The notes beneath the pieces are model-generated. The model did no database searches. It saw only the letters and a list, made by a program, of their open reading frames with translations, and had not been told where the DNA came from. A stretch of DNA of 64,000 bases from Micromonospora sonneratiae. Lineage in GTDB: Bacteria; Actinomycetota; Actinomycetes; Mycobacteriales; Micromonosporaceae. The stretch spans positions 13,551 through 77,550 of the forward strand of contig NZ_JBHTMP010000017.1 of NCBI RefSeq assembly GCF_042679305.1, given 5' to 3'. Positions 1 to 64,000 of the stretch are shown one piece after another. Both the position numbers and the translations under genes were made by a program. How positions within the stretch are numbered: the first letter of the stretch is position 1; the number at the start of each line of letters is the position of its first letter.

Positions 1-1
1 G

Positions 2-2059
2 ATCGACCCGGTCATCGGCCGGGATGCCGAGATCCGTCGGGTCATCCAGGTGCTGTCCCGCCGTACCAAGAACAACCCGGTCCTGATCGGTGAGCCGGGC
101 GTGGGCAAGACCGCCATCGTCGAAGGCCTGGCCCAGCGCATCGTCGCCGGTGACGTGCCCGAGTCGCTGCGCGACAAGAAGCTGGTCTCGCTCGACCTCG
201 GCGCGATGGTGGCCGGCGCACAGTACCGGGGCCAGTTCGAGGAACGACTCAAGTCCGTACTGGAGGAGATCAAGAACTCGGACGGCCAGGTCATCACCTT
301 CCTCGACGAACTGCACACCGTCGTCGGTGCCGGCAAGGGCGAGGGCTCGATGGACGCCGGCAACATGCTCAAGCCGATGCTGGCCCGGGGCGAACTGCGG
401 ATGGTCGGCGCGACCACCCTCGACGAGTACCGCGAGCACATCGAGAAGGACCCGGCGCTGGAGCGCCGGTTCCAGCCGGTGCTGGTCGGGGAGCCGACCA
501 TCGAGGACACCATCGGCATCCTGCGCGGGCTCAAGGAACGCTACGAGGTCCACCACGGCGTACGCATCACCGACGCCGCCCTGGTCGCCGCCGCGTCGCT
601 CTCCGACCGCTACATCACCGACCGATTCCTGCCGGACAAGGCGATCGACCTGGTCGACGAGTCCGCCTCCCGGCTACGGATGGAGATCGACTCGCGTCCG
701 GTCGAGGTGGACGAGATCGAGCGGGCGGTACGCCGGCTGGAGATCGAGGAGATGGCGCTGGCCAAGGAACCGGACCCGGCCTCGGCGGAGCGGCTGACCC
801 GGTTGCGCAAGGAACTGGCCGACAAGCGGGAACAACTCACCGCGCTCAGCGACCGGTGGAAGCTGGAGAAGGACCACATCACCCGCATCTCCACCGCCAA
901 GGAGGAGCTGGAGCGGCTCGGTGGCGAGGCCGAGCGGGCGGAGCGCGACGGCGAACTGGAACGCGCCGCCGAGCTGCGCTACGGCCGGATCCCCGAGTTG
1001 CGGGCCGACCTCCAGCGGGCCGAGGCGGAACTAGCCGGCATCCAGGCCGACGGCGCGATGCTCAAGGAGGAGGTCGGGGCGGACGACATCGCCGCCGTGG
1101 TCGCCTCATGGACCGGCATCCCGGCCGGTCGGCTGATGGAGGGCGAGACTGCCAAGCTGCTGCGGATGGAGTCGTCCCTGGGAGCCCGGGTGATCGGGCA
1201 GGCCGAGGCCGTCGCCGCCGTCTCCGACGCGGTCCGGCGGGCGCGGGCCGGGGTCGCCGACCCGGACCGGCCCACCGGCAGCTTCCTCTTCCTCGGCCCC
1301 ACCGGGGTCGGGAAGACCGAGCTGGGCAAGGCGCTGGCCGAGTTCCTCTTCGACGACGAGCGGGCCATGGTCCGCATCGACATGAGCGAGTACGCCGAGA
1401 AGCACTCGGTGGCCCGGCTCGTCGGTGCCCCGCCCGGCTACGTCGGGTACGAGGAGGGCGGCCAGTTGACCGAGGCGGTACGCCGCCGGCCGTACTCGGT
1501 GATCCTGCTGGACGAGGTGGAGAAGGCCCACCCGGACGTCTTCGACGTGCTGCTGCAGGTCCTCGACGACGGTCGGCTCACCGACGGGCAGGGTCGTACG
1601 GTCGACTTCCGCAACGCGATCCTGATCCTGACCTCGAACCTCGGCTCGGCAGTGATCGCCGACCCCACCCTCTCCGACGAGCAGCGTCGGGACGCGGTGC
1701 TGGCGGTGGTGCGTTCCCACTTCAAGCCGGAGTTCCTCAACCGACTCGACGACATCGTGGTCTTCGCGGCGCTGACCGGTGAGGAGCTGCGTTCCATCGT
1801 GGACATCCAGATCGGTCGGATGCGTCGGCGGTTGGCCGACCGGCGGCTCACCCTGGACGTCTCCGACGATGCCCGCACCTGGCTGGCCGAGCACGGGTAC
1901 GACCCGATCTACGGTGCTCGGCCGCTGCGCCGGCTGGTGCAGTCGGCGATCGGCGACCGGCTGGCCAAGGCGCTGCTCTCCGGTGAGGTGCGTGACGGAG
2001 ACACGGTCCGGGTGGAGTTGGCCGACGGCAAGGACAGCCTGACGGTCGGCGCGGCCTGA
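2..2059 (+). CDS. clpB: ClpB AAA+ disaggregase, 5'-truncated by window edge
   Basis: Frame is open from nt 2 ([47 protein letters not shown]). NBD1 Walker A/B, coiled-coil middle domain, NBD2 Walker [20 protein letters not shown] and GARPLRR are present. Stop at 2057-2059. Confidence 0.96.
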
Positions 2060-2068
2060 TCGACGGAG

Positions 2069-2113
2069 CACCGGCGTACCTCGGTCCTGGTTCAGGGTCG
2101 AGGTACGCCGGTG
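2069..2113 (+). terminator. Terminator-like hairpin after clpB
   Basis: Perfect 15-bp inverted repeat CACCGGCGTACCTCG / CGAGGTACGCCGGTG with a 15-nt loop, starting 10 nt after the stop. No clear U-tract. Confidence 0.55.
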
Positions 2114-2144
2114 TCGCCATATCGCGGGTGTCGTCATATCACCG

Positions 2145-3164
2145 TTGGCGAATCAATCGGGCGATACCGAAGGTCCAACCAGGACGGTAGCGTCGGGCAC
2201 CGTGAGCCACTCCAATCCAGCGGCCCGGCCACCCCGGCCCTCCAATGTCACCCTCGCCGGCCACCTGCAACTCGCGGCCATGGTGTTGCTGCTGGTCAAC
2301 GTCGGTACACAGATCGCCGGAGCGATCCATTACGACGGCGTGATCGATCGGGCTGGTCGGCTGAGCAGGGTCGACCCGGAGTTGGTGTCGTTGGAGCACG
2401 GCGGCAACGTATTTACCACCGTCGTGGGTACGGTGCTGGCCACCCTGCTGGCGGTGGTGTTTGCGGCCTGCCTCGTGCCACTGCGCCGGGGCAGCAACGT
2501 GGCACGGATACTCATCCTCGTCGCTGCCGGTCTCATCCTGCTGGCCTGCCTCGGCCCGGTCGGGGCCGGCGCGCTGTTCCTGCCGATCGCCTTCATGGCC
2601 TCCCCTTTCCTGGCGGAGGAGCCCTGGTCGGACGTATCGACGCCCGGCGAGACCGAGGCACTGTCCAGGGAGGACGCGTTCTACGAGGCGTTGCTGGACC
2701 CGGCCACCGACCTGTTCCACCTCGGGGTCGGTGCCAGCGCGTTCATCGTTTTCGGTCTGATGGTGGCGGTCGCGGTGCTGGTGCTGCTGCCGTCGGCCAA
2801 CCGCTTCTTCGTACCCCGGCCGGAGGTGCCGGCGTTGCCATGGCCGATGCCGATGCCGATGCCGATGGCTGGCCAGGTCTACTACGGTCACCCGGGTACC
2901 CACTTCCCGCCGGCACATCCGCATCCACAGGGATATCCGTATGTGTTCGTGTACCCGGCCGGGTACTGGCCAGCCGGCGTACCGGGCATGCCAGCCGGCC
3001 CGCAGCCGGACTCGGTCGGCCCGACGGACCCGTCGGACTCGCCCTGGCAACCCGACCCGTCGGACCCGCCCAGCCAGCCGGAACCGGCCGCCCCTGCGAG
3101 CGGACCGGACTCGTCGGGATCCTCATCCTCGGGGGAGGCCTCACCACCGCCGTCCGCCAGCTGA
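2145..3164 (+). CDS. Polytopic membrane protein with Pro-rich C-terminal tail, function unknown
   Basis: Several hydrophobic helices (LQLAAMVLLLVNVGTQIAG, ILILVAAGLILLACLGPVGAGALFLPIAF), a PMPMPMPM run and a P/S/D-rich tail. Start uncertain (TTG 2145 or GTG 2202). Confidence 0.6.
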   Translation: MANQSGDTEGPTRTVASGTVSHSNPAARPPRPSNVTLAGHLQLAAMVLLLVNVGTQIAGAIHYDGVIDRAGRLSRVDPELVSLEHGGNVFTTVVGTVLATLLAVVFAACLVPLRRGSNVARILILVAAGLILLACLGPVGAGALFLPIAFMASPFLAEEPWSDVSTPGETEALSREDAFYEALLDPATDLFHLGVGASAFIVFGLMVAVAVLVLLPSANRFFVPRPEVPALPWPMPMPMPMAGQVYYGHPGTHFPPAHPHPQGYPYVFVYPAGYWPAGVPGMPAGPQPDSVGPTDPSDSPWQPDPSDPPSQPEPAAPASGPDSSGSSSSGEASPPPSAS

Positions 3165-3245
3165 CCTGGTCGACCCTTGCCGGGATGCGGCCGTGCACAC
3201 GTTTGTTACCGTCACCGGCCGATCGGGTTGGAGAGGACGGGGCGA

Positions 3246-3902
3246 ATGAACGGCACGCTGGCGTACGTCGTGGTCACGCTGAGTTGTCTTGTCGCGGTTG
3301 CCGGGGTGGTGGTGGCCGTCCTCGCCGTACGGGCGGCCCGGAAGAAGGCGGAGCAGGCCGCCAAGGCGACGAAGACGCCGGCCGACCCGTTCCGGTCCGC
3401 CGACGATGACGCCGACGCGCTGCGGGGGGATCCACGACGGCTACAGCCCGGCGACATCGTGGAGATCCGGCACACGTCGTACGGCGTGCGCGGCACACTA
3501 CGCTTCACCGAGGGGGACTGGAGCTGGACCGAGCACCTGCTCGACGACGCCGGTGGCACGAAGCGCTGGCTCTCCGTCGAGGAGGATCCCGACCTGGAGC
3601 TGGTGCTCTGGACCGAGGAGCCGGCAGCGACGGTGACCCCCGGCAAGCCCACCATCAACTTCGACGGGCGGCGCTTCACCCGCAAGGAGTCGGGCCGGGC
3701 CCGGTACACCGCCATCGGCACCACCGGGCTCAACCCGACCGGCACCGTGGCCTACCACGACTACACGGCCGGCGAGGCGCGGCTGTCGTTCGAGTCGTAC
3801 GGCGACAGCGGCAAGTGGGAGGTGGGCCGGGGCGAGCGGCTGCATCGGGCCGAGGTGCAGATCTACCCACAGGCCGGCCAACCTGGCAAGGTCATCAGCT
3901 GA
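3246..3902 (+). CDS. DUF4178-like protein with N-terminal TM anchor
   Basis: ATG 3246 follows GGAGAGGA. TM helix AYVVVTLSCLVAVAGVVVAVLAV, then GDIVEIRHTSYGVRGTLRFTEGDWSWTEHLLDDAGGTKRWLSVEED, which matches the DUF4178 pattern as I recall it. The stop overlaps the next start (TGATG). Confidence 0.75.
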   Translation: MNGTLAYVVVTLSCLVAVAGVVVAVLAVRAARKKAEQAAKATKTPADPFRSADDDADALRGDPRRLQPGDIVEIRHTSYGVRGTLRFTEGDWSWTEHLLDDAGGTKRWLSVEEDPDLELVLWTEEPAATVTPGKPTINFDGRRFTRKESGRARYTAIGTTGLNPTGTVAYHDYTAGEARLSFESYGDSGKWEVGRGERLHRAEVQIYPQAGQPGKVIS

Positions 3903-4474
3903 TGCTCGTCACCCTCGACGCCCCGTACGCCGACACCTCGGCCGCCGACCTCAGCTTCGCGCTCGAATCGGCCGAGCGGCCGGCCCTGTACGTGCTCGAC
4001 CTCGTCCTGCCTACGACGACGTCGGCCGACCCCGCAGGAAGCCAGCCCTCCGACCCCGCAGGGAGCCAGCCCTCCGGCGACGACGGGGTACGGCTGCGGC
4101 TGCGGCTGCTCGGGGCCTCACACCAGGTGACGGTGAGCGCCTCCGGTCTCGACTTCGTCGAGACTGTCGCCTGTCTGCCCGGTCGGCAACCCGACCTGCC
4201 CGCCACGGTGGAGGACGCCGCCACCGGCTACCGGTTCACCGCGCGGGTGCTGCGCCTGAACAGCGCGGAACTGGCCGCCCGGTCCGCCGCACTGCGACAG
4301 GAACTCGCCGACGACCCGTACGCGTTGGTCGGGGTCTTCCCCGGCGGGCCGGACGCGATCACCGCGTTGCAGGCCGGAGTCCATGCTGGGGCCGGGATCG
4401 GCTGGCGGACCTGGCATGCCTATCCACAAACCGGAGAACTCGTCGAAACCGAAACGACGGTGAGGATGCGATGA
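3902..4474 (+). CDS. Conserved hypothetical protein (DUF2617-like)
   Basis: ATG 3902 overlaps the upstream stop. Begins MLVTLDAPYADTSAADLSFAL. Contains an in-frame 24-bp tandem duplication (DPAGSQPS x2, 4028-4075). The family label is from memory. Confidence 0.6.
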   Translation: MLVTLDAPYADTSAADLSFALESAERPALYVLDLVLPTTTSADPAGSQPSDPAGSQPSGDDGVRLRLRLLGASHQVTVSASGLDFVETVACLPGRQPDLPATVEDAATGYRFTARVLRLNSAELAARSAALRQELADDPYALVGVFPGGPDAITALQAGVHAGAGIGWRTWHAYPQTGELVETETTVRMR

Positions 4475-4896
4475 CGTACCGCAGATGGTTCATCATAGGT
4501 GGGGTGTTTGCGCTGGTCGGAGCGCTGGTGGCGAGCTTCGCCATCTTCTACGGCAGCTTCTCACCGCGCGGCTATGTCAAGGATCGGTACACCCGGGCGG
4601 CGTCCCAGGACATCGGCCAGCAGGCCATGGCGTACACCTCCCGGAAGTCGCCCAGCGCGGTGGCCGCCGAGGTCACCAAGGCCTGGAAGCCCGCCGACCA
4701 GTACGTCGACGGCAGCGGCGTGTACCTGCGCTACGACGACGACTCGGTGGTGATCCTCCCGACCGCCGCCGGCTCGCTGATCCTGTTGGAACGGATGACG
4801 ACCGCCTACCCGCGCTACCGCAGCACCGTCGGTAACTCCTGGGGTTGGGGTCGGGGCACCACGGTCCGGGGCGGTGGCCCCGGCTCAGGCAAGTAG
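4471..4896 (+). CDS. Membrane-anchored protein (DUF4247-like)
   Basis: ATGA overlap with the upstream stop. N-terminal TM WFIIGGVFALVGALVASFAIFYG and a Gly-rich C-terminus. Confidence 0.65.
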   Translation: MTYRRWFIIGGVFALVGALVASFAIFYGSFSPRGYVKDRYTRAASQDIGQQAMAYTSRKSPSAVAAEVTKAWKPADQYVDGSGVYLRYDDDSVVILPTAAGSLILLERMTTAYPRYRSTVGNSWGWGRGTTVRGGGPGSGK

Positions 4897-4951
4897 TCCG
4901 GGCGGCAGCCCGTCACCCCCTCAACACCCCTCACCCTTGGAGTCGAAGTTG

Positions 4952-5371
4952 ATGACCCTCGCCACCGACCTGCTGGTCACCCTCGCGTACGGCGTGGTCG
5001 GCGTCCTGCTCATGGGGATCGGCTACGTCCTGGTCGACGTCGCCACCCCGGGCCGGCTACGGGAACTGATCTGGGTCGACCGGAACCGTAACGCCGCACT
5101 GTTGCTGGCCTCCAACCTGCTCGGCGTCGGCATCATCGTGGTCGCCGCCATCGTCAGCAGTGCGGACGACTTCGTCGCCGGGATCATCGGCAGCGCCGCG
5201 TACGGCATCCTCGGTCTGGTCATCATGTCCGCCGCGTTCCTGCTGCTCGACCTGGCCACCCCGGGCCGGCTGGGTGAGATCCTGGTCGACCCGGAGCCGC
5301 ACCCGGCGGTCTGGGTCTCCGCAGTGATCCACCTCGCCACCGGTGCCGTCGTCGCCGCGGCGATAAGTTGA
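4952..5371 (+). CDS. DUF350 (YjfL-like) integral membrane protein
   Basis: ATG 4952 follows GGAG. Two internal repeats each end in D(V/L)ATPGRL(R/G)E, typical of the DUF350 duplicated TM hairpin. Confidence 0.75.
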   Translation: MTLATDLLVTLAYGVVGVLLMGIGYVLVDVATPGRLRELIWVDRNRNAALLLASNLLGVGIIVVAAIVSSADDFVAGIIGSAAYGILGLVIMSAAFLLLDLATPGRLGEILVDPEPHPAVWVSAVIHLATGAVVAAAIS

Positions 5372-6198
5372 TGGCGGTCAAGAAGGGCGCTGCGGCGACG
5401 AAGGCCGCAGGCAAGAACGAGGGCTGGAAGGCCTTCGGCTGGATCATGGGCGTTACGGCGGCCATCATCGCCGGCATCCTCGTCTTCTCGGACACGGACA
5501 ACGACACCATGGTGCCCGCGCCGACCGCCACCGAGCGCACCGACACGGTCGCGATCCTCACCCGGGCCAGCCAGGCACAGAACATCTGCTACGGCTGGCA
5601 ACTGGAGGGCGGCTACCGCAGCGACGCGGTCAGCGTCGGCTCCAACCTCGGTGACAACGTGCCGGTCGACGAGGACCCGACCCGCTGCCCGCGCTGGATC
5701 CTGGTCACCGCCGACGTCAACTACACGTCGGAGAGCAGCGAGAGCAACGACTGGGTCTACGTCAACGTGAGAAGCTCCAGCGACCTTTCGACGATCGGCT
5801 TCACGGCCGGGTTGGAGCAGCTCGGGGTCGACGACGACGCCTTCCTCGACGAGCCGGGCTGGGCCATCACCCGGGCCGCCGTCTTCCTACCGCTGCTGGC
5901 GGCCGAGCATGGGCTGGCTGAGCCCGTACCGGTCGTCACGGCGGATCCCGACCCCACCGCGTCGGTTCCGCCGCTACCCGCCGCAGGCAACGACTTCCTG
6001 CGCGACCGCTGGGCCTACCTGCTCGGCGTGGCAGGCCTACTGCTCGTCACGGTGCTGTTCGTGACGATCGGACTGGTGCAGCGCCGGCGTCGGTCGGCCG
6101 AACTCGTCGCCGCCGAACGTCGTGCCGCGTTGATCGCCGAGCGGCGGGCCAGCCGTGCTGGCGGATCAACGTTCTCCCAGAGCAAACGGAAGAAATGA
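5371..6198 (+). CDS. Two-TM membrane protein, function unknown
   Basis: ATG 5371 overlaps the DUF350 stop (TGATG). N-terminal TM WIMGVTAAIIAGILVF, a central extracytoplasmic region, C-terminal TM LLGVAGLLLVTVLFVTIGLV and a basic tail. Confidence 0.65.
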   Translation: MAVKKGAAATKAAGKNEGWKAFGWIMGVTAAIIAGILVFSDTDNDTMVPAPTATERTDTVAILTRASQAQNICYGWQLEGGYRSDAVSVGSNLGDNVPVDEDPTRCPRWILVTADVNYTSESSESNDWVYVNVRSSSDLSTIGFTAGLEQLGVDDDAFLDEPGWAITRAAVFLPLLAAEHGLAEPVPVVTADPDPTASVPPLPAAGNDFLRDRWAYLLGVAGLLLVTVLFVTIGLVQRRRRSAELVAAERRAALIAERRASRAGGSTFSQSKRKK

Positions 6199-7778
6199 CC
6201 ACCACCACCTCACCCCCTGCCCCACCGACCGTCCCCCGCTGGCGGCTGGCCCGCGCCTCCGTACTGGTCGCGGTCTTCGTCTGTGCCGCCTGCGGGCTGG
6301 TCTACGAACTCGCCCTGGTCGCGCTCGGCAGCTACCTGATCGGCGACACGGTGGGGCAGGCCTCCATCGTGCTCGGCGTGATGGTCTTCGCGATGGGTGT
6401 CGGCGCGCTGGCCGCCAAACCCTTCCAGTCGAAGGCCGCTGCCGCGTTCGCGGCCGTGGAACTCACCCTCGCGTTGCTCGGCGGACTCTCCGTGCTCGGG
6501 CTCTACGCCGCCTTCGCCTGGCTCGACCTCTACGCCCCCGCGCTGGTCGCCACCGCGTTCGTACTCGGCCTGCTGATCGGTGCGGAGATTCCGCTGCTGA
6601 TGGTGCTCCTCCAGCGCATCCGTGAGCAGTCCGCCGGCAGCGCGGTCGCGGACCTGTTCGCCGCCGACTACGTCGGTGCCCTCCTCGGTGGGCTGGCCTT
6701 CCCGTTCCTGCTGATGCCCGTCTTCGGGCAACTACGCGGCGCGCTGGTCGTCGGCGCGGTGAACGCGATCGCCGGACTCGCCCTGGTCTTCACCGTCTTC
6801 CGGAAGGACCTGAGCCGCCGGGCACGTACCGTGCTCACCGCCGGCTCCGTCGTGGTCATGGTCTGCCTCGGGTACGCCTACGCGGTGGCGCACGACTTCG
6901 AGGTGACCGCACGTCAGCAGCTCTACCGTGATCCGGTGGTGCACGCCGAGCGCAGCCGCTACCAGGAGATCGTGCTGACCCGGTCGGTTCCGATGGTCTC
7001 GCAGGGCGTCACCGACCTGCGCCTCTACCTGAACGGGGACCTCCAGTTCAGCTCCGTCGACGAGTACCGCTACCACGAGGCGATCGTGCACCCGGTGCTG
7101 CGTGGCACCCGGGGATCGGTGCTGGTGCTCGGCGGTGGTGACGGGCTGGCCGTACGGGAGGTGCTGCGCTACCCCGACGTGAACTCGGTGACCGTGGTCG
7201 AGCTGGACCCGGCGGTGGTGCAGTTGGCCCGGACCGAGCCGCAGCTGCGCACCCTCAACCGTGGGGCGTTCGACGACCCCCGGGTACGCCTGGTGCACAC
7301 CGACGCCTTCGGCTGGCTGCGGGAGGTACGTGAGCGGTTCGACGCCGTCATCGTGGACCTGCCGGACCCGGACGAGACCGCCACCGCGAAGCTCTACTCG
7401 ATCGAGTTCTACACGCTGGTCCGGGCGGTGCTGGCCGACGGGGCGCGGATGGTGGTGCAGTCCGGCTCGCCCTACTTCGCGCCCCGGTCGTACTGGTGCA
7501 TCGAGCAGTCGATCCGTGCCGCCGGTTTCGCCACCACCCCGTACCACGTGGACGTGCCGTCCTTCGGCGACTGGGGCTTCCATCTCGCGAGCGCGGGTCC
7601 GGCCGCACCGGCGCTCGGCCTACCCGCCGACGTGCCGCAGTTGCGCTATCTCGACGCCGGCACGCTCGAAGCCGCCACCCACTTCCCGCCGGACCGGTCG
7701 CGGGTCGACGTGCCAGCCTCGACGCTGCTGCACCCCCGGGTGCTGGAGTTCGCCCGCGCCGAGTGGCGTAGCTACTGA
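6195..7778 (+). CDS. speE: Polyamine aminopropyltransferase (spermidine-synthase-like) fused to an N-terminal multi-TM domain
   Basis: ATGA overlap with the upstream gene. About 200 aa of TM helices precede the SpeE core: YQEIVLT, LYLNGDLQFSSVDEYRYHEAIVHPVL, VLVLGGGDGLAVREVL, VVELDP, VIVDLPDP. Architecture resembles mycobacterial membrane-type SpeE. Confidence 0.85.
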   Translation: MTTTTSPPAPPTVPRWRLARASVLVAVFVCAACGLVYELALVALGSYLIGDTVGQASIVLGVMVFAMGVGALAAKPFQSKAAAAFAAVELTLALLGGLSVLGLYAAFAWLDLYAPALVATAFVLGLLIGAEIPLLMVLLQRIREQSAGSAVADLFAADYVGALLGGLAFPFLLMPVFGQLRGALVVGAVNAIAGLALVFTVFRKDLSRRARTVLTAGSVVVMVCLGYAYAVAHDFEVTARQQLYRDPVVHAERSRYQEIVLTRSVPMVSQGVTDLRLYLNGDLQFSSVDEYRYHEAIVHPVLRGTRGSVLVLGGGDGLAVREVLRYPDVNSVTVVELDPAVVQLARTEPQLRTLNRGAFDDPRVRLVHTDAFGWLREVRERFDAVIVDLPDPDETATAKLYSIEFYTLVRAVLADGARMVVQSGSPYFAPRSYWCIEQSIRAAGFATTPYHVDVPSFGDWGFHLASAGPAAPALGLPADVPQLRYLDAGTLEAATHFPPDRSRVDVPASTLLHPRVLEFARAEWRSY

Positions 7779-7922
7779 CCTGCGTGTCATTACCACAACG
7801 ACGTGGTGGTTCGGGTCGTCACGCTAGCGACGTGCAGATACGGTGAGTTCTCGTCACAAGGGCAACATCAGAGGCAAGGGTCCGGCGGTCCGGTTGGCGG
7901 GCAGCCCTACGGAAGGAGCACC

Positions 7923-8678
7923 GTGTCGGTTCCGATGAGTCCGGTTGCGCCGGCGGGCGGGCAGCGCCCGGGCGTCGTCAGCATTTCCAGCTATCTACTT
8001 TTCCTGGTCGCCGGGTTGCAGGTGCTCGGGCTCATCATGGCGCTGATGGTGATGAGCACCTTCAACGAGGTCTACGAGGAGCTGTACGCCGGTACCGAGA
8101 TCGCCGATGCGGCCACCACGATCGCCACGATCACCCTGATCGGTACGTCGATCGTCAGCCTGCTCATCGCGGCGGGTCTGGTGCTGCTGGCCATCTTCAA
8201 CCTCAAGGGCAAGAACCCGTCCCGGATCGTGACCTGGGTCGTGGGCGGCATCTTCGTCTGCTGCTCCGGCTTCGGACTGCTGGGGTCGGCCGTCGGCGGC
8301 ATGATGCCCACGGAGACGGGTGGCACCACGACCGGGCCGGATCCGGCCGAGGTCCAGGAGGTCCTGTCCGACCGGCTGCCCGGCTTCTACGAGCCGCTCA
8401 GCCTCGCCATCAACGTGATTACGGTGATCGCGCTGCTGGTGTCGCTGATCCTGCTGGCCCTGCCCGCCGCCAACGAGTACTTCCGTAAGCCCCAGGCTGC
8501 CGGCTGGGAGCCGCCGGTACCGGGTGCCGCCTACCCGGGATACCCACAGGCGCAGCAGCCGTACCAGACCGAACAGCCGCCGTACCCGGGCCAGCAGCCG
8601 CCGTACCCCGGCGGGCAGCAGCCGCCGTACCCGGGTGGGCAGCAGCCGCCGTACCCGCCGGCACCGCCGGCGAGCTGA
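7923..8678 (+). CDS. Membrane protein with (Q)QPPYPG repeat tail
   Basis: GTG 7923 lies 6 nt after GGAAGGAG. Four TM helices. C-terminus reads QQPYQTEQPPYPGQQPPYPGGQQPPYPGGQQPPYPPAPPAS. Confidence 0.6.
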   Translation: MSVPMSPVAPAGGQRPGVVSISSYLLFLVAGLQVLGLIMALMVMSTFNEVYEELYAGTEIADAATTIATITLIGTSIVSLLIAAGLVLLAIFNLKGKNPSRIVTWVVGGIFVCCSGFGLLGSAVGGMMPTETGGTTTGPDPAEVQEVLSDRLPGFYEPLSLAINVITVIALLVSLILLALPAANEYFRKPQAAGWEPPVPGAAYPGYPQAQQPYQTEQPPYPGQQPPYPGGQQPPYPGGQQPPYPPAPPAS

Positions 8679-8700
8679 TCGCAAAAGGTAGATCGTCGCG

Positions 8701-8750
8701 GATCCCCCCGAGTAGGTTCCAGTATCCAGGGACACTCGGGGGGATCTTTC
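8701..8750 (+). terminator. Intrinsic terminator
   Basis: Perfect 13-bp stem GATCCCCCCGAGT / ACTCGGGGGGATC followed by TTTC, 22 nt after the stop at 8678. Confidence 0.6.
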
Positions 8751-8801
8751 AATTCGCGTATCCACCCCGGCCATCGACCGCGCCGACCTGAGGAGACCGC
8801 C

Positions 8802-9653
8802 GTGTCCACAGCGCCCGACCCGCACCGCGCCGATCCCGACCCGGCTGCGCCGTACCCGCCGTCGCCGGGTTCGGGACGACGGGCGATCATCACCGGGGCG
8901 ACGGCCGGGATCGGCGCGGCGTTCGCCCGGCGGCTGGCCCAGGACGGCTGTCGGCTCGTCCTCGTTGCCCGGGACGAGCAGCGGCTGGCCGAGTCGGCGG
9001 CGGAGCTGTCCGACCGCTACGGCGCTACGGTGACCGTGCTTCCGGCGGATCTGTCCACTGACGAAGGCTGTGCAGCGGTCGAGGAGCAGCTCCGCGAGCC
9101 GGTGGATCTGTTGGTCAACAACGCCGGCATCAGCCTCAACCGCTCGTTCCTGCGCTCGACCGTGGCGGACGAGACGCGGCTGCTGCGGCTCAACGTGCAC
9201 GCGGTCATGCGGCTGACCCTCGCCGTACTGCCCGGCATGGTCGATCGTCGACATGGGGCAGTGATAAATGTCTCTTCGGTTGCTGGCTTCGGCGCACTGA
9301 TGCCCGGATCGACCTACCCGGCCAGCAAGGCATGGGTGACAAATTTCAGCGAGTCGATGGCCCAGTCGGTACGACGCTACGGCGTACGGGTGATGGCGCT
9401 CTGCCCCGGCTACACCCGTACGGAGTTTCACGACCGGGCCGGCATCAACATGTCGAAGACGCCCGGGTGGATGTGGCTGCGGGCCGATGACGTGGTCCGG
9501 GATGCCCTACGTGACCTGGGGAAAGGCAAAATCGTCAGCGTTCCCGACTGGAAGTACAAGGTCGCCGTCTTCGGTATGCGGCACACGCCGGGCGGGCTGC
9601 TGCGGGCGGTCGGACGCAAGGGCCGGGGACGGCTCGGACGTGAGGAACGGTGA
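8802..9653 (+). CDS. Short-chain dehydrogenase/reductase (SDR)
   Basis: Cofactor motif ITGATAGIGAAF, NNAG, and catalytic S...YPASK. Confidence 0.85.
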   Translation: MSTAPDPHRADPDPAAPYPPSPGSGRRAIITGATAGIGAAFARRLAQDGCRLVLVARDEQRLAESAAELSDRYGATVTVLPADLSTDEGCAAVEEQLREPVDLLVNNAGISLNRSFLRSTVADETRLLRLNVHAVMRLTLAVLPGMVDRRHGAVINVSSVAGFGALMPGSTYPASKAWVTNFSESMAQSVRRYGVRVMALCPGYTRTEFHDRAGINMSKTPGWMWLRADDVVRDALRDLGKGKIVSVPDWKYKVAVFGMRHTPGGLLRAVGRKGRGRLGREER

Positions 9654-9854
9654 TCCGACAACTGTTCGACAAATCTGTTCGCAGCCGGTTTTCCGGTCGT
9701 GCAGACGGGACGGTGGGCCCCACGTTGGAACCGGTTGGATTGATACGGAGAGTAGTCGGATAGGGCTGTCTCTGACCCTTCCGCAGCCGTGCCAGTCCGT
9801 ATCTGCCCGGGTCATCCGTTCGGTCAATAGAGTCGCGCAGTACCCTTGTCCGCC

Positions 9855-10394
9855 ATGGGGGACCACGACGACCTGCGTAAATTCATCACTGACCTAGCTG
9901 TTGTACATGGACGGGTGGTGTTGTCGTCAGGTCGAGAAGCGGACTGGTACGTCGATCTGCGTCGCGTGACGCTCCATCACGCGGCGGCACCGTTGGTTGG
10001 TCGGGTACTCCTCGACCTCACCTCAGACTGGGAGTACGACGCGGTCGGTGGCCTGACGCTGGGCGCCGACCCGGTAGCCCTCTCGATGCTGCACGCGGCT
10101 TCCGCGACGCGGCCTGGGCTGGACGCCTTTGTGGTACGTAAATCAGAGAAGACGCACGGGTTGCAGCGTCGGATCGAAGGCCCGAATGTGGCCGGCCGCC
10201 GGGTGTTGGCGGTGGAAGATACCTCGACAACGGGGGGCAGTGTCCTCACCGCCGTCGAGGCGTTGCAAGAGGCCGGGGCCGAAGTCGTGGGTGTTGCGGT
10301 TATTGTTGATCGTGGCGCCGGCGACGCGGTGCGAGCCGCCGGATTGCCGTACCGGGCGGCCTATACGTTGGCTGACCTCGGCCTTGTGGCCTAA
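9855..10394 (+). CDS. pyrE: Orotate phosphoribosyltransferase
   Basis: LSSGREADWYVDLR, plus the PRPP-binding loop VLAVEDTSTTGGS. ATG 9855 preferred over TTG 9846. Confidence 0.9.
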   Translation: MGDHDDLRKFITDLAVVHGRVVLSSGREADWYVDLRRVTLHHAAAPLVGRVLLDLTSDWEYDAVGGLTLGADPVALSMLHAASATRPGLDAFVVRKSEKTHGLQRRIEGPNVAGRRVLAVEDTSTTGGSVLTAVEALQEAGAEVVGVAVIVDRGAGDAVRAAGLPYRAAYTLADLGLVA

Positions 10395-10451
10395 AAATTT
10401 GCCGATTCGGATCTGCTGATATGCAGGCGGGTCGATGCTGCTGGTGGAAGG

Positions 10452-10829
10452 ATGGATTACGTGGGAACTGCGTTGGCTGAAATGACTATGCCTCAGATCT
10501 CGCCGCTTGCCGGCGAGCCAATCGAACGTGCCGATGCCGAGCGTCTCGCGGGGGTTCTCAAGGCCCTTGCCGACCCGGCTCGTCTTCGGCTGCTCAGCCT
10601 GATCCAGTCGGCGCCCGAGGGCGAGGCGTGCGTGTGTGACCTCACCGCACCGCTTGGCCTCTCGCAGCCGACGGTCAGCCACCACTTGCGTATCCTCACC
10701 GAGGCCGGCTTGCTGGAGCGGGAGAAGCGCGGTGTGTGGGCGTACTACCGGCTGGTGCCGTCGGCGATCGCGACGATTGCCGACCTGCTGACCCCGCCCC
10801 GTAAGCGGGCGACCAAGAAGGCGCGCTGA
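10452..10829 (+). CDS. ArsR/SmtB-family metalloregulator
   Basis: LKALADPARLRLLSLI, alpha-3 metal site EACVCDL, recognition helix LSQPTVSHHLRILTEAGLL. Confidence 0.85.
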   Translation: MDYVGTALAEMTMPQISPLAGEPIERADAERLAGVLKALADPARLRLLSLIQSAPEGEACVCDLTAPLGLSQPTVSHHLRILTEAGLLEREKRGVWAYYRLVPSAIATIADLLTPPRKRATKKAR

Positions 10830-10843
10830 ATCAGAGTGAGCTG

Positions 10844-10877
10844 CCTGGTGCCGCCCCACTCGCGGGGTGGCACCAGG
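10844..10877 (+). terminator. Terminator-like hairpin after the ArsR gene
   Basis: 14-bp stem CCTGGTGCCGCCCC / GGGGTGGCACCAGG (one G-U pair), 15 nt after the stop. Confidence 0.5.
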
Positions 10878-11425
10878 CGGTCAACCGGGTGCGGTCACCG
10901 CAGTCGGTGATTCGACCTGCCCGCCGATTCTGATCGATCGCGATGAAACCGATCAGGCCCGCCCGACATCTCGACGTTGTTATCGGAGCGGCCTGCTTAT
11001 CGGTACTGTCATCAGCGTCGACATCCACCGTCGGTGGCGCTTCTTCGCGTCACTGATCGGATTGACGTGGTCGCAGATCGGATTGACGTGCTTGACTGAC
11101 GGCACCGTCAGTGCGAGTAGCGAGATGGTTACCCATCGGTTTCCGGCTGCTCCGATGTCCACCTCTGTGGGCGGTGCCTGTCCACCTCGCGGATGCTGCT
11201 GATGACGTCTGCGGTCCTCGCGATCGATCCAGCCGTCCTGGTGATCGATCTGCGGCTCTCGCGATCGGTAGTGCTTCCCTGCGGATCGGATCGGCACCAC
11301 GCCGCCGCAGCTGGTGTCGATCGCCACAGTTGGGGTCGCCACAGCCGCAGCCGCCACGGTGAACCGGCTACCGCCGGCCCAGCCGTGACGACCCCGTGGA
11401 TCCTGGCCCTGGCTGTTCGCGCTGT

Positions 11426-12379
11426 CTACTGCCCGTACGGCTGCTGACCGGAGGTCTGCTGGCCACCGTAGGTCTGTGGACCGCCGTACGTCTGCTGCCC
11501 GCCGTAGGTCTGCGGTCCGCCGTACGTCGGCTGCCCGTACGCCGGCTGCTGCTGCCCGTACGCCGGCTGCGTGGACGGTTGCTGGCCACCGTACGTCTGC
11601 TGGCCGTAGGCCGGCTGCTGCTGGCCGTACGCTGCCGGCTGGCCGTACGCCGGCAGTTGCTGGGTCTGGGTCTCCCCGTAGTGCTGCTGGGTCTCCTGGA
11701 TCGCCTGCTCCGCGGCGGCCTTCTCCTCGGGGCTAGTGCCCTTCTTCGCGCCCATCCGCGCCCGGAGCAGCTCGATGATGATCGGTACGACCGAGATGAA
11801 CACGATCGCGACCAGGATGAACTCGATGTTGGCCTTGACGAACGGGATCTGGCCGAGGAAGTAGCCGAGCACCGTGACACCGGTACCCCACAGGACGCCG
11901 CCGACGACGTTGTAGACCACGAACGTCTTGTAGTTCATCCGGCTCACCCCGGCCACGATCGGCGTGAAGGTCCGAACGATGGGTACGAAGCGGGCCAGGA
12001 CGATCGAGCGGGCGCCGTACTTCTCGAAGAACTCATGCGCCTTGATCAGGTTTTCCTGCTTGAACAGCCGTGAGTTGGGGCGTCGGAACAACGCCGGCCC
12101 CACCCGTCGCCCGAACAGGTAACCCACCTGGTCACCGGCGATCGCCGCGATCGTGATCAGCAGACACACCAGCCACAGCGGGTAGGTGATGTACTGCCCG
12201 TCGGCGGTGAGCAGACCGGTGGTGAACAGCAGCGAGTCACCCGGCAGGAAGAACCCGATCAGCAGGCCGGACTCGGCGAAGACGATGACCAGGATGCCGA
12301 GCAGCCCGAAGGTCGAGATCAACCACTCCGGATCCAGGAAATCGGGCCCCAGGGCCAGGGTGGTGGTGGGCGTCGGCAC
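11426..12379 (-). CDS. DedA/SNARE-associated family membrane protein with Q/Y/G-rich C-terminal tail
   Basis: FFLPGDSLLFTTGLL and FVPIVRTFTPIVAGVSRMNY are DedA hallmarks. About 85 aa of tail made of (Q)QPAYGQ / QTYGG repeats. Confidence 0.85.
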   Translation of the reverse strand: MPTPTTTLALGPDFLDPEWLISTFGLLGILVIVFAESGLLIGFFLPGDSLLFTTGLLTADGQYITYPLWLVCLLITIAAIAGDQVGYLFGRRVGPALFRRPNSRLFKQENLIKAHEFFEKYGARSIVLARFVPIVRTFTPIVAGVSRMNYKTFVVYNVVGGVLWGTGVTVLGYFLGQIPFVKANIEFILVAIVFISVVPIIIELLRARMGAKKGTSPEEKAAAEQAIQETQQHYGETQTQQLPAYGQPAAYGQQQPAYGQQTYGGQQPSTQPAYGQQQPAYGQPTYGGPQTYGGQQTYGGPQTYGGQQTSGQQPYGQ

Positions 12380-12429
12380 GAGGTGACCTCCGATGTCTTC
12401 CGGTCAGTGTCGGCTTTCATCCCCGTAGT

Positions 12430-12460
12430 GCCGGTGGCATGGTCTCTGCCCGCCACCGGC
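12430..12460 (-). terminator. Possible terminator of the hen1-pnkp operon
   Basis: 9-bp stem GCCGGTGGC / GCCACCGGC, 64-94 nt downstream (minus strand) of the Pnkp stop. Confidence 0.35.
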
Positions 12461-12523
12461 AACGGGCACGAAAATAGTCTAGGCCGCCTTCCGATACCCC
12501 CGGTGCGCGACGTCACACCAGGT

Positions 12524-15070
12524 CTACAGCCGTGGATCGACCGGTTCCGACTCACAGGCGAGGATGGCGAAGACCAACTCGTGTCGACGCCACAGCGGAG
12601 CACCCTCCGCCAGGCGGTCCAGAGCCGCCAACCCGAGCCCGTGCTCACGTAGCGCCAGCCCTCGCTTACGGCCCAGGGACCGCTGCCGCAGCGCTGCGAG
12701 CTGCTCCGGTTCGGTGTACTCCGGCCCGTAGATGATCCGCAGGTACTCCCGCCCACGGCACTTCACACCCGGCTGGAGCAGTCGACCCTTCCCGTCGACC
12801 GCCGCCAGCCCGGCGTACGGCTTGACCACCATGCCCTCGCCCCCGGCCGCGGTCAGCTCCAGCCACCACTGCGTCGCCTCCGCCACCGCCGCGTCGTCGT
12901 CGAGGTCCACGATCCGGCGTCGGGTCGGAGTGAACAACGCGGGGTCGGCGTCGTGCAGCCGGTCCGCCATGGCCAGGTGCCAGCCGTGGTCCCGGCCCGC
13001 GTGGGATGCGCCCTGACTGGCGAGTACGGCGAATGGGGCGAGCGTCACACCGTCCAGCCCGTCCGTCGGTGCCACGTACGCCCGGTAGGCGGCGGTGTAA
13101 CCGGCCACGTCTGCCTGCCGGCGGGACATCCGGTCCCGCAGTCCGGTCACCGGCAGGCCACGCCCGGCCGCCCGGTCCAGCACCTCCAGTACGGCGGGCA
13201 GCGCGGCCCGGCTGGCCGCCCCGACACTGGCGTACTGGTCGCGGATGAGTCCCATCGCCTTCGCCGACCAGGGCAGCAACTCACAGTCGAGCAGCAGCCA
13301 GTCGGTGTCCAGTTCGGCCCAGAGGCCGGCAGTGGTCACGGCGGACCGGACCCGGGCCAGCAGTGCCTCGTCCAACGGGCTCCCGAAGAAAGGTCGTCCG
13401 GTACGGGTGTAGACCACCCCGCCACCCGGTACCGCATCCGCCCCGGCCAAATGACCGGTTTCCTCCCGGCAGACCAGAACCACCGCGCGGGAGCCCATGT
13501 GCTTCTCCTCGCAGACCACCCGATCCACGCCGGCCGCCCGGTAGTCGGCGAATGCCTGTGCCGGGTGCTCCAGGAACCCGTCGACGGTGGAGGTCGAGCA
13601 CGGTGCCATCGTCGGCGGCAGCCACGGCAGCCAGTGGGGGTCGACGGAGAACCGGCTCATCACCTCCAGTGCTGCCGCCGCGTTCTCCGCCGCGACCGTC
13701 ACCTTCCCGTAGCCGTAGTCGAGGTGCCGTCGTCCGGTCACGTCGGCGAGATCGAGTACGTCGTCCTGGCGTACCGGTTCGGCGGCGACGGGAACCAGCG
13801 GCCGGGCCGGCGGGTAGTACTCCTTCGCGGCCGGTACCGAGACGAGGTCGCGTTCCGGGTAGCGCAGGGCGGTCAGCGAACCACCGAAGACGCAGCCGGT
13901 GTCGATGCAGATCGTGTTGTTGACCCACTCCGGGGTCGGGGTCGGGGTGTGCCCGTAGACCACCATGGCACTGCCCCGGTAGTCGCGCGCCCACGGGTAG
14001 CGCACCGGCAGGCCGTACTCGTCGGTTTCGCCGGTGGTCTCCCCGAACAGCGCGAACGCCCGTACCCGCCCGGATGCCCGGCCCTGGTACTCCTCCTTGA
14101 GTCCGGCGTGCGCGACCACGAGCCGCCCGCCGTCGAGCAGGTAGTGGCTGACCAGACCGTCGATGAAGGTGGCCGCCTCGGCGACGAAGGCCGGCTCTTC
14201 GGCTTCGAGCTGGGCCAGTGTCTCGGCCAGGCCGTGCGACACCGTGACGTTGCGACCACGCAGCTTGCGCAGCAACTTCTGCTCGTGGTTGCCCGGCACG
14301 CAGATGGCGGTGCCGGCCGCGACCATCCCCATCACCAGGCGGAGCACGCCCGGCGAGTCCGGGCCGCGGTCGACCAGGTCTCCGACGAAGACCGCCGTAC
14401 GGCCGGCCGGGTGCGTCGCGCCGACCGGACGCCCGTCGGTGTCGGTGTGCAGCGTCCAGCCCAACCGGACCAGCAGTGCCTCCAGTTCAGCCCGGCAACC
14501 GTGCACGTCACCGATGATGTCGAACGGACCGGTCAGCTCCTTCCGGTCGTTGTACAGCTTCTCGTACCGGATCTCGACAGTGTCGATCTCCTCCGGGCCG
14601 CGCAGCACGTGTACCTTGCGGAACCCCTCCCGGCCCAGGCGGCCGATGGAGCGTTGCAGGTCGCGTCGCATCCGGCCGAGGACCTGGCGACCGAAGGTAC
14701 GGTCGGCCCGGCTCTGCGTACGCTCCCAGCACAGCGGCTCGGGTACGTCGAGCACGATCGCCACCGGGAGCACGTCGTGTCCCCGGGCGAGCTGGACCAG
14801 CCCGGCACGGGCGTGAGGTTGCAGGTTGGTGGCGTCGACGACGGTCAACCGGCCGGCCCGGAGCCGCTTACCGGCGACGTAGTGCAGCGCGTCGAACGCC
14901 TCCGCCGAGGCGGACTGGTCGTTCTCGTCGTCGGCCACCATGGCCCGGAACGCGTCGGACGAGAGCACCTGGGTGGGCGCGAAGTGCCGGCGGGCGAAGG
15001 TCGACTTGCCCGAGCCGGAGATGCCGACCAGGGCGACCAGGGCCAGTTCGGGAATGTCGATGCTGGTCAC
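12524..15070 (-). CDS. pnkp: Polynucleotide kinase-phosphatase with ligase domain (bacterial Pnkp, RNA repair)
   Basis: GTG 15070 overlaps the hen1 stop (GTGA). Kinase P-loop GISGSGKST. Metallophosphatase motifs GDVHGC, GDLVDRGP, GNHE. Adenylyltransferase lysine motif EEKHMGSR. The upstream 216 codons of the 1064-aa ORF overlap hen1 out of frame and are rejected. Confidence 0.9.
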   Translation of the reverse strand: MTSIDIPELALVALVGISGSGKSTFARRHFAPTQVLSSDAFRAMVADDENDQSASAEAFDALHYVAGKRLRAGRLTVVDATNLQPHARAGLVQLARGHDVLPVAIVLDVPEPLCWERTQSRADRTFGRQVLGRMRRDLQRSIGRLGREGFRKVHVLRGPEEIDTVEIRYEKLYNDRKELTGPFDIIGDVHGCRAELEALLVRLGWTLHTDTDGRPVGATHPAGRTAVFVGDLVDRGPDSPGVLRLVMGMVAAGTAICVPGNHEQKLLRKLRGRNVTVSHGLAETLAQLEAEEPAFVAEAATFIDGLVSHYLLDGGRLVVAHAGLKEEYQGRASGRVRAFALFGETTGETDEYGLPVRYPWARDYRGSAMVVYGHTPTPTPEWVNNTICIDTGCVFGGSLTALRYPERDLVSVPAAKEYYPPARPLVPVAAEPVRQDDVLDLADVTGRRHLDYGYGKVTVAAENAAAALEVMSRFSVDPHWLPWLPPTMAPCSTSTVDGFLEHPAQAFADYRAAGVDRVVCEEKHMGSRAVVLVCREETGHLAGADAVPGGGVVYTRTGRPFFGSPLDEALLARVRSAVTTAGLWAELDTDWLLLDCELLPWSAKAMGLIRDQYASVGAASRAALPAVLEVLDRAAGRGLPVTGLRDRMSRRQADVAGYTAAYRAYVAPTDGLDGVTLAPFAVLASQGASHAGRDHGWHLAMADRLHDADPALFTPTRRRIVDLDDDAAVAEATQWWLELTAAGGEGMVVKPYAGLAAVDGKGRLLQPGVKCRGREYLRIIYGPEYTEPEQLAALRQRSLGRKRGLALREHGLGLAALDRLAEGAPLWRRHELVFAILACESEPVDPRL

Positions 15071-16659
15071 AGCGATTCCTTTCCACGCGCTTCGGTGCCG
15101 CTGCCCGTCGGCGCCTGGGGGCCGTTGTCCGTCGGCGCCTGAGGCTGGTTGTCCGCCGGCGATTCGGCACCGCTGCCCGCCGTCGGCGTGCCGCTGCTGA
15201 TTCGGCTGAAGACGGCGAGTTGGCTGGAGCAGCCCACCTCGGGGTCGGCCTCCCCCACGCCGCTGATCGACACCGTGTAGCCGTACGTCCGGCCGACCTC
15301 GTGTGCCCAGTCGGCGAACTGGGCGCGGGCCCACTCGAAGCGGTGGTCGGTGTGCCGCATCGCCGTCGGGGCCAGCCCCTCGTACCGCACGTTGTATTCG
15401 ACGTTCGGCGTCGTCACGATCACCGTGGTCGGCTGGGCGTGACCGAAGACGGCACTGGCCAACGCCGGCAGCCTTGGCGGGTCGACATGCTCGATGACCT
15501 CCATCAGCACGGCGGCGTCGAAGCCGCGTAGCCGGTCGTCGCGGTAGGTCAGCGCCGACTGCCACAGCCTGATCCGGTCCCGCTGCCGTTGCGGCAGTCG
15601 GTCCAGGCGCAGCCGACGTTCGGCCACCGCCAGCGCCACCGAGGAGACGTCGGTACCGACGATCTCGGTGAAGCGTCGGTCGCGGATCAGGTCGGCCAGC
15701 AGTGACCCACCACCGCACCCCAGGTCGAGTACGCGGGATGCGCCGCTGTCGACCAGGGCCGCCAGTACGGCCGTCCGGCGCTGCGCCGCCAGCGGCTGCC
15801 GCCCGACCGTCGGTTCGGCGGTGTCTGGTTCGACCGTGTCCGCCGTCGGCAGTTCGTCCCGGGACCGGAGTTCGGTCAGCCGGAGTTCGGCCGCCTGGGC
15901 TTCGTTCAGTTGGGTGAGTGCCTTACCGGCCAGCGCCCGTCGATGGGCGAGGTACCGGCGGATGATCAGCGACCGCTCCGGGTGCCGGGCCAGCCAGCCC
16001 TCGCCGGCCCGGAGCAGCTTGTCGATCTCGTCGGGGGCGACCCAGTAGTGCTTGGCGTCGTCGAGCACGGGAAGCAGGACGTAGAGATGGTTGAGTGCGT
16101 CGGCGAGCCGTACCGAACCGGTCAGCTTGAGATCGACGTACCGGCTGGCACCCCAGGACGGATGCTGGTCGTCGAGCGGGATCGCCGTGGCGGAGACGGT
16201 CCAGCCCAGCGGGGTGAACAGCCGATCGGCCAGGTCCGCCCCGCCTCGGCAGCGGAGCACCGGTACGCCGATCTCCAGCGGAATGGGCGTGCCGGTCAAC
16301 TCCGGGCGGTCCTTCGACGTACCCCGCAGGGCGGACCGGAACACCTTGGCCAGCGCGGACGCCAGCAGGCTGGAGGCGGCGTACGGCCGGTCGTTGACGT
16401 ACTGGCCGAGGGTGAAGCCCTCGGGTGCCGTACCCCGGCCGTTGTCCCTGCCCCGGCCAGGAGCCAGCCGGAGCGGGTCGACGTCGAGCAGCAGGGCAGC
16501 GGTGCAACGCGCCTCGGTCGCTTCCGGATAGAACACATGGACGGTGCCGGTCGGCACGTCGAAGGAGTGCGTCCGGTCCGGGTGCTTGACCAGCAGATAG
16601 CCGAGGTCGGTGGCCGGCTGGTGGGTGGTGGAGACGGTGAGCAGCACGCCGGACATCAT
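15067..16659 (-). CDS. hen1: Bacterial Hen1, 3'-terminal RNA ribose 2'-O-methyltransferase
   Basis: Starts MMSGVLLTVSTTHQPATDLGYLLVKHPDR (Hen1 N-terminal domain). SAM-binding RVLDLGCGGGSLL and EVIEHVDPPRL. Low-complexity C-terminal tail. Confidence 0.9.
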   Translation of the reverse strand: MMSGVLLTVSTTHQPATDLGYLLVKHPDRTHSFDVPTGTVHVFYPEATEARCTAALLLDVDPLRLAPGRGRDNGRGTAPEGFTLGQYVNDRPYAASSLLASALAKVFRSALRGTSKDRPELTGTPIPLEIGVPVLRCRGGADLADRLFTPLGWTVSATAIPLDDQHPSWGASRYVDLKLTGSVRLADALNHLYVLLPVLDDAKHYWVAPDEIDKLLRAGEGWLARHPERSLIIRRYLAHRRALAGKALTQLNEAQAAELRLTELRSRDELPTADTVEPDTAEPTVGRQPLAAQRRTAVLAALVDSGASRVLDLGCGGGSLLADLIRDRRFTEIVGTDVSSVALAVAERRLRLDRLPQRQRDRIRLWQSALTYRDDRLRGFDAAVLMEVIEHVDPPRLPALASAVFGHAQPTTVIVTTPNVEYNVRYEGLAPTAMRHTDHRFEWARAQFADWAHEVGRTYGYTVSISGVGEADPEVGCSSQLAVFSRISSGTPTAGSGAESPADNQPQAPTDNGPQAPTGSGTEARGKESL

Positions 16660-16796
16660 GGCAGCCAGATCATCGATACGTCGTCCGTTTTCCCCGCTCC
16701 TTTCGTTGCGAACTGCCCGACCGGGTGATTCCACGGATCCGCAATGGTTGCCGGGGCTCGGTACGTCCAAGGAGGCGAGGACCTCTGGAGGTGTCC

Positions 16797-17276
16797 GTGA
16801 CGTACGAGGAGTTCGCCGACTCCCGACTGGCGGCGTTACTGCGGTACGCGGTGATGTTGACCGGTGATCCACACCTGGCCCAGGACCTGGTGCAGGAAAC
16901 GATGGTGCGGGTGCAGCTCAACTGGCGGCGGGTGGACCGGGCCGACTCACCCGAACGCTACGTACGCCGAATGCTGACGAACCAGTTCGTCGACTGGCGG
17001 CGGGGGTCCTGGGTCAGGCGGGTGCTGTTGCGGGCCGAGCCGGAGGAACTCGCCGTACCGACGGACCACGCCCAGACCACCGCGGACCGGGACCAACTCT
17101 GGTCCCAGCTGGCCCGGCTGCCGCGCCGGCAACGGGCGGCGTTGGTGCTGCGCTACTACGAGGACCTGCCCGATGCGGAGATCGCCGAGGTGCTCGGGTG
17201 CGCGGTCGGGACCGTGCGGTCCGCCATCTCCCGTGCGCTGGCCACGCTTCGCGCCGAACTAGTGGAGGCTTGCTGA
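16797..17276 (+). CDS. ECF (group 4) RNA polymerase sigma factor
   Basis: GTG 16797 follows GGAGG. Region 2 DLVQETMVRVQLNWRR. Region 4 RQRAALVLRYYEDLPDAEIAEVLGCAVGTVRSAISRAL. Confidence 0.85.
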   Translation: MTYEEFADSRLAALLRYAVMLTGDPHLAQDLVQETMVRVQLNWRRVDRADSPERYVRRMLTNQFVDWRRGSWVRRVLLRAEPEELAVPTDHAQTTADRDQLWSQLARLPRRQRAALVLRYYEDLPDAEIAEVLGCAVGTVRSAISRALATLRAELVEAC

Positions 17277-18373
17277 TGATCGAGGACGACCTGCGGGCCT
17301 CCTTTGCCCGACACGAGACGCTGACCCCGGATGCCGGCCCGGTACGGGACGCCATCAACAGCACAGCGGTACGTAGACGGCGGCGGCGGTTCGTGACCCG
17401 GATGGCCGGTGCTGCCGTGGCTGTTCTCGTGGCCGTGTCGATGCCGGTGTTGGGCCGTACGCTCATGGCGGCTCCGACCCCGGTGCCGGAGACGGTCGGC
17501 AGCGTGCCCACGGCGGACCCGTCGGCTGCCGCGCTTCCCGACTCCGCGTTGAACTTCCTGCTGATCGGCGTCGACGGGGAAGCGGGTGGCCGGGACGTCA
17601 GCGATCGCGCCGACTCGGTGTTGATCGTGCACGTGCCCCGGGACCGGAGCCGGATGTACCTGGTCTCGCTGCCCAGGGATCTGGGGGTGGAGATTCCTGG
17701 GCACGGCTTCGGCAAGCTGAATGCGGCGTTCTTCCACGGCAGCCACCGGCCGGGCACCAGGTCGGATCTACGGGGTGGAGCTCGCCTGACGGTCCAAACC
17801 GTGACCAACCTGACCGGACTCCGCTTCGACGGAAGTGCAACGCTGACCTTTTCCGGCTTACGTGGCATCACCGACGCTGTCGGCGGAGTCCGGCTGTGTC
17901 TGCCCAGGAAGGTGCAGTCGGTCCACACCAAGCGGGTCTTCCCGGCCGGCTGCCAGCAACTCGACGGCGCCGCCTCGCTGGACCTGCTCCGGCAGCGCTA
18001 CCGGTTGTCCGAGGGGGCGCATGAGCGGGACCGCAACGGTCAACGGTTCACCCGGGCGATACTGACGAAGGTGTCGCCGACGTCGGACGGACTCGATCTG
18101 GCCAGGTCGATGGCGATCCTTGCGGCGGTCGACGACGGGGTGGTGCTGGATACCGGCACCCTGCCCATGGCCGGTCTGTTCGCCGCCCTGCAACGGACGT
18201 CCACGGTCGATCCGGTGGGGATCGGCTGGACCTATCGGGCCGAGTCGAAGGACGGACAGATCTTCGAGCGGCTCGATCCGTTGGTGAGTGGCAGCCTGTT
18301 CGAGGCACTCCGCCGTGACACCCTCGCCGCCTGGACGGCGCAGCATCCGGCCCAGCTGACCAGGTGGCAGTAG
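17276..18373 (+). CDS. LytR-CpsA-Psr (LCP) family protein with anti-sigma-like N-terminus and TM anchor
   Basis: ATG overlaps the sigma stop (TGATG). MIEDDLRASFARHE...RRRRRRF, then TM AGAAVAVLVAVSMPVLG, then LCP core NFLLIGVDG...RADSVLIVHVPRD...LVSLPRDL...GKLNAAF. Confidence 0.85.
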   Translation: MIEDDLRASFARHETLTPDAGPVRDAINSTAVRRRRRRFVTRMAGAAVAVLVAVSMPVLGRTLMAAPTPVPETVGSVPTADPSAAALPDSALNFLLIGVDGEAGGRDVSDRADSVLIVHVPRDRSRMYLVSLPRDLGVEIPGHGFGKLNAAFFHGSHRPGTRSDLRGGARLTVQTVTNLTGLRFDGSATLTFSGLRGITDAVGGVRLCLPRKVQSVHTKRVFPAGCQQLDGAASLDLLRQRYRLSEGAHERDRNGQRFTRAILTKVSPTSDGLDLARSMAILAAVDDGVVLDTGTLPMAGLFAALQRTSTVDPVGIGWTYRAESKDGQIFERLDPLVSGSLFEALRRDTLAAWTAQHPAQLTRWQ

Positions 18374-18377
18374 CCGG

Positions 18378-18587
18378 TCAGCGGTAGTCGTCCTCCGGGC
18401 CGATGATCCGGGCCTGCTCCAGCGCGTCCCACTCGGCGACTTCGAGGCCCCGATGCACGACAGGTTCGTCCTCGGCCGGATCGGCGACGATCGTCTGCTC
18501 GGCGACGTCGTCCGCCGACGCCTCCAGGTCCCGTTCCTCGGGCACCAGGTGGTCACCGGGCGCGAACTCCTCGTCGGGCTGGGTCAT
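18378..18587 (-). CDS. Small acidic protein (69 aa), function unknown
   Basis: MTQPDEEFAPGDHLVPEERDLEASADDVAEQ... About 30% D/E. AGGAGG lies upstream of the ATG. No recognisable catalytic motif. Confidence 0.5.
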   Translation of the reverse strand: MTQPDEEFAPGDHLVPEERDLEASADDVAEQTIVADPAEDEPVVHRGLEVAEWDALEQARIIGPEDDYR

Positions 18588-18980
18588 CGTCGCCTCCTTC
18601 CGGCCGTCGGCTGAGCCGGGTAGCCTGCCCCACCGGGATAATCCGCCCCTACCGGACAGATTGCCACCCGGGTAGGTCCACCGTACGGGTTCTGCCGTCT
18701 TCCCGCCGTCGCTGGCGCCCGGACACGGCCGTACCCGGATTAACACGGCTCGTACCCGGATTCTCCGGATGTTGCCCGTACCCGGACCCTGCGACGTTGC
18801 TCGTGTCCGGACTCCTTGCCCAGGGGCGTCCGGCGGCAAACACCGGACGCAATGCCGGTGGCCGGCCCGCTGCCGGTCAGGGACCGGTTACTTCCGGCTG
18901 GCCGGGCGGGTCGTCCGTGGTTGGTGGATCAGTCGCGGGATTGGCTTACCGAGGGCCGGTGGGAGTGACAAGATGGGAAA

Positions 18981-19358
18981 ATGGGCTTCCTGATCCGGCT
19001 CGTGATCACAGCGATCGCGTTGTGGATCACTACCCTGGTGGTGCCCGGCATCGAGGTGAGTGGCCGGTCCGCCGGGGTCAATGCGCTGACGTTGCTGGCG
19101 GTTGCGTTGATCTTCGGCATCGTCAACGCGGTGCTGAAACCGATCATCAAGGTGGTCGGCTGTGTGTTCTACCTCCTTACGTTGGGTCTGATCGCGCTGG
19201 TCGTCAACGCGTTGCTCTTCCTGCTGACCGACTGGATCGCCGGCCAACTCGACCTGCCGTTCAAGGTGGATGGTTTCTGGCCGGCCTTTTGGGGTGCGAT
19301 CGTGGTGGCGGTGGTCAGCTGGCTGATCAGCCTGGTGATCCCGGAACCGTCGGATTAG
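18981..19358 (+). CDS. Four-TM phage-holin-superfamily-IV-like membrane protein
   Basis: MGFLIRLVITAIALWITTLVVPGIEV...IFGIVNAVLKPIIKVVGCVFYLLTLGLIALVVNALLFLLTDWI, the pattern of actinobacterial 4-TMS holin-family proteins. Confidence 0.7.
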   Translation: MGFLIRLVITAIALWITTLVVPGIEVSGRSAGVNALTLLAVALIFGIVNAVLKPIIKVVGCVFYLLTLGLIALVVNALLFLLTDWIAGQLDLPFKVDGFWPAFWGAIVVAVVSWLISLVIPEPSD

Positions 19359-19523
19359 GGCTGCCCCGATCGTCGAGGCCAGGCGAGGAAGCGCGGGATC
19401 CGGGTCGGTTGTGCCGGCTCGGACGCTCTACGGGATACTGCCCGCGGAGGACAGCGCGGTCCGGCGCACCCATGGAAGACAGCGGCCGTCGTGGCCGAGA
19501 GCGGTTAGTAAGGAGCGTTTGAC

Positions 19524-20549
19524 ATGCCCATCGCTTCCCCCGAGGTCTACGCCGAGATGCTCGACCGTGCCAAGGCCGGCCGGTACGCGTATCCCGCGAT
19601 CAACGTGACGTCCTCGCAGACCCTCAACGCCGCCCTGAAGGGCTTCGCCGACGCAGAGAGCGACGGCATCATCCAGGTGTCCACCGGTGGCGCGGAGTAC
19701 CTCTCCGGTCCGAGCATCAAGGACATGGTCAGCGGTGCGGTCGCCTTCGCTGCGTACGCCCGCGAGGTGGCCAAGAACTACCCGGTGAACATCGCGTTGC
19801 ACACCGACCACTGCCCCAAGGACAAGCTGGACAAGTTCGTCCGTCCGCTGATGCAGATCTCGAAGGAGCGGGTGGCGCGCGGTGAGGAGCCGCTGTTCCA
19901 GTCGCACATGTGGGACGGCTCCGCCGTGCCGGTCGCCGAGAACCTGGAGATCGCCGCCGGGCTGCTGGACGAGGCCGCCCAGGCCAAGATCGTCCTGGAG
20001 ATCGAGGTCGGCGTCGTCGGTGGTGAGGAGGATGGCGTCGAGAACGCCATCAACGACAAGCTCTACACCACCATCTCCGACGGTCTGGCCATGGTCGAGG
20101 CGCTCGGCCTCGGCGAGAAGGGCCGCTACATGGCGGCGCTGACCTTCGGCAACGTGCACGGCGTGTACAAGCCGGGCAACGTCAAGCTCCGCCCGGAGAT
20201 CCTCCGGGAGATCCAGGACGCGGTCGCCGCCAAGTACGGCAAGGACAAGCCGCTCAGCCTGGTCTTCCACGGCGGGTCCGGTTCGCTGCTCTCCGAGATC
20301 CGCGAGGCGCTCGACTACGGCGTGGTGAAGATGAACATCGACACCGACACCCAGTACTGCTTCACCCGGCCGGTCGCGGACCACATGCTCCGCAACTACG
20401 ACGGCGTGCTGAAGGTGGATGGCGAGGTCGGCAACAAGAAGCTGTACGACCCGCGGGTCTGGGGCAAGCAGGCTGAGGCGGGCATGGCCCAGCGGGTCGT
20501 CGAGGCGTGTGAGCACCTGCGCTCGACGGGCACCAAGCTCGGCAAGTAG
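19524..20549 (+). CDS. fba: Class II fructose-bisphosphate aldolase
   Basis: YAYPAINVTSSQTLNAAL, LHTDHC, MWDGS, FGNVHGVYKPGNVKL, LVFHGGSGS. Confidence 0.95.
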   Translation: MPIASPEVYAEMLDRAKAGRYAYPAINVTSSQTLNAALKGFADAESDGIIQVSTGGAEYLSGPSIKDMVSGAVAFAAYAREVAKNYPVNIALHTDHCPKDKLDKFVRPLMQISKERVARGEEPLFQSHMWDGSAVPVAENLEIAAGLLDEAAQAKIVLEIEVGVVGGEEDGVENAINDKLYTTISDGLAMVEALGLGEKGRYMAALTFGNVHGVYKPGNVKLRPEILREIQDAVAAKYGKDKPLSLVFHGGSGSLLSEIREALDYGVVKMNIDTDTQYCFTRPVADHMLRNYDGVLKVDGEVGNKKLYDPRVWGKQAEAGMAQRVVEACEHLRSTGTKLGK

Positions 20550-20577
20550 GCGCTGAGCGCCCGCTGACAGCACACCG

Positions 20578-20611
20578 TACGGCCGGTTTCCCACCCGGGG
20601 AGCCGGCCGTA
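20578..20611 (+). terminator. fba terminator hairpin
   Basis: 9-bp stem TACGGCCGG / CCGGCCGTA followed by GGCCTTTCT, 29 nt after the stop. Confidence 0.55.
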
Positions 20612-20647
20612 GGCCTTTCTGCCCGGGATCCCGTTCCGCCTGCTTTC

Positions 20648-20727
20648 CCCGGTAACCGGGTAACCGGGTAACCGGGTAACCGGGTAACCCGGGTAACCGG
20701 GTAACCCGGGTAACCCGGGTAACCCGG
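20648..20727. repeat. Intergenic tandem array of about 9-10 units of CCGGGTAA(C)
   Basis: Read directly: ccggtaaccgggtaaccgggtaaccgggtaaccgggtaacccgggtaaccgggtaacccgggtaacccgggtaacccgg. Units are 8 or 9 bp, each containing the quasi-palindrome GGTAACC. Confidence 0.9.
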
Positions 20728-20939
20728 CAGCGTGCCGGGTAGGGGCACGGAAGAGGGCCCGGTGGCACAGGGCGACCAGGCCCTCCTGCCGGATCCTGGG
20801 GAGGGTTCCGGTCCCCTATTTCTAGTCGAGCCGATGGTCACCCGCACCGGCCGCTTGCGTGACGAACACCTCGGCCGTTCAGCCAACCAACCGCTCACAC
20901 CACTCGCCACCGGGGTGCTGCGCCAGGTTGAATGGTCCG

Positions 20940-21368
20940 ATGCAGAATCTGTTGCCCGAACCGCCTGCCACGCTCCTGCCCGGCGACCCGGCCGCCGAGG
21001 CGGCCCTCGCCCAAGCCGAGCAGGCGCAGACAGACGAGGCGTACGCCGCAGCTGCGGCACAGTTCCCGACCTTCAGCGCGGCCTGGGCTGCGCTGGCCGC
21101 GCGGGCCTTCGCCGCCGGCCAGGTCGTCCAGACGTACGCCTTCGCGCGGACCGGCTACCACCGGGGCCTGGACCAGCTGCGCCGTAGCGGCTGGAAGGGG
21201 CACGGTCCGGTACCGTGGGCGCATGGTCCCAACCGTGGCTTCCTGCGCTGCCTGCACCTGTTGTCCCGAGCTGCCGGCGAGATCGGTGAGTCGGACGAGG
21301 CAGCCCGGTGTGCCCAGTTCCTCCGCGACTGCGACCCGGCCGCAGGCGACGCGCTCGCCGGCAGCTGA
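20940..21368 (+). CDS. DUF3151-like protein (commonly next to fba in actinobacteria)
   Basis: MQNLLPEPPATLLPGDP...YAFARTGYHRGLDQLRRSGWKGHGPVPWAHGPNRGFLRCL. ATG 20940 preferred over the longer ORF. Confidence 0.7.
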   Translation: MQNLLPEPPATLLPGDPAAEAALAQAEQAQTDEAYAAAAAQFPTFSAAWAALAARAFAAGQVVQTYAFARTGYHRGLDQLRRSGWKGHGPVPWAHGPNRGFLRCLHLLSRAAGEIGESDEAARCAQFLRDCDPAAGDALAGS

Positions 21369-21563
21369 GCCGGTCAGCCGGCAGTCGGGCAGGCCGAACC
21401 GATCCTCGCCCAGCCCCCTGCCGGCTCACTACCGCGTCAGCCCGACCTGCCACTACCTCAGCCTGACCCGCCACTACCGGCCGATCAGTCGCTGATCACG
21501 CCGGTTGGTGGCGTCGGTCTCCAGCTGATGCGTCCGTCCCCGGCTGAAGATCCTGGTTGCGCC

Positions 21564-23810
21564 CTACAGCCCCTCGGCCACGGCAGCGGCGATCTTCAAC
21601 CAGGCATCCTTGGTGGCGGAGGAGAGCTGGCCGTACCGGATCGGCTCCCCGGCGTCGATCAGGCGTTCGTACGGGGCCAGTAGGACGGCTCTGGTCCGGG
21701 CCGCGAAGTGCTGTTGAATCGCCGGCAGGTCGATCTCCTTGCGTGACGGTGGCATCGACACGACCGTCACCGCCTGCCGGACCAGGCGCTGTCGTCCGCT
21801 CTGTTCGAGATGGTCGAGCATCCGCGCCGCAGTCTCGGCCGAGTCGTTCCGGGCCGACATGGTTATCAGTAGCTGGTCGGTCGCGTCGATCGCGGCCTGC
21901 CAGTTCTGTGCCCGTACGTTGTTACCGGTGTCCACGAAGATCAACTTGTAGAACCGGCTGACCACCTCACGGAGTTCGGCGAACGCGCTGGCCGTCAGCA
22001 TCTCGCCACCGGTGGCGGACTCGTCGGAGGCGAGTACGTCGAACATGCCCTCGCCCTGAGAACGGACATACTGGGACAGGTCGCCGACCCGCCCGTGCGC
22101 TCCCTGGAACTGGCCGAGATCGCGGAGCAGGTCGCGGACGGTACGGGCGTGGAAGTCCTGCTGCGCCCGCATCCCGAGGGTGCCCTGGGTCTCGTTGTTG
22201 TCCCAGGCCAGCACGTACCCGCCACGCCTCTGACCGAAGGTCATCGCCAGCAGCAGGATCGCCACGGTCTTACCGGCGCCGCCCTTGGGATTGACGACGG
22301 TCACCTGCCGCAGGCCGCCGAAGTTACGGCGGACGGTATCGATGTCCTGCCTGACCTCCTGCTCGTGCCGGCCGGGTGAGAGCCGTACCAGACCCAGCGA
22401 GGTCCGGTTGACCGCAGCCCGGAGGCCCATGGTGGCGACCGGGTCGGGTGGGCGGACCGCCCGGCGACGTGCGAACTCGTCGGCCGTCGGGGCCGAGTTT
22501 TCCGGCGTCCAGACTGGTTCGGGATAGGCCGGCCCGGGTTGGGGCGGCATCCGGACCACACCGGGGGCGTCCTGGAACGGCTGCTGCGGTACCGGGGTGA
22601 CACCGGGATACCGCTCGCCCCGGGGACCGGGGATCCCCGGTGGCGTCGGTGGTCCGGGCGGTACGGCATCGCCCGGCCGGTACACCGGTGTCGGCCAACC
22701 GGGCATCGGTGCCGGCGGTCCGGGAGGTGCCGGCGGGTGCATGGACGGCGTGGGCGGATATCCGGCCGGAGTCGGGCGTGCGGGGCCGGGAGGAGCCGCA
22801 GGAGAACCGGTTCCGGCCGGACTGGTCGGGTGGGCCGCTGGCTCCGGTGCGGGCGGGTACGGTGCTCCGCCGGGCGGCGATACCGGGTGGGATCCGCCGC
22901 CGGGCGGCGATACCGGGTGGGATCCGCCCTGGGGCGGCGACTGCCGGGGCTCGGGAGCCCGGGGAACAGGTGGTGCGGCGGTGCCACGGGCCGTCGGCGG
23001 GCGCTGCGGAGGTTGCGCCCACGGCGACTGTGCGGCCTGCGGCAGGGTGGCAGGTCCTTCGGCGGGCTCGGGGCCACCGACCATCGGGGTGTCCATGGTG
23101 AACGGTTGGTCGAGGGTGACGGGCAGAGCGGCGCGGGTCGACGCTCTGCCAGCGACCGGGTCGGAGTTGGCCGACGGCTCGGAACCGGCTTCCGGGTCGG
23201 GACCCTGCTGATCCGGGGCAGCCGGCCGGTCGGTGTCCGACTCGGGCTGGTCACCGAGTTTCGGCTGCGGCTGGTCACTGGCGGGTGCTGCCGGAACACT
23301 CGGGTTGCCCGGGCCCAGGTCGGTGCCGGGGGACACCGGTGCGGTGGGGGGAGTTGGCGGCCCGACCACGGGCCAGGCGCGGGTGGGCAGGTCCGCCGGT
23401 GGCGTGCCCTGCTGGTTCGGCGGGACCGGGCCCGGCCCGGGCGGGTACGACGGCGGCCCGGGTGGCGTTGCCTGCTGGTTCGGCGGTCCGGGTGGGTAAG
23501 TCGGCGGCCCGGGCTGGTACGTCGGCGGACCGGGTGGGTACGACGGCGGACCGGGTGGGTACGACGGCGGTCCGGGCGGATAGACCGGGCCGGGTGGCGT
23601 GGCCTGCTGGTTCGGCGGGACCGGTCCGGGGACTGGCGGGTGGGCGAGGGGAGCGCCATGGCCGGGGTGACCGCCGTCGGGTTGTGGCTGCCCCGGACTT
23701 GCCCACGGCTCTGCCGCCAACTCGTCCGGTGCCCAGAACGGCTCGACATCGCGCTGTGGGATCGCTCCCTGACCTGGTACGTGAACCCGGTCCGTGTGCT
23801 CGTCCTGCAC
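21564..23810 (-). CDS. MinD/ParA-family P-loop ATPase with ~470-aa Pro-rich disordered N-terminal region
   Basis: C-terminal domain has the deviant Walker A VVNPKGGAGKTV and Walker B-like KLIFVDTGN. The N-terminus is PPGPPSYPPGPP and GGSHPVSPPG repeats. Other ORFs over this span are alternative frames of the same Pro/Gly-rich DNA. Confidence 0.8.
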   Translation of the reverse strand: MQDEHTDRVHVPGQGAIPQRDVEPFWAPDELAAEPWASPGQPQPDGGHPGHGAPLAHPPVPGPVPPNQQATPPGPVYPPGPPSYPPGPPSYPPGPPTYQPGPPTYPPGPPNQQATPPGPPSYPPGPGPVPPNQQGTPPADLPTRAWPVVGPPTPPTAPVSPGTDLGPGNPSVPAAPASDQPQPKLGDQPESDTDRPAAPDQQGPDPEAGSEPSANSDPVAGRASTRAALPVTLDQPFTMDTPMVGGPEPAEGPATLPQAAQSPWAQPPQRPPTARGTAAPPVPRAPEPRQSPPQGGSHPVSPPGGGSHPVSPPGGAPYPPAPEPAAHPTSPAGTGSPAAPPGPARPTPAGYPPTPSMHPPAPPGPPAPMPGWPTPVYRPGDAVPPGPPTPPGIPGPRGERYPGVTPVPQQPFQDAPGVVRMPPQPGPAYPEPVWTPENSAPTADEFARRRAVRPPDPVATMGLRAAVNRTSLGLVRLSPGRHEQEVRQDIDTVRRNFGGLRQVTVVNPKGGAGKTVAILLLAMTFGQRRGGYVLAWDNNETQGTLGMRAQQDFHARTVRDLLRDLGQFQGAHGRVGDLSQYVRSQGEGMFDVLASDESATGGEMLTASAFAELREVVSRFYKLIFVDTGNNVRAQNWQAAIDATDQLLITMSARNDSAETAARMLDHLEQSGRQRLVRQAVTVVSMPPSRKEIDLPAIQQHFAARTRAVLLAPYERLIDAGEPIRYGQLSSATKDAWLKIAAAVAEGL

Positions 23811-23898
23811 AGTCCACCTCCCCCTTCCTTGCCCGAGGATATGCCGGTCGATCAGTATCAGCCGGGCAGCGAAGCCAACCGCAGCCTCGCACAGGAGA

Positions 23899-24885
23899 TC
23901 AGCGGTCGAACACCGCCCATGCGCCCGGCTCGATCCACCACGAGCGTTTCCGGCTCAGCTCGCCGGCCACCCCATCGTCCAGGTACGGCAGGCTGCCGTC
24001 GCGGGGCGTGATGGCGACAGCTCGCCCGCGAGCCCGCCGTACCTCGATGCGTACCCGCTTTTTACCTAACCGTGATCGGGTGACAACCGGAACGGCCACA
24101 GCGACCTCGATTACGCCGTTGGCGGGGTCGGCCCCGGTCAGCAGGGGAACCGGGTCGAGCGTGGCGTAGCCGTTGCCGTTGCCGACCGCGCAGGCCATGA
24201 TCGGGTCGTCGCCCTCGGAGAGAACGGCGTCGTCGACCTCGACCCGACCACGCCAGGGCAACGGTCGGCCGTCCTCGTCGGCGCCACCGAGCAGGGCGCC
24301 GTCGAGGGTGACCGAGCCACCGTCGTTGCGGAGCAGGTCGAGCCGGCGGACCCGGCCGTCGAGTACGGCGGCGGCCACCTCCGCCGGATCACGGGGCAGT
24401 CCCAACTGTCCGGCCAGATCGGCGTGATCGCTGCTCCGGGCCGGGTCGAGGGGGAGGATCGCGACCGGTGGAAGGTCGGGAACGGTTCGGTTGCCGGCGA
24501 GGTCGGCGGGACGCCGGCTGGGCGGCGGGGCGTACCGGCGGACCAGCCGACGCATCACGGCCCGTAACTGTCCGTCACTGGCGGTAGCAACCACGAGTCG
24601 GGTCTTGCTGTCGTCGTCCGGCCAGGTGAGCCCGTCCGGCCGGGCGGGACCGTCAAGTCTGGATAGCACCGCGTCGATTTCCTTGTCGGAGTTCGCGGTG
24701 ACCGTTTCGACCCGTGCACCCCGGGTCGTGAGAGCATCTGCGCAGTTCAGCACGGGTACGCGCGGTGTCTCTGCGCATTTTTCGTCGCCCGGTCCGGGTG
24801 CGGATCCGCAGCAGGCACCACCGCTGGCACAGCCTGCCGAGTCATCGCGACCGGCTCCGAGGGTGAGCAGCACCACGTCGTACAC
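23899..24885 (-). CDS. Hypothetical protein, possibly a degenerate DAG-kinase/NAD-kinase-like fold
   Basis: Good GC3 and length. LVVATASDGQLRAVMRRL resembles the GGDGT segment of DAGK_cat but is degenerate. Cys-rich N-terminus CASGGACCGS. The functional call is weak. Confidence 0.55.
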   Translation of the reverse strand: MYDVVLLTLGAGRDDSAGCASGGACCGSAPGPGDEKCAETPRVPVLNCADALTTRGARVETVTANSDKEIDAVLSRLDGPARPDGLTWPDDDSKTRLVVATASDGQLRAVMRRLVRRYAPPPSRRPADLAGNRTVPDLPPVAILPLDPARSSDHADLAGQLGLPRDPAEVAAAVLDGRVRRLDLLRNDGGSVTLDGALLGGADEDGRPLPWRGRVEVDDAVLSEGDDPIMACAVGNGNGYATLDPVPLLTGADPANGVIEVAVAVPVVTRSRLGKKRVRIEVRRARGRAVAITPRDGSLPYLDDGVAGELSRKRSWWIEPGAWAVFDR

Positions 24886-25007
24886 GTAGGTGTCCTCCTG
24901 CCTCTCACACGGCCTCTGCCGGCCGGGTCGTCACTTCTTGTTAATCTGGGCCCTCGGGCTCGCCGCGCGGTCGCCACCTGGCACCCGGGCCCCGTGAAGG
25001 CGGGTAG

Positions 25008-26300
<1,293 letters not shown>

Positions 26301-26342
26301 CCCACCCCACCCCTGCCCCTGCCCCTGCCCCTGCCCCTATGC

Positions 26343-26403
26343 GTTGATCATGAAGTTGTTGTCGCAAAAACCGGCGTGTCGCGGTGACAACTTCATGATC
26401 AAC
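26343..26403. repeat. Palindromic element copy 1 (probable purA terminator)
   Basis: GTTGATCATGAAGTTGTTGTC...GACAACTTCATGATCAAC, a 17-bp perfect stem. Homologous in both arms and part of the loop (AAACCGGC) to the copy at 27446-27506. Confidence 0.85.
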
Positions 26404-26435
26404 CCGGGCGGGCAACGCGGGTGGGGCGTGGGAAA

Positions 26436-26480
26436 GTTATCCACAGGGGGCGTTCCGTTACCCGGGGTTATCCACAGGGG
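26436..26480 (+). promoter_or_regulatory. Two direct repeats GTTATCCACAGGGG, 31 bp apart (candidate operator)
   Basis: Copies at 26436-26449 and 26467-26480, 40-80 nt upstream of the DUF559-like gene. Each contains TTATCCACA. Confidence 0.4.
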
Positions 26481-26517
26481 CTTGGATTGATCTTTGCGGG
26501 CCGCGACAGTGGCCTCC

Positions 26518-27450
26518 ATGGATTCGATGACGCTGATTCGGAAGATTGCCGCTAGCCAGGACGGGACCGTCACGCTCACCCAGGCGAACGCGGCTGGTCT
26601 GACCGTTCACGAGGTGCACCGACTGTGCCGTTCCGGACGTTGGCGTCGCCTGGCCAGAGCCGGCTATCTCGTTGATGCCGACCGGTACGCGGAGATCCCG
26701 CGCCGGGTACGCATCCGGGCCGCCGTCGCGTCGTTCGGCCGGAGTGCGGCGGCGGTGCTGGACACTGCCGCAGAGCTGCACGGGATCGCGGGCACTCGGC
26801 GGACGGAGGCGATTCACGTCTCCCTGCCAGGTCCAGCCGTCCGGCCCAGCCGGGACACCGATCCAGCTGTGATCATCCATCAACTGACCATCGGTGCGGC
26901 GCAGCTCTGCGACGTGGCGGGTATCCCGGTCACTCGTCCGGTGCGTACGGTTGCCGACATCATCGTCCGCGCGGACCGTTTCACGGCCGTCTCGGTGCTC
27001 GACTCGGCGGTCAACCGCCAGGTTGTCACGGCAGAGGAGTTCGCGATGATTCCGGGGCTGATCCGTGGCCGACGTGGTGCCGTCGCCGCTCGCGGTTACC
27101 TTGCCGAGTGCGATGGACGCGCCCAGTCGCCGCTGGAGACAAGGTTGAGGCTGCGGTGTGTGGACGGCAGGGTGGCGCCTGACGTGTTGCAGCATGAGGT
27201 TCGCGACCGGGACGGCTGTCTGCTCGGCGTCGGTGATCTGGCCTGGCTGGCGGCACGCCTGATCGGGGAGGCGGATGGCCGGGAGGTGCACGGCACGCCT
27301 GAGGCCGTCTACCAGGACCGGTGGCGGCAGAACCGGATCGTCAATGCCGGTTGGCGGATTCTGCGGTTCACCTGGGACGACACGATGCGGCCGGACTACA
27401 TCCCGTTCGTCGTCCGGAATGCGCTCGCTGCCTCCCCTCTACCGCGTTGA
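26518..27450 (+). CDS. AbiEi-like wHTH N-terminus + DUF559 (Vsr-like endonuclease fold) C-terminus protein
   Basis: N-terminus LIRKIAASQDGTVTLTQANAAGLTVHEVHRLCRSGRWRRLARAGYL. C-terminus SPLETRLRL...GEADGREVHGTPEAVYQDRWRQNRIVNAGWRILRFTWDD. Start ATG 26518 or TTG 26494. The stop TGA lies inside palindromic copy 2. Confidence 0.8.
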   Translation: MDSMTLIRKIAASQDGTVTLTQANAAGLTVHEVHRLCRSGRWRRLARAGYLVDADRYAEIPRRVRIRAAVASFGRSAAAVLDTAAELHGIAGTRRTEAIHVSLPGPAVRPSRDTDPAVIIHQLTIGAAQLCDVAGIPVTRPVRTVADIIVRADRFTAVSVLDSAVNRQVVTAEEFAMIPGLIRGRRGAVAARGYLAECDGRAQSPLETRLRLRCVDGRVAPDVLQHEVRDRDGCLLGVGDLAWLAARLIGEADGREVHGTPEAVYQDRWRQNRIVNAGWRILRFTWDDTMRPDYIPFVVRNALAASPLPR

Positions 27451-27506
27451 TCATGAAGCTGTTGTCCGAAACCGGCCCGATTCTGGACAACAACTTCATG
27501 ATCAAC
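27446..27506. repeat. Palindromic element copy 2
   Basis: GTTGATCATGAAGCTGTTGTCC...GGACAACAACTTCATGATCAAC, a 22-bp stem with one mismatch, 35 nt upstream of the purD start. Confidence 0.85.
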
Positions 27507-27540
27507 GGGGAGGGAGGGGGGGCGCGTAGGATCGGGCATC

Positions 27541-28794
27541 GTGCGCGTACTTCTCATCGGAAGCGGCGGGCGGGAGCATGCGCTCGCGCTCGGCCTGGCC
27601 GCTGATCCCTCGGTCCAGCAGCTCACCGCCGCCCCGGGCAACCCCGGCATCGCCACCGTCGCCGAGTTGCGCCAGGTGGACGCCGTCGACCCGGCCAGCG
27701 TCGCCGCGCTTGCGGTGGAGACCGGCGCCGACCTCGTGGTGATCGGCCCGGAGGCCCCGCTGGTGGCCGGGGTCGCCGACGCCGTACGCGCCAAGGGCAT
27801 CGCCTGCTTCGGCCCGTCCGCCGCCGCCGCGCAACTGGAGGGCTCGAAGGCGTTCGCCAAGGAGATCATGACGGCGGCCGGGGTGCCGACCGCCCGCGCC
27901 CCCACCTGCGTGACCGCCGAAGAGGCGGAACACGCGCTGGACGACTTCGGTGCGCCGTACGTGGTCAAGGACGACGGGCTGGCCGCCGGAAAGGGCGTGG
28001 TGGTGACCGACGACCGGGCCGTCGCGCTGGCCCACGCGGCTGCCTGTGAGCGGGTGGTGGTCGAGGAGTACCTCGCCGGACCCGAGGTTTCGCTGTTCGT
28101 GGTCACCGACGGCGAGGCAGCGGTGCCGCTGCTCCCGGCACAGGACTTCAAGCGGATCGGCGACGGCGACACCGGCCCGAACACGGGTGGCATGGGGGCG
28201 TACGCGCCACTGCCCTGGGCGCCGGCCGGACTGGTCGACGAGGTCATGCGCGACGTGGTGCATCCGACGCTGGCCGAGATGCGTCGCCGGGGCACGCCCT
28301 TCGCCGGCCTGCTCTACGTCGGCTTGGCGATCACCGCCACCGGTCCGAAGGTGATCGAGTTCAACGCCCGGTTCGGCGACCCGGAGACCCAGGTCGTACT
28401 CGCCCTGCTGGAGACGCCGCTGGCCGGGCTGCTGCACGCCGCCGCGACCGGCACGCTCGGCCAGCAGCCACCGCTGCGCTGGCGGCCGGGTTCGGCGGTC
28501 ACCGTCGTGGTCGCCGCCGCGGGCTACCCGGACGCGCCGCGCACCGGTGATGTGATCACCGGTGCGGACCAGCCCGGGATCATCCACGCCGGCACCCGTC
28601 GGGACGCCGACGGTACGTTGCGCTCCTCGGGCGGCCGGGTCCTCTGTGGTACGGCCATCGGCCCGGATCTCACCGCTGCGCGGGAAGCGGCGTACGCCCT
28701 GGTCGACGGGGTTGGCCTGGCCGAGTCCCAGCATCGGCGGGACATCGCCCTGGCGGCGGCGCAGGGACGGATCCAGCCCCCGACCGCCGGCTGA
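27541..28794 (+). CDS. purD: Phosphoribosylamine--glycine ligase
   Basis: GTG start. VRVLLIGSGGREHALA, ATP-grasp core YVVKDDGLAAGKGV, GDTGPNTGGMGAY, EFNARFGDPETQ. Confidence 0.95.
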   Translation: MRVLLIGSGGREHALALGLAADPSVQQLTAAPGNPGIATVAELRQVDAVDPASVAALAVETGADLVVIGPEAPLVAGVADAVRAKGIACFGPSAAAAQLEGSKAFAKEIMTAAGVPTARAPTCVTAEEAEHALDDFGAPYVVKDDGLAAGKGVVVTDDRAVALAHAAACERVVVEEYLAGPEVSLFVVTDGEAAVPLLPAQDFKRIGDGDTGPNTGGMGAYAPLPWAPAGLVDEVMRDVVHPTLAEMRRRGTPFAGLLYVGLAITATGPKVIEFNARFGDPETQVVLALLETPLAGLLHAAATGTLGQQPPLRWRPGSAVTVVVAAAGYPDAPRTGDVITGADQPGIIHAGTRRDADGTLRSSGGRVLCGTAIGPDLTAAREAAYALVDGVGLAESQHRRDIALAAAQGRIQPPTAG

Positions 28795-28818
28795 TGGTCC
28801 AGGCCGGGGGCTGAGGGC

Positions 28819-30165
28819 TCAGGCCCGGTCGTCGGGGCGGTCCCGGCGGGCGGTGGAGATCCACTGCTCGCCGAGCGGGACCGGTCCCTCGTCCAGCGGG
28901 GCGGTGACCGGGGCCGGCGGATGGATGGGTGGCTCGTCCAGGGCCTGTAGCGACGGCAGGGGAATGGCCACCAGCGCGACGACGAGCAGCGCCACGGCCA
29001 GGACCAGGAAGGCCGGCCGTACGCCGAGCCACTCCACGAGTGGTCCGGCCAGCAGATATCCGGCTGGCCCGGCGGCGTACGCGGACGAGGTCATCACCCC
29101 TACGACGCGCCCGCGCAGGTGCTCCGGCGTACGGGTCTGCATCGCGTAGTTGGCCAGCGGGTTGATCGGGCCGTACATCAGCCCGGTCGCCGCGGCCAGG
29201 GCGATCATCGCCGGGTACGGCGGCAGCGCGGCCAGCCCGACCAGGGCGATGCCGGTGCCGACCAGGGCGATCACGAACGCGGTACGGCGACGGATCCGGT
29301 GTCCCAGGCCACCGAAGAGGAGCGCCCCGACGATTCCGCCGGCGCTCATCGCCATCACGATGGTGCCCAGTCGGGACGGCGCACCCTGGGCGACGAAGTA
29401 CGCCGGCAGGATGACGCCCTCCGACGGTAGGTAGAGCGCCACGAGTGCCATGGTCAGCAGGGCGATGGTTCGCAGCAGGCGGTCCCGCCAGACGAAGGTC
29501 AGGCCCTCGACGGTGCCGTGCCAGATGCCCGCTGGCCGGGTCTCGGGCCGTCCCGCCCCGGGCAGCCGTACTGCCGCGATCAGCAGCATGGAGAGTACGA
29601 AGCCGGCGGCGGTCACCCAGAGGGTGCGTTCCGGGCCGAAGGCGGCGATGAGTACGCCACCGACGCCGGGGCCGACGAGGAAGGCGACACCCCACATCGC
29701 CTCGTGGACGCTGTTGGCCCGGTCGATCCGCCAGCGTGCCGCCGCGGCGGCGGCCGGCAGCATGGTCTCCCGTGCGGTGAGCCCGGCCGGGTCGAAGACC
29801 GCGCCGAGCACGGCCAGTACGACGATGGCGGCGATGTTCAGCCCGAGGGTGGCGTCCAGGATCGGGATCGCCGCGACCGAGGCGGCCGACAGGGCGTCGG
29901 AGACGATCGAGGTCCGCCGCCGACCGAGCAGGTCGACCACGGTCCCGGAGAGCAGACTGGAGACCAGCAGTGGCAGGGCGGTGGCCGCCGCGACGATACC
30001 GGCGGCGGTCGGGCTGCCGGTGCGTTCCAGGACCAGCCAGGGCAGCGCGACGGTGGCCACCCCGTTTCCGGTGCCGGAGAGCAGCGTCGCCGCCTCGACC
30101 AGCAGGAGCGGGCCCAGGCGGCGGGCGGGCGGTCCAGGGGTCGCCGGCGGCCGGCGGCTGGCCAT
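28819..30165 (-). CDS. MFS transporter (EntS/efflux-like)
   Basis: 12 predicted TM helices. Start ATG 30165 (MASRRPP...). DLLGRRR loop between TM2 and TM3. The other long minus-strand ORF here (28670-30259) is out of frame. Confidence 0.85.
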   Translation of the reverse strand: MASRRPPATPGPPARRLGPLLLVEAATLLSGTGNGVATVALPWLVLERTGSPTAAGIVAAATALPLLVSSLLSGTVVDLLGRRRTSIVSDALSAASVAAIPILDATLGLNIAAIVVLAVLGAVFDPAGLTARETMLPAAAAAARWRIDRANSVHEAMWGVAFLVGPGVGGVLIAAFGPERTLWVTAAGFVLSMLLIAAVRLPGAGRPETRPAGIWHGTVEGLTFVWRDRLLRTIALLTMALVALYLPSEGVILPAYFVAQGAPSRLGTIVMAMSAGGIVGALLFGGLGHRIRRRTAFVIALVGTGIALVGLAALPPYPAMIALAAATGLMYGPINPLANYAMQTRTPEHLRGRVVGVMTSSAYAAGPAGYLLAGPLVEWLGVRPAFLVLAVALLVVALVAIPLPSLQALDEPPIHPPAPVTAPLDEGPVPLGEQWISTARRDRPDDRA

Positions 30166-30351
30166 CGGGCATCTCTCCTTCGACTTGTCGGCCACGGGGA
30201 CGGACTTCTCGTCCACCGGGACCCGGCTCAGCAGCGGACGGGCGCGATTGACAGAGCATGTCATGATCGCCGTGCCGATGCGGATGAGAAACGGTTTCAC
30301 CTGCTCCGAGTGGGTGCGCCGGGGGCGGGTAGCTGGGAGGGCGACGGTTCG

Positions 30352-30996
30352 ATGGGTGGGTTCGCCAGCGCGGTGCTCGACTTCCCGACCGTCGTCTTCA
30401 CGTTCCTGCTGGTGGTCGTCATCGGCTATTGGCTGCTCGTGCTGGTCGGCGTGGTCGACCTCGACGGTGACGCCGAAGCCGGCGGATCGGTGAACCTTCT
30501 GGCCGGGCTCGGGCTCGGCGGGCTTCCGGCCACAGTGGTCCTGTCACTTCTGATCGCGGTGGCGTGGTTCGTCAGCCTCGTCGGCACCGTGCTGCTCGAC
30601 ATACTCCTCGGGCTGACCGGACTCGTCCTGGTCGTGCTCTCGGTTTTCGTGCTGGTGGTGGCGCTGGTCTGCGCCTGGTCGGTCACCCGGTTGCTGGTGA
30701 TACCGCTGCGCCACCTGTTCCCGTCCAGCGCGGGCCCTTCCCGTACCGCCTTTGTCGGCAGGTTCTGTGTCATCCGTACCGGTCGGGTGACGGTCGACTT
30801 CGGCCAGGCCGAGGTGACGGCGGAGGACGGGTCGTCCGCTGTCGTCCAGGTGCGGCAGACCGGCGACGAATCCCTTGGTGCTGGCAGCACCGCCCTCATC
30901 TACGACTACGACGCTGACGGCGAGTTCTTCTGGGTCACGGCCATCGACGCCGAACTCCGCCCGGGCCACTCGCCCCATCGACCGAAGGAAATTTGA
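30352..30996 (+). CDS. YqiJ/NfeD-like membrane protein with C-terminal OB-like domain
   Basis: ATG 30352. Three or four TM helices, then RFCVIRTGRVTVDFGQAEVTAEDGSSAVVQVRQ (NfeD-type beta domain). The stop overlaps the flotillin ATG (TGATG). Confidence 0.7.
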   Translation: MGGFASAVLDFPTVVFTFLLVVVIGYWLLVLVGVVDLDGDAEAGGSVNLLAGLGLGGLPATVVLSLLIAVAWFVSLVGTVLLDILLGLTGLVLVVLSVFVLVVALVCAWSVTRLLVIPLRHLFPSSAGPSRTAFVGRFCVIRTGRVTVDFGQAEVTAEDGSSAVVQVRQTGDESLGAGSTALIYDYDADGEFFWVTAIDAELRPGHSPHRPKEI

Positions 30997-33005
30997 TGGA
31001 AGTAATCACCACCGGGCTCGGCGTTCTGTTGGGTGTCATCCTTCTTGTCGTCATCTGCATCATGTTCATCGTCAGCCGACTGTTCCGGAAGGTGGAGCAG
31101 GGCAAGGCCCTGATCATCTCCAAGGTCCGGCGGGTCGACGTGACGTTCACCGGCGCGGTGGTCCTGCCGGTGCTGCACAAGGCCGAGATCATGGACATCT
31201 CGGTGAAGACCATCGACATCGAGCGGACCGGCAACGAGGGCCTGATCTGCCGGGACAACATCCGGGCCGACATCCGGATCACCTTCTTCGTGCGGGTCAA
31301 CAAGACCACCGAGGACGTGGTCAAGGTGGCTCAGGCGATCGGTACGGCCCGGGCCAGTGACCGGGAGACCCTGCAGGAGCTGTTCAACGCGAAGTTCTCC
31401 GAGGCGCTGAAGACGGTCGGTAAGCAGCTGGACTTCGTCGACCTCTACACCAAGCGGGACGAGTTCCGCGACCGGATCATCCAGGTCATCGGCACCGACC
31501 TCAACGGTTACAGCCTTGAGGACGCCGCCATCGACTTCCTGGAGCAGACCCCGCTGGCCCAGCTCGACGCCGCCAACATCCTGGACGCGCAGGGCATTCG
31601 CAAGATCACTGAGCTGACCGCGATCGAGCACGTCCGTACCAACGAGTTCCAGCGCAACGAACAGAAGGAGATCACCCGCCAGAACGTCGACGCCCGGGAG
31701 GCCATCCTGGAGCTGGAACGCCGGCAGGCCGACGCCGAGATCAAGCAGCGCCGCGAGATCGAGACGATGCGGGCCAGGGAAGAAGCGGAGATTTCCCGGG
31801 TACGGGCCGAGGAGCGGCTCAAGGCCGAGTCGGCCGGTATCCGTACCGACGAGCAGCTCGGCGTCCAGCAGGAGAACCTGGCCCGGGAGATCGCCGTCGC
31901 GGAGAAGAACCGGGAACGGGTCATCGCGATCGAGACCGAGCGGATCGAGAAGGACCGGCTGCTGGAGGTCATCGCCCGGCAGCGGGAGACCGAACTCTCC
32001 ACCATCGCCAAGGACAAGGAGGTGGAGGCGGAGAAGCGGTCCATCGCCGAGGTGGTCCGGGAGCGGATCGCGGTGGAGAAGACGGTCGCCGAGCAGGAGG
32101 AGAACATCAAGCGCCTGCGGGTGGTCGAGGAGGCCGAGCGGACCCGGCAGGCGGTGGTGATCCAGGCCGAGGCGGAGGCGCAGGAGAACCTGGTCAAGGA
32201 CATCAAGGCCGCCGAGGCGGCCGAGCAGGCGGCCAAGCACCGGGCCCGGGAGCAGATGGTGCTGGCCGAGGCCCGCCAGCAGGCGGCCGAGTTGGAGACC
32301 CGGGCGAAGATCCGGCTGGCCGAGGGCCTACAGGCCGAGGCGGCTGCCGCAGGCCTGGCCGAGGTGCAGGTACGCGAGCGGGGTGCCGAGGCGATCGAGC
32401 GGGTCGGCCGGGCCGAGGCGATCGTCGAGCGGGAGAAGGCGCTGGCGGTGGCCGAGGCGGTACGGGAGAAGCTCAAGGGCGAGGCCGAGGGTCTGACCGA
32501 GAAGGCAGCCGCGATGGCGGCCCTCGACGACGCGACCCGTGACCACGAGGAGTACCGCCTGCGGTTGGAGGCGGAGAAGGAGATCCGCCTGGCCGGCATC
32601 GACGTGCAGCGGCAGGTCGCCGAGGCGCAGGCCAAGGTGGTGGCGGCCGGCCTGGAGAAGGCCAACATCGACATCGTCGGTGGCGACACGGTCTTCTTCG
32701 ACCGGCTGATGGGCTCGATCACGCTCGGCAAGAGCGTCGACGGTTTCGTCCAGCACTCCGACGTCGCCCAGACCCTGGCGCGGCCGTGGCTGGACGGATC
32801 CTCGAACTTCACCGACGACCTGGGCAAACTGCTCGGCGCGCTGAACACCGCCGACGTGCAGAACCTCACCGTCTCCGCGTTCCTGATGCAGCAGATCAAG
32901 GCCGGTGGGTCGAACGCGGACAAGCTGCGGGAGCTGCTGACCGCCGCGCAGCGCCTCGGTGTGGCGGAGGCGCCGGTGGCCGCCCTCACCGGCGCGAAGA
33001 AGTGA
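30996..33005 (+). CDS. Flotillin / SPFH (band-7) family protein
   Basis: N-terminal TM hairpin. SPFH core KALIISKVRRVDVTFTGAVVLPVLHKAEIMDISVKTIDIER...RADIRITFFVRV. About 270 aa of A/E/R-rich coiled coil. Flotillin C-terminus. Confidence 0.9.
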   Translation: MEVITTGLGVLLGVILLVVICIMFIVSRLFRKVEQGKALIISKVRRVDVTFTGAVVLPVLHKAEIMDISVKTIDIERTGNEGLICRDNIRADIRITFFVRVNKTTEDVVKVAQAIGTARASDRETLQELFNAKFSEALKTVGKQLDFVDLYTKRDEFRDRIIQVIGTDLNGYSLEDAAIDFLEQTPLAQLDAANILDAQGIRKITELTAIEHVRTNEFQRNEQKEITRQNVDAREAILELERRQADAEIKQRREIETMRAREEAEISRVRAEERLKAESAGIRTDEQLGVQQENLAREIAVAEKNRERVIAIETERIEKDRLLEVIARQRETELSTIAKDKEVEAEKRSIAEVVRERIAVEKTVAEQEENIKRLRVVEEAERTRQAVVIQAEAEAQENLVKDIKAAEAAEQAAKHRAREQMVLAEARQQAAELETRAKIRLAEGLQAEAAAAGLAEVQVRERGAEAIERVGRAEAIVEREKALAVAEAVREKLKGEAEGLTEKAAAMAALDDATRDHEEYRLRLEAEKEIRLAGIDVQRQVAEAQAKVVAAGLEKANIDIVGGDTVFFDRLMGSITLGKSVDGFVQHSDVAQTLARPWLDGSSNFTDDLGKLLGALNTADVQNLTVSAFLMQQIKAGGSNADKLRELLTAAQRLGVAEAPVAALTGAKK

Positions 33006-33012
33006 CGCCCGG

Positions 33013-36000
33013 GTGGCTGAGTTCGTGACCGGGTCCACCACCGTCGAATCGGGCGACCAGAACCGGACCGCCGACCAGGCGGGGATGGACGCCGGCACCT
33101 ACGACGTACTCCGGAACCGGCTGGCGGAACGCGCCACGGAGCTGGCCCGCCGGGCCGAGCAGCTCAACGCCCGACGGCTGGACGTCTTCGGCGGCACCGA
33201 GCTGCGGCTGCTCGGCACCGAGCGGATCCGTACGCAGCACAACTGCGTACCCCGCGACATCGTGTCGGTCGGCGGGCTGATGCTGTTCGGCTACAACGTG
33301 TTCATCGGGCTGAAGCCCGAGACGACGGTGGACGACGTCTTCTCGCTGCACCGGTTCACCCGCGAGGCGGCCCCGGACACCGGCGGCGGGGAGGTCTTCC
33401 GGTTCGCCGAGGTGGACCCGGTCGAGCTTCCCGAACTGCTACGTGACCAGCAGTTCGAGCGCGACTTCGGCGAACTCTACCGGTACTACCGGGAGACCCG
33501 GCTGCTGCAACTACGGCGGACCGACGGCCGGCTGCTGGCCATCTTCCAGACCGGTCCGCGTACCGAGGACATCCGGGTCCTGCGCTGGCGGGTCGACGCC
33601 GACGGGACGATCGGCTACCTCGACAACCGGGGCGAGCGCGACCACGTGTTCCCGCCCGCGCACGACTTCGAGTGGATCGAGACCACTCGTGAGGACCACG
33701 TGCTCGGTCGGCACCCGCACATCTCGATCCGGGGCGAGGTGTTCGTCGAGACGGTCGGCGGCAACCTCACCGTGAAGATCGAGAACAACACGGAGACCGG
33801 CGAGGGCATCTACGGCGAGCCGGTGGACGAGCCGCTACAGAGCCTGGCCGACGCCGACATCCACTACGCCGTCGTCGGTCCGCTGATCCTGCTCCGGATC
33901 CGGCCGTACAAGGAGACCGAGTGGCGGCACCTGGTCTTCAACACGACCACCAAGACGGTCGTACGTCTGGACGGCATCGGACAGGCCTGTCAGCGGTTGC
34001 CGGAGGACCACGGGATCATCTTCCCCGGGGGCTACTACCTGGCCACCGGGGTCAGCCGGACCTTCGACACGGTGGTCGACGACCTCGAGTTCGAGCGGGT
34101 CATCCGGTCCACCAACGGGGAGGACGTGCTCTACGTCTTCCATGCCCGCAAGGACGGTCGCAGCCTGCTGCTGCCGTACAACGTGATCCGTAAGGAGGTC
34201 GCCACCCCGGTTCCCTGCCACGGCTACTCGCTCTTCGACGACGGCACGCTGGTGGTGTTCCGGGCGACCTCCGAGGAGCCGACCCGGGTCCACCCGATGC
34301 AGATCTGGCAGACCCCGTACCTGTCCGACACCTACTCCGCCGCCCAGCCGGTCGGCAGTGGTCCGTTGGAGCGGGTCGGTAACGCAGACCTGGTACGCGG
34401 CATCTCGGACTGCCTGTCGGTGGCCCGGATGGTGGGCGAGATGACCCCGGCGGTCGGGGTGTTCGAGGCACTGATCGCCGGGTGCACCCGGGCCTTCGAC
34501 CACTACCACTGGCTCGGCGACCCGGAACTGGACGACCTGGGCGGGCCGCTGGCCGAGGTCCGGGCGATCGCGCAGCAGGTCCTGGACGAGTTCGAGAAGG
34601 TCCAGTCGCTCACCGCACAGGCAGCGGCGACCCTGGAGGAAACCGCCGCCCGGATCGCCTCCCTGGTCCGCCGGGTACGCGGCGAAGCGCCGCTGACCGC
34701 CGACGACTGGGTACGCCAACTCGCCGGGCTGCGTCAGGCGCAGGGCCAGTTGGTGACCCTGCGTGAGCTGCGGTACGTCGACGCGGCCCGGATCGACCGG
34801 CTGGCCGCCGAACTGGCCGAGGAGTTGACCGCCGCCGCCCAGCGTGCGGTCCGGTTCCTCCAGCAGGAGGACGCCTTCGCCGACTACCACGTCGAGGTCG
34901 ACCGGTTGGCCACGGCCGCCGGCGCGATCAGCACCGTGGCCGAGGCCGGGCCGGTCCGGGACCGGCTGGCCGAACAGGCCGAAGGGCTACAGATCGTCAC
35001 CGAGGTGGTGGGCAGCCTCGACATCGCCGACGCGACCGTACGGACCGGCATCCTGGAGCAGGTCGCCGAGGTGCTGGGCGGGGTCAACCGGGTCCGGGCC
35101 ACGTTGGACGGCCGTCGGGCGCAACTGCTGGCGGCAGAGGGGCGGGCCGGCTTCGCCGCCGAGTTCGCCCTGCTCGGGCAGGCGGTCACGGGTGCGCTGG
35201 CGGTGAGCGACACCGCCGAGAAGTGCGACGAGCAGCTGGGCCGGCTGCTGCTCCAGGTGGAGAACCTGGAGTCCCGCTTCGGCGAGTTCGACGACTTCCT
35301 CGCCGAGTTGGCGACCAGACGTACCGACATCTACGAGGCGTTCTCGTCGCGCAAGCAGGCACTGCTCGACGAGCGGGCGCGCCGGGCCGACCGGCTGGTG
35401 TCCTCGGCCGAGCGGATCCTGGTCAGCGTACGGCGTCGGGTCGGCGGGCTGCGTTCCCTCGACGAGGTGAACACCTACTTCGCCTCCGACCCGATGGTCA
35501 CCAAGCTGCGCGGGGTGGCCGACGAGCTGCGTACCCTGGGCGACCAGGTGCGGGCCGACGAGCTGGAGGGGCAGGTCAAGGCCGCTCGCCAGGAGGCCGG
35601 CCGGACGCTGCGTGACCGGATCGACCTCTACCGCGACGGTGGTGACACGATCCGGTTGGGCCGGCACGCCTTCGCCGTCAACACCCAGTCGATCGACGTG
35701 ACCCTGGTTCCGCACGACGGGCGGATGATGGTCGCCATCACCGGCACCGACTACCGCGCACCGGTACGGGACGAGGCGTTCGAGCAGACCCGGGCGTTCT
35801 GGGACCAGTTGCTGGTCTCCGAGTCCGCCGAGGTGTCCCGGGCGGAGTACCTGGCCACGTCGATCCTGGCCGAGGCGGAAGCCGGCACGTCGGGACTGAC
35901 CCTCGACCTGCTGCACGAGACGGCGGTCGGCCCGGCCGGGTTGCGCGACCTGGTCCGCCGCGCGGCGGAGGGGCGGTACGACGAGGGCTACGAGCGGGGT

Positions 36001-38151
36001 GTGCACGATCACGACGCGGCCCTGATCCTCGATGCCCTGCTGCGTCTGCACACCGCGGCCGGGCTGCTGCGTTATCCGCCCGGGGCGCGGGCCGCCGCCC
36101 AGCTCTTCTGGGCGTACGGCACCGGGGACACGGCCCGGGCCGGGTGGTCGAGACGGGCCGCTTCCCTGGGCCGGGCCCGTGCCCGGTTCGGCCGTACGGC
36201 CGCCGTCGGTGAACTGTGCGCGGAACTGGCCGACGCGGCTACCGCGTACCTGCGCGAGGTCGGCCTCGACGACCAGTTGACCGCCGTCGACCTGGCCGGG
36301 GAGTACCTGTTCGAGGAGCTGGCGCGGGAATCGTCGGCCGGCATGGCTGCCGGGACGCCACGCGGGTTCGTGACCGGGGCCGGGGCGCGGACGCTGCTCG
36401 ACCGGTTCCGTCGGACGCTGGGCGGGCCGCAGTCCAGGTCGACCAAGGAGTTCGACGACGACCTGCGGGCGCTCGGTGACGACCTTGCCGCCCGGCACCA
36501 GTTGGTCGTCGCCTGGCTGGAGGCCTACCTGGGCACCGTCCCGGCCGGCGCTGCCGCCGACCCGGGAGCCGGTGTCGCTGCTGATCCGGGAGCTGGCGTC
36601 GCCGCCGATCCGGGCGGTCTCTCCGCGTACGACCTGCCGGAGGCGGTCGCCATCGAGCTGTGCGGTGCCAGCCTGCCCCGGTACGAGTCGGCAGCCAACC
36701 TGTCGACGGAGGTGGGTGGGCTGTTGGCCACCCATCGGCGCATCGTCGGGTCGAACCTGACGCTGCGACTCGACGAGACCCTGGCCCGGACCCGACGGTT
36801 CCGCAACGAGCAGGTGCCGGCCTACCGGGCCTACCAGCAGCGCCGTAACGAACTGGTGGCCCGCGAACGGCAGCGGTTGCGGCTGGAGGAGCACCAGCCG
36901 AAGGTGATGAGCGCCTTCGTCCGTAACCGGCTGCTGGACGAGGTCTACCTGCCGTTGATCGGTGACAACCTGGCCCGGCAACTCGGCGCGGTGGGTGACG
37001 GCAAGCGGGTGGACCAGATGGGTCTGCTCCTGCTGATCTCGCCACCCGGCTACGGCAAGACGACCCTGATGGAGTACGTCGCCAGCCGGCTCGGCCTGGT
37101 GTTCGTCAAGGTCAACGGTCCGGCACTGGGCTCGGCCGTCACCTCGCTGGATCCGGCCGAGGCGCCCAACGCGACCGCCCGCCAGGAGGTCGAGAAGATC
37201 TCGTTCGCGCTGGAGGCGGGCAGCAACGTGCTGCTCTACCTGGACGACATCCAGCACACCTCGCCCGAGCTGTTGCAGAAGTTCATCTCGCTGTGCGACG
37301 GGCAGCGTCGGATGGAGGGGGTGTGGGACGGCCGCACCCGCACGTACGACCTGCGGGGCAAGCGGTTCGCCGTGTGCATGGCCGGCAACCCGTACACCGA
37401 GTCGGGGCAGCGCTTCCGGGTGCCGGACATGCTGGCCAACCGGGCCGACGTGTGGAATCTCGGTGACGTGCTCGCCGGGCGGGACGAGATCTTCGCGTTG
37501 AGCTACGTCGAGAACGCGCTCACCGCCAACCAGGTGCTGGCCCCGCTGTCCACGAGGGAACGCGGCGACGTGGAGCTGCTGGTCCGGCTGGCCCGGGGCG
37601 ACGAGACGGTACGGGCGGACCAGTTGAGTCACCCGTACTCGCCGGTCGAGTTGGAGCAGATCGTCTCCGTACTGCGCAAGCTGCTGCGGGTCCAGCAGGT
37701 GGTGCTGACCAACAACCAGGCGTACATCGCGTCGGCCGCGCAGTCGGACGCGTCCCGTACCGAACCGCCGTTCCAGTTGCAGGGCTCCTACCGGAACATG
37801 AACAAGCTGGCGGAGCGGATCGTCCCGGTGATGAACGACGAGGAACTCGAGATGGTGATCGACGACCACTACCGGGGCGAGGCGCAGACCCTGGCCTCGG
37901 GGGCCGAGGCGAACCTGCTCAAGCTGGCTGAGTTGCGTGGCCGGCTCACCGCCGAGCAGGCCCGCAGGTGGGCCGAGGTGAAGGCCGGTTACCTGCGGGC
38001 CCGGGCGCTCGGCGGGGACCGGGACGATCCGGTGAGTCGTGCGGTCGGGGCACTCGGCCTGTTGGCCGACCGGGTCGGCGACGTGGAGTCGGCGATCCAG
38101 CAGGTGGGTGCCGGGGTACGCCGGGTCGAGGTGGGCGGAGCGGCCGGGTGA
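33013..38151 (+). CDS. Giant (~1710 aa) protein: beta-rich N-terminal domain, long helical region, C-terminal AAA+ ATPase
   Basis: Starts 8 nt after the flotillin stop (GTG 33013; alternatives GTG 33025 and ATG 33085). Walker A LLLISPPGYGKTTL (~aa 1343). Walker B VLLYLDDIQH (~aa 1407). AVCMAGNP sensor-1-like. High GC3 throughout. Confidence 0.85.
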   Translation: MAEFVTGSTTVESGDQNRTADQAGMDAGTYDVLRNRLAERATELARRAEQLNARRLDVFGGTELRLLGTERIRTQHNCVPRDIVSVGGLMLFGYNVFIGLKPETTVDDVFSLHRFTREAAPDTGGGEVFRFAEVDPVELPELLRDQQFERDFGELYRYYRETRLLQLRRTDGRLLAIFQTGPRTEDIRVLRWRVDADGTIGYLDNRGERDHVFPPAHDFEWIETTREDHVLGRHPHISIRGEVFVETVGGNLTVKIENNTETGEGIYGEPVDEPLQSLADADIHYAVVGPLILLRIRPYKETEWRHLVFNTTTKTVVRLDGIGQACQRLPEDHGIIFPGGYYLATGVSRTFDTVVDDLEFERVIRSTNGEDVLYVFHARKDGRSLLLPYNVIRKEVATPVPCHGYSLFDDGTLVVFRATSEEPTRVHPMQIWQTPYLSDTYSAAQPVGSGPLERVGNADLVRGISDCLSVARMVGEMTPAVGVFEALIAGCTRAFDHYHWLGDPELDDLGGPLAEVRAIAQQVLDEFEKVQSLTAQAAATLEETAARIASLVRRVRGEAPLTADDWVRQLAGLRQAQGQLVTLRELRYVDAARIDRLAAELAEELTAAAQRAVRFLQQEDAFADYHVEVDRLATAAGAISTVAEAGPVRDRLAEQAEGLQIVTEVVGSLDIADATVRTGILEQVAEVLGGVNRVRATLDGRRAQLLAAEGRAGFAAEFALLGQAVTGALAVSDTAEKCDEQLGRLLLQVENLESRFGEFDDFLAELATRRTDIYEAFSSRKQALLDERARRADRLVSSAERILVSVRRRVGGLRSLDEVNTYFASDPMVTKLRGVADELRTLGDQVRADELEGQVKAARQEAGRTLRDRIDLYRDGGDTIRLGRHAFAVNTQSIDVTLVPHDGRMMVAITGTDYRAPVRDEAFEQTRAFWDQLLVSESAEVSRAEYLATSILAEAEAGTSGLTLDLLHETAVGPAGLRDLVRRAAEGRYDEGYERGVHDHDAALILDALLRLHTAAGLLRYPPGARAAAQLFWAYGTGDTARAGWSRRAASLGRARARFGRTAAVGELCAELADAATAYLREVGLDDQLTAVDLAGEYLFEELARESSAGMAAGTPRGFVTGAGARTLLDRFRRTLGGPQSRSTKEFDDDLRALGDDLAARHQLVVAWLEAYLGTVPAGAAADPGAGVAADPGAGVAADPGGLSAYDLPEAVAIELCGASLPRYESAANLSTEVGGLLATHRRIVGSNLTLRLDETLARTRRFRNEQVPAYRAYQQRRNELVARERQRLRLEEHQPKVMSAFVRNRLLDEVYLPLIGDNLARQLGAVGDGKRVDQMGLLLLISPPGYGKTTLMEYVASRLGLVFVKVNGPALGSAVTSLDPAEAPNATARQEVEKISFALEAGSNVLLYLDDIQHTSPELLQKFISLCDGQRRMEGVWDGRTRTYDLRGKRFAVCMAGNPYTESGQRFRVPDMLANRADVWNLGDVLAGRDEIFALSYVENALTANQVLAPLSTRERGDVELLVRLARGDETVRADQLSHPYSPVELEQIVSVLRKLLRVQQVVLTNNQAYIASAAQSDASRTEPPFQLQGSYRNMNKLAERIVPVMNDEELEMVIDDHYRGEAQTLASGAEANLLKLAELRGRLTAEQARRWAEVKAGYLRARALGGDRDDPVSRAVGALGLLADRVGDVESAIQQVGAGVRRVEVGGAAG

Positions 38152-38166
38152 ACCCGCATGCCCGGG

Positions 38167-39300
38167 TCAGGTCAGTGATCGGAGGGCCTCGGGCCGGTAC
38201 GGGATGAGTTCGTCGTTCCGGCCGGAGCGGATCTTCTCCAGCCAGGCGGGATCGGTCAGGAGGGTACGTCCGGCTGCCACGAGGTCCGCCTCCTGGCGTT
38301 CCAGCAGGTCCACCACCGCCTGTAGGCCGGTGTTGTCCGCGTGCCGGAACTCCAGGAACTCCGTGCCGTCGAGCCCCACCGAGCCGACGGCGATCGTCGG
38401 GCGGCCGGAGAGCTTTCGGGTCCACCCGGCCAGGGTCAGTGGCGAGCCGGCGAATGCGGGCAGCCAGAACCGACGCGTCGAGCAGTGGAACGCGTCGACC
38501 CCGGCGGCCACCAGTGGGGCGAGGAATGCCGCCAGATCGGCTGGGGTTTCGACCAGCCGGGCCGCGTAGTCGCTGATCTTCCATTGCGAGAAGCGCAGGA
38601 TGATCGGGTAGTCCGGTGCCACCACGCTTCGGCAGGCTGCCACGATGTCGGCGGCGAACCGGGTTCGGGCGACGAGATCCCCGCCGTAGCGGTCGGTACG
38701 CCGGTTGGTCCGTTCCCAGAAAAACTGGTCGATCAGGTAGCCGTGTCCGGCGTGCAGTTCGATGCCGTCGAAGCCGAGACGTTGGGCGTCGGCGGCGGCC
38801 CGGGCGAATGCCGCGATCACCTGCTCGATCTCTGTTTCGGTCATCGGCTCGGCAACCGGTTCACCGGTGAGGGACAGCCCCGACGGACCGATCGGCGGGA
38901 CGCCCGGGTTGGGTTGGTCGTCGACCGTGCGATCGGTCCCGACGTGCCACAGTTGCGAGGCGATGCGTCCGCCAGCAGCGTGTACCGCCGAAACCACGTC
39001 AGCCCAGCCGGACAATGGCGCGGCACCGAACAGGCGTGGCACCCGGGGACTGCTGGCCGACGCCGGATGGTCGACCACCGTCCCCTCGGTGATGATCAGC
39101 CCGATGCCGTGCGCGGCCCGGCGGGCGTAGTACGCGGCGACGTCCGGGCCGGGTACGCCGTCCGGCGAGTAGTTGCGGGTCATCGGGGCCATCACCACCC
39201 GATTCGGTACGGTGAGCCGGCCGATCGTGAACGGGCGGAACAACGCCTCGACGGCGTTCGGGACGAGAGTGTTTCCGGACACTGGGATGACTTCTTTCAC
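38167..39300 (-). CDS. Old-Yellow-Enzyme family NADH:flavin oxidoreductase
   Basis: GTG 39300 overlaps the upstream stop (GTGA). FRPFTIGRLTVPNRVVMAPMTR, IITEGT, QLWHVG, GFDGIELHAGHGYLIDQF. Confidence 0.85.
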   Translation of the reverse strand: MKEVIPVSGNTLVPNAVEALFRPFTIGRLTVPNRVVMAPMTRNYSPDGVPGPDVAAYYARRAAHGIGLIITEGTVVDHPASASSPRVPRLFGAAPLSGWADVVSAVHAAGGRIASQLWHVGTDRTVDDQPNPGVPPIGPSGLSLTGEPVAEPMTETEIEQVIAAFARAAADAQRLGFDGIELHAGHGYLIDQFFWERTNRRTDRYGGDLVARTRFAADIVAACRSVVAPDYPIILRFSQWKISDYAARLVETPADLAAFLAPLVAAGVDAFHCSTRRFWLPAFAGSPLTLAGWTRKLSGRPTIAVGSVGLDGTEFLEFRHADNTGLQAVVDLLERQEADLVAAGRTLLTDPAWLEKIRSGRNDELIPYRPEALRSLT

Positions 39301-39890
39301 GCCACGTACGGGGTGGTGGCCTTCGCTTCGCGTAGCGCATGGCCCCACCAGGTGAGCTGGTCGAGGAGGGTTTTGGCGGCTGCGCCGCACTCGTCCGGCT
39401 GCCGGGGCGTCCCGTCGGCGTCGAACTGCTGCCACGCGTTCTGGAAGCTGACCGTGTCCCGGATGGTCACCGCATGCAGTTCGGCGAAGACCGGGCGCAG
39501 TGCCTCGACGGCCCGCAGGCCGCCACTGACGCCGCCATAGGAGACGAAGGCGACCGGCTTCGCGTGCCACTGCCGGTGGTGCCAGTCGATGGCGTTCTTC
39601 AACGATGCCGGGAAGCTGTGGTTGTACTCCGGGGTCACCACGACGAACGCGTCGGCGGCGGACAGCCGGGGAGACAGGTCCTGGAGGGCCCGAACGGCTT
39701 CCGGTGCCGCCTCGGCCCCGAATGCTGGCAGCACCATGGGGAGTGCGGACTCGGCCAGGTCGACGACGTCGACGATCAGGTCGGTGCGTTCGCGGGCCAG
39801 GCGGACGAACCAGTTCCCTACGGTCGGGCCGAACCGGCCCTCCCGGACGCTGCCGATCAACACGGCGAGTTGCAGAGGCTGACGAGACAT
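39297..39890 (-). CDS. NADPH-dependent FMN reductase
   Basis: MSRQPLQLAVLIGSVREGRFG...VVVTPEYNHSFPASLKNAIDW. Confidence 0.85.
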   Translation of the reverse strand: MSRQPLQLAVLIGSVREGRFGPTVGNWFVRLARERTDLIVDVVDLAESALPMVLPAFGAEAAPEAVRALQDLSPRLSAADAFVVVTPEYNHSFPASLKNAIDWHHRQWHAKPVAFVSYGGVSGGLRAVEALRPVFAELHAVTIRDTVSFQNAWQQFDADGTPRQPDECGAAAKTLLDQLTWWGHALREAKATTPYVA

Positions 39891-39949
39891 GGTGATCCTC
39901 CGGAGCCGGCGGGCGTAGATCGTGGCCAGGCGTTCGGCCACCCCCTCGA

Positions 39950-39980
39950 AGGATCGAACCTGAACAAATGTTGAGGTCAA
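39950..39980 (-). promoter_or_regulatory. SoxR-type promoter: -35 TTGACC, 19-nt spacer containing a SoxR-box-like palindrome, -10 GATCCT
   Basis: Minus strand reads TTGACCTCAACATTTGTTCAGGTTCGATCCT. The box CCTCAACATTTGTTCAGG resembles CCTCAAGTTAACTTGAGG. It points at the FMN-reductase/OYE operon and lies 16 nt from the divergent soxR start. Confidence 0.55.
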
Positions 39981-39995
39981 GTTACGCTGGTCAGC

Positions 39996-40451
39996 GTGCC
40001 CCCATCACCGGCGACCATCGAACTGTTGACCATCGGGGAACTGTCCGCCCGGAGCGGCGTTCCGCACTCGGCCCTACGGTTCTACGAGCGGCAGGGACTC
40101 GTCCACAGCCAGCGGACCACGGGGAACCAGCGTCGCTACCACCGCAGCACGCTGCGCCGGATCGCGTTCATCCGTGCTTCGCAGAACACGGGGATACCCC
40201 TGGCGGTGATCGGTGAGGTGCTGGCGCTGTTGCCCGCCGACGTGGCTCCGACCAAGGAGTTCTGGGACCGAGCCTCGGAGTGCTGGAGCAGGGAGATCAA
40301 CGATCGCATCGCCCGGCTGGAGCGGATGCGCGACCGCTTCACCCGGTGCATCGGCTGCGGATGCCTGTCGTTCGACGAGTGTGCCCTGGTCAATCCGGGT
40401 GACCAACTCGCCGATCAGGGCCCGGGGCCGCATCGGCTGCTCGGGCCCTGA
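39996..40451 (+). CDS. soxR: MerR-family redox sensor SoxR
   Basis: MerR HTH LTIGELSARSGVPHSALRFYERQGL. [2Fe-2S] motif CIGCGCLSFDECALVNP. Confidence 0.9.
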   Translation: MPPSPATIELLTIGELSARSGVPHSALRFYERQGLVHSQRTTGNQRRYHRSTLRRIAFIRASQNTGIPLAVIGEVLALLPADVAPTKEFWDRASECWSREINDRIARLERMRDRFTRCIGCGCLSFDECALVNPGDQLADQGPGPHRLLGP

Positions 40452-40461
40452 TCCCTGCCGA

Positions 40462-41664
40462 CTAGCGGGCGATGGCCCGGGAGATGACCAGGCGTTGGAT
40501 CTCCGAGGTGCCCTCGAAGATGGTGTAGATCTTGGAGTCCCGGTACCAGCGTTCGACCGGGTGCTCCCGGAGGAAGCCGGCCCCGCCGAGGATCTGGACC
40601 GCCTTCTCGGTGACCGCCACGGCCACCTCACCGGCCTTGAGCTTGGCCATCGAGCCTTCGCCGGCCAGGAACGGGCGGTTGTTCCGGCCCATCCAGGCGG
40701 CCCGCCAGACGAGCAGTCGGGCGGCGTCGATCTCCATCTTCATGTCGGACAACGCGAAGGCGATGGCCTGGTTCTCGATGATCGGCCGCCCGAACTGGAC
40801 CCGCTCCTTGGCGTACGCCAGGGCGTACTCGTACGCGGCGCGGGCGACGCCGAGCGCCTGCGCGCCGACGGTCGGGCGGGACAGTTCGAATGTCCGCATG
40901 GCGGCCTGGCTGGCGGTGCGTTGCCCGGACCGGGCCCGGTCCAGCCGTTCCTGTAGCTTCTCGGGGCCACCGAGCAGGCAGCGTCCCGGTACGCGTACGT
41001 CGTCGAGGAAGATGTCGGCGGTGTGCGAGGCGCGTAGGCCGAGTTTGGCGAGTTTCCGCGTCGAGGCGAGGCCGGGCGTGTCGGGTGGTACGACGAACGC
41101 GGCCTGCCCCCGGGAGCCGAGTGTCGGGTCGACCGCCGCGGTGACCACGTGCACGTTGGCGATACCGCCGTTGGTGGCGTACGCCTTCTGCCCGGTCAGC
41201 ACCCACTCGTCGGTGGCCGCGTCGTAGACCGCCCGGGTGCGCATGGCGGCCACGTCGGAGCCGGCTTCCGGTTCGGTGGTGCAGAACGCGGCCACGGCCG
41301 GCTCGTCGACGGTGCCGAAGCACTGCGGCACCCATTCGATCAGTTGTTCCGGCGTGCCGCTGCCGTAGATGGCGGCTACGGCCAGGGAGGTGCCGAAGAT
41401 GCTCAGGCCGATGCCGGCGTCGCCCCAGAAGAGCTCCTCGCTGGCGATCGGCAGGGACAGGCCGGTCGGGTCGGCCCAGCAGGTTGCCAGGAACTCGAAG
41501 CCGTATAGCCCGACCTTGGCCGCTTCCTGGATCACCGGCCAGGGGGTTTCCTCCCGGGCGTCCCACTCGGCGGCGGCCGGGCGCACGACCTCGCTGGCGA
41601 AGCCGTGCACCCAGTCGCGTAGATCCCGCTGTTCCTCGTTCAGATCGAGCGAGAACTCGGCCAT
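40462..41664 (-). CDS. Acyl-CoA dehydrogenase
   Basis: ATG 41664 (MAEFSLDLNEEQRDL...). FCTTEPEAGSD, QKAYATNGG, YTIFEGTSEIQRLVISRAI. Confidence 0.9.
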   Translation of the reverse strand: MAEFSLDLNEEQRDLRDWVHGFASEVVRPAAAEWDAREETPWPVIQEAAKVGLYGFEFLATCWADPTGLSLPIASEELFWGDAGIGLSIFGTSLAVAAIYGSGTPEQLIEWVPQCFGTVDEPAVAAFCTTEPEAGSDVAAMRTRAVYDAATDEWVLTGQKAYATNGGIANVHVVTAAVDPTLGSRGQAAFVVPPDTPGLASTRKLAKLGLRASHTADIFLDDVRVPGRCLLGGPEKLQERLDRARSGQRTASQAAMRTFELSRPTVGAQALGVARAAYEYALAYAKERVQFGRPIIENQAIAFALSDMKMEIDAARLLVWRAAWMGRNNRPFLAGEGSMAKLKAGEVAVAVTEKAVQILGGAGFLREHPVERWYRDSKIYTIFEGTSEIQRLVISRAIAR

Positions 41665-41665
41665 C

Positions 41666-42118
41666 TCAGGCCTTGGGGATGTCGAACAGGTTGGCGATGT
41701 TGGCGGCCAGGCCCAGGTCACCCTTTGCCTTCAGCTTGCCGGTCATGAACATCATGACCGGGTTGGCGCCACCGGAGACGATCTTGAGGAACTCGACCGG
41801 GCCCATGGTGAGGGCCAGCTTCGGCTCGCGCTCCGGGCTGGCCGGCACGGTGCAGGTGCCGTTCTCGATGACGACCTCGTAGGTGTCGGAGCCCCCGTCG
41901 GCGCGGCCGGTGATGATCCAGTGGATGACGGCGTTGGTGGAGCCGGCCCGGTCGGCGCGGAACAGTGACGGCATCCGGCCGAAGACCTCGTCGAGGATCT
42001 TGCCGCGCAGGTCGCTCTGCATCACCTGGGCGATCTTGTCGTCCGGGGTGGATTTGACGAGCTGGGCGAACTGCTTGGGGTCGACCGAGGAGAAGTTGGC
42101 CGGGTCGAAGTCAGTCAT
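41666..42118 (-). CDS. SCP2 sterol-carrier-like domain protein
   Basis: C-terminal FMTGKLKAKGDLGLAANIANLF is the SCP2 signature. Directly upstream of, and abutting, the ACAD gene. Confidence 0.8.
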   Translation of the reverse strand: MTDFDPANFSSVDPKQFAQLVKSTPDDKIAQVMQSDLRGKILDEVFGRMPSLFRADRAGSTNAVIHWIITGRADGGSDTYEVVIENGTCTVPASPEREPKLALTMGPVEFLKIVSGGANPVMMFMTGKLKAKGDLGLAANIANLFDIPKA

Positions 42119-42190
42119 TGAAGTCGCACCTTCCGGGACAAGATTAGTTACTACAGCGTAACCCTACGGGCGAGTAGGTAAGCTGACAAG

Positions 42191-42832
42191 GTGTCCACCA
42201 CACCCACCTTCAAGCGGCTGCCGCGCGCCGTACGGGAACAACAGATGCTCGACGCGGCCGTCAAGGTGTTCTCCCGGCGTGGCTTCCATGCCGCCAGCAT
42301 GGACGAGATTGCCGAGGATGCGGGGATTTCCAAGCCGATGGTCTACGCGTACCTAGGCACCAAGGAGGAACTCTTCGTCGCCTGCCTCCACCGCGAGGGC
42401 ACCCGGATGATGGAGGCGATCGCTGGTGTGATCAATCCCGAAATGCCCGCTGACCAGCGGCTCTGGCACGGGCTGAGGGCGTTCTTCCGGTTCGTGGCGG
42501 CGCACCGCGACGGTTGGGTGGTGCTCTACCGTCAGGCCCGGGGTGAGCAGCCGTTCGCCGGCGAGTTGGCTGTGATGCGCGCCCGGATGGTCGAGGTGGT
42601 CGCCGGCATGCTCGACCGGGCACTGCGGGCGGACGGCCGCGAGGTCCGCGAGATCGATCTGGAGATCCAGGCGTACGCCCTGGTCGGCGCGAGTGAGTCG
42701 CTGGCCGACTGGCTGGCGGACCGCCCTGACGCGGACCCGGACCAGTTGGCCGCCCGGATGGTCAACATTGCCTGGCTGGGGGCCGGTCAGTTGCTGAGCG
42801 GCGAGGTGTGGCGTCGCCCCACCGAAGGCTAG
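42191..42832 (+). CDS. TetR-family transcriptional regulator
   Basis: REQQMLDAAVKVFSRRGFHAASMDEIAEDAGISKPMVYAYLGTKEELF. Divergent from the SCP2-ACAD pair. Confidence 0.85.
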   Translation: MSTTPTFKRLPRAVREQQMLDAAVKVFSRRGFHAASMDEIAEDAGISKPMVYAYLGTKEELFVACLHREGTRMMEAIAGVINPEMPADQRLWHGLRAFFRFVAAHRDGWVVLYRQARGEQPFAGELAVMRARMVEVVAGMLDRALRADGREVREIDLEIQAYALVGASESLADWLADRPDADPDQLAARMVNIAWLGAGQLLSGEVWRRPTEG

Positions 42833-43053
42833 GCCGGGGTGGTGCGTCGCCGGCTGCGCCACTTCGCGGCGTACGGCAGCGCGAACAGGTACAGGCCGGA
42901 GAACAGGAGCAGGGCGAGCGGGAGCAGCGGCAGGTAGGACATCCAGAGGGCGGGCTCCTTCTGGGCCAGGGCGACGAACGCGATGACGACGGTCACCGTG
43001 AAGGTGATGGAGAGCCAGCGGTGGATTTGCCGTACCCACTTGTTCCAGTTCAA
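42829..43053 (-). CDS. Small two-TM membrane protein (74 aa)
   Basis: MNWNKWVRQIHRWLSITFTVTVVIAFVAL...LLPLALLLFSGLYLFALPY. Coding status is plausible but unverified. Confidence 0.5.
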   Translation of the reverse strand: MNWNKWVRQIHRWLSITFTVTVVIAFVALAQKEPALWMSYLPLLPLALLLFSGLYLFALPYAAKWRSRRRTTPA

Positions 43054-43264
43054 TGGGACCTCCTCGTCAGTGAGAAACCCCGACCCGCAGCGACCTGTCG
43101 GGTGGGATGTCGATGACGGTCACGCTAGCTGCGGTCCGATGACCGGTGCTTCTCGATTCCTGATCGGTCTGGTCGGCCGATCTGCCTTGCGTGGCGACGT
43201 CTCGGCAGCGTGCTGGCGGTGACGTGCCGCCTGGTGCGATCCCGGCCCTGCCGGCCCGTCGACT

Positions 43265-44575
43265 TCACCGGGACTGGCTGACCGGCACCGTCCCGAGCGG
43301 CACCGTCCCGACCGGCACCGGCGAGTCGGCCGGGGCCGGGTCCAGCAGTGGCCCTCTCACCGACTTGTCCTCGGCCGTGGGGCCGTGGGAGGTGAGCACC
43401 ACCGGGCAGGCCAGCTCGTCCTCGACCGTGGCGACCCAGTCGCGGGGTGGTTCGTCGTACCCGGGTCGGGAGCGCAGCAGTCGACCGGTCAGCGCGGCCT
43501 GCCGGTCCAGGTCCCCGACCGGACCCGGTGCGAGCCGGTCCGTCCAGTCGTAGCGGCGACAGATCCGTAGCTGCGGACCGGCCAGGTCCAGGTGCGTCAG
43601 CGCCAGTCCGTCCACACCGCCGGCCACCTCCAGCGCGTACCGGTGGGCCACCGCGTCGAAGTGCCCGAACCGGAACCGGCCCTGCCACGGGTTGGTCGGG
43701 TTGCGCGGGTCGGCGAACGGCAGGGTCGGGTCCTCGGTCACCAGTGGCCCGGGACCGTGCCGGGTGGTGGCGGTACGCAGCACGCCGAGTCGGGTCGCCG
43801 TACCCGACATGCCGGCCTCCGCCAGCAGCCGCTCGGCGTTGGTGAACGTCGTCGTGCTCCACGTGGTGTACGGGTGGAAGCCGTGCCACTCGTCCAGCAG
43901 CACGCCCTGGGCGCCCTCGAAGACACAGGTCCCGGACCGCAGCAGCGTCGTCAGGTGATTGCCATCCACTATGGACACGCGCTCGGCGAAGGCGGTGAAG
44001 GCGGTGACACAGTCGTCCACCGGTGGGGCGTCCAGCGGGCCGAGTTCGGCGGTGAGCCGGTCACGCAGCGCGGCCAGCCGCTGGCGCAGCACGGCAGGCG
44101 TGACGCAGTCGCCCACCCGGGGTGCCTCGCCGGGGTACGCGAGGTCGTACGCCATCGTCTCGCCCACCCCCATGCCGCAGGAGCCGTGCCGGTCGGCTCC
44201 CCGGGCGACCTCGCGGGCCCGGTTCGCGGCCCGGTGGTACGGCGTGGTCAGCAGCGCCGCCCCGTCCACGGTGAGCCGGTCGAGCGCGTCCGGCACCCCG
44301 ACGGCGGCGAGGTGGTCGGCCTCGACGGCCAGCGCCAGCGGGTCGACCACCATGAACCGGGACAGGTGGGTTCGCACACCGGGTCGGAACGTGCCCGCTC
44401 CGAACTGCGCGAAGGTGTGCCAGCGGCCGTCGGGCAGGACGACGTTGTGCGCCGCCTGCCCGCCCCCGTTGAAGCGGACCACCGCGTGGACCGGCCGTGT
44501 CGCACACAGCCAGTCCACGACGGTGCCCTTGCCGGCGTCCCCGTACCCGAGGTCGACCACGATCACATGGCTCAC
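43265..44575 (-). CDS. Divergent adenylosuccinate-synthetase-family paralogue
   Basis: GTG 44575 overlaps the vWA stop (GTGA). DLGYGDAGKGTVVD (P-loop), GGGQAAHNV, SCGMGVGETM, LTHLDLAG align with the purA motifs in this window but are substituted. Confidence 0.85.
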   Translation of the reverse strand: MSHVIVVDLGYGDAGKGTVVDWLCATRPVHAVVRFNGGGQAAHNVVLPDGRWHTFAQFGAGTFRPGVRTHLSRFMVVDPLALAVEADHLAAVGVPDALDRLTVDGAALLTTPYHRAANRAREVARGADRHGSCGMGVGETMAYDLAYPGEAPRVGDCVTPAVLRQRLAALRDRLTAELGPLDAPPVDDCVTAFTAFAERVSIVDGNHLTTLLRSGTCVFEGAQGVLLDEWHGFHPYTTWSTTTFTNAERLLAEAGMSGTATRLGVLRTATTRHGPGPLVTEDPTLPFADPRNPTNPWQGRFRFGHFDAVAHRYALEVAGGVDGLALTHLDLAGPQLRICRRYDWTDRLAPGPVGDLDRQAALTGRLLRSRPGYDEPPRDWVATVEDELACPVVLTSHGPTAEDKSVRGPLLDPAPADSPVPVGTVPLGTVPVSQSR

Positions 44576-45534
44576 AGCCGGGTGATCCGATCCGCGTCGG
44601 CCCGGACGGCGGGCAGCGGTGACACCGTGGTCGCCCGCCGGTTGGTACCCACCCGGGCGAGTGCCTTCGACACCGTCCTGGTGGTGGCCGAGCCCGCCTC
44701 GTCGAGGTCGTGCAGGCCGGTGTCGAGGTCGACGGCACCCTCGGCGAGGCCGATGGTGAGCGCGATCGTCTCGCAGACCGCGTTCAGGTCGTCCAGTTCG
44801 AGGACGTTCTGACCGAGCAGGTCCCGCCAGAAGTCCAGCACCCGCGCGTCCCCGGCGTACCCGGTTCCGGCCGGCAGCAGGTAGTAGGTGTCGTACCTAC
44901 GGGTCACCTCGTGGATCAGGTGGGCCAGCGGAACGGCCTCGGTCAACTCGTCGCCGATCAGCCTGCTCACCTCGCGCGGCTTGACCTCCGGGTAGGCCAG
45001 TTCGTCGCCGATGATGAACAGGTAGCCGCGGTGTCCCCGCCGCTCGAAACAGTCGATCGAGGTGTGCCGGGCCATGAAGTACAGGGCCAGCTCGTACGAC
45101 TCGGTCATCTGCCCGCCGCCGCCGCCCTCCAGCACGATCCGGCCGAGGTCGTCGTCCATCCGGTTGTCGGACTCGAACTGCCCGACCTGGAGCGGTACCC
45201 GGTCGCAGGTGGCGTCGCCGATCGCGCCGAACATGATCTGCGGATCGCGGGCGTACCCCTTGCGTTGCAGCAGGCCGAGCAGTTGCGGGAGCTTGGTCTG
45301 GAGCACCCGGGGTATGCGACGCATCGAGCCGGTGACGTCGAAGAGGACGGCGATCGCCAACGACTCGGGGTGTTCGGCCGAGTCACGGCTCTCCCGTGCC
45401 GCGCCGGACGGGTCGAGCGCCGGGTGGACCGTACGCGCCCCGCTGTCGCTGTAGGCGAAGGCGCTGGTGCCGGTCGACCGCCGATAGCGGTCGGCCGCGT
45501 CGTACACGTCGGTGGACCAGGTTCCACTACCCAT
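44572..45534 (-). CDS. von Willebrand factor A (vWA) domain protein
   Basis: ATG 45534 follows GGAGG. MIDAS VLFDVTGSM. Downstream GAIGD and FIIGDE strands are typical of a vWA Rossmann fold. Confidence 0.8.
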   Translation of the reverse strand: MGSGTWSTDVYDAADRYRRSTGTSAFAYSDSGARTVHPALDPSGAARESRDSAEHPESLAIAVLFDVTGSMRRIPRVLQTKLPQLLGLLQRKGYARDPQIMFGAIGDATCDRVPLQVGQFESDNRMDDDLGRIVLEGGGGGQMTESYELALYFMARHTSIDCFERRGHRGYLFIIGDELAYPEVKPREVSRLIGDELTEAVPLAHLIHEVTRRYDTYYLLPAGTGYAGDARVLDFWRDLLGQNVLELDDLNAVCETIALTIGLAEGAVDLDTGLHDLDEAGSATTRTVSKALARVGTNRRATTVSPLPAVRADADRITRL

Positions 45535-45583
45535 GTCAGCCTCCAGGTCGGGTTGGGAAGGATCGAATCCAGCGGACTCGAAG

Positions 45584-46573
45584 TCAGTGGGACGAGTCGG
45601 TGGTCAGGGAGAAGGGACGGAAGACGCGCGGTCCGTACAGGCGCTCGAGCACGTCGTCCAGCTCGCCGAGCAGCCGCCAGGCGTCGTCGGGTCGGGCGCG
45701 CAGCGCCCGTTGGGTGCAGCCGTCGGCGAAGGCCCGCAGCGCCCGAGGGATGCGGTCGCCCATCAGGTACGTCATGCAGCGCGTCGCCATGGCGATGTCG
45801 GTGCCCGGACCGGGCCGGTGTCGCGCCGGCACCTCGGGCGGGTACCAGTCGGCGTACGCCGGTACCAGCGCCGGGACGGTGTCCTCGCCGATCACCGAGT
45901 AGCACCAGTCGACGAGCACCACACCGTGCTCGGTGGGCTCGATGAGTACGTGGTCGGGCAGCACCGCGCCGTGCACCACGCCGGCCCGGTGAGCGAGACC
46001 GAGCGCGACCAGCAGCCGCCGCCACATCCAGGCCGCGTCCCGGGGGTCGAGTCCGTTCGGGTAGGCCCGGTGGACCTCGGCGAGGCTGTGCAGGTCGGGC
46101 GCGGTGGCGACCACGTTGATCACGCGTCGGGCGGCGGTCGCCGGGTCCCGGTGCCGGAACGTCTCGACCAGCCGGGGCACGTACGGCAGATAGCGGGGGT
46201 CGCCCCGCTCGGCCAGCGTGCGCAGGGCGGTGGCCTCGCGTTCCATCAGGTCGTTGTTGGTCGGGTCGCGGGGGAGTTTGAGCCAGCGGCCCGACCCGAC
46301 GTCGTACAGGTCGGTCAGGTCGCCGACGTGTACGACGGCACCGAGGCGGTACGTCCCGACGATGGTGACCGCGTGCCGGGCCCGCCAGCGGGTGGTGACC
46401 CGGATGAACGCTTCGGTGGCGGCGGCCCGGTCGGCTGCGGTGGCGGTGCCGAGCCGATCCGGGTGCAGGGCGGTGACCAGCCGGCGGTACTGGCGGTCCG
46501 GCGCGACGCCGCCGAACAGTTCCTCGTCGGTGCGGGCCGTCGTGACGTGGCGTAGCGCCTCGACGAGGTTCAC
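45584..46573 (-). CDS. J-domain (HPD) fused to APH/protein-kinase-like domain with altered catalytic motif
   Basis: GTG 46573 overlaps the Nudix stop (GTGA). YRRLVTALHPDRLG (J-domain HPD). Kinase-like VVHGAVLPDHVLIEP and VVLVDWCYS (HGD replaced by HGA; DW in the DFG/IDW position). Confidence 0.75.
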   Translation of the reverse strand: MNLVEALRHVTTARTDEELFGGVAPDRQYRRLVTALHPDRLGTATAADRAAATEAFIRVTTRWRARHAVTIVGTYRLGAVVHVGDLTDLYDVGSGRWLKLPRDPTNNDLMEREATALRTLAERGDPRYLPYVPRLVETFRHRDPATAARRVINVVATAPDLHSLAEVHRAYPNGLDPRDAAWMWRRLLVALGLAHRAGVVHGAVLPDHVLIEPTEHGVVLVDWCYSVIGEDTVPALVPAYADWYPPEVPARHRPGPGTDIAMATRCMTYLMGDRIPRALRAFADGCTQRALRARPDDAWRLLGELDDVLERLYGPRVFRPFSLTTDSSH

Positions 46574-47322
46574 CGGATCGTCTCCTCCCGCGCCGGGCGC
46601 AGCAGCGCCGGATGCAGGAGTCGGGCGTCGCCGGCCCGGTAGAGCCGGGCCCGGGGGCCGCCGCGCGCCCCACCGCGTTCGGTGGTCACGCCGGTGCTCT
46701 CCACGAAGCCGGGCACCGAGAGCACCTTCCGGTGGAAGTTGCCGGCGTGCAGCGCATGCCCCCACACCGTCTCGTAGACGGCCCGCAGCTCACCGATGGT
46801 GAACTCGTCACCGAGGAAACGGGTGGCCAACGGGGTGTACTCCAGCTTGGACCGGGCCCGCTCCAGGCCGTCGGCGACGATTCGCTCATGGTCGAAGGCG
46901 AGTTGCCGGGTGGGCAGGTCGGCCACGGGTAGCCAGGCCGCGTCCTCGGCGTCGGTGCCGGCGGCGGGATCGGGCAGGTCGGGTGCGAACGCGAGATGGG
47001 CGACCGACACCACCCGCATCCGTGGGTCGCGGTCAGGTGCGCTGTAACTGGCCAACTGCTCCAGGTGTACGCGTCGCAGCCGCTCGCCGCCGAGCCCGGT
47101 CTCCTCGGCCAACTCGCGCCGTGCGCAGGCGGCCAGGTCCTCGTCCGGCCGTACGAAGCCGCCGGGCAGCGCCCAGAAACCCGAGTACGGCGGTTCGGCG
47201 CGACGGATCAGTAGCAGGTGCAGCGCGTCGTCACGGATGGTCAGCGCGACCACGTCGGCGGTCACCGCGACCGGGGGAAACGCCTGTGGGTCGTACGCGG
47301 CGAGGAAGTCCTCTTCGGTCAC
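46570..47322 (-). CDS. Nudix hydrolase + C-terminal winged-HTH (NrtR-type regulator)
   Basis: GTG 47322 follows GAGGAG. Intact Nudix box GFVRPDEDLAACARRELAEETGL. C-terminal FTIGELRAVYETVWGHALHAGNFHRKV is typical of the NrtR DNA-binding domain. Confidence 0.85.
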   Translation of the reverse strand: MTEEDFLAAYDPQAFPPVAVTADVVALTIRDDALHLLLIRRAEPPYSGFWALPGGFVRPDEDLAACARRELAEETGLGGERLRRVHLEQLASYSAPDRDPRMRVVSVAHLAFAPDLPDPAAGTDAEDAAWLPVADLPTRQLAFDHERIVADGLERARSKLEYTPLATRFLGDEFTIGELRAVYETVWGHALHAGNFHRKVLSVPGFVESTGVTTERGGARGGPRARLYRAGDARLLHPALLRPAREETIR

Positions 47323-47339
47323 AGCGCCAGTTCTCCTCG

Positions 47340-47359
47340 TTCTGAGAAAATCTCAAGAA
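47340..47359 (-). promoter_or_regulatory. AT-rich near-palindrome upstream of the Nudix-regulator operon (candidate operator)
   Basis: TTCTGAGAAAATCTCAAGAA (arms TCTGAGA / TCTCA(A)GA), about 35% GC in a ~72% GC genome, 18-37 nt upstream of the GTG start. Confidence 0.4.
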
Positions 47360-47406
47360 GAGAATAACTGGTGATCGTTTCGGCCACCAGTCCCCGGTAC
47401 GGTCGA

Positions 47407-47961
47407 CTACCTCGTGAACGGAGACCTCGGAAGCTGCGGCAGGGGTGGCCGATCACCCGCCTCGTCGATGACGGTGATCTGCCACCGGACGACCGGGGCT
47501 GCCAGCATCCGGCCGGCGTACCAGCCGAGGGTGCCGGCGGCGATGAGGATCGCCCCGGAGAGGTAGTAGACGGTCAGGTCGCCGAGGTCGACGGTATGGG
47601 CGACCCGGTTCAAGATGATCAGCAGCCCATCCCGATCCAGACAGTGCGGACCGCGGACCTCATACCGTCCGAAGTGTGTCAATGCAACCCCCAGGCTGGC
47701 ACCGGTGCCAGCCTGGGGAAACGCATCCTCAGCGAGGCAGTGGTTCGAGCGCCTCGCCGGCCGACTCTGCTCGCCAGCCGCCAGGGGCCCGTGCCCCGGC
47801 ACGAGGATGTCGAACACCTCGGACCGCATGCGTGAGCAGACCGAGGGCGGCGCATCCGGGTCGACGGTGCCGCTCCGCCAGCCCTGCCACATTCCGAAGG
47901 CCGCGACGATCAGGGCACCGGCGGTCAGCACGGCCAGCCGGGTCCTGCTCTCCGTTCCCAT
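47407..47961 (-). CDS. Hypothetical protein with N- and C-terminal TM helices
   Basis: LAVLTAGALIVAAFGMW and YYLSGAILIAAGTLGWYAG flank a ~110-aa Cys-containing domain. No known motif recognised. Confidence 0.5.
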   Translation of the reverse strand: MGTESRTRLAVLTAGALIVAAFGMWQGWRSGTVDPDAPPSVCSRMRSEVFDILVPGHGPLAAGEQSRPARRSNHCLAEDAFPQAGTGASLGVALTHFGRYEVRGPHCLDRDGLLIILNRVAHTVDLGDLTVYYLSGAILIAAGTLGWYAGRMLAAPVVRWQITVIDEAGDRPPLPQLPRSPFTR

Positions 47962-48006
47962 GTCGCCAGTGTCGGAGAGGAAGGCAAGTGTCGATGGAGG
48001 GCCGGA

Positions 48007-48882
48007 TCACTCCGTCACTGGCAGGTCGTCCTGACGGATCGAGCCGATCAGGTGCGGTTTGCCGGAGGTCTCGTCGTACAGGGTGAAGTCGCGGTCGGCC
48101 GTCGTGCTGAACGCGACCGTGCCGGGCAACGTGATCGGCGTCTTGAACGACACGTCGACCGTGTACGCGTCGGGCAGCCGGCCGGCGAACGCCGCCAGGC
48201 ACCGGGCCTTGCTCCACATGCCGTGCGCGATCGGGCGCGGGAAACCGAACATCCGGGCTCCCAGCCGGGAGGTGTGGATCGGGTTGTGGTCGCCGGAGAC
48301 CCGGGCGTAGTCCGTACCCACCCGGCGATCCACCTGCCACCGGGCGGTAGCCGCCGGCGGTGCCGGTCGGTCCGCCGCCGCTGGCCGCTGGCCGTCCGTC
48401 GTCCGCTGCTCCCGGCTCAGGTACGTCGACACGCCCAGCCAGGCCACCACCCCGTCGATCGCTGCCGTGGCCACGACGTCGAACTGCTGTCCCCGGTCGT
48501 GCGGGCGCAGGTCGACGGCGCGTACCGACAGGTCGACGGGTTGTCCGGCGTCGATCGGCCAGTCCAGACTGATCCGGTTGGCCACATGGACCAGGCCGAC
48601 CAGCGGGACGGGGAAGTCCGGCGCGGACATCAGTTGCAGGGCGAGGGGAAACGCCATCACGTGCAGGTACGTGGCCGGCAGCGTGTCGGTCAGCCGGAAA
48701 CCACACACCCGGTCGTACGCGGCCAACCGGTCCCGGTCGACGGTGACGTTCCGGAGCAGGAGTTCGGAGTCGGGCAGGGTTTCGGGCCGGGGTGCCCGAC
48801 CCGGCCAGGGGAGCAGCCCGACGGCCGCCCGACGGTGGAACGGCCCGGTTGCCGGCATTCTGGTCAGTTCGACAGTGGACAT
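48007..48882 (-). CDS. MaoC-like (R)-hydratase, double hot-dog (HtdX-like)
   Basis: YARVSGDHNPIHTSRLGARMFGFPRPIAHGM hydratase motif. Abuts the fabG4-like gene as in the mycobacterial htdX-fabG4. Confidence 0.85.
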   Translation of the reverse strand: MSTVELTRMPATGPFHRRAAVGLLPWPGRAPRPETLPDSELLLRNVTVDRDRLAAYDRVCGFRLTDTLPATYLHVMAFPLALQLMSAPDFPVPLVGLVHVANRISLDWPIDAGQPVDLSVRAVDLRPHDRGQQFDVVATAAIDGVVAWLGVSTYLSREQRTTDGQRPAAADRPAPPAATARWQVDRRVGTDYARVSGDHNPIHTSRLGARMFGFPRPIAHGMWSKARCLAAFAGRLPDAYTVDVSFKTPITLPGTVAFSTTADRDFTLYDETSGKPHLIGSIRQDDLPVTE

Positions 48883-50373
48883 CTAAGCCCCCAGGAGGCT
48901 CTGGCCGCAGACGCGGACGACGTTGCCGGTCACGCCCCCGGACGCGGGCGAGGCGAACCAGGCGACGGTCTCAGCCACATCGACCGGCCGCCCGCCCTGC
49001 GCCATGCTGTTCATCCGTCGCCCGGCCTGCCGCAGCAGCGCCGGCATCCGGGCGGTCATCGCCGTCTCGATGAATCCGGGCGCGACCGCGTTGATGGTGA
49101 TGCCCCGACCGACGAGCACCGGGGCCATCGACTGCACCAGCCCGATCACCCCGGCCTTGGAGGTGGCGTAGTTGGTCTGCCCCCGGTTGCCGGCGATGCC
49201 CGCGATCGAGGAGACCCCGATCAGCCGGCCGCCCGTCGGGATCAGGTCGCGGGCCAGCAGCACGTCGTTGATCCGCTCCTGGCTGGAGAGGTTGACCTCC
49301 AGCACCGAGTCCCACCAGGCCGGGTCCATCCGGGCGATCGTCTTGTCCCGGGTGATGCCGGCGTTGTGGACGACGATGTCCACCCGTCCGTGTCGGCCGG
49401 CGAAGTGGTTCGCCAGTCGGGTCGGCGCGTTGGCCGCGGTCAGGTCGAGCTGTAGCGCCGTACCCCGGATGGAGTTCGCGACCTCGGCCAGCGTGTCGCC
49501 GACGGGCGGTACGTCCAGCGCGACGACGTGCGCACCGTCGCGGGCCAGCACCCGGGCGATGGCCGCGCCGATTCCCTGCGCCGCGCCGGTGACCAGCGCG
49601 ATCCTGCCGGCCAGTGGCCGGTCCCAGTCGACGTACGGCTGGTCGGCGGGCTGCCAGCCGACCCGGATCACCTGGCCGGAGACGTAGGCGGACCGGCCGG
49701 AGAGCAGGAAGCGCAGCGTCGACTCGATCGCGTACTCCGCGCCCGGGGTGACGTAGACGAGTTGGGCGGTCGTACCGCGCCCGAACTCCTTGCCGATGCT
49801 GCGGGTCAGGCCCTCCAGCGCCCGCTGGGCGGTGGCCTCCCGGGGTGACGCGCACACCTCGGGCGGGCTGCCGAGCACGATCACCCGGCCACTCGGTTGC
49901 AGGGTACGGGCGTGGGCGTGGAAGAAGTCGTAGAGCGGACGCAGCCCGGTCGAGTCGATGATCCCGGTCGCGTCGAAGATGAGCGCCGCGTTACGCGGCA
50001 CCTGGTCGGTCCCGGGCTCGGCCGGTGCGATGGCCACCGTGGTTTCCGGACCAGCCGCTGCCGTGGCCTCCGACTCGGCTGATGTCGGTGCCGCCGGATC
50101 GGGTGAAGCCGGTGCCGCCGGATCGGTGGGTGTCGTCAGTGGATTCGCGACCGCCATGAGCGGGTCGCGTACCTCGACGCCGGCACCGCCGAGCAGAATG
50201 GCGACCGGTGCGCGCATCCGTCCGTTGGGTGCGGCGTCGAGCAGGACCGGGCCGGGGACCAGCGGGTCGCCGGGGCGGTATCGGCGCAGCCGGGGCGGGT
50301 CGGGCAAGCCGAGGCGTCTGACCAAGGCACGACCTGATCCGGAGCGGGCAAAGGTCGCGTACCTGTCGCTCAT
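48883..50373 (-). CDS. Two-domain 3-oxoacyl-ACP reductase (FabG4-like SDR)
   Basis: N-terminal flavodoxin-like half plus C-terminal SDR: VTGAAQGIGAAIA, NAGITRD, S...YATSKAG. Confidence 0.85.
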   Translation of the reverse strand: MSDRYATFARSGSGRALVRRLGLPDPPRLRRYRPGDPLVPGPVLLDAAPNGRMRAPVAILLGGAGVEVRDPLMAVANPLTTPTDPAAPASPDPAAPTSAESEATAAAGPETTVAIAPAEPGTDQVPRNAALIFDATGIIDSTGLRPLYDFFHAHARTLQPSGRVIVLGSPPEVCASPREATAQRALEGLTRSIGKEFGRGTTAQLVYVTPGAEYAIESTLRFLLSGRSAYVSGQVIRVGWQPADQPYVDWDRPLAGRIALVTGAAQGIGAAIARVLARDGAHVVALDVPPVGDTLAEVANSIRGTALQLDLTAANAPTRLANHFAGRHGRVDIVVHNAGITRDKTIARMDPAWWDSVLEVNLSSQERINDVLLARDLIPTGGRLIGVSSIAGIAGNRGQTNYATSKAGVIGLVQSMAPVLVGRGITINAVAPGFIETAMTARMPALLRQAGRRMNSMAQGGRPVDVAETVAWFASPASGGVTGNVVRVCGQSLLGA

Positions 50374-50429
50374 GGGCGTAGCCTACTCGTCAGTAGGGTA
50401 GTGGCAACCCGGGTTGGGAAGGGGAAACC

Positions 50430-51722
50430 GTGCAAACCGTACGTCGTGTCGCGGTCATCGGGGGTAACCGGATCCCGTTCGCCCGCTCGGGTGGACGCTA
50501 CGCCAACGCATCGAACCAGGACATGCTCGGCGCGGCGCTGGATGGTCTGTTGGCCCGCTTCGGCCTCGCCGATCAGCGGGTCGGTGAGGTGGTTGCCGGG
50601 GCAGTGCTCAAACACTCCCGCGACTTTAACCTGACCCGCGAGGTGGTGCTCGGATCGCGGCTCGACCCGCACACCCCGGCGTACGACATCCAGCAGGCCT
50701 GCGGCACCGGGCTGGAAGCCGTGATTCTGGTGGCCAACAAGATCGCCCTCGGGCAGATCGAGGTCGGCATCGCCGGTGGCGTGGACACCACATCGGACGC
50801 CCCGTTGGCGGTCAACGAGGACTTCCGGCGTGCCCTGCTGAACATCAACCACTCCCGTACGGCCGCTGCCCGGCTCCGGGCCGCCACCCGGTTGCGTCCC
50901 ACCCACCCGTTCCGGCCGGAGACCCCGCGCAACGCCGAGCCGCGTACCGGACTGTCCATGGGCGAACATGCCGCGATCACCGCCCGACAGTGGGGGATCA
51001 GCCGTGAGGCGCAGGACGAGTTCGCGCTGCGCTCGCACCAGCGGCTGGCCGCCGCCTACGATCGCGGCTTCTTCGACGACCTGATGACGCCGTACCTCGG
51101 GCTGACCCGGGACCAGAACCTGCGGCCGGACACCAGCCTGGAACGGCTGGCCGCCCTCAAGCCGGTCTTCGGCAACCGGGGGCCGGACGCCGCCCTGGCC
51201 ACCATGACCGCCGGCAACTCCTCCCCGCTGACCGACGGCGCGTCGACCGTCCTGCTGGCCTCCGAGGAGTGGGCCGCCGAGCACCACTTGCCGGTGCTGG
51301 CGTACGTCACCTTCTCCGAGGTGGCTGCCGTCGACTTCGTACACGGCGACGAGGGGTTGCTGATGGCCCCGGCGTACGCCGTACCCCGGATGCTGGCCCG
51401 GGCCGGGCTGGCGCTGAGCGACTTCGACTACTACGAGATCCACGAGGCGTTCGCGTCGCAGGTGCTGGCCACCCTCGCCGCCTGGGAGTCGCCCGAGTTC
51501 TGCGAGAACCGGCTGGGGCTGGCCGCGCCGCTCGGACCGATCGACCGGAGCCGGCTCAACGTCAACGGCTCCTCCCTGGCCGCCGGGCACCCGTTCGCGG
51601 CAACCGGCGGGCGGCTGGTCGCCACCCTGGCCAAGCTGCTGGCCGAGCGGGGCTCGGGTCGCGGACTGATCTCCATCTGTGCCGCCGGTGGCCAGGGCGT
51701 GGTGGCGATCCTGGAACGCTGA
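50430..51722 (+). CDS. Acetyl-CoA acetyltransferase / thiolase (FadA2-like)
   Basis: Active-site context QQACGTGLEAV, NVNGSSLAAGHPFAATGGR, CAAGGQG. Confidence 0.9.
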   Translation: MQTVRRVAVIGGNRIPFARSGGRYANASNQDMLGAALDGLLARFGLADQRVGEVVAGAVLKHSRDFNLTREVVLGSRLDPHTPAYDIQQACGTGLEAVILVANKIALGQIEVGIAGGVDTTSDAPLAVNEDFRRALLNINHSRTAAARLRAATRLRPTHPFRPETPRNAEPRTGLSMGEHAAITARQWGISREAQDEFALRSHQRLAAAYDRGFFDDLMTPYLGLTRDQNLRPDTSLERLAALKPVFGNRGPDAALATMTAGNSSPLTDGASTVLLASEEWAAEHHLPVLAYVTFSEVAAVDFVHGDEGLLMAPAYAVPRMLARAGLALSDFDYYEIHEAFASQVLATLAAWESPEFCENRLGLAAPLGPIDRSRLNVNGSSLAAGHPFAATGGRLVATLAKLLAERGSGRGLISICAAGGQGVVAILER

Positions 51723-51791
51723 CCCGCGCGGTGGCCCGACTGTCCAACAACTGTTTGACGGTCGCCGGTCGGGCTTCCTAGACTCCCCAAC

Positions 51792-52343
51792 ATGTCTTTG
51801 GGAGATGGGTCGGCAGAGCGTGATCCGACCGTCGAGTTGCGGGCACTGGCCCATCCTGTCCGGCTGCGGATCCTCTCCCTGCTCACCGCGACGGAGATGA
51901 CCGCCGCCGAGGTCGCCCGGGAGTTGGACCTCACCCACGCCAACGCCAGCTACCACCTGCGCCACCTGCTCGACGCCGGCGTCATCCAGATCGCTGGCGA
52001 GGAGCGCATCCGGGGCGGGGTCGCGAAACGCTACCGGTACGACGCGACGCGCGACTTCGACCGACGCCGGCCGTCGCCGGATGGTGCCGAACCGACCCGC
52101 GACCATCGCCTGCTCTACGCGACGCTCGCCACGGAACTGCGCCGTCGCAGCCAGCAGGCCCGCCGTTCGTCGAACAACTTCCTCACCGACGCCGAATTCT
52201 GGATCGACCCGGAGACCTGGCAGGCCGTACGGGAACAGATCGCCAACGCCGCCGAGACGTTGCACCGGGCGGCACAACCGCCCCGCGCCCCCGGAGCGGT
52301 CCGGGTGAGCGCCACCGTCGCGTTGTTCCAGATGGAGGACTGA
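51792..52343 (+). CDS. ArsR-like wHTH regulator with C-terminal extension
   Basis: LRALAHPVRLRILSLLTATEMTAAEVARELDLTHANASYHLRHLLDAGV. One nt from the MFS gene. Confidence 0.8.
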   Translation: MSLGDGSAERDPTVELRALAHPVRLRILSLLTATEMTAAEVARELDLTHANASYHLRHLLDAGVIQIAGEERIRGGVAKRYRYDATRDFDRRRPSPDGAEPTRDHRLLYATLATELRRRSQQARRSSNNFLTDAEFWIDPETWQAVREQIANAAETLHRAAQPPRAPGAVRVSATVALFQMED

Positions 52344-52344
52344 G

Positions 52345-53610
52345 GTGGGCACCATGACATCCACGTTGGCGCCCCTGCGACACAGCGCCTTCCGCTACCT
52401 GGCTGCCGGCCGGTTCACCACGATGCTCGGCAACGCGATCGCACCGATCGCCCTGGCCTTCGCCGTACTCGACCTGACCGGCTCCGTACGCGATCTCGGG
52501 CTGGTCGTCGGTGCCCGGTCGTTGACCAACGTGCTGTTCCTGCTCTTCGGCGGGGTACTGGCCGACCGGCTGCCCCGGCAGGCGGTGATGGTGGTGGCCT
52601 GCACACTGGCCGGGGCCACCCAGGCGGCGGTCGCCACGTTGGTGCTGACCGACACCGCGACGATCCCACTGCTGATCGCGCTCGGTGCGGTCAACGGGGT
52701 GGTCACCGCGTTCGCGTTCCCGGCCGCTGCCGCACTGATGCCCCAGACCGTGCCGGCAGACCTGTTGCAGCCGGCCAACGCCCTCAACCGGCTCGGCGTC
52801 AACGCGGCCATGATCGGTGGTGCGTCGCTGGGTGGCATCCTGATCGCCGCTGTCGGCCCCGGCTGGGGGCTGGCCGTCGACGCGGCCACCTTCGCCCTGG
52901 CCGGGCTGACCTTCGCCCGGATCCGTGTCACCGGTGTCCGGGACCGGTCGACGTCCCGGCCCAGCACCTGGACCCAGTTGCGCGAGGGCTGGACCGAGTT
53001 CGCCTCGCACTCCTGGCTCTGGAGCGTGGTGCTCGGCTTCATGCTGATCAACGCGGCGTTGACCAGCGGGGTCAACGTCCTCGGTCCGGCCGTCGCGGAC
53101 GACACGATCGGCCGACGGTCCTGGGGCATCGTGTTGGCCGTCCAGACCGCGGGCATGGTCGTCGGGGCACTGGTGGCGTTGCGGATCCGGGCCCGCCGAC
53201 TGCTTCTGCTGGGGGTGGTCTGCATGATTGCCCAGGCGCCGGTGCTGGTGGCGCTGGCCTGGACCCCCCGGCTGGCCGTACTCCTGGTCGTCGGATTCGT
53301 CGCCGGCCTGACCATGGAGCAGTTCAGTGTCGCCTGGGAGACCTCGATGCAGCAGCACATCCCGGCTGACCGGCTGGCCCGGGTCTACTCGTACGACGCA
53401 CTCGGTTCGTTCCTGGCCATTCCGATCGGGCAGATCGCCGTCGGCCCGGTGGCGTTGGCGATCGGCACCGGACCGACCCTGTTGGCCGCCGCTGGTCTCG
53501 TGGTACTGGCGGTGCTCGGCATGGTGGCCAGCCCGGGCGTACGTCGGCTGGAGAATGTCGCCCGGCCCAGCGTGACCGATCAGGTGCCGGCAGTAGCGGG
53601 AGCCGCCTGA
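52345..53610 (+). CDS. MFS transporter
   Basis: 12 TM helices. GGVLADRLPRQ loop. Start GTG 52345 or ATG 52354. Confidence 0.85.
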   Translation: MGTMTSTLAPLRHSAFRYLAAGRFTTMLGNAIAPIALAFAVLDLTGSVRDLGLVVGARSLTNVLFLLFGGVLADRLPRQAVMVVACTLAGATQAAVATLVLTDTATIPLLIALGAVNGVVTAFAFPAAAALMPQTVPADLLQPANALNRLGVNAAMIGGASLGGILIAAVGPGWGLAVDAATFALAGLTFARIRVTGVRDRSTSRPSTWTQLREGWTEFASHSWLWSVVLGFMLINAALTSGVNVLGPAVADDTIGRRSWGIVLAVQTAGMVVGALVALRIRARRLLLLGVVCMIAQAPVLVALAWTPRLAVLLVVGFVAGLTMEQFSVAWETSMQQHIPADRLARVYSYDALGSFLAIPIGQIAVGPVALAIGTGPTLLAAAGLVVLAVLGMVASPGVRRLENVARPSVTDQVPAVAGAA

Positions 53611-53621
53611 TCAGCCCGGCC

Positions 53622-55454
53622 GTGTCAAGGGTTGGTCACAGGGCGGTTGGTGGGCAGGCGCTGCGAGCAGGGATTTACTACCCTCGTCAGGTGACCACCA
53701 CGCCACTGCCCCAGCCCGAGCCGGCGTTCATCCCGCCGTCCACCATGGAGCGACCGTCGGCCGTGCCCCGCCCCGGTCTCGGACGGGGCGCGCAGATCGG
53801 ACTCGGCCTGGCGCTGCTGGCCCCCGCCCTGATCGCCCTGCTCTGGTCGTACGTGATCCCGTCCGTGTCGACCCTGCTCAAGAGCTTCCAGAAGGACAAC
53901 CTGATCGGGCCGCCGAAATCCGTAGGTACGGCGAACTACGAGCAGTTCGCCGAGATCGGTCTTGGCTCGTTCGGGTTCGGCCTGCTGCTCGGCCTCGTAC
54001 CGCTGCTGGTGGTGTTGGTCGTCGCGCCGCTACTGGCCTTCGTTGCCGATCGTGCCGGCCGCGTCGGCCGACTGGTCACCCGGGGGCTGCTGGCCGCCCC
54101 GCTGGCCTGCTACGCACCCACCGCACTCGCCACTGCGTGGCGGGCGTACCGGCTCGAGCCTGGCGCGTGGATGGAAAGCCCGTACGCCAGCACGCTCAGC
54201 ATGGCCGCCGCGATGAGCTTCGGCCTGGTGGTCGCGGTCGCCGGCACCCTGTTCCTGAGTGCGGTACGGCGTCGTCCGGCGGGTGGCGGTGGGCGCGGGC
54301 TGGCGCTGCTGGCGGTTGGCGCCACCCTCGGCCTCGGGGTCGTCGCCGCTGCGCTGCAGTCCTCCACGTTGCAGTTCACCATCACCGGTGCGGGCACCGA
54401 GCGTGAGCTTGCCACGCCCACCTTCCTCGTCATGCAGCACGGCTTCCGGATGCTCAACATCGGACTGGCCGCAGCGGGATCCACCGTGCTCCTCGTGCTG
54501 CTGGCGCTACTCGGTCTGGTCGCCGTCGGACTGCTGATCCTCACCCGTACCCGGATCGAGTTCGACGGGTGGCGGGATCGCCCGGCACCGTCGACCGAGG
54601 CGGCGGCCGTGCAGCCGGCCGAAACAGCTTCGCAGCCGGCCGGGGTACCGGTGGCGCAGCCGACCGGGATGGTGGCGGTGGGACGCCGGTCCAACCCGGT
54701 CGCCCTGGTCCTGCTGGCCCTCGGGCTGGTGGTCTTCCTCGCTGTCGTGGGCTACGCACTGTGGCCGTGGTTGCGAAGTTTCTTCGGTGACACCGCGCCC
54801 CTGCCCGACCGGTTCTCGACCGGATCGGTGCTGGTCAACACCTGGGGGCCGACGCTGATCTCGGCGGTGGTCTCGGTGGGCATCGCCGCCCTCGGCGGCT
54901 TCGCGATCGGCGGTCTGCGCCCGCTGGGCCGCTTCAGCGAGGCGCTGCTGCTGTTGTTCGCCCCCTGGTTCTTCGTCGGCAGCGGTCCGCTGCTCATCGC
55001 CAACTACCTCCGGGCCCGCGATCTCGACCAGATCAACACGTTCATCGGGCTGATCCCGCCAAGCTGGGTGTCCATTCCCGCCCTGGTGGCGTTCACCCTG
55101 CTGTTCCGGGGGCAGCAGGCCCGTTGGCGGGCCGGCAGCGGCTTCGTGTCGAGCATGCTGCTGCCCGCGCTGCCGATGCTGGGGCTGGCCGGGCTGCTGA
55201 CCTGGTTGCTGGCCGCGCAGGACCTGATCTGGCCGTACGCCGTCGCCCAGGCGGCAGAAATGCTGCCGGCACCGGTCGTGCTTCTCCTCACCGGTGGTAC
55301 GAGTGCGTTCCGTGGTGGCGCGGCATCCGAGGCGATCGGCCTGGCCCTGCCGATTCCGATGGTGCTGTTGCTGTTGGCCGCCTTCGCGGCACTCCAGGTC
55401 TTCTACCTGGACCGGCTGGCCATCCGGGCCGGCCGGTCCGAGCAGCGGGCGTAA
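53622..55454 (+). CDS. Large polytopic membrane protein resembling two fused ABC-permease-like halves
   Basis: At least 12 TM helices. LLAPALIALLWSYVIPSVSTLLKSF resembles sugar-ABC permease N-termini. No adjacent ATPase or binding protein. Start uncertain (53622, 53691 or 53745). Confidence 0.6.
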   Translation: MSRVGHRAVGGQALRAGIYYPRQVTTTPLPQPEPAFIPPSTMERPSAVPRPGLGRGAQIGLGLALLAPALIALLWSYVIPSVSTLLKSFQKDNLIGPPKSVGTANYEQFAEIGLGSFGFGLLLGLVPLLVVLVVAPLLAFVADRAGRVGRLVTRGLLAAPLACYAPTALATAWRAYRLEPGAWMESPYASTLSMAAAMSFGLVVAVAGTLFLSAVRRRPAGGGGRGLALLAVGATLGLGVVAAALQSSTLQFTITGAGTERELATPTFLVMQHGFRMLNIGLAAAGSTVLLVLLALLGLVAVGLLILTRTRIEFDGWRDRPAPSTEAAAVQPAETASQPAGVPVAQPTGMVAVGRRSNPVALVLLALGLVVFLAVVGYALWPWLRSFFGDTAPLPDRFSTGSVLVNTWGPTLISAVVSVGIAALGGFAIGGLRPLGRFSEALLLLFAPWFFVGSGPLLIANYLRARDLDQINTFIGLIPPSWVSIPALVAFTLLFRGQQARWRAGSGFVSSMLLPALPMLGLAGLLTWLLAAQDLIWPYAVAQAAEMLPAPVVLLLTGGTSAFRGGAASEAIGLALPIPMVLLLLAAFAALQVFYLDRLAIRAGRSEQRA

Positions 55455-55455
55455 G

Positions 55456-55521
55456 GGAACAAGGCCAAGCGGTAACCGGAACGAGGCCAAGTAGTCAGCG
55501 GAACGAGGCCGAGACGTAGAA
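55456..55521. repeat. Three tandem 22-bp units GGAAC(A/G)AGGCC(A/G)AG-N9
   Basis: 55456-55477 ggaacaaggccaagcggtaacc; 55478-55499 ggaacgaggccaagtagtcagc; 55500-55521 ggaacgaggccgagacgtagaa. Lies between convergent genes. Confidence 0.85.
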
Positions 55522-55559
55522 GGATCGACGACGCCAACGGCGAGGCTGCGGCGACGCCG

Positions 55560-56120
55560 CTATTCGGTGATGCCCCACCACTGTTTGACGTTGATGGCCG
55601 CGCCACCGGCGTTGTCCCCGAGGTTCGGGTCGTTGTAGGAGAAGACCAACTGCGAACTCGGGCCGGCACTGGAATAGGACATGCAACCGCTGTCGGTGCC
55701 GACCGGGAACCAGGCACCGGCACCGTAGGAGCGGCCGTTGGCGTGCAGCCACACCGATCCTGCGGTGACCTTGGCGATCAGCATGTACCGGGGCTCGCCG
55801 GGAGCGGGCCAGCCGCTGCCCGCCACCGGTAGCTCACCCGCGATGTTCTTGGTCGTACCCCAGTAGTCGATCCGGACGGTGCCGGCGGCGGTGATCCGCA
55901 GGGCGTCCTCGGTCTCCAGACCGGCCGGTGCCGCCCACGGCGTGTGCAGGTTGCCCGGCGCGAACCACGGTGCCTGGTCGGTGAACTGTGGGGCGAAGCT
56001 ACGTCGGCAGCGGCCCAACGCCGTCTCGGTTGCCGAAGCTGGTAGGCCACCGCCAACCACAGCCAGTGTGATTGTCAGCGCGGCGGTGGACACCGCCGAG
56101 ATGGTCGATCTGATCCGCAT
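55560..56120 (-). CDS. Secreted protein, possibly LecA/PA-IL-like lectin fold
   Basis: Signal peptide MRIRSTISAVSTAALTITLAVVGGGLPASA. LRITAAGTVRIDYWG and LVFSYNDPNLGDNAGGAAINV recall PA-IL motifs (from memory). Confidence 0.6.
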   Translation of the reverse strand: MRIRSTISAVSTAALTITLAVVGGGLPASATETALGRCRRSFAPQFTDQAPWFAPGNLHTPWAAPAGLETEDALRITAAGTVRIDYWGTTKNIAGELPVAGSGWPAPGEPRYMLIAKVTAGSVWLHANGRSYGAGAWFPVGTDSGCMSYSSAGPSSQLVFSYNDPNLGDNAGGAAINVKQWWGITE

Positions 56121-56209
56121 GGTGCTTCCTCTCGCGTGGGTGGAAGGCAGCCGGTCCTGGTGCCGGACCTGACGCGCTCCTCGCTGTCGGGAGGTAGCGC
56201 CCATGCCAC

Positions 56210-56602
56210 ATGATGGGGCCCGTGTTCAAGAGGGATCGGGATCGCCGTAGGAAGAAGAAGACGAAGAAGAGCGATGCCTGCGACTACTGCGACTTCTGCG
56301 ATCCCGGCTGCGGCGACTGCAATCTCGGGCTCTTCGCCGCACTGCTGACCGTGGGATCGGTCACCGCCCGGGTGGCCCCGGTGCCGCTGGCCGACCGGGC
56401 CGGCCGGGCCGCGATCCTCGGTTACCGACGGTGGCTGTCCCACCGCTGGCCGGGAACCTGCCGGTTCACCCCGACCTGTAGCGCGTACGGCCTGGCGGCG
56501 GTCGAGCGGTACGGGCTGGCCAGGGGCGGACGGTTGGCCGCCGACCGGGTCCGCCGCTGCCGTCCCGAGGTGCCCCGGGGCACCCACGACCCGCTGCCAT
56601 AG
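56210..56602 (+). CDS. YidD-family (membrane protein insertion efficiency factor-like) protein with basic/Cys-rich N-terminal extension
   Basis: Core WPGTCRFTPTCSAYGLAAVERYGLARGGRLAADRVRRCRP. Extension RDRDRRRKKKTKKSDACDYCDFCDPGCGDC. Confidence 0.75.
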   Translation: MMGPVFKRDRDRRRKKKTKKSDACDYCDFCDPGCGDCNLGLFAALLTVGSVTARVAPVPLADRAGRAAILGYRRWLSHRWPGTCRFTPTCSAYGLAAVERYGLARGGRLAADRVRRCRPEVPRGTHDPLP

Positions 56603-56649
56603 GCGGCCCGAACGGCAGTGGGGAATCCCGGTGGGGAAGAATTCGGTGC

Positions 56650-58074
56650 GTGACGAGTATCCCGAACGTCCTTGCCAACCGGTACGCCTCGGCAGAACTG
56701 GCCGCCCTCTGGTCGCCGGAGGAGAAGATCCGGATGGAACGGCGGCTCTGGCTGGCCGTACTCCGGGCGCAGCGGGATCTCGGCATCGCGCTGCCCGACG
56801 GGGTGGTCGAGGCGTACGAGCGGGTGCTCGACCAGGTCGACCTAGCCTCGATCGCGGCCCGGGAGCGGGTCACCCGGCACGACGTGAAGGCGCGGATCGA
56901 GGAGTTCAGCGCGCTGGCCGGGCACGAGCACATCCACAAGGGCATGACCTCGCGGGACCTCACCGAGAACGTCGAGCAGCTACAGGTACGCCGCTCGCTG
57001 GAGCTGATCCGGGACCGGGTGGTCGCCACCCTGGCCCGGCTGGCCCGCCTGGCCGTGGAGCACTCCGACCTGGTGCTGACCGGCCGGTCGCACAACGTCG
57101 CGGCGCAGGCCACCACGCTGGGCAAGCGGTTCGCGTCGGCGGCCGAGGAACTGCTGATCGCGTACGAGCGGCTGGACGACCTGATCGACCGGTACCCGTT
57201 GCGTGGCATCAAGGGGCCGGTCGGCACCGCCGCCGACCAGCTCGACCTCTTCGACGGCGACCCGGAGAAGGTCGCCGAGCTTGAGCGCCGGGTCGCCACC
57301 CACCTCGGCTTCTCCCGGGTGCTGGACAGCGTCGGCCAGGTCTACCCGCGTTCGATCGATTTCGACGTGGTGTCCGCGTTGGCGCAGACGGCCGCCGCCC
57401 CGTCGTCGCTGGCGACGACCATCCGGCTGATGGTTGGCCAGGAGCTGGCCACCGAGGGCTTCAAGCCGGGGCAGGTCGGCTCCAGCGCCATGCCGCACAA
57501 GATGAACACCCGGTCCAGCGAGCGGGTCAACGGCTTCGCGGTGATCATCCGGGGTTACCTGTCGATGATCGGCGAGCTGGCCGGTGACCAGTGGAACGAG
57601 GGCGACGTCTCCTGCTCGGTGGTCCGCCGGGTGGCGCTACCGGACGCCTTCTTCGCCGCCGACGGGCTGTTCCAGACGTTCCTCACCGTGCTCGACGAGT
57701 TCGGCGCGTACCCGGCGGTGATCAACCGCGAGTTGGACCGGTTCCTGCCGTTCCTGGCGACCACGAAGATCCTGGTCGCGGCGGTACGTCGGGGCGTCGG
57801 CCGGGAGGTCGCCCACGAGGCGATCAAGGAGCACGCGGTCGGCGTGGCGCTGGCCATGCGGGAGCAGGGGGCGACCGAGAACGACCTGTTCGACCGGCTG
57901 GCCGCCGACGAACGGCTGGGCCTGACCCGTACCGAGATCGACAAACTGGTGGCCGACCGGGCCGACTTCGTCGGCGCGGCTCCGGCGCAGGTACGGGCGG
58001 TCGCCGGGCGGGTCGCCAACGTGGTCGCGGCGCACCCGGAGGCAGCCGCCTACCAACCCGCCCCGATCCTCTGA
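56650..58074 (+). CDS. purB: Adenylosuccinate lyase
   Basis: LANRYASAELAALWSPE, GRSHNVAAQATTLGKR, GSSAMPHKMNTRSSE signature. Confidence 0.95.
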   Translation: MTSIPNVLANRYASAELAALWSPEEKIRMERRLWLAVLRAQRDLGIALPDGVVEAYERVLDQVDLASIAARERVTRHDVKARIEEFSALAGHEHIHKGMTSRDLTENVEQLQVRRSLELIRDRVVATLARLARLAVEHSDLVLTGRSHNVAAQATTLGKRFASAAEELLIAYERLDDLIDRYPLRGIKGPVGTAADQLDLFDGDPEKVAELERRVATHLGFSRVLDSVGQVYPRSIDFDVVSALAQTAAAPSSLATTIRLMVGQELATEGFKPGQVGSSAMPHKMNTRSSERVNGFAVIIRGYLSMIGELAGDQWNEGDVSCSVVRRVALPDAFFAADGLFQTFLTVLDEFGAYPAVINRELDRFLPFLATTKILVAAVRRGVGREVAHEAIKEHAVGVALAMREQGATENDLFDRLAADERLGLTRTEIDKLVADRADFVGAAPAQVRAVAGRVANVVAAHPEAAAYQPAPIL

Positions 58075-58138
58075 CCGGGGCCGCCCACCGGGTGGCCGCC
58101 AGCTGCGGGGCGTGGGAGTCGGCTGCGCGGTGCGGTCG

Positions 58139-58594
58139 TCAGCTGCGGGGCGTTGGAGTGGTGGCCGCGCTGCCCAGGTCGGGGGCGCTGGCCGGCTCCG
58201 AGATGGCGCCCAGGCTGGAGCTGCTGGCCGGTTGAGCGGTGTCGGTGGCCGCCAGCGGCTGGTCCGGGGGCGGTACGTCCGCCACCGGGTACGCGATCAC
58301 GGCGGTGCCGTACGCGCACAGCTCCATCCACATCTCGCCGACCTCGCGGTGGTCGAAGCGCATCCCGATCACCGCGTTGGCACCGAGGCGGCGGGCTTCC
58401 TCACCGAGTTTGACCACCGAGTCGGTACGCCATCGGGTCAGGTTCTCCGGCGCCTTCGGGTCGTACGCGCCACCGCGTAGGTTCTTGACGCCTTCCCGGT
58501 ACGGGTTACGCGTCCGAGCCATCGATGACACTACTTCGCCAAGGATCTGGCGGATCTCGTAGCCAGGTAGATGGTCCATCGTCACGACCAGCAC
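58139..58594 (-). CDS. YbjQ/UPF0145 family protein with disordered C-terminal tail
   Basis: TMDHLPGYEIRQILGEV...LGANAVIGMRFD...CAYGTAV. Confidence 0.8.
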   Translation of the reverse strand: MLVVTMDHLPGYEIRQILGEVVSSMARTRNPYREGVKNLRGGAYDPKAPENLTRWRTDSVVKLGEEARRLGANAVIGMRFDHREVGEMWMELCAYGTAVIAYPVADVPPPDQPLAATDTAQPASSSSLGAISEPASAPDLGSAATTPTPRS

Positions 58595-58671
58595 GTTGTC
58601 GATGTTGTCAGAGAAACTGGTGGCCCATTTGTGAGGTCTGCTCGCGTCGGCGTGTTCTGCGAAACGGCGCG

Positions 58672-58719
58672 GCGCGGACGCCCGGGGGGTTCCGGGGACG
58701 TCCGCGCCGCGACGATCAC
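58672..58719 (-). terminator. Hairpin downstream of the protease gene
   Basis: 10-bp perfect stem GGCGCGGACG / CGTCCGCGCC with an inner CCCGG/CCGGG extension, 7 nt beyond the stop at 58726. Confidence 0.5.
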
Positions 58720-58725
58720 GAGTGG

Positions 58726-59409
58726 CTATACGCCGGACACCGAGGTGATCCAGGCCCGGCTGGCGGCGACACTGCCATAGTTCTGGATGCTCTGGCCGTC
58801 AGCGGTCGAAGCCACCCCAACCTGCGCACCGTTGTAGAACTCGGGCCCACCCGAGTCGCCCCGCCACGCGTTTCCGTTGATCCGGCTGCTGCGGATGGCC
58901 GGCCCGCCGTACGCGTCGGTCGCGCTGGTGCTGGTGACCCGTACGCTGGCGGTCTTGAGCTGGGACGACGCGGAGCAGCCGCTGTAGCAGGTCATGCCCC
59001 AGCCGTAGATCGAGTTGGTGGAGCCGATTGGCGGGTTGGCGCTGGCCAGCGTCACGTAGGTGGTGCTGACCGCGCTGTCGAGTTGGAGCAGGGCCAGGTC
59101 GTAGCGGGACGACGACGAGACGACGTTGCGGGTCACGCCGCCGGAGGCCCGGTAGACGCTGCCGACGCGTACCGACATGGTTCCGCTGACGCAGTGCCGT
59201 GCGGTGAGCACCCAGCGGGACGAGATGATCGTGCCGGAGCAGGTGAACGAGCCGTTGCTGAAGACGGCAGCGGCCCAGGGGGCCGAGGAAACCGTGCCGC
59301 CGCCGATGATCGGCTGCGGGCCGGCGGGGGCGGCCGAGGCGGTGGCGGGGGCGGCCAGCACGCCGGCGAGGGCGGTGGCGAACACTGCCGTGACGAAGCG
59401 CAAGCGCAT
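58726..59409 (-). CDS. Secreted trypsin-like (S1) serine protease
   Basis: Signal peptide MRLRFVTAVFATALAGVLAAPATASA. IIGG, TARHC (His), DLALLQL (Asp), GDSGGP (Ser). Confidence 0.88.
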   Translation of the reverse strand: MRLRFVTAVFATALAGVLAAPATASAAPAGPQPIIGGGTVSSAPWAAAVFSNGSFTCSGTIISSRWVLTARHCVSGTMSVRVGSVYRASGGVTRNVVSSSSRYDLALLQLDSAVSTTYVTLASANPPIGSTNSIYGWGMTCYSGCSASSQLKTASVRVTSTSATDAYGGPAIRSSRINGNAWRGDSGGPEFYNGAQVGVASTADGQSIQNYGSVAASRAWITSVSGV

Positions 59410-59609
59410 GGATGGGCTCCTTCCGAGGGGTGGCACCCGGGGTCTCCGGGTCGGTGAGCCGCCGCAGGCGGTGACTTGTCCGCCGTACGGGTTGACGCAA
59501 CGGAACGTTCGGCGTGAATGACCGGACGTTCCGACGCCACACGCTAGGACGAGCGCCATCCATTCACAAGTATCAAACAAAAGTTGACCATCCCGGTCGG
59601 GTCATACGA

Positions 59610-59689
59610 GCCGTCGACCGGGTCGTCACCTGGGTCGTCACCTGGGCCGTCGACCGGGCCGTCACCCGGGCTGTCGAGGCGTCGACCGG
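59610..59689. repeat. Intergenic tandem array, about 6.5 units of 12 bp G(C/T)CGTC(A/G)CC(N)GG
   Basis: gccgtcgaccgg gtcgtcacctgg gtcgtcacctgg gccgtcgaccgg gccgtcacccgg gctgtcgaggc gtcgaccgg. In the divergent protease/GDT1 region, flanked by AT-rich blocks. Confidence 0.8.
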
Positions 59690-59818
59690 GTGGCGGAACT
59701 GGTGCTTGTTTGGTGGGGAAACAGGCTGTCTGCGTAAAAAGTAGGTAATACTGTTACGGAGGGGCTGGCGTCCCACGTCGCGCTCGTCCCGCACCCGGTC
59801 CGGCCGGGAAGGATCCCG

Positions 59819-60424
59819 ATGACGTACGTACTCGTCGCGCTCGGCACGTTCGTCCTGATCCTGCCGGTGGAGCTGCCGGACAAGACCTTCGTCGCCACCC
59901 TCGTGCTCAGCACCCGCTATCACCCGTTGCCGGTCTGGCTCGGGGCGGTCACGGCGTTCGGGGTGCAGAGCGTCCTCGCGGTCGCGGCGGGCACCCTGTT
60001 CGCCCAACTGCCCCGGCTTCCGGTGGCGCTGGCCGCCGCAGGGCTGTTCGTGATCGGCGGAATGCTGCTGCTGCGCGGCGCGCGACAGGCGGACGCCATG
60101 GAGTCCGAGGAGGAACGGCGGTACGCCGACCAGGTTCCCGTGGGCCGGCGGGGCTGGCGGGCGGCCGGCGCGAGTTTTGTGGTGCTGTTCACTGCCGAGT
60201 GGGGGGACCTGTCCCAACTGCTCACCGCCGGACTGGTGGCCAGTGGGAAGCCACCGGTGGCCGTGTTCGTCGGATCATGGCTGGCGCTGGCGGTGGTCTC
60301 CGGCGCAGCTGTGCTGCTCGGCCGCTGGTTGTTGCGTAGGGTCCGGCTCTCCCTGGTGCGGTATGTCGGGGCCGGACTGTGCTTCGCGCTCGCTATGATC
60401 ACTGCGTTCGGCGCACTCCGCTGA
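59819..60424 (+). CDS. UPF0016 / GDT1 (TMEM165) family cation (Ca2+/Mn2+) transporter
   Basis: Two signature motifs, ELPDKT and EWGDLS, in a six-TM protein. Confidence 0.85.
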   Translation: MTYVLVALGTFVLILPVELPDKTFVATLVLSTRYHPLPVWLGAVTAFGVQSVLAVAAGTLFAQLPRLPVALAAAGLFVIGGMLLLRGARQADAMESEEERRYADQVPVGRRGWRAAGASFVVLFTAEWGDLSQLLTAGLVASGKPPVAVFVGSWLALAVVSGAAVLLGRWLLRRVRLSLVRYVGAGLCFALAMITAFGALR

Positions 60425-60616
60425 GCGCGGCGGTGCCCTTCGCCGGGCGCGGTGATGTGACCGATTTGGGGCGACAACCGTACCGCGGAGTAACCGGCTA
60501 CCTGCCGCGTGCCGGGATGACCGGTGCGTCACCTGCTCTCCCTGCCAGGTACGCTGGCCTTGCTCGCCCCTCGAGGGGCCGGATCCCCAAACTCCGTACA
60601 CAGTCAGGAGTGCCCC

Positions 60617-60880
60617 GTGCCTCGCGTCGTCGTCGACGTCATGCTCAAGCCGGAGATTCTTGATCCCCAGGGCCAGGCTGTCGCAAACGCGCTGCCGCGG
60701 CTGGGCGTCAACGATGTGTCCTCCGTACGTATCGGCCGCCGGGTCGAGATCGAGTTCTCCGGTGAACCGGACCTCGACCGCGCCCGGGAGATCGCGGACA
60801 AGCTGCTGGCCAACCCGGTGATCGAGGACTTCTCGATCCGGTTGGTCGAGGCGGACGACACCGAGGGCGCTCGGTCGTGA
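60617..60880 (+). CDS. purS: Phosphoribosylformylglycinamidine synthase subunit PurS
   Basis: GTG 60617 follows [32 protein letters not shown]. Confidence 0.9.
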
Positions 60881-61556
60881 CCGCCCGCGTCGGTGTGGTG
60901 ACCTTCCCCGGTTCACTCGACGACGGGGATGCCGCCCGGGCGGTACGGATCGCCGGTGCCGAGGCCGTACGCCTCTGGCACGACGACCCGGACCTGCACG
61001 GCGTCGACGCCGTGGTGCTGCCCGGCGGTTTCTCCTACGGCGACTACCTGCGCTGTGGTGCCATCGCCCGGTTCGCCCCGGTCATGCAGACGATCGTGGC
61101 CGCCGCCCAGGGCGGAATGCCGGTACTCGGCATCTGCAACGGCTTCCAGATCCTGTGCGAGTCGCACCTGCTGCCCGGCGCGTTGACCCGCAACGAGCAC
61201 CTGCACTTCCGCAACCGCGACCAGGTGCTACGCATCGAGTCGGCGGGTACGGCGTGGACCAACGTGTTCCAGCCCGGCCAGGAGGTGCTCGTCCCGGTCA
61301 AGAACGGTGAGGGGCGCTACGTCGCCGACCAGCGCACCCTGGACGAGCTTGAGGCGACCGGTCGGGTGGTGGCCCGCTACGTGGGCGGCAACCCGAACGG
61401 CTCGCAGCGGGACATCGCGGCGATCACCAACGAGGCCGGCAACGTCGTCGGCATCATGCCCCACCCGGAGCACGCCGTGGAGGCGCTGACCGGCCCCTCT
61501 CTCGACGGCCTCGGCTTCTTCACCTCGATCCTCAAGCACCTGGCGGGAGCGCCGGC

Positions 61557-61560
<4 letters not shown>
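60877..61560 (+). CDS. purQ: Phosphoribosylformylglycinamidine synthase glutaminase subunit PurQ
   Basis: GTGA overlap with pur[21 protein letters not shown] (Cys nucleophile), MPHPE. Confidence 0.95.

Positions 61561-64000
<2,440 letters not shown>

Follow-up and report, generated by a model that had tools for sequence, protein, structure and literature searches.

A J-domain pseudokinase, vWA protein and PurA-like enzyme encoded together in large phages, with a candidate domesticated copy in Micromonospora sonneratiae

Introduction

The closest described relatives of the enzyme considered here are adenylosuccinate synthetase, PurA (PF00709; E. coli AdSS, PDB 1ade/1kjx), and PurZ, a phage-borne PurA paralogue with altered substrate specificity. 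Known AdSS and PurZ enzymes, both of which use aspartate, conserve a TTGRxRR loop together with N38, T129 and R143, and we know of no PurA that has an obligatory vWA partner. PurZ uses dGMP and aspartate and is accompanied by DatZ and MazZ. It has a serine in place of Asp13 (10.1101/2025.10.22.683976). Proteins of the NrtR family, which are Nudix-related, ADP-ribose-responsive repressors of NAD metabolism, combine a Nudix domain with an NrtR-type winged helix and have palindromic sites upstream of their own operon. In TerY-P triads (vWA, Ser/Thr kinase and PP2C) and in MoxR-vWA systems, a MIDAS-containing vWA protein is encoded beside a protein of the protein-kinase fold. Viral J-domain proteins, among them the polyomavirus T antigens and Rki of phage RB43, hijack the host Hsp70.

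Relatives of several of these proteins are encoded in one group of four minus-strand genes (47322-43265) on the chromosome of Micromonospora sonneratiae. The window in which they lie, meaning the whole stretch of DNA analysed, is 64 kb long, and all positions are counted from its first letter. In the literature searched we found no description of the three-protein set at the core of this locus, in line with the original prediction that no described system has such a combination.

Results

Organization of the operon

The original prediction described four genes forming a single operon, and the minus-strand reading frames, the two start/stop overlaps and the 49-nt gap on which it relied are all borne out. 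The features of the locus, in the direction of transcription, are as follows.

47334-47364, no strand assigned: two palindromes in tandem that resemble operators, TTCTC-N5-GAGAA, which immediately precede the Nudix-wHTH gene and overlap the ribosome-binding-site region
46570-47322, minus strand: NrtR-type regulator, 250 aa, with an N-terminal Nudix domain and a C-terminal winged helix
45584-46573, minus strand: fusion of a J-domain and a protein-kinase-like domain, 329 aa, with HPD at residues 37-39 and the catalytic Asp missing
45535-45583, minus strand: intergenic gap of 49 nt, read from the sequence, in which the ribosome-binding site GGAGG stands 8 nt ahead of the vWA ATG
44572-45534, minus strand: vWA-fold protein, 320 aa, with MIDAS residues D66-x-T68-x-S70 and D177, Met-Gly at the N-terminus and a disordered tail that ends in RL
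43265-44575, minus strand: predicted GTP-dependent ligase of the PurA family (adenylosuccinate-synthetase fold), 436 aa, whose start overlaps the vWA stop (GTGA)

Both GTGA overlaps (46573-46570 and 44575-44572) were read from the sequence, no terminator-like sites were found within the four-gene operon, and the start of the second gene is backed by an M. sonneratiae protein of 329 aa with 100% identity. In Micromonospora the operon occupies a syntenic core region, with fatty-acid genes on one side and purine genes on the other. The window also holds purD, purB and purQ, as well as a canonical purA at 25011-26300 whose product has 35% identity to the operon's PurA-like protein, confirming that the last gene is a purA paralogue. 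The four domain assignments made originally were likewise upheld by a combination of Pfam, hhalign, AF2/Foldseek and alignment to PknA.

The Nudix-wHTH regulator and its putative operator

In the product of the first gene, Pfam detects NUDIX (PF00293, 1.5e-23) and NrtR_WHD (PF21906, 3.5e-11), and the Nudix box GX5EX7REUXEEXGU is intact. The NCBIfam NtrR model NF050029 gives about 128 bits, below its equivalog cut-off of 400. Homologues with the same architecture adjoin the module on phage contigs and plasmids. Such neighbours occur in the actinobacterial clade, in 7 of 84 phage loci and on plasmids of Rhodococcus and Agrobacterium. Every copy retains the wHTH, but those from Rhodococcus and Agrobacterium have a degenerate Nudix box, which argues for a regulatory rather than a catalytic role. 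Of the four-gene set first proposed, the J-kinase-like/vWA/PurA-like triad is the conserved core, and the Nudix-wHTH gene is an accessory fourth member.

The TTCTC-N5-GAGAA sequence has no matches in the 64-kb window besides the two tandem copies. It is conserved when upstream regions of taxa ranging from Micromonospora to Streptosporangiales are aligned, and in 74 of 87 loci it lies no more than 120 nt ahead of the Nudix gene, its density there being 11.5 per kb versus 0.006 per kb elsewhere in the loci (~2000-fold enrichment). We regard it as a lineage-specific putative operator of the operon headed by the Nudix-wHTH gene. As in the NrtR family, the palindromic sites precede the regulator's own operon, but the adjacent genes here are those of the triad and not of NAD biosynthesis or salvage.

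The J-domain pseudokinase

Pfam did not detect the J-domain of the second gene. Comparison of its family with the E. coli DnaJ J-domain by hhalign gave a probability of 95.5% (E 1.6e-8) with the HPD aligned, and in the AF2 model residues 1-60 have pLDDT values of 80-91, with helices 25-36 and 46-67 flanking the HPD, in agreement with J-domains, where this tripeptide lies in the loop joining helices II and III of four. Overall pLDDT is 62, and the kinase fold match is weak because the kinase-like part is modelled poorly. Alignment of this part to PknA is similarly weak (E about 1e-3), Pfam Pkinase gave no match to the product, and APH reached 20 bits, under its cut-off of 23.2. VHGA, which is the consensus in the alignment of the J-kinase-like family, stands where kinases read HRD, the window protein has His for the catalytic-loop Asn, and DW(C/S) takes the place of DFG. 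The same motifs are present in gp253 of LRRHood (35% identity), and the product matches the PHROG kinase family phrog_3043 (7.8e-52). One outlier phage protein (L084) retains HGD/DFG and matches both Pkinase (7e-29) and DnaJ (1e-14). Judged by its motifs, the kinase-like domain of the M. sonneratiae protein is a pseudokinase.

As in the viral J-domain proteins, an HPD J-domain is fused to a putative target-binding domain, which by analogy would imply recruitment of the host Hsp70. Unlike in those proteins, the fusion partner is a pseudokinase, the gene belongs to a conserved enzyme/vWA module, and copies are found on bacterial chromosomes. The J-protein is dispensable in some settings, since its gene is lost in some Micromonospora loci and no J-kinase was seen next to the module in Vibrio and Rhizobium phages.

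The vWA protein

The vWA protein is the hub of the module. Pfam gave no match to it, but its AF2 model (pLDDT 93.7, pTM 0.90) matched integrin beta-I and alpha-I domains and vWF A3 in Foldseek, with a probability of 1.0. Its MIDAS (D66-V-T-G-S70, D177) is invariant or almost so. The family comprises 1837 clusters at 50% identity, and a Met-Gly N-terminus is present in all 158 copies that have a PurA-like neighbour. In PHROG, it matches phrog_2971, a family of unknown function (1.5e-71).

A resemblance to TerY-type modules had been suggested for this part of the operon. It holds in that a vWA gene lies next to that of a kinase-like protein, but the kinase here is a J-domain-bearing one without the catalytic Asp, and the third partner is PurA-like. 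Since neither a PP2C phosphatase nor a MoxR AAA+ ATPase recurs near the vWA gene in the 165 loci examined, the analogy is a loose one only.

Altered substrate residues in the PurA-like enzyme

The product of the fourth gene matches PF00709 over residues 5-350 (2.7e-58), aligns to NF010355 over residues 4-403, and finds AdSS structures in the PDB with E-values down to 2e-31 (E. coli AdSS). Its scores are far below the NCBIfam equivalog cut-offs for purA (155 versus 402 bits for NF002223 and 113 versus 395.55 for TIGR00184), and the PurZ model gives 31.2 bits against a cut-off of 300. To compare substrate residues, a census was taken over 66 and 150 family members, with positions mapped onto E. 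coli AdSS via alignments. Among the 150 sequences, G12-D13-x-G-K16-G (98–99%), H41 (99%), Q224 (99%), T239 (98%), R272 (100%) and D333 (98%) are kept. The subfamily thus shares with PurA the full-length fold, the GDxGKG P-loop with Asp13, His41, Gln224, Thr239, the guanine-specific Asp333 and a C-terminal SxGP motif.

The same sequences differ from PurA at other substrate sites. N38 is changed to Q (98%) and V273 to H (99%), IGTTGRG becomes (R)HGSCGxG, T129 becomes C or V, and R143, which belongs to the dimer partner, is lost. The aspartate loop GTTTGRxRR (T300, T301, R303, R305) reads N..N.(W/F)QGxFR, with a single Arg (Q in 97%, W in 80%). Altogether the aspartate loop and the residues for the IMP 5′-phosphate are replaced in 97–99% of the 150 sequences, and new invariant His residues occupy positions 126 and 273. 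Not all members of the subfamily conform, as the protein of Vibrio phage Va1 keeps N38 and lacks D333.

Because of these replacements in the aspartate loop and at the IMP 5′-phosphate, we infer a change of substrate from residue identities, with the subfamily being neither a plain PurA isozyme nor PurZ. From PurA it also differs in that its gene follows a vWA gene; from PurZ it differs in keeping Asp13 (98%), in having lost the Asp loop and in its vWA and J-pseudokinase partners. GTP-driven activation of a 6-oxopurine is likely, since the PurA fold, the P-loop and the catalytic and guanine-specific residues are kept. The aspartyl- or succino-nucleotide product proposed originally is doubtful, as the TTGRxRR loop is replaced throughout the subfamily. 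The new invariant His residues could restore IMP binding, in which case the canonical reaction might still take place.

Distribution and co-inheritance of the triad

The J-pseudokinase, vWA and PurA-like genes were found together in 133 fetched loci. Carriers include about 200 cluster C (Bxz1-like) mycobacteriophages, large phages of Rhizobium and Vibrio, many IMG/VR contigs of 100-437 kb, and megaplasmids of Rhodococcus, Agrobacterium and Acetobacter. The cluster is also present in all of the Micromonosporaceae/Streptosporangiales loci sampled, and gene tables of LRRHood, Va1, TM39, R. opacus pLPS8 and the A. vitis and A. persici plasmids contain the same gene set. In INPHARED, the vWA protein was found in 220 records and the PurA-like protein in 233, with hosts being Mycobacterium (201 and 202, respectively), Rhizobium (10 and 10) and Vibrio (6 and 6).

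Conservation of the gene neighbourhood, on which the original prediction depended, is strong across genome loci, 84 phage loci and plasmids, and the genes co-occur far more often than chance would give. The cluster was present in 80 of 80 genome loci returned for the vWA gene, some with different flanks. De novo clustering of neighbours in the 84 phage loci around vWA gave only these three families as recurrent (84, 77 and 74 loci, the next best reaching 16), and no further gene family recurring with the triad was found there. The vWA gene precedes the PurA-like gene on one strand in 157 of 158 pairs, and the gap from J-kinase to vWA is 1–60 nt in 74 of 74 actinobacterial loci. The phages and bacteria that share the triad range in GC content from 27% to 75%. 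This pattern shows that phages and bacteria pass on and exchange the triad as one unit, and it is above all a large-phage module. A midpoint-rooted NJ tree of vWA proteins nests the actinobacterial chromosomal copies, as a single clade, within the diversity of the phage proteins and places the alphaproteobacterial plasmid copies with those of Rhizobium and Vibrio phages; an apparent phage-to-bacterium direction of transfer rests on this rooting.

Discussion

Proposed mechanism

In our best reading, the module would be a non-canonical purine-nucleotide ligase of phage origin that is coupled to Hsp70 and, in Micromonospora, repressed by a regulator that senses nucleotides. With GTP as donor, the PurA-like enzyme would phosphorylate a hypoxanthine-type nucleotide at its 6-oxo group and then couple an amine other than free L-aspartate, giving a non-canonical N6-substituted purine nucleotide and not adenylosuccinate. 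The vWA protein would bind this enzyme, or its target, via the MIDAS, and would be made in fixed proportion to it, the two genes being on the same strand and often translationally coupled. The J-domain pseudokinase may dock on the vWA/PurA-like pair and bring in the host's DnaK/Hsp70, by which the pair would be assembled, activated or remodelled. The NrtR-type protein of Micromonospora is predicted to bind the TTCTC-N5-GAGAA sites and hold the operon off, with de-repression by a nucleotide ligand that could be ADP-ribose-like or the pathway's own substrate or product. The most likely role is manipulation of a purine or NAD-linked nucleotide pool in phage-host conflict or nucleotide stress. We tentatively put at about 0.42 the probability that the operon arose by domestication of a mobile three-protein module common among large lytic phages and that the module acts through this mechanism. 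That the triad performs some unknown nucleotide reaction relevant to phage-host biology is probable, since an undescribed triad is common to hundreds of large phages and some bacteria.

A more specific chemistry can be imagined, though we consider it a long shot. Here the PurA-like enzyme would use GTP to link the alpha-amino group of the invariant vWA N-terminal Gly with a 6-oxopurine nucleotide, after removal of Met1 and without free aspartate, and DnaK brought by the J-domain pseudokinase would present or release the modified vWA protein. Such protein ‘purinylation’ would be chemically analogous to adenylosuccinate formation. It fits the Met-Gly N-terminus in 158 of 158 vWA proteins, the loss of the dicarboxylate-binding Arg and Thr in favour of an aromatic residue and Gln, and the fixed gene order of vWA followed by PurA-like.

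Alternative explanations

The PurA-like protein could instead be an ordinary adenylosuccinate synthetase isozyme that raises IMP-to-AMP flux during infection or stress, with the vWA and J-proteins stabilising or regulating it. A full-length PurA fold with D13, K16, H41, Q224 and D333 is what such an isozyme would have, purB is available in the host, and phage copies often lie amid nucleotide-metabolism genes (RNR, Nampt, NMNAT/Nudix). We nevertheless find it unlikely, given the near-universal replacement of the TTGRxRR loop with N38, T129 and R143, the low scores against purA equivalogs, and a vWA partner of a kind known for no PurA. Production of a modified (deoxy)adenylate precursor for the phage genome, such as 2-aminoadenine or N6-modified adenine, as in a PurZ-like pathway, would account for a phage-borne gene with non-canonical substrate pockets and for the label ‘2-aminooxy adenylosuccinate synthetase’ on PHROG phrog_1211 and some GenBank records. 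The retention of D13 where PurZ has Ser, the low PurZ score and the lack of recurrent datZ- or mazZ-type genes among the neighbours in 84 phage loci make this very unlikely, and stable bacterial chromosomal copies under a repressor fit DNA modification poorly.

A role in anti-phage defence or abortive infection, in which NrtR responds to NAD+ breakdown (ADP-ribose), infection is sensed by the vWA/pseudokinase pair, the PurA-like enzyme depletes GTP/IMP or makes a toxic nucleotide, and phage copies serve as decoys or as weapons against rival phages, would agree with the AbiEii, T6SS vgrG and IS6 elements near plasmid copies and with the vWA-kinase modules known from conflict systems. In PADLOC 2.0, the kinase-like domain matches the defence kinases MkoA (3e-9) and PD-T4-6, and the Nudix domain matches the candidate PDC-S07. 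These are generic kinase and Nudix matches only, the signature proteins of known systems not being matched, and there is none for the vWA or PurA-like proteins. Most of the diversity is in large lytic phage genomes, most phage copies are without the Nudix regulator, and the Micromonospora operon sits in its syntenic core region, so that we rate this explanation as rather improbable. That the four genes are accidental neighbours is scarcely credible in view of their start/stop overlaps and of conservation at every sampled locus, across phyla and phages and despite changing flanks.

Significance

If the proposed mechanism is true, an unrecognised nucleotide reaction would be tied to the host Hsp70 chaperone, and its carriers would be hundreds of sequenced phages, many large phages known only from uncultured material and an entire family of actinomycetes that produce antibiotics. 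The names ‘adenylosuccinate synthetase’, ‘serine/threonine protein kinase’ and ‘2-aminooxy adenylosuccinate synthetase’ given to these proteins in databases are likely to be misleading. The sequenced carriers include ~200 cluster C mycobacteriophages isolated in classrooms, which grow on M. smegmatis, and since tractable hosts and phages are already available, the system can be tested directly. The PurA-like enzymes would constitute a third functional class in the PurA superfamily besides PurA and PurZ, the large ‘unknown function’ phage family phrog_2971 would gain its first role, and a J-domain pseudokinase would be seen to act as an adaptor in prokaryotic viruses.

Operon layout and chromosomal setting

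The operon consists of four minus-strand genes with the following features.

46570-47322, minus strand: gene 1, Nudix-wHTH protein, 250 aa
45584-46573, minus strand: gene 2, J-kinase-like protein, 329 aa
44572-45534, minus strand: gene 3, vWA protein, 320 aa
43265-44575, minus strand: gene 4, PurA-like protein, 436 aa
46573-46570 and 44575-44572: GTGA start/stop overlaps, read from the sequence
45535-45583: 49-nt gap before gene 3, with GGAGG 8 nt 5′ of the gene 3 ATG
47334-47364: two TTCTC-N5-GAGAA palindromes upstream of the Nudix gene

Each detail of the original prediction that we checked was confirmed: the four minus-strand ORFs, the GTGA overlaps, the 49-nt gap with its GGAGG, and the products (a Nudix-wHTH protein with an intact Nudix box, a J-domain with HPD fused to a kinase-like domain, a vWA protein with a MIDAS metal site, and a divergent adenylosuccinate synthetase (AdSS) homologue). 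No terminator-like sites were found inside the four-gene cluster. The start of gene 2 was placed at 46573 and not at 46765, the start of a longer ORF, as supported by 100% full-length identity to a 329-aa Micromonospora sonneratiae protein.

Canonical purA and purB were also located elsewhere in the window, as had been claimed, in a stretch that carries fba (19524-20549), purA (25011-26300), purD (27541-28794), purB (56650-58074) and purQ (60877-61560), the last probably followed by purL. The immediate flanks of the operon are fatty-acid-type genes (acyl-CoA dehydrogenase, SCP2, TetR, MaoC dehydratase, SDR and thiolase). Directly upstream lies a 184-aa minus-strand ORF (47407-47961) with no NCBIfam match and no tblastn match in any of 80 related genomic loci.

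A conserved and mobile gene triad

The J-kinase-like, vWA and PurA-like genes form a conserved, mobile triad, to which the Nudix regulator is accessory. Bacterial genomes were scanned with the vWA profile at one genome per species; the best 80 loci, nearly all from Micromonosporaceae with a few from Streptosporangiales, are no broad bacterial census, and the broader distribution was taken from plasmid and phage collections and IMG/VR. All complete loci among these 80 keep the order Nudix, J-kinase-like, vWA, PurA-like, even where the flanks differ. Plasmid copies occur on Rhodococcus and Tsukamurella megaplasmids and on alphaproteobacterial megaplasmids. The order on R. opacus pLPS8 is J-kinase-like, vWA, adenylosuccinate synthetase, NUDIX; plasmids of both A. 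vitis and A. persici carry a hypothetical gene with vWA and adenylosuccinate synthetase, and in A. vitis a NUDIX gene is divergently oriented to this set. The products of these ‘hypothetical’ genes give weak DnaJ matches. The triad was present in 133 of all loci fetched. The PurA-like gene lies downstream of the vWA gene on the same strand in 157 of 158 pairs, and the two overlap in 55 of 79 actinobacterial loci.

Among 50,697 phage records, 220 had tblastn matches to the vWA protein (201 Bxz1-type Mycobacterium, 10 Rhizobium and 6 Vibrio large phages, and a few others), and the PurA-like protein matched the same groups (202, 10 and 6, respectively). The order in phage LRRHood is gp253 (‘serine/threonine kinase’), gp254 (the vWA homologue), a small ORF and gp256 (‘PurA-like adenylosuccinate synthetase’); gp253 is 35% identical to the J-kinase-like protein of the window and shares its HPD, VHGA and DWCYS motifs. 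Vibrio phage Va1 and Rhizobium phage TM39 carry an adenylosuccinate synthase gene directly after the vWA gene. In IMG/VR, at least 411 relatives were confirmed among 600 candidate stretches listed, the best 80 lying on contigs mostly of 100-437 kb. Across 84 phage loci, the full triad was found in 68, vWA with PurA-like in 9 and J-kinase with vWA in 5, while NrtR-like Nudix genes were found in 7 (E 1e-36 to 1e-40). When the neighbours in these loci were clustered de novo, only the triad families recurred (84, 77 and 74 loci); the most frequent other family was in 16. The triad corresponds to PHROGs entries phrog_3043 (‘kinase’), phrog_2971 (‘unknown function’) and phrog_1211.

A neighbour-joining tree of the vWA proteins places the chromosomal copies of actinobacteria in a single clade inside the diversity of viral contigs (local GC 27-71%), and puts the alphaproteobacterial plasmid copies with the Rhizobium and Vibrio phages. 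From this tree we infer phage-to-bacterium transfer of the module. Several phages also have Nampt-like phosphoribosyltransferase and NMN adenylyltransferase/Nudix genes 1-4 kb upstream of vWA, as in TM39 (L083:1666-3269) and five IMG/VR loci (e.g. L120:2717-4141); these may tie the module to NAD/ADP-ribose metabolism, or may just reflect a neighbourhood of nucleotide-metabolism genes.

Proteins of the module

The module joins a MIDAS vWA hub, a J-domain pseudokinase and a distinct PurA subfamily. Gene 3 had no sequence match in Pfam, NCBIfam or the PDB, and a search with the family profile found no relative of a solved structure by sequence. Its AF2 model (pLDDT 93.7, pTM 0.90) matches integrin I-domains and vWF A3, and MIDAS residues D66, T68, S70 and D177 are invariant or nearly so in the family, which comprises 1837 clusters at 50% identity; 10 diverse representatives were all metagenome proteins. 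All 158 vWA proteins with a PurA-like neighbour start with Met-Gly, and most end in a hydrophobic residue (RL in 101 unique sequences). Three vWA homologues that looked like natural vWA/PurA-like fusions (P0361, P0388 and P0475) were rejected, being gene calls on high-GC DNA in which frameshifts give Arg-rich stretches out of frame, and a fourth, the candidate Rosetta-stone fusion P0473, carries an intein-like insertion instead, which interrupts the invariant strand precisely at KGY|FIIGDE. Many cluster C mycobacteriophages show a vWA match broken into parts over ~1.7 kb where an ‘HNH endonuclease’ is annotated, and homing elements seem to target the vWA gene.

The family alignment of gene 2 matched the E. 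coli DnaJ J-domain with 95.5% probability (E 1.6e-8) and HPD aligned. In the AF2 model, built with 30 close homologues, overall pLDDT was 62 and that of residues 1-60 was 80-91, with HPD placed between two helices; the J-domain alone is trustworthy and the kinase part is poor. Kinase matches were weak by sequence (APH, 20 bits; PknA, E ~1e-3) and by Foldseek, where all matches were protein kinases (E ~2e-3, TM ~0.3). Aligned with PknA, gene 2 reads VHGA at the HRD position and DW at the DFG position. HPD is found in most family members, and their consensus at the HRD position is VHGA; lacking the catalytic Asp, and with variation even at the DFG Asp, the family fits a pseudokinase. Four of the best 80 loci (L027, L056, L058 and L066, from Micromonospora/Phytohabitans) have a mere stub of the J-kinase-like gene or none at all, with almost no space between the Nudix and vWA genes, so the J-protein is dispensable in some lineages. 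A 485-kb uncultured phage (L084:4761-7718, LR745208.1) encodes a true DnaJ (1e-14) and Pkinase (7e-29) fusion, active-looking with HGD and DFG intact, and next to it a downstream vWA protein that does not start with Met-Gly. As a pyruvate-kinase-barrel-like ORF (PF00224, 32.5 bits) stands there in place of the PurA-like gene, this single case suggests an adaptor role for the J-kinase/vWA pair, as a unit able to serve different enzymes.

Gene 4 belongs to PF00709 over its full length (2.7e-58), is related to E. coli AdSS (E 2e-31) and is 35% identical to the canonical PurA of the window; its scores fall well short of both the purA equivalog and the PurZ cut-offs. For a residue census, 66 and then 150 subfamily members were mapped onto E. 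coli AdSS and the window's own PurA. Conserved are G12-D13-x-G-K16-G (98-99%), H41 (99%), Q224 (99%), T239 (98%), R272 (100%), D333 (98%) and the C-terminal SxGP. Replaced are N38 by Q (98%), IGTTGRG by (R)HGSCGxG (H 97%, S 92%, C 81%), V273 by H (99%) and the aspartate loop GTTTGRxRR by N..N.(W/F)QGxFR (W 80%, Q 97%, single Arg 99%), and R143 is absent. In AdSS structures the IMP 5′-phosphate is held by N38, T129, T239 and R143′, and L-aspartate by T300, T301, R303 and R305. Since the GTP and catalytic residues are kept and the IMP-phosphate and aspartate residues are replaced, the enzyme probably retains GTP-driven 6-oxopurine activation with different acceptor pockets. The signature is not uniform among the most distant phage members, as the Va1 copy (L082, 6971-8083) keeps Asn38, is without the guanine-specific Asp333 and reads SRTSINT where other members read T(H/C)LD.

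The Nudix-wHTH regulator and its putative operator

Gene 1 combines NUDIX (1.5e-23) and NrtR winged-helix (3.5e-11) Pfam domains with an intact Nudix box. Rhodococcus and Agrobacterium copies retain the winged helix but have a degenerate box, suggesting that the role is regulatory. The gene accompanies the module in three differing arrangements on bacterial chromosomes and plasmids, which argues for a functional tie and not a positional one. The two upstream TTCTC-N5-GAGAA palindromes are the only matches in the 64-kb window. The palindromes are kept from Micromonospora to Streptosporangiales, lie within 120 nt of the Nudix start in 74 of 87 loci, and have a density of 11.5 per kb upstream of the Nudix gene compared with 0.006 per kb elsewhere; the motif is absent from the phage and plasmid copies of the module. 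Autoregulation of the operon by the NrtR-type protein through this predicted operator is the natural reading.

Possible functions of the module

There are several possible explanations for the module. A plain AMP-synthesis isozyme is the most serious rival to a PurA-like enzyme with changed acceptor pockets, because the new invariant histidines might rebuild an IMP site. A PurZ-like DNA modification pathway, as in 2-aminoadenine phages, was rejected on the hallmark of PurZ, a Ser replacing D13 (10.1101/2025.10.22.683976), and on model scores: the subfamily keeps D13, and gene 4 scores 31 bits with the PurZ model against a cut-off of 300. No Z-cluster partner genes recurred among neighbours in the 84 phage loci. 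In phrog_1211, NC_067270.1 and NC_054717.1, the PurA-like family bears the name ‘2-aminooxy adenylosuccinate synthetase’; the label looks PurZ-derived and is ill-suited to a subfamily that keeps Asp13.

A bacterial defence system is a further rival; neither the vWA nor the PurA-like protein is covered by a PADLOC model. Membership of the TerY-P or MoxR systems was rejected as their partner genes are absent, and the MoxR-vWA systems of PMC13622651 are unrelated to the module. Genome announcements name solely a ‘serine/threonine kinase’ and a ‘PurA-like adenylosuccinate synthetase’, and no published description of this gene set was found in the full-text literature searched, which was not exhaustive. 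With neither a description there nor a PADLOC model, we consider the module to be a type of system not described before, assembled from known folds. In such a system, the PurA-like enzyme would perform a non-canonical GTP-dependent purine-nucleotide ligation and would pair physically with the vWA protein, the module would recruit DnaK, and repression of the operon would respond to a nucleotide.

Follow-up and report, generated by a model that had tools for sequence, protein, structure and literature searches.

Adenylosuccinate synthetase (PurA, AdSS; EC 6.3.4.4), with structures available for the E. coli (1CG0/1ADE) and H. pylori (6ZXQ/8QWA) enzymes, is encoded by a stand-alone metabolic gene and works in two steps, O-phosphorylation followed by displacement through an amine. 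The fold can be retargeted, as illustrated by PurZ/DgsS and PurZ0, divergent PurA homologues encoded by phages that have an altered acceptor specificity; in PurZ the aspartate site is retained, the nucleotide used is (d)ATP, and the linked genes are dATPase, DpoZ and DutZ. A vWA protein and a Ser/Thr kinase (plus a PP2C phosphatase) make up the TerY-P triads. In the NrtR regulons a Nudix-wHTH regulator is encoded by the first gene and palindromic operators lie at its own promoter (Rodionov 2008, PMC2330246), and ADP-ribose is the anti-repressor ligand of the family (PMC2330246). Phages salvage or reconstitute NAD+ through NadV and NMNAT, which form the NARP2 pathway (bioRxiv 10.1101/2024.02.11.579819), and a role against ADP-ribosylation by viruses has been predicted for the ARG-centred, Nudix/WYL-regulated systems that include vWA 'chaperones' (Iyer et al. 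2022, PMC9503650).

Here we describe a locus that shares elements with these systems, located in a 64,000-nucleotide stretch of Micromonospora sonneratiae DNA, which was analysed as a whole and is referred to as the window. Its relevant features are the following:

25011 to 26300, plus strand: canonical purA, a comparator outside the module (612 bits with Pfam; 635 bits with NCBIfam PurA, cutoff 402)
43265 to 44575, minus strand: predicted PurA-like ligase of 436 aa (PF00709 match, motifs, AF2 model, clade-wide residue signature)
44572 to 45534, minus strand: vWA/MIDAS-domain protein of 320 aa (vWA fold; MIDAS-type motif)
45584 to 46573, minus strand: protein with a J-domain-like N-terminus and a Hanks-type kinase-like domain (invariant HPD; profile search against the PDB; PHROG 3043)
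46570 to 47322, minus strand: NrtR-like regulator with Nudix and NrtR winged-helix domains (PF00293 NUDIX 1.5e-23; PF21906 NrtR_WHD 3.5e-11)
47336 to 47362, no strand assigned: predicted operator, the tandem imperfect palindromes CTCTTCTTGAGA / TTTTCTCAGAACGAG, of the TTCTCA-N4-GAGA type

The order of the four-gene operon is NrtR-like regulator, probable J-domain pseudokinase, vWA/MIDAS protein and PurA-like enzyme. As in the TerY-P triads, a cytoplasmic vWA/MIDAS protein and a Hanks-type kinase fold are encoded in a compact operon; unlike in those triads, the kinase lacks the catalytic Asp, there is no phosphatase, and the operon encodes a J domain and a PurA-like enzyme. The resemblance to the ARG-centred systems lies in the Nudix-HTH negative regulator, the enzyme for an ADPR-related moiety (a presumed one here) and the vWA peptide-binding partner; those systems, however, combine an ADP-ribosylglycohydrolase with a phosphatase, whereas this locus has a putative PurA-like ligase and an added J-domain pseudokinase, and the present module is not mentioned by Iyer et al. 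2022 (PMC9503650). The locus shares its first-gene regulator and palindromic operators with the NrtR regulons, and in some large phages the triad formed by the other three genes lies within an NrtR-NadV-NMNAT cluster. Nevertheless, no described NrtR regulon or NARP pathway has a PurA-like, vWA or J-kinase gene, the module regulator scores under the NtrR cutoff, the operator motif was derived in this work, and the majority of module copies lie away from any NAD gene. The nrtX-nrtY pair of Rodionov 2008 (PMC2330246) is a two-gene unit, which differs in gene number from our triad plus regulator. The module was also considered as NARP3, and this was rejected since NARP3 consists of PnuC and a NadR-like protein.

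A distinct clade of the PurA family

The open reading frame at 43265-44575 (minus strand) has a GTG start, an intact frame and a coding-type GC3 of 0.91 over its whole length. Its product is annotated as adenylosuccinate synthetase in all databases. PF00709 matches its residues 5-350 with 198 bits (cutoff 27), compared with 612 bits for the canonical PurA of the window (25011-26300), to which it is 32% identical over the full length. Unlike the canonical protein, it fails both equivalog models, scoring 155 bits for NF002223 (NCBIfam PurA, cutoff 402; canonical PurA 635) and 113 bits for TIGR00184 (cutoff 396; canonical PurA 555). With the PurA-like protein as query, more than 150 cluster representatives scored 320-490 bits, as opposed to ~112 bits for the solved canonical AdSS proteins. 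At least 595 relatives were confirmed among the genome-scan matches listed, in addition to 203 IMG/VR contigs that encode the clade. The protein is a member of a distinct, widespread clade of the PurA family. Some members (P0121, P0135, P0169 and others) are unusually long, and among these we found no informative domain fusion, their extensions being only low-complexity or Cys-rich tails. A search of the literature accessible without subscription yielded no published characterization of the clade or of the module. The genes purB and purD also lie within the window.

The comparison of an AlphaFold (AF2) model with AdSS structures, which the earlier note had proposed, gave a confident and complete AdSS fold (pLDDT 93) in which residues 410-436 form a disordered tail. 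The top Foldseek matches of the model were AdSS structures (E 1e-31, TM 0.78-0.81), and the PurZ/DgsS structures ranked 34th or lower with a TM of ~0.6. The dN/dS of the gene is about 0.22-0.37 (about 0.22-0.27 within Micromonospora). The gene is real and under selection, and it is not a spare PurA. Congruently with the earlier note, the four motifs that it had quoted for the paralogue are all present (GYGDAGKGT, GGGQAAHN, SCGMGVGETM and LTHLDLAG); the canonical PurA carries ITKLDVL. The view of the gene as a local paralogue, on the other hand, gives way to that of the enzymatic part of a conserved four-gene module that is shared with large phages and linked to NAD-salvage genes.

Active-site residues kept and replaced

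We mapped the residues of the PurA-like protein onto the contacts of the E. coli and H. pylori AdSS, using the IMP contact list of PMC11571797, and scored their invariance across 143 homologues from cells and 62 from viruses. Kept are the residues for catalysis and GTP binding (D13, K16, H41, Q224, T239, D333 and S414 in E. coli numbering), as well as the P-loop GDxGKG and the TxLD and SxGP guanine-recognition elements; in the window copy the catalytic His is H43, Q224 and T239 correspond to Q223 and T238, and the guanine-specificity residues to D330/S396. D13, K16, H43 and Q223 are invariant across all 143 cellular and 62 viral homologues. The set of residues invariant in cellular and viral copies also comprises Q40, H53, F55, Q57, H130, C133, T238, R267, R272, H273, N292, Q298, R302 and D330.

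The aspartate site, in contrast to that of PurA, is replaced. R131 and T300/T301, which we take to be aspartate-site residues in the E. coli AdSS, correspond to M135 (M/V/L in the clade) and to W297/Q298. The R303 position is variable, and one Arg only (R302) is invariant; the equivalents of R303/R305 act at the aspartate/sulfate site of AdSS (PMC11571797). The pocket for the ribose and 5'-phosphate of IMP is changed as well, with N38 replaced by Q40, T129 by C133 and V273 by H273, while R143, which reaches the 5'-phosphate from the partner subunit, corresponds to G149 (G/D/E in the clade); among the ligands N38, T129, T239, R143 and V273, T239 (T238) alone is kept. Moreover, H53, Q57, H130 and N292 are new invariant residues of the clade that PurA does not have, and altogether the active site is lined by ~20 polar residues that are invariant and specific to the clade. 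Since the substituted positions are themselves invariant, we read them from the alignment as a new signature and not as decay.

These results bear on several expectations of the earlier note. Retention of the P-loop Asp/Lys and of the catalytic His holds well beyond the window, as over 200 homologues, cellular and viral, have them without exception. The rewriting of the IMP and aspartate contacts stands for the aspartate site and for the ribose/5'-phosphate side of the IMP pocket, but not for the base and catalytic contacts D13, H41 and Q224, nor for T239, all of which are kept. An active GTP-dependent ligase with a changed acceptor or amine is consistent with the invariant catalytic and guanine residues, the invariant new signature, the dN/dS and the fold, with the reservation that the IMP site is only partly rewritten. 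The decayed duplicate, raised as the alternative, does not agree with the invariant GTP/catalytic residues and a dN/dS of about 0.22-0.27 within Micromonospora; the protein is not a decayed duplicate.

Partner genes, regulator and distribution of the module

The product of 44572-45534 has a vWA fold, in a structure model built from a shallow alignment. Its stop codon overlaps the start of the PurA-like gene (GTGA). It carries a MIDAS-type motif formed by the invariant D66-V-T68-G-S70 (a DxTxS variant of DxSxS) along with the invariant GD107 and GDE178. All vWA partners begin with 'MG' (83/83 bacterial and 77/77 viral, down to 28% identity), the first ~55 residues are conserved yet disordered, and a conserved -RL closes the C-terminus.

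The start of the J/kinase gene overlaps the stop of the regulator gene. Profile comparison with the PDB revealed kinase-fold homology (StkP 3e-11, PknA 6e-8), and the phage orthologue scored above the Pfam Pkinase cutoff (35.6 vs. 31.7). The catalytic loop HRDxKxxN was not found, the window copy having HGAVLPDH and all homologues HGA or HTA, and in the Nocardia, Rhodococcus and Agrobacterium types the DFG Asp is gone too. The protein is a probable pseudokinase because the catalytic HRD Asp is absent (HGA for HRD). H37-P38-D39 is invariant or nearly so in 19 diverse J/kinase sequences, and the Pfam DnaJ score is sub-threshold (E 0.14 for the window copy, 0.013 for the phage copy); that the J-domain call has the invariant HPD and sub-threshold Pfam scores as its basis counts against the module reading given below.

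The regulator obtained 128 bits with the NCBIfam NtrR equivalog, far under the cutoff of 400. A canonical Nudix box is present in the window copy, and a strict Nudix-box pattern in 34 of 82 regulators. The main actinobacterial type retains the REUXEEXG core, and the Nocardia/Rhodococcus type has lost it together with the Nudix catalytic glutamates. Both the score and the loss of these glutamates count against the module reading given below. Because the Nudix box is not universal, we do not claim the regulator as an active hydrolase. The predicted operator lies 14-40 nt upstream of the GTG start of the regulator gene and is the single match in the window (expected 0.12). The same tandem motif (CTC-N5-GAG) recurs in this position in 54 of the 61 loci, which span many actinobacterial genera, compared with 1.1% of background segments.

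Conservation of the operon extends over Actinomycetota, Chloroflexota and part of the Proteobacteria, and megaplasmids carry it as well; the cassette was found on Rhodococcus megaplasmids and on an Agrobacterium vitis plasmid. Among the 72 bacterial loci with enough flanking sequence, a vWA-like gene was present in all (72/72), always adjoining the PurA-like gene, a J/kinase-like gene in 61 and an NrtR-like gene in 69; unlike purA, the PurA-like gene does not occur as a stand-alone metabolic gene. The vWA stop and the PurA-like start overlap or lie ≤30 nt apart in 49 of 76 loci. We found no consistent additional partner in the bacterial flanks, where acyl-CoA dehydrogenases, ABC transporters, permeases and DeaD helicases reflect lineage-specific synteny, nor did we see NAD-salvage genes beside the module in these flanks, which hold heterogeneous housekeeping genes. 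In Micromonospora the operon is vertically inherited at a fixed position between housekeeping genes. PADLOC-DB 2.0 gave no system-level match and no match for the PurA-like or vWA proteins, and for the remaining genes only generic similarities to a kinase (MkoA, PD-T4-6) and to Nudix (PDC-S07). The fixed vertical position, which is atypical for defence islands, and the lack of a PADLOC match for the PurA-like and vWA proteins count against the module reading given below.

The triad of J/kinase, vWA and PurA-like genes also occurs in ~200 large viral contigs, and PHROG places the three proteins in separate families. All Bixzunavirus mycobacteriophages carry a clade member; gp270, gp271 and gp273 of Bixzunavirus I3 share 35, 43 and 44% identity with the window proteins of the triad. 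Among 81 viral loci examined, 77 had a vWA-like gene and 66 a J/kinase-like gene. In large phages the triad lacks the repressor, and several of these triads sit within an NrtR-NadV-NMNAT cluster for NAD salvage. NadV lies ≤6 kb from the triad in about a dozen of the 81 loci (~1/7; L087, L089/090, L097, L101, L111, L127, L133/134 and L141). In L097, L101 and L111 the triad sits between NrtR-NadV and an NMNAT-like gene, the order in L097 being NrtR, NAMPT, vWA, PurA-like, J/kinase and NMNAT-like, and in ~8 further loci NadV is beside it. In concordance with this, the commonest Pfam families among the 148 ORFs flanking the viral triads were NAPRTase/NAMPT and NrtR. No NAD-salvage gene was seen near the Bixzunavirus triad. 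It counts against the module reading that NadV adjacency is found in ~1/7 of the viral loci and is absent from the bacterial flanks and from Bixzunavirus.

Proposed function and its alternatives

We propose that the PurA-like protein is a catalytically competent ligase that uses an amine other than aspartate and constitutes the core of an NAD/ADP-ribose-responsive module of phages and hosts, with the partners and regulation described here, and we estimate the probability of this reading at about 0.5. It is regarded as the enzymatic core of such a module because of its partners, the regulator and the phage triads within NrtR-NadV-NMNAT clusters. The reaction is presumed to follow the two steps of PurA: by analogy, GTP would phosphorylate the oxo group of a purine-type nucleotide, D13 acting as the base and H43 as the acid, and an amine would then displace the phosphate. 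Aspartate would not serve as this amine, given that W, Q and a hydrophobic residue occupy the positions at which PurA binds the carboxylates. The acceptor is probably a nucleotide other than plain IMP, since the 5'-phosphate no longer has its trans-subunit Arg and an invariant set of His, His, Cys and His forms the new lining of the ribose-phosphate pocket.

The enzyme would be co-translated with the vWA/MIDAS protein, the J-domain pseudokinase may recruit DnaK/Hsp70, and the gene linkage suggests that the three proteins form a complex. In bacteria, the NrtR-type regulator encoded by the first gene would repress the operon through the tandem TTCTCA-N4-GAGA operators, and repression would be lifted as an ADP-ribose-like ligand builds up, a sign of NAD+ breakdown; for the window regulator this response is assumed from what is known of the family. 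The module would then provide a nucleotide modification responsive to NAD/ADP-ribose and employed by both phage and host in conflict.

Several other explanations account for part of these observations. An ordinary second adenylosuccinate synthetase, that is, an isozyme for IMP and Asp under other regulation, would fit the full-length AdSS fold, PF00709, the database annotation and the location of purB and purD in the window, but we hold it to be very improbable given the 155 bits against an equivalog cutoff of 402, the invariant replacements of the aspartate ligands R131, T300, T301 and R303 and of the IMP-phosphate ligands N38, T129 and R143, the obligatory linkage to non-metabolic partners and the presence in phages. 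We attach equally little weight to a non-catalytic relic, whether as a pseudoenzyme that still binds GTP and serves as a scaffold or switch, having lost its ligase activity, or as a duplicate in decay. A module with a pseudokinase tolerates dead enzymes, and a dN/dS of 0.22-0.37 is above what is usual for core metabolism; nevertheless, the general base, the catalytic His, the P-loop Lys, the Q224 equivalent and the Mg/GTP ligands are invariant in cellular and viral copies at 35-45% identity, the frame is intact with a uniform coding GC3, and ~20 polar residues that line the active site are invariant and specific to the clade. The chance that this is a PurZ-type enzyme making 2-aminoadenine (Z) precursors appears close to negligible. 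The homologues borne by phages do carry the label '2-aminooxy adenylosuccinate synthetase' (PHROG 1211/RefSeq), for which our literature search found no paper using it; however, the protein obtained 31 bits with the NCBIfam PurZ model NF038379 (cutoff 300), Foldseek places PurZ/DgsS far below AdSS (TM ~0.6), its length is ~420 aa and not ~340 aa, the guanine-specificity D333 is kept, as are the GTP determinants in the clade as a whole, its gene partners are others, and the aspartate site is lost whereas PurZ uses aspartate.

Two narrower proposals concern the substrates. A small-molecule enzyme of the NAD pathway would use GTP to drive an amidation or a condensation during the salvage or reconstitution of NAD+, complementing NadV and NMNAT, for example the conversion of NaMN/NaAD to NMN/NAD with ammonia, the re-amination of deamino-NAD or IDP-ribose species, or the activation of ADPR. 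The NrtR-type regulator in 69 of 72 bacterial loci, the viral triads that lie between NrtR-NadV and an NMNAT-like gene (L097, L101 and L111) or adjoin NadV (~8 more), and the loss of the charged aspartate ligands, which fits a small or neutral amine, all agree with it. We nonetheless consider it unlikely, as the obligatory vWA and J-domain pseudokinase partners are left unexplained, D13, H41 and Q224, tuned to a 6-oxopurine, are invariant, and the published phage pathways NARP1-3 use other enzymes, the NARP3 paper making no mention of PurA, vWA or adenylosuccinate. More doubtful still is a protein-directed ligase that joins an activated purine nucleotide to the alpha-amine of the N-terminal Gly of the vWA protein after Met removal, with J-domain/DnaK handling the adduct. 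The natural nucleophile of PurA is the alpha-amine of an amino acid, and W, Q and a hydrophobic residue stand at precisely the positions that hold the aspartate carboxylates; the 'MG' is invariant in 83/83 bacterial and 77/77 viral vWA partners and starts a conserved disordered tail of ~55 residues, and the adjoining position of the two genes in 72/72 loci, with overlapping coding regions, is consistent with 1:1 production. Yet docking or processing could equally account for the invariant N-terminus, the NadV/NMNAT linkage points instead to small-molecule metabolism, and we know of no precedent for the conjugation of a nucleotide to a protein N-terminal Gly. As for a reaction type new to the PurA fold, whether the transfer of a nucleotide onto the vWA N-terminal Gly or the key step of a fourth route for NAD+/ADP-ribose recovery or signal editing, we regard it as possible but tentative.

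Finally, the proposed non-aspartate ligase at the core of an NAD/ADP-ribose-responsive module has implications for both annotation and phage biology. A large number of genes that carry the name "adenylosuccinate synthetase" fall in this clade, and their annotation is very probably wrong. The retargeting of the PurA fold in PurZ gave rise to Z-DNA, and the clade would represent a second, larger retargeting. Its linkage to a vWA protein, a J-pseudokinase and an ADP-ribose-type sensor, along with the NadV/NMNAT adjacency in giant phages, places the clade within the work on NAD+ depletion and reconstitution, as an assayable candidate for a new step in the NAD+ conflict between phages and bacteria, and M. 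smegmatis with its cluster C1 phages, a routine laboratory system, offers a tractable model for the module. If the enzyme does catalyse a reaction type new to the fold, either a new protein-nucleotide conjugation handled by a J-domain/DnaK machine or a step in an NAD+/ADP-ribose route that large phages and bacteria both deploy upon the destruction of NAD+ during infection, its four genes would constitute a new system of conflict or homeostasis, at present annotated under the names 'adenylosuccinate synthetase' and 'hypothetical protein'.

The PurA-like protein and its active site

Genes compared in the window (G+C ~70%; nearest relatives in Micromonospora)
25011-26300 (+): canonical purA, with the classical motifs
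43265-44575 (-): PurA-like ORF, GTG start, 436 aa
44572-45534 (-): vWA protein, 320 aa
45584-46573 (-): J/kinase-like protein, 329 aa
46570-47322 (-): Nudix + NrtR_WHD regulator

The PurA-like ORF showed a GC3 of 0.91 and a coding-type codon-position profile over its entire length, and its product aligned end to end with the canonical PurA of the window at 32% identity. It scored 198 bits against Pfam PF00709 (canonical purA, 612), 155 bits against the NCBIfam PurA equivalog (cutoff 402; canonical purA, 635) and 31 bits against NCBIfam PurZ (cutoff 300; canonical purA, 133). The four motifs that an earlier note had read in the paralogue, GYGDAGKGT, GGGQAAHN, SCGMGVGETM and LTHLDLAG, were all present in the translation, and the classical motifs it had ascribed to canonical purA were likewise found there.

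Next, we searched 1.84 billion cluster representatives with phmmer and recovered more than 150 clusters with 320-490 bits and 45-66% identity to the PurA-like protein; the best score of the solved canonical adenylosuccinate synthetases (AdSS) was ~112 bits. Alignments of 143 cluster representatives, of a subset of 40 and of 62 viral copies had one invariant signature in common.

Signature of the PurA-like clade
1: G12 D13 x G K16 G [T/S]
2: R-[F/Y]-N-G-G-A-Q40-A-[A/G]-H43-N
3: H53-x-F-x-Q57-F-G-S-G
4: H130-G-S-C133-G-x-G-[I/V]-G-E-T
5: F-E-G-A-Q223-G-V-L-L-D
6: G-F-H-P-[Y/H]-T-T238-W
7: R267-x-Y-x-T-R272-H273-G-x-G-P
8: H-N292-x4-W297-Q298-G-x-F-R302-x-G-x-x-D
9: T-H328-L-D330
10: S396-x-G-P

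The AlphaFold comparison proposed earlier gave a confident model (pLDDT 93, pTM 0.91) with the AdSS fold, which superposed on the AdSS structures of E. coli, mouse and plants (TM 0.78-0.81); PurZ/DgsS ranked far lower. Within Micromonospora the gene had a dN/dS of 0.22-0.27, indicating purifying selection, although core metabolic genes usually evolve more slowly. The alternative of a decayed duplicate, raised in the earlier note, does not agree with this value nor with a signature invariant in 143 cellular and 62 viral copies; judged by its sequence, the protein is a member of a distinct clade and not a decaying copy. One clade member (P0135, 547 aa) carries a zinc-ribbon-like, Cys-rich C-terminal extension (CPLC...CRCCGYDRC...CGEC), and no other informative domain fusions were found among clade members.

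To locate the kept and lost residues we used an HMMER alignment to E. coli AdSS together with the H. pylori AdSS contact table (IMP + sulfate). In the H. pylori enzyme, IMP is contacted by Asp12, Asn37, Gly119, Thr121, Thr230, Val264, Arg294 and, from the other subunit, Arg135*, while Arg294 and Arg296 hold sulfate at the aspartate site (PMC11571797).

Active-site positions (E. coli AdSS number, then paralogue)
Kept: general base D13
Kept: K16
Kept: catalytic His, H41 = H43
Kept: Q224 = Q223
Kept: one phosphate ligand, T239 = T238
Kept: guanine specificity, D333 = D330 and S414 = S396
Changed, conserved in clade: N38 to Q40
Changed, conserved in clade: T128/T129 to S132/C133
Changed, conserved in clade: V273 to H273
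Changed, conserved in clade: T300/T301 to W297/Q298
Changed, conserved in clade: K331 to H328
Changed: R131 to M135 (clade M/V/L)
Changed: R143, trans-subunit phosphate clamp, to G149 (clade D/E/G)
Changed: R303 position, R300 in the paralogue, variable in clade

Since D13, K16, H43, Q223, T238, D330 and S396 are kept, both phosphoryl transfer and the recognition of GTP are predicted to be intact; the retention of the P-loop Asp/Lys and the catalytic His had been pointed out before, and all three proved invariant across the clade alignments. We take R131 and T300/T301 of E. coli AdSS to be aspartate-site residues; the roles given to the other positions follow from the H. pylori contacts. In the R303-R306 run a single Arg, the invariant R302, survives. 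On this mapping, the aspartate site is lost in the clade and the acceptor pocket is relined on the ribose-5'-phosphate side with His, His, Cys and His. The earlier claim that the loops contacting IMP and aspartate are substituted was right for the aspartate site and the ribose-5'-phosphate side, but not for D13, H43, Q223 and T238.

The operon and its regulation in bacteria

The four minus-strand genes lie close together, with GTGA overlaps at two junctions. The 329-aa protein begins with a YRRLxxxxHPD segment with an invariant HPD (its Pfam DnaJ score stays below threshold), followed by a Hanks-kinase-like domain (profile E 3e-11 to StkP, 6e-8 to PknA). All homologues have HGA or HTA in place of HRD in the catalytic loop, and some lineages have additionally lost the DFG Asp. 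Because of the HPD segment and the replacement of HRD, this protein is probably a J-domain pseudokinase.

A scan of one genome per species yielded at least 600 pattern matches, of which at least 595 were confirmed as relatives; those listed included Actinomycetota (Micromonospora, Dactylosporangium, Streptosporangium, Actinomadura, some Streptomyces, Frankia, Nocardiopsis, Nocardia and Rhodococcus) and Chloroflexota. Among the 72 best loci with sufficient upstream sequence, the vWA gene was present in all, the NrtR-like gene in 69 (upstream in 61 loci; in the Nocardia/Rhodococcus type it lies downstream) and the J/kinase-like gene in 61. The vWA stop overlapped the PurA-like start or lay at most 30 nt away in 49/76 loci. 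No further constant partner appeared in the bacterial flanks, which consist of heterogeneous housekeeping genes; in Micromonospora the operon position is fixed, with SDR/MaoC genes on one side and a TetR gene on the other. We consider it very likely that the PurA-like protein, the vWA protein and the pseudokinase make up an obligatory module.

Directly upstream of the regulator gene, in almost every genus, lie 2-4 tandem copies of TTCTCA-N4-GAGA(A) after a TAnnnT box. With a relaxed pattern, two or more sites fell within -200 to +20 in 54/61 loci, whereas of 220-nt segments drawn at random from these loci only 1.1% had as many; in the window there was one operator match, at 47336-47362 (0.12 expected by chance). 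The palindromes seen by eye in Rhodococcus (TTTAGTC...GACTAAA) and Agrobacterium (TTAGAC...GTCTAA) differ, consistent with regulator and operator evolving together. The predicted operators give the operon the anatomy of an autoregulated, normally repressed unit, and NrtR-type autoregulation is probable. ADP-ribose is a ligand in the NrtR family (PMC2330246) and by analogy may be that of this regulator.

The cassette also occurs on Rhodococcus megaplasmids, such as Rhodococcus opacus pLPS8 (4930-9019 of locus L165), the Rhodococcus copies having the Nudix gene downstream and the palindrome upstream, and in a more divergent copy on Agrobacterium vitis plasmid pRvVAT039a (5133-9093 of locus L164), where an IS6 transposase and a T6SS VgrG gene flank the module and the Nudix regulator is divergently transcribed.

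In the window, a 184-aa ORF (47407-47961(-), GC3 0.85, coding-type) with hydrophobic N- and C-terminal segments and no Pfam match separates the MaoC-like gene from the cassette promoter. It is lacking from 13 other Micromonospora loci, in which the regulator gene comes directly after MaoC, and may be a lineage-specific insertion. The window holds purD (GARS, 27541-28794(+)) and purB (adenylosuccinate lyase, 56650-58074(+)) besides purA, and since no purine genes were among the common flanking families in the bacterial loci examined from other families, their proximity to the cassette probably reflects local synteny and not a functional link. Positions 12524-15718(-) encode a 1064-aa RNA repair enzyme of the Pnkp type (AAA_33 kinase, Metallophos phosphoesterase and PNKP ligase domains), and the adjoining 601-aa ORF (15067-16872(-)) could be its Hen1 partner. 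A 670-aa ORF without Pfam match (30993-33005(+)) precedes and overlaps the gene for a 1730-aa protein (32959-38151(+); DUF3686, 'ATPase involved in DNA repair', 738 bits; DUF7902; AAA domain), the two forming an uncharacterised large ATPase pair.

Viral copies and NAD-metabolism genes

A homologue with 44% identity over 92% of the length is encoded by cluster C1 mycobacteriophages (Bixzunavirus: I3, Bxz1-like; 202 records); it is nearer to the PurA-like protein than is the canonical PurA of the window. The genes of phage I3 run gp270 ('serine/threonine kinase'; 35% identity to the J-pseudokinase, E 4e-57, with shared HPD and HGA features), gp271 (43% identity to the vWA protein, E 1e-72), the small insert gp272 and gp273 ('PurA-like'). 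The 112-aa gp272 (6645-6983 of locus L083) has no Pfam match; in the Pinkcreek genome announcement, gene 241, between the kinase (240) and PurA-like (243) genes, is given as an HNH endonuclease, and if gp272 is its equivalent it would be a mobile insertion in an otherwise contiguous triad. IMG/VR contained 203 viral contigs with a clade member, many of 100-500 kb. Among the viral loci examined, the vWA gene adjoined the PurA-like gene in 77/81 and the J/kinase gene in 66/81, and an NrtR-like gene was present in only 9/81. Each triad protein has its own PHROG family (1211, 2971 and 3043).

At 2496-9537 of a 512-kb contig (L097), genes for NrtR, NAMPT (NadV), vWA, PurA-like, J/kinase and a cytidylyltransferase-family (NMNAT-like) protein follow one another in this order. 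A NadV homologue lies at most 6 kb from the triad in loci L087, L089/090, L097, L101, L111, L127, L133/134 and L141, with an NMNAT-like gene also in L101 and L111. NadV and NMNAT make up the phage NARP2 route (bioRxiv 10.1101/2024.02.11.579819); the NARP3 paper does not involve the triad proteins. Among 148 triad-flanking ORFs from ~35 viral loci, the top recurrent Pfam families were NAPRTase/NAMPT (4 ORFs) and NrtR/Nudix (3 ORFs), and terminase, DNA polymerase and lysis genes confirmed the viral context. The NAD-gene linkage is real, though confined to a minority of viral loci, and is absent around the Bixzunavirus copy. The contigs with these clusters are giant viral ones of 275-512 kb (L097, L101, L111, L087, L089, L127), and a phage-borne NrtR adjoining NAD salvage genes is notable in itself.

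Proposed activity and role of the module

Public annotation calls the enzyme 'adenylosuccinate synthetase', and an ordinary isozyme would share the fold; the lost aspartate site and the score below the PurA cutoff argue against it. The kept GTP and phosphoryl-transfer residues speak against a pseudoenzyme. Phage records use 'PurA-like' or the unexplained '2-aminooxy adenylosuccinate synthetase' (RefSeq records H1-H25, PHROG 1211), which might point to PurZ. The phage homologues fail the PurZ model and our literature search found no paper using that name; an annotation error passed on between records seems to be the source of the label. We favour an active enzyme that is not an adenylosuccinate synthetase, with a probability of about 0.8; the clade would then be a retargeted PurA fold.

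A protein-directed ligase and a small-molecule enzyme of an NAD pathway are the other candidates. For the former, the vWA partner begins with Met-Gly in 83/83 bacterial and 77/77 viral copies, down to 28% identity (consensus MG[SGY][GS]x[WYF][SD]), and the sequence is conserved over the first ~55 residues even though disorder is predicted there. Because the PurA nucleophile is an amino-acid alpha-amine and the clade has lost exactly the carboxylate ligands, this N-terminal glycine is, as speculation, a candidate acceptor. Most vWA copies (46/77 viral) end in -RL, a tail that is mostly lacking at loci without a J/kinase gene. For the latter speak the NadV and NMNAT-like neighbours and the NrtR-type regulator. 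Whatever the reaction, an NAD/ADPR-linked biological role is slightly more likely than not; the Bixzunavirus loci weigh on the other side. Any particular substrate pair is improbable.

Partners are annotated as 'hypothetical protein' or, in some UniRef entries, 'VWA domain-containing protein'. A literature search, with most subscription journals outside its coverage, found no paper describing the clade or its module, which as far as we can tell has not been previously described.

We propose that the enzyme would be an active GTP-dependent PurA-type ligase with an amine other than aspartate and a purine-type acceptor that is not IMP or is presented differently, and that it would work jointly with the vWA protein and the J-domain pseudokinase. 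In bacteria an NrtR-type regulator that senses products of NAD+ breakdown would keep the module switched off, and large phages would carry the same triad constitutively.

Follow-up and report, generated by a model that had tools for sequence, protein, structure and literature searches.

What does a bacterium make of a single protein that begins as a J-domain and continues as a kinase fold from which the catalytic aspartate is missing: a kinase, a chaperone partner, or something else? The question is raised by a gene of Micromonospora sonneratiae, referred to here as J-PK (J-domain pseudokinase), which is located on the minus strand of the window, i.e., the whole stretch of 64,000 nucleotides that was analysed. 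The open reading frame, its coordinates and its motifs agree with an earlier description of this DNA (the original prediction), which was silent on the PurA-like partner, the Nudix-NrtR-like regulator and the connection with phages. The genes and signals of the locus, from upstream to downstream, are the following:

47331..47368, minus strand: operator-like tandem palindrome, TTCTC-N4-6-GAG twice, just upstream of the Nudix-NrtR-like gene
46570..47322, minus strand: first gene of the putative operon, encoding a Nudix plus NrtR-type winged-helix protein of 250 aa (Pfam)
45584..46573, minus strand: J-domain pseudokinase (J-PK) gene, 329 aa plus stop codon (ORF and sequence)
45540..45544, minus strand: GGAGG Shine-Dalgarno of the vWA gene, 5 nt ahead of its ATG (read from the sequence)
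44572..45534, minus strand: vWA/MIDAS-domain protein of 320 aa (motifs and fold search)
45325..45339, minus strand: MIDAS motif DVTGS, residues 66-70 of the vWA protein
43265..44575, minus strand: divergent PurA-like (adenylosuccinate-synthetase-fold) enzyme of 436 aa, its start overlapping the vWA stop

J-PK starts at 46573 with a GTG that shares letters with the stop codon (TGA) of the upstream Nudix gene, giving GTGA, and it ends with a TGA at 45586..45584. The start position is shared by the J-PK homologues, and the 329-aa Micromonospora sonneratiae protein is 100% identical. A translational coupling of J-PK to the following vWA gene had been proposed; coupling by overlap is contradicted by the 49-nt spacer between the two genes, in which the vWA gene has its own Shine-Dalgarno. 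The pairs that do overlap are Nudix/J-PK and vWA/PurA-like.

The J-domain and the degenerate kinase fold

The two domains of J-PK and the residues on which their assignment depends are placed as follows:

46373..46573, minus strand: J-domain, residues 1-67 (helix I, 3-12; helix II, 25-36; HPD loop; helix III, 46-67; AF2)
46457..46465, minus strand: HPD codons (cac ccg gat), residues 37-39, read from the sequence
45599..46351, minus strand: Hanks-type (ePK-fold) pseudokinase domain, residues ~75-325
46277..46279, minus strand: codon of Lys99, the β3 (VAIK) lysine, aligned to the β3 Lys of PknA
46235..46237, minus strand: codon of Glu113, the presumed αC Glu, inside model helix 104-123
45950..45973, minus strand: degenerate catalytic loop HGAVLPDH, residues 201-208, with Ala203, Leu205 and His208 (alignment to PknA)
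45902..45910, minus strand: DWC, the DFG equivalent, residues 222-224 (alignment to PknA)

The AF2 model of J-PK (mean pLDDT 93.1) places the three N-terminal helices around the HPD and continues into a bilobal kinase fold. Helices II and III form the antiparallel hairpin of J-domains with pLDDT values above 90, and no clear or separate helix IV of the four-helix J-domain is present in the model, in which helix III extends into the linker and the N-lobe. A Pfam scan of the J-PK sequence leaves both halves below threshold (DnaJ, E=0.19; Pkinase, E=0.079), and when 50 family members were scanned singly at E<0.01, DnaJ was detected in 15 and Pkinase in 28. NCBIfam and PADLOC scans of the single J-PK sequence likewise gave no more than kinase matches that are local or under the threshold. 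A profile built from residues 1-68 of 22 sequences and run against the PDB finds nearly only J-domain proteins, among them DNAJC27/RabJ (1.1e-6), CbpA (5.5e-6), auxilin (1.7e-5) and DnaJ (~7e-5). The N-terminus, which had been read as a J-domain with an intact HPD, thus folds and scores as one, and it is a bona fide J-domain.

The HPD is invariant in three family alignments. It is carried by ~93% of the full-length representatives, the remainder (~9 sequences, ~7%) having a degenerate motif (YPD, HED or SPD, for instance), and certain relatives, e.g., L095, lack the J-domain altogether. In the places concerned, Hsp70 recruitment would accordingly be dispensable. Alignment to CbpA and DnaJ reveals the basic and aromatic face of helix II and the Phe of helix III, formed in J-PK by Y29, R30 and F56, which we take to correspond to DnaJ Y25, K26 and F47. 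These presumed Hsp70-contact residues are well kept in the 119 representatives of the family (Y in 98 and F in 15 at position 29, R in 94 and K in 13 at position 30, F in 101 at position 56). Since the HPD is retained together with the helix II residues and the Phe of helix III at ~35-45% overall identity, phages included, purifying selection seems to act on the DnaK-contact surface.

The kinase half presents the opposite situation at its catalytic centre. In the alignment with PknA, the HRD motif is matched by HGA, and the Lys and Asn of the catalytic loop by L205 and H208; D222 and K99 correspond to the DFG Asp and the VAIK Lys, respectively. The HRD-Asp position is occupied by Ala in 105 of the 119 representatives, by Gly in seven, Ser in five, and Cys and Asn in one each, so that Asp is found in none of them, and the catalytic-loop Asn position has His in 84 and Asn in 28. 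The catalytic Asp is therefore lacking and the Asn is replaced by His, as had been proposed for this protein. A replacement shifted along the loop could only be D207, the sole acidic residue nearby, and it was discarded because this position is not conserved (Glu 43, Asp 22, Pro 15, Ser 15, among others, in the 119 representatives); a shifted catalytic Asp is thus not evident. J-PK is a pseudokinase by this family-wide loss of the catalytic base, and loss of phosphotransfer is predicted from it. The glycine-rich loop is degenerate as well: GxGxxG is replaced by G84-D85-L86-T87-D88-L89, and the positions of the second and third Gly are hydrophobic or polar in the whole family.

Other elements of the fold have been preserved. 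The β3 Lys position is Lys in 103 and Arg in 12 of the 119 representatives; the DFG Asp position is Asp in 85, Gly in 16 and Asn in 14, being lost in 29%; and E113 is Glu in 117. The assignment of the latter as the αC Glu is tentative because the HMMER alignment puts it one helical turn off the PknA Glu. Together with K99 and E113, the conserved structural residues of the family are E247 (the APE Glu), D259 (the αF Asp) and R294, and H201, H216 and D259 are near-invariant among the representatives. In the phage copies the metal-binding Asn has been preserved as well (HGAxxPxN...DWC). The retention of the β3 Lys, the αC Glu and the DFG Asp, plus this Asn in phages, fits ligand binding or unusual catalysis as well as a scaffold.

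The fold itself had been compared with both APH and eukaryotic-like kinases, and only the second part of the comparison stands. In Foldseek searches with the model, the bilobal ePK fold matches PknA and PknB at E ~2e-10, PknB being the nearest; the top structural matches are all ePKs, and the DNAJB1-PKA chimera 4wb7 was also matched. An APH or choline-kinase-like fold was discarded in favour of the Hanks type on account of these structural matches and of a Pfam APH match that is only local and below the cutoff (20 vs 23.2 bits), with Asp and Asn absent.

Gene order in actinomycetes and phages

The architecture had been regarded as unusual for bacteria. It is indeed uncharacterised, but it is not rare, since the J-PK family comprises 2,231 clusters at 50% identity (E<=1e-3) and there are about 200 phage copies. 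The order Nudix, J-PK, vWA, PurA-like is found in 82 of 83 actinomycete loci from Micromonospora, Thermomonospora and Streptomyces, in spite of different flanking genes. The Micromonospora loci were the best 80 from a profile scan of contigs, picked by their J-PK match, and the other genera came from a separate search; the Micromonospora locus was inspected through a 90%-identical J-PK homologue. The operon is present in 80/80 of the Micromonospora loci so retrieved. Mean identity is 70% for J-PK, 78% for the vWA protein and 81% for the PurA-like enzyme, and this faster change of J-PK might be a sign of an adaptor role. An origin of the chromosomal copy in a prophage or defence island is unlikely, given the uniform GC content, the syntenic Micromonospora flanks and the occurrence of the operon in all 80 loci (selected by J-PK). 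Among the PADLOC defence models, J-PK gives weak kinase-domain matches only (MkoA, 3e-9; PD-T4-6), and the vWA and PurA-like proteins give none.

That the neighbour of J-PK is a vWA protein, as proposed originally, is confirmed by its motifs (DVTGS, GGGGGQxTES and FIIGDE) and by the core of its AF2 model, which matches integrin β-I/α-I and vWF A domains at E ~1e-4; the confidence of the model is moderate (pLDDT 64). The protein matches phrog_2971 (1.5e-71) and nothing in Pfam, NCBIfam, PADLOC or the PDB sequences. Both of its termini are conserved, the N-terminal one as MGSGxW or MG[SG]Gx[WYF] and the C-terminal one as -xRL, with a Thr or Ser close to the C-terminus. The -xRL-COOH end is carried by ~110/120 of the vWA proteins adjoining J-PK in Micromonosporaceae and by those of 6/9 IMG/VR contigs, and it is absent where Vibrio and Rhizobium phages have the vWA and PurA-like pair without J-PK. 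It is possibly a docking motif, to judge from this distribution.

The PurA-like enzyme is recognized by Pfam Adenylsucc_synt (2.7e-58) and lies far under the NCBIfam PurA equivalog cutoff (155 vs 402 bits). With respect to E. coli PurA, D13, K16, H41, Q224, R303 and D333 are kept, and R143 is changed to G, T129 to C and T300/T301 to W/Q. It is not a PurZ, because the PurA-type Asp13 is retained and its score with the PurZ model of NCBIfam reaches 31 bits where the cutoff is 300.

The first gene of the putative operon has an intact Nudix box (GX5EX7REUXEEXGU) in its translation and matches Pfam NUDIX (1.5e-23) and NrtR_WHD (3.5e-11), with an NCBIfam NtrR score of 128 bits vs a cutoff of 400. 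The operator consensus, GTTGTTCTCAcatcGAGaTgTTCTCAganTGAGAGaGA, is present in 79/82 actinomycete loci, and the double motif occurs a single time in the 64-kb window. A Nudix plus NrtR winged-helix protein encoded behind a palindromic operator resembles the NrtR family; however, the genes that would be regulated here are not those of NAD biosynthesis, and the score is far under the equivalog cutoff. Rodionov et al. (2008; PMC2330246) list no NrtR regulon with a PurA-like, vWA or kinase gene. Their nrtX-nrtY genes are a two-gene unit, found in Proteobacteria too, and nothing in the text consulted ties that unit to this operon.

In cluster C mycobacteriophages, 204 records match the J-PK query, and the trio J-PK, vWA and PurA-like was seen in detail at the Alice locus; the same trio is present in two uncultured phage-like contigs. 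Downstream of J-PK on IMG/VR phage contigs, a vWA gene is found in 9/9 and a PurA-like gene in 8/9. The large actinophages thus have the three-gene core without the Nudix-NrtR-like regulator. Between the phage vWA and PurA-like genes, a fourth conserved small protein was considered and dismissed, as the small intervening ORFs lack homology in blastp. In proteobacterial phages (Vibrio, Rhizobium) the vWA and PurA-like pair occurs without J-PK, so that J-PK is accessory to the pair. Genes for NMNAT/Nudix and PRTase proteins lie nearby in the Rhizobium phage, and one for NADAR in the Vibrio phage.

Putative adaptor role and rival readings

A dead kinase, an intact J-domain and vWA/PurA-like neighbours in actinomycetes and phages alike together point to a protein that is probably an Hsp70-targeting adaptor, neither a "Ser/Thr kinase" nor a "DnaJ". 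With modest confidence, we consider that J-PK, a non-catalytic Hanks-type pseudokinase with a functional J-domain, is most likely a dedicated co-chaperone or adaptor of Hsp70 (DnaK), whose recruitment is suggested by the intact J-domain. The pseudokinase domain would be the client-binding or scaffold module for the vWA/MIDAS protein, the PurA-like enzyme, or both, a partnership deduced from synteny, which is no proof of binding. The HPD of the J-domain would trigger ATP hydrolysis by DnaK, with DnaK being loaded on the partner complex, and this loading might assemble, activate or recycle the vWA/PurA-like complex. In actinomycete chromosomes the three genes would be transcribed together with that of the Nudix-NrtR-like regulator, as one operon behind the conserved operator.

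The residues preserved in the cleft lend themselves to other readings. J-PK might be a ligand-sensing pseudokinase in which a nucleotide or metabolite (e.g., a compound that the PurA-like enzyme makes or consumes, ATP or GTP) binds the cleft and switches J-domain access or partner binding, so that J-PK would gate Hsp70 recruitment instead of serving as a passive adaptor. This is conceivable but not very likely: the β3 Lys, αC Glu and DFG Asp have largely been kept despite the loss of catalysis, the metal-binding Asn persists in phages, H201, H216 and D259 hardly vary, and nucleotide and NAD/ADPR genes surround the module in hosts and in the Rhizobium and Vibrio phages, whereas bulky and acidic residues, which usually block the binding of ATP phosphates at the Gly positions of the loop, stand at the second and third Gly, and the DFG Asp is Gly or Asn in ~25% of the representatives. 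The conservation of the cleft goes beyond that of a simple scaffold (H201, H208 as His or Asn, H216, D222, W182 and R186), which might also suggest an atypical enzyme on a kinase fold, performing AMPylation or glutamylation in the manner of SelO and SidJ, or phosphotransfer through other residues. Both SelO and SidJ are supposed pseudokinases that were later found to be active, and a possible target would be one of the two conserved tails of the vWA protein, either the N-terminal or the C-terminal one, the latter with its Thr or Ser. An enzyme of this kind is nonetheless clearly unlikely, given that no conserved acidic substitute for the catalytic base exists, that 29% of the representatives do without the DFG Asp, and that the top structural matches are ordinary ePKs, with no similarity to SelO or SidJ.

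Doubts can also be raised about either half of the protein. The J-like region could be a structural helical cap with a relic HPD that no longer engages Hsp70, as the missing helix IV, the sub-threshold Pfam score of the single sequence and the minority with a degenerate HPD or no J-domain would allow; we find this very unlikely in view of the contact residues that have been retained from actinomycetes to phages at such low overall identity. Conversely, J-PK could be a normal, active Ser/Thr protein kinase whose N-terminal extension is decorative, as implied by the name "serine/threonine protein kinase" that it bears in NCBI and phage records and by weak Pkinase, PknB and PD-T4-6 matches. This is extremely improbable, for the catalytic Asp is absent from 119/119 representatives, the Lys of HRDxK is absent too, the Asn is mostly His, the G-loop is degenerate, and the supposed extension is a true J-domain.

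Beyond the adaptor role, a broader and rather unlikely proposal is that J-PK, the vWA protein and the PurA-like enzyme constitute an unrecognised Hsp70-powered machine for nucleotide modification, common to actinomycetes and large phages. The PurA-like enzyme, with its altered contacts to IMP phosphate and aspartate, would make a non-canonical purine derivative, the purine possibly being ligated not to free aspartate but, e.g., to the Gly-rich N-terminal tail of the vWA protein, while activation or recycling of the enzyme would fall to the vWA/MIDAS protein together with the DnaK-recruiting pseudokinase. In hosts, an ADP-ribose-type signal would switch the module on through the NrtR-like repressor; phages would have acquired it in order to manipulate metabolism linked to adenylate or NAD, or as a defence against NAD-depleting immunity.

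The names "serine/threonine kinase", "molecular chaperone DnaJ", "LPS kinase InaA" and "BUD32" are at present given to thousands of actinomycete genes and to over 200 in phages, and a J-domain pseudokinase is described by none of them. Literature searches on pseudokinases with a J-domain, vWA and PurA-like proteins, mycobacteriophage adenylosuccinate synthetase and NrtR in connection with adenylosuccinate turned up neither this protein nor its module; other systems are the subject of PMC13622651, the NARP3 paper, the dZ/PurZ preprint and the oral-microbiome PKL preprint. If the adaptor reading is true, this would be, as far as the searches show, the first case in bacteria or phages of a pseudokinase that serves a J-protein as its client-targeting module, and it would add a new route for directing Hsp70 to a specific target. 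The strict linkage to vWA and PurA-like genes in both hosts and large phages, the NrtR-like regulator of the hosts and the NAD/ADPR genes of other phages point to an unexplored purine- or NAD-related metabolism, and the module could bear on the conflict between phages and hosts. The system is tractable, with small soluble components that can be approached in Mycobacterium smegmatis with cluster C phages (Bxz1, Alice), in Micromonospora and in Streptomyces.

Comparison with known systems

Several known systems share one or more features with the J-PK module. PknA and PknB, the closest in fold, differ in having the HRD Asp, the catalytic-loop Lys and Asn and the GxGxxG motif; J-PK also lacks their PASTA and transmembrane regions and has gained a J-domain. 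The TerY-P triad, which Anantharaman et al. are said to have described in 2012, reportedly comprises the vWA protein TerY, a Ser/Thr kinase and a PP2C phosphatase, and it similarly places a vWA gene beside a gene of Hanks-type kinase fold. In the present module, however, the kinase is predicted to be inactive and the partners are PurA-like and Nudix-NrtR-like proteins; no PP2C was found at any locus inspected, and membership in the triad was rejected.

A functional analogy may be drawn with the pairs of MoxR AAA+ and vWA proteins (CbbQ-CbbO, NorQ-NorD, RavA-ViaA and BchI-BchD), in which the gene of a vWA/MIDAS adaptor lies beside those of a chaperone-type ATPase and a target enzyme. Here the vWA gene is located between the gene of a J-protein that would recruit Hsp70 and the PurA-like gene, and by analogy the J-PK module might be an Hsp70-driven counterpart of these activases, with the difference that DnaK of the host would serve in trans as the ATPase. 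It does not belong to the MoxR systems themselves, as the operon contains neither a MoxR nor another AAA+ gene at the loci inspected.

Fusions of a J-domain with a kinase are also found in eukaryotes. Auxilin and GAK (DNAJC6 and DNAJC26) are eukaryotic J-domain proteins, and GAK has a kinase domain too. In GAK, an active N-terminal kinase is followed by PTEN-like and clathrin-binding regions and by a C-terminal J-domain, whereas J-PK has an N-terminal J-domain and a dead kinase and is encoded in bacterial or phage operons; no evidence was found of a common descent of the two fusions. The human DNAJB1-PRKACA chimera (PDB 4wb7) has the same order as J-PK, i.e., an N-terminal J-domain and then a kinase, and Foldseek aligns both parts at rank 16. 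It is, however, the product of a somatic gene fusion, in which the PKA catalytic subunit is active, and the resemblance is an architectural coincidence.

The gene and its J-domain

The J-pseudokinase (J-PK) of this high-GC actinomycete window (about 70% GC) is 100% identical to a 329-aa protein of Micromonospora sonneratiae. The mechanical open reading frame of its gene spans 45584..46765 on the minus strand. The true start is the GTG at 46573, which shares a GTGA with the stop codon (TGA) of the gene upstream; all homologues have the same start point. The gene (45584..46573) has exactly the limits of the original prediction. All the motifs quoted in that prediction, including AFIRVTTRW, are found in the protein. 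Database names for J-PK are inconsistent: "Ser/Thr kinase", "molecular chaperone DnaJ", "J domain-containing protein", "LPS kinase InaA family", and "BUD32".

Motifs located in J-PK
46457..46465, minus strand: HPD, residues 37-39, held within YRRLVTALHPDRLG
Residues 199-213: VVHGAVLPDHVLIEP
Residues 218-226: VVLVDWCYS

An N-terminal J-domain had been proposed from the sequence. A single-sequence Pfam scan of the window protein gives DnaJ at E = 0.19, and the evidence at the family level is much stronger. A profile of 22 relatives (residues 1-68), searched against all PDB sequences, matches J-domain proteins almost exclusively, the best being DNAJC27/RabJ (1.1e-6), CbpA (5.5e-6), and auxilin (1.7e-5), followed by Thermus thermophilus DnaJ2 (2e-5) and Escherichia coli DnaJ (about 7e-5). 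Among 50 family members scanned singly, 15 match Pfam DnaJ at E < 0.01 (best 1.4e-6). The AlphaFold2 model, built with a 50-sequence alignment as input, has a mean pLDDT of 93.1 and shows N-terminal helices at residues 3-12, 16-20, 25-36, and 46-67, with HPD within the loop between helices II and III; a separate helix IV is absent from this model. In Foldseek the model matches the DNAJB1-PKA chimera (4wb7) along both parts of that chimera. Residues Y29, R30, and F56, which we take to be the counterparts of DnaJ Y25, K26, and F47, are conserved in the family. The HPD motif is invariant in three J-PK alignments and present in approximately 93% of the full-length 50%-identity cluster representatives, about nine of which carry YPD, HED, SPD, HPY, or APR instead. 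This percentage is the unbiased figure; a count of HPD in the 119 sequences used below is circular, since they were chosen for HPD. Profile matches, Pfam hits, and modeled helices thus bear out the proposed domain. Apart from helix IV, J-PK belongs to the J-domain proteins, with conserved Hsp70-contact residues, and stimulation of an Hsp70 ATPase is predicted.

A kinase fold without catalytic residues

The remainder of J-PK clearly has a Hanks-type fold, as Foldseek on the model retrieves PknA/PknB (E about 2e-10) and phmmer retrieves PknA (E 9e-4). The original prediction had named an APH or eukaryotic-like kinase fold; the second part holds, and the APH fold is rejected, since the resemblance is confined to a local match of 20 bits that falls short of the Pfam cutoff. 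In the PknA alignment H201-G202-A203 occupies the HRD position, L205 and H208 take the places of the catalytic-loop Lys and Asn, and D222-W-C that of DFG; K99 corresponds to the beta3 Lys, YPPE247 to APE, and D259 to the alphaF Asp. The glycine-rich loop reads G-D-L-T-D-L. The HGA and the His noted from the sequence are therefore at the positions then assigned to them.

Residues at kinase motif positions in 119 J-PK representatives (mutual identity below 50%)
HRD Asp: A 105, G 7, S 5, C 1, N 1, Asp in none
Catalytic-loop Lys: L, T, V, or I
Catalytic-loop Asn: H 84, N 28
DFG Asp: D 85, G 16, N 14
beta3 Lys: K 103, R 12
alphaC Glu: E 117
alphaF Asp: D 119

The catalytic Asp, replaced by Ala203 in the window protein, is missing from this position in all 119 representatives, as had been claimed for the single protein. 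In phage copies the motif is HGA(V/I)xPxN...DWC, in which the Asn is kept and the Asp is likewise gone. The sole acidic residue by the catalytic loop of the window protein, D207, lies at a variable position (E43/D22/P15/S15...); as it is not conserved, no catalytic Asp supplied from a shifted position is evident. J-PK is thus a pseudokinase with a eukaryotic-like protein kinase fold. J-PK and its module fall outside the active Hanks kinases, APH proteins, TerY-P triads, MoxR-vWA systems, and all PADLOC defence systems.

The operon and its partner proteins

J-PK is the second gene of a four-gene operon preceded by an AT-rich element.

Features of the operon
47331..47368, minus strand: AT-rich tandem palindrome, TTCTC-N4-6-GAG twice, consensus GTTGTTCTCAcatcGAGaTgTTCTCAganTGAGAGaGA, directly upstream of the Nudix gene
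46570..47322, minus strand: Nudix protein with NrtR-type winged helix (Pfam NUDIX 1.5e-23, NrtR_WHD 3.5e-11; Nudix box intact)
45584..46573, minus strand: J-PK
44572..45534, minus strand: 320-aa von Willebrand A-type (vWA) protein (terminal segments 44572..44586 and 45517..45534)
43265..44575, minus strand: PurA-like protein (Pfam Adenylsucc_synt 2.7e-58)

The Nudix and J-PK genes share the GTGA overlap, a 49-nt gap with GGAGG 5 nt ahead of the ATG separates J-PK from the vWA gene, and the latter overlaps the PurA-like gene. Order and orientation are identical in 82 of 83 actinomycete loci (the best 80 Micromonospora loci plus M. polyrhachis, Thermomonospora amylolytica, and one Streptomyces), the exception being truncated by a contig end. 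Flanking genes differ among genera, and the four genes are thus inherited together as one block. In the Micromonospora loci, identity to the window proteins averages 82% for the Nudix protein, 70% for J-PK, 78% for vWA, and 81% for the PurA-like protein. The tandem palindrome, found once in the window, recurs in 79 of 82 loci from three genera, including Thermomonospora and Streptomyces, and in many of them a TTGGCA...TAAGTT-like promoter immediately precedes it. It looks like a repressor operator overlapping the promoter, whose binder is presumably the NrtR-like protein itself.

The 320-aa protein has no match in Pfam, NCBIfam, PADLOC, or PDB sequences. Its assignment as vWA, made at the outset, is upheld by MIDAS-like motifs (DVTGS, GGGGGQxTES, FIIGDE) and by a moderate-confidence AlphaFold2 model (pLDDT 64 overall, 75-93 in the core), the core of which resembles the integrin beta-I/alpha-I domains and the A-domains of vWF (E about 1e-4).

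The PurA-like enzyme scores 155 bits against NCBIfam PurA (cutoff 402), which indicates an enzyme distinct from housekeeping PurA. In E. coli PurA, D13, K16, H41, and Q224 are catalytic, T129 and, from the partner subunit, R143 contact the IMP 5'-phosphate, and T300/T301 form part of the aspartate loop. Aligned to it, the PurA-like protein retains D13, K16, H41, Q224, R303, and D333 and carries R143 to Gly, T129 to Cys, T300/T301 to W/Q, and K331 to His. The loss of R143, T129, and T300/T301 suggests substrates unlike those of adenylosuccinate synthetase. A PurZ identity is rejected, given the PurA-type Asp13 and 31 bits against a PurZ cutoff of 300.

Around the operon, about 10 kb separate the PurA-like gene from a purB adenylosuccinate lyase gene (Lyase_1 and ADSL_C; 56650..58074, plus strand). 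M. polyrhachis also has this purB gene, and in Thermomonospora and Streptomyces none lies close to the operon; its closeness is probably coincidental. A 184-aa ORF (47407..47961, minus strand), whose N-terminal segment is hydrophobic and which matches nothing in Pfam, occupies the gap of about 680 bp between a MaoC-like gene and the operon, a gap of about 160 bp in M. polyrhachis. Further away, a 1730-aa protein (32959..38151, plus strand) contains DUF3686 ("ATPase involved in DNA repair", E 2.9e-222), DUF7902, and a C-terminal AAA/AAA_5.

Phage loci and the proposed role

By tblastn, J-PK occurs in 204 phage records, which label it "serine/threonine kinase"; virtually all are mycobacteriophages of cluster C (Bixzunavirus). 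Phage Alice has gp246 (J-PK, 37% identity), gp247 (vWA homologue, 594 aa, 7095..8879 of locus L086), and gp249 ("PurA-like adenylosuccinate synthetase", 44% identity) in a row, interrupted by one small ORF. The trio recurs in two uncultured phage-like contigs (149 and 90 kb). All 9 IMG/VR contigs that encode a relative of J-PK have an adjoining vWA gene, and 8 of the 9 have a PurA-like gene; no Nudix gene was found at any of these loci. The corresponding PHROG families are phrog_3043 ("kinase"), phrog_2971 (unknown), and phrog_1211. Vibrio phage phiKT1024 and Rhizobium phages such as RHph_TM39 carry the vWA and PurA-like pair without J-PK, near NADAR, TROVE, NMNAT/Nudix, and phosphoribosyltransferase genes. 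The pair is thus the core, with J-PK as an actinobacterial and actinophage accessory.

All vWA versions begin with MG[SG]Gx[WYF]. Where a J-PK gene is the neighbor, vWA proteins share an -x-R-L-COOH tail, which ends about 110 of 120 Micromonosporaceae sequences, reads TDRL in Alice and both uncultured contigs, and is present in 6 of 9 IMG/VR loci, including one (L095) whose pseudokinase has no J-domain; the J-PK-free Vibrio and Rhizobium phages have other C-terminal ends. This tail may be a docking motif.

From the conserved J-domain, the dead kinase fold, and the obligatory synteny with genes for a vWA/MIDAS protein and a PurA-like enzyme of divergent sequence, we infer a function that goes beyond domain identity, motif loss, and synteny: J-PK would be a specialised J-domain co-chaperone, a J-protein with a pseudokinase as client module. 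The pseudokinase domain would bind one of the two partners, vWA or the PurA-like protein, with the -xRL tail of vWA or the MIDAS site as a possible contact, and the J-domain would load DnaK on the complex. Retention of the beta3 Lys, alphaC Glu, and DFG Asp, and in phages of the Asn, keeps alive a nucleotide or ligand sensor. A true kinase and an atypical enzyme are rivals to be set beside the family-wide loss of the catalytic base, Lys, Asn, and G-loop, as is a relic J-domain beside the conserved Hsp70-contact residues.

The co-chaperone reading has its nearest functional analogy in MoxR-AAA+/vWA activases, where the vWA protein serves as the adaptor that links an ATPase of chaperone type with the enzyme it acts on, although here the ATPase would be Hsp70 instead of AAA+. 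GAK, auxilin, and the DNAJB1-PKA chimera have the same domain pair but differ in domain order, activity, and origin. No description of J-PK or its module was found in the literature searched, and the biochemical role of the module may be new.

Several phage loci show further variation. Inteins are typically located at functionally critical sites. The vWA protein of some cluster C phages, Alice gp247 among them, contains about 257 aa of intein-like sequence (weak Hint match, Cys...Asn/Cys junctions) exactly ahead of the FI(I)GDE MIDAS strand, absent from other cluster C phages (two-piece versus one-piece tblastn matches). Kelley et al. (2016; PMC5050341) list a hypothetical protein of cluster C1 that contains an intein. 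A conserved Met/Gly-rich protein (237 and 263 aa) precedes the J-PK-free pair in the Vibrio and Rhizobium phages. Among phage relatives of the pseudokinase, HPD is degenerate in some (HAD in the IMG/VR contig L094), and the J-domain is wholly missing from the 296-aa protein of L095, also an IMG/VR contig, which keeps its vWA neighbor. The 149-kb phage-like contig encodes a second, separate J-domain protein (2146..3072 of locus L084, 308 aa) with a C-terminal DnaJ domain (E 1.3e-7) and HPD, and this phage thus has two putative Hsp70-recruiting proteins.
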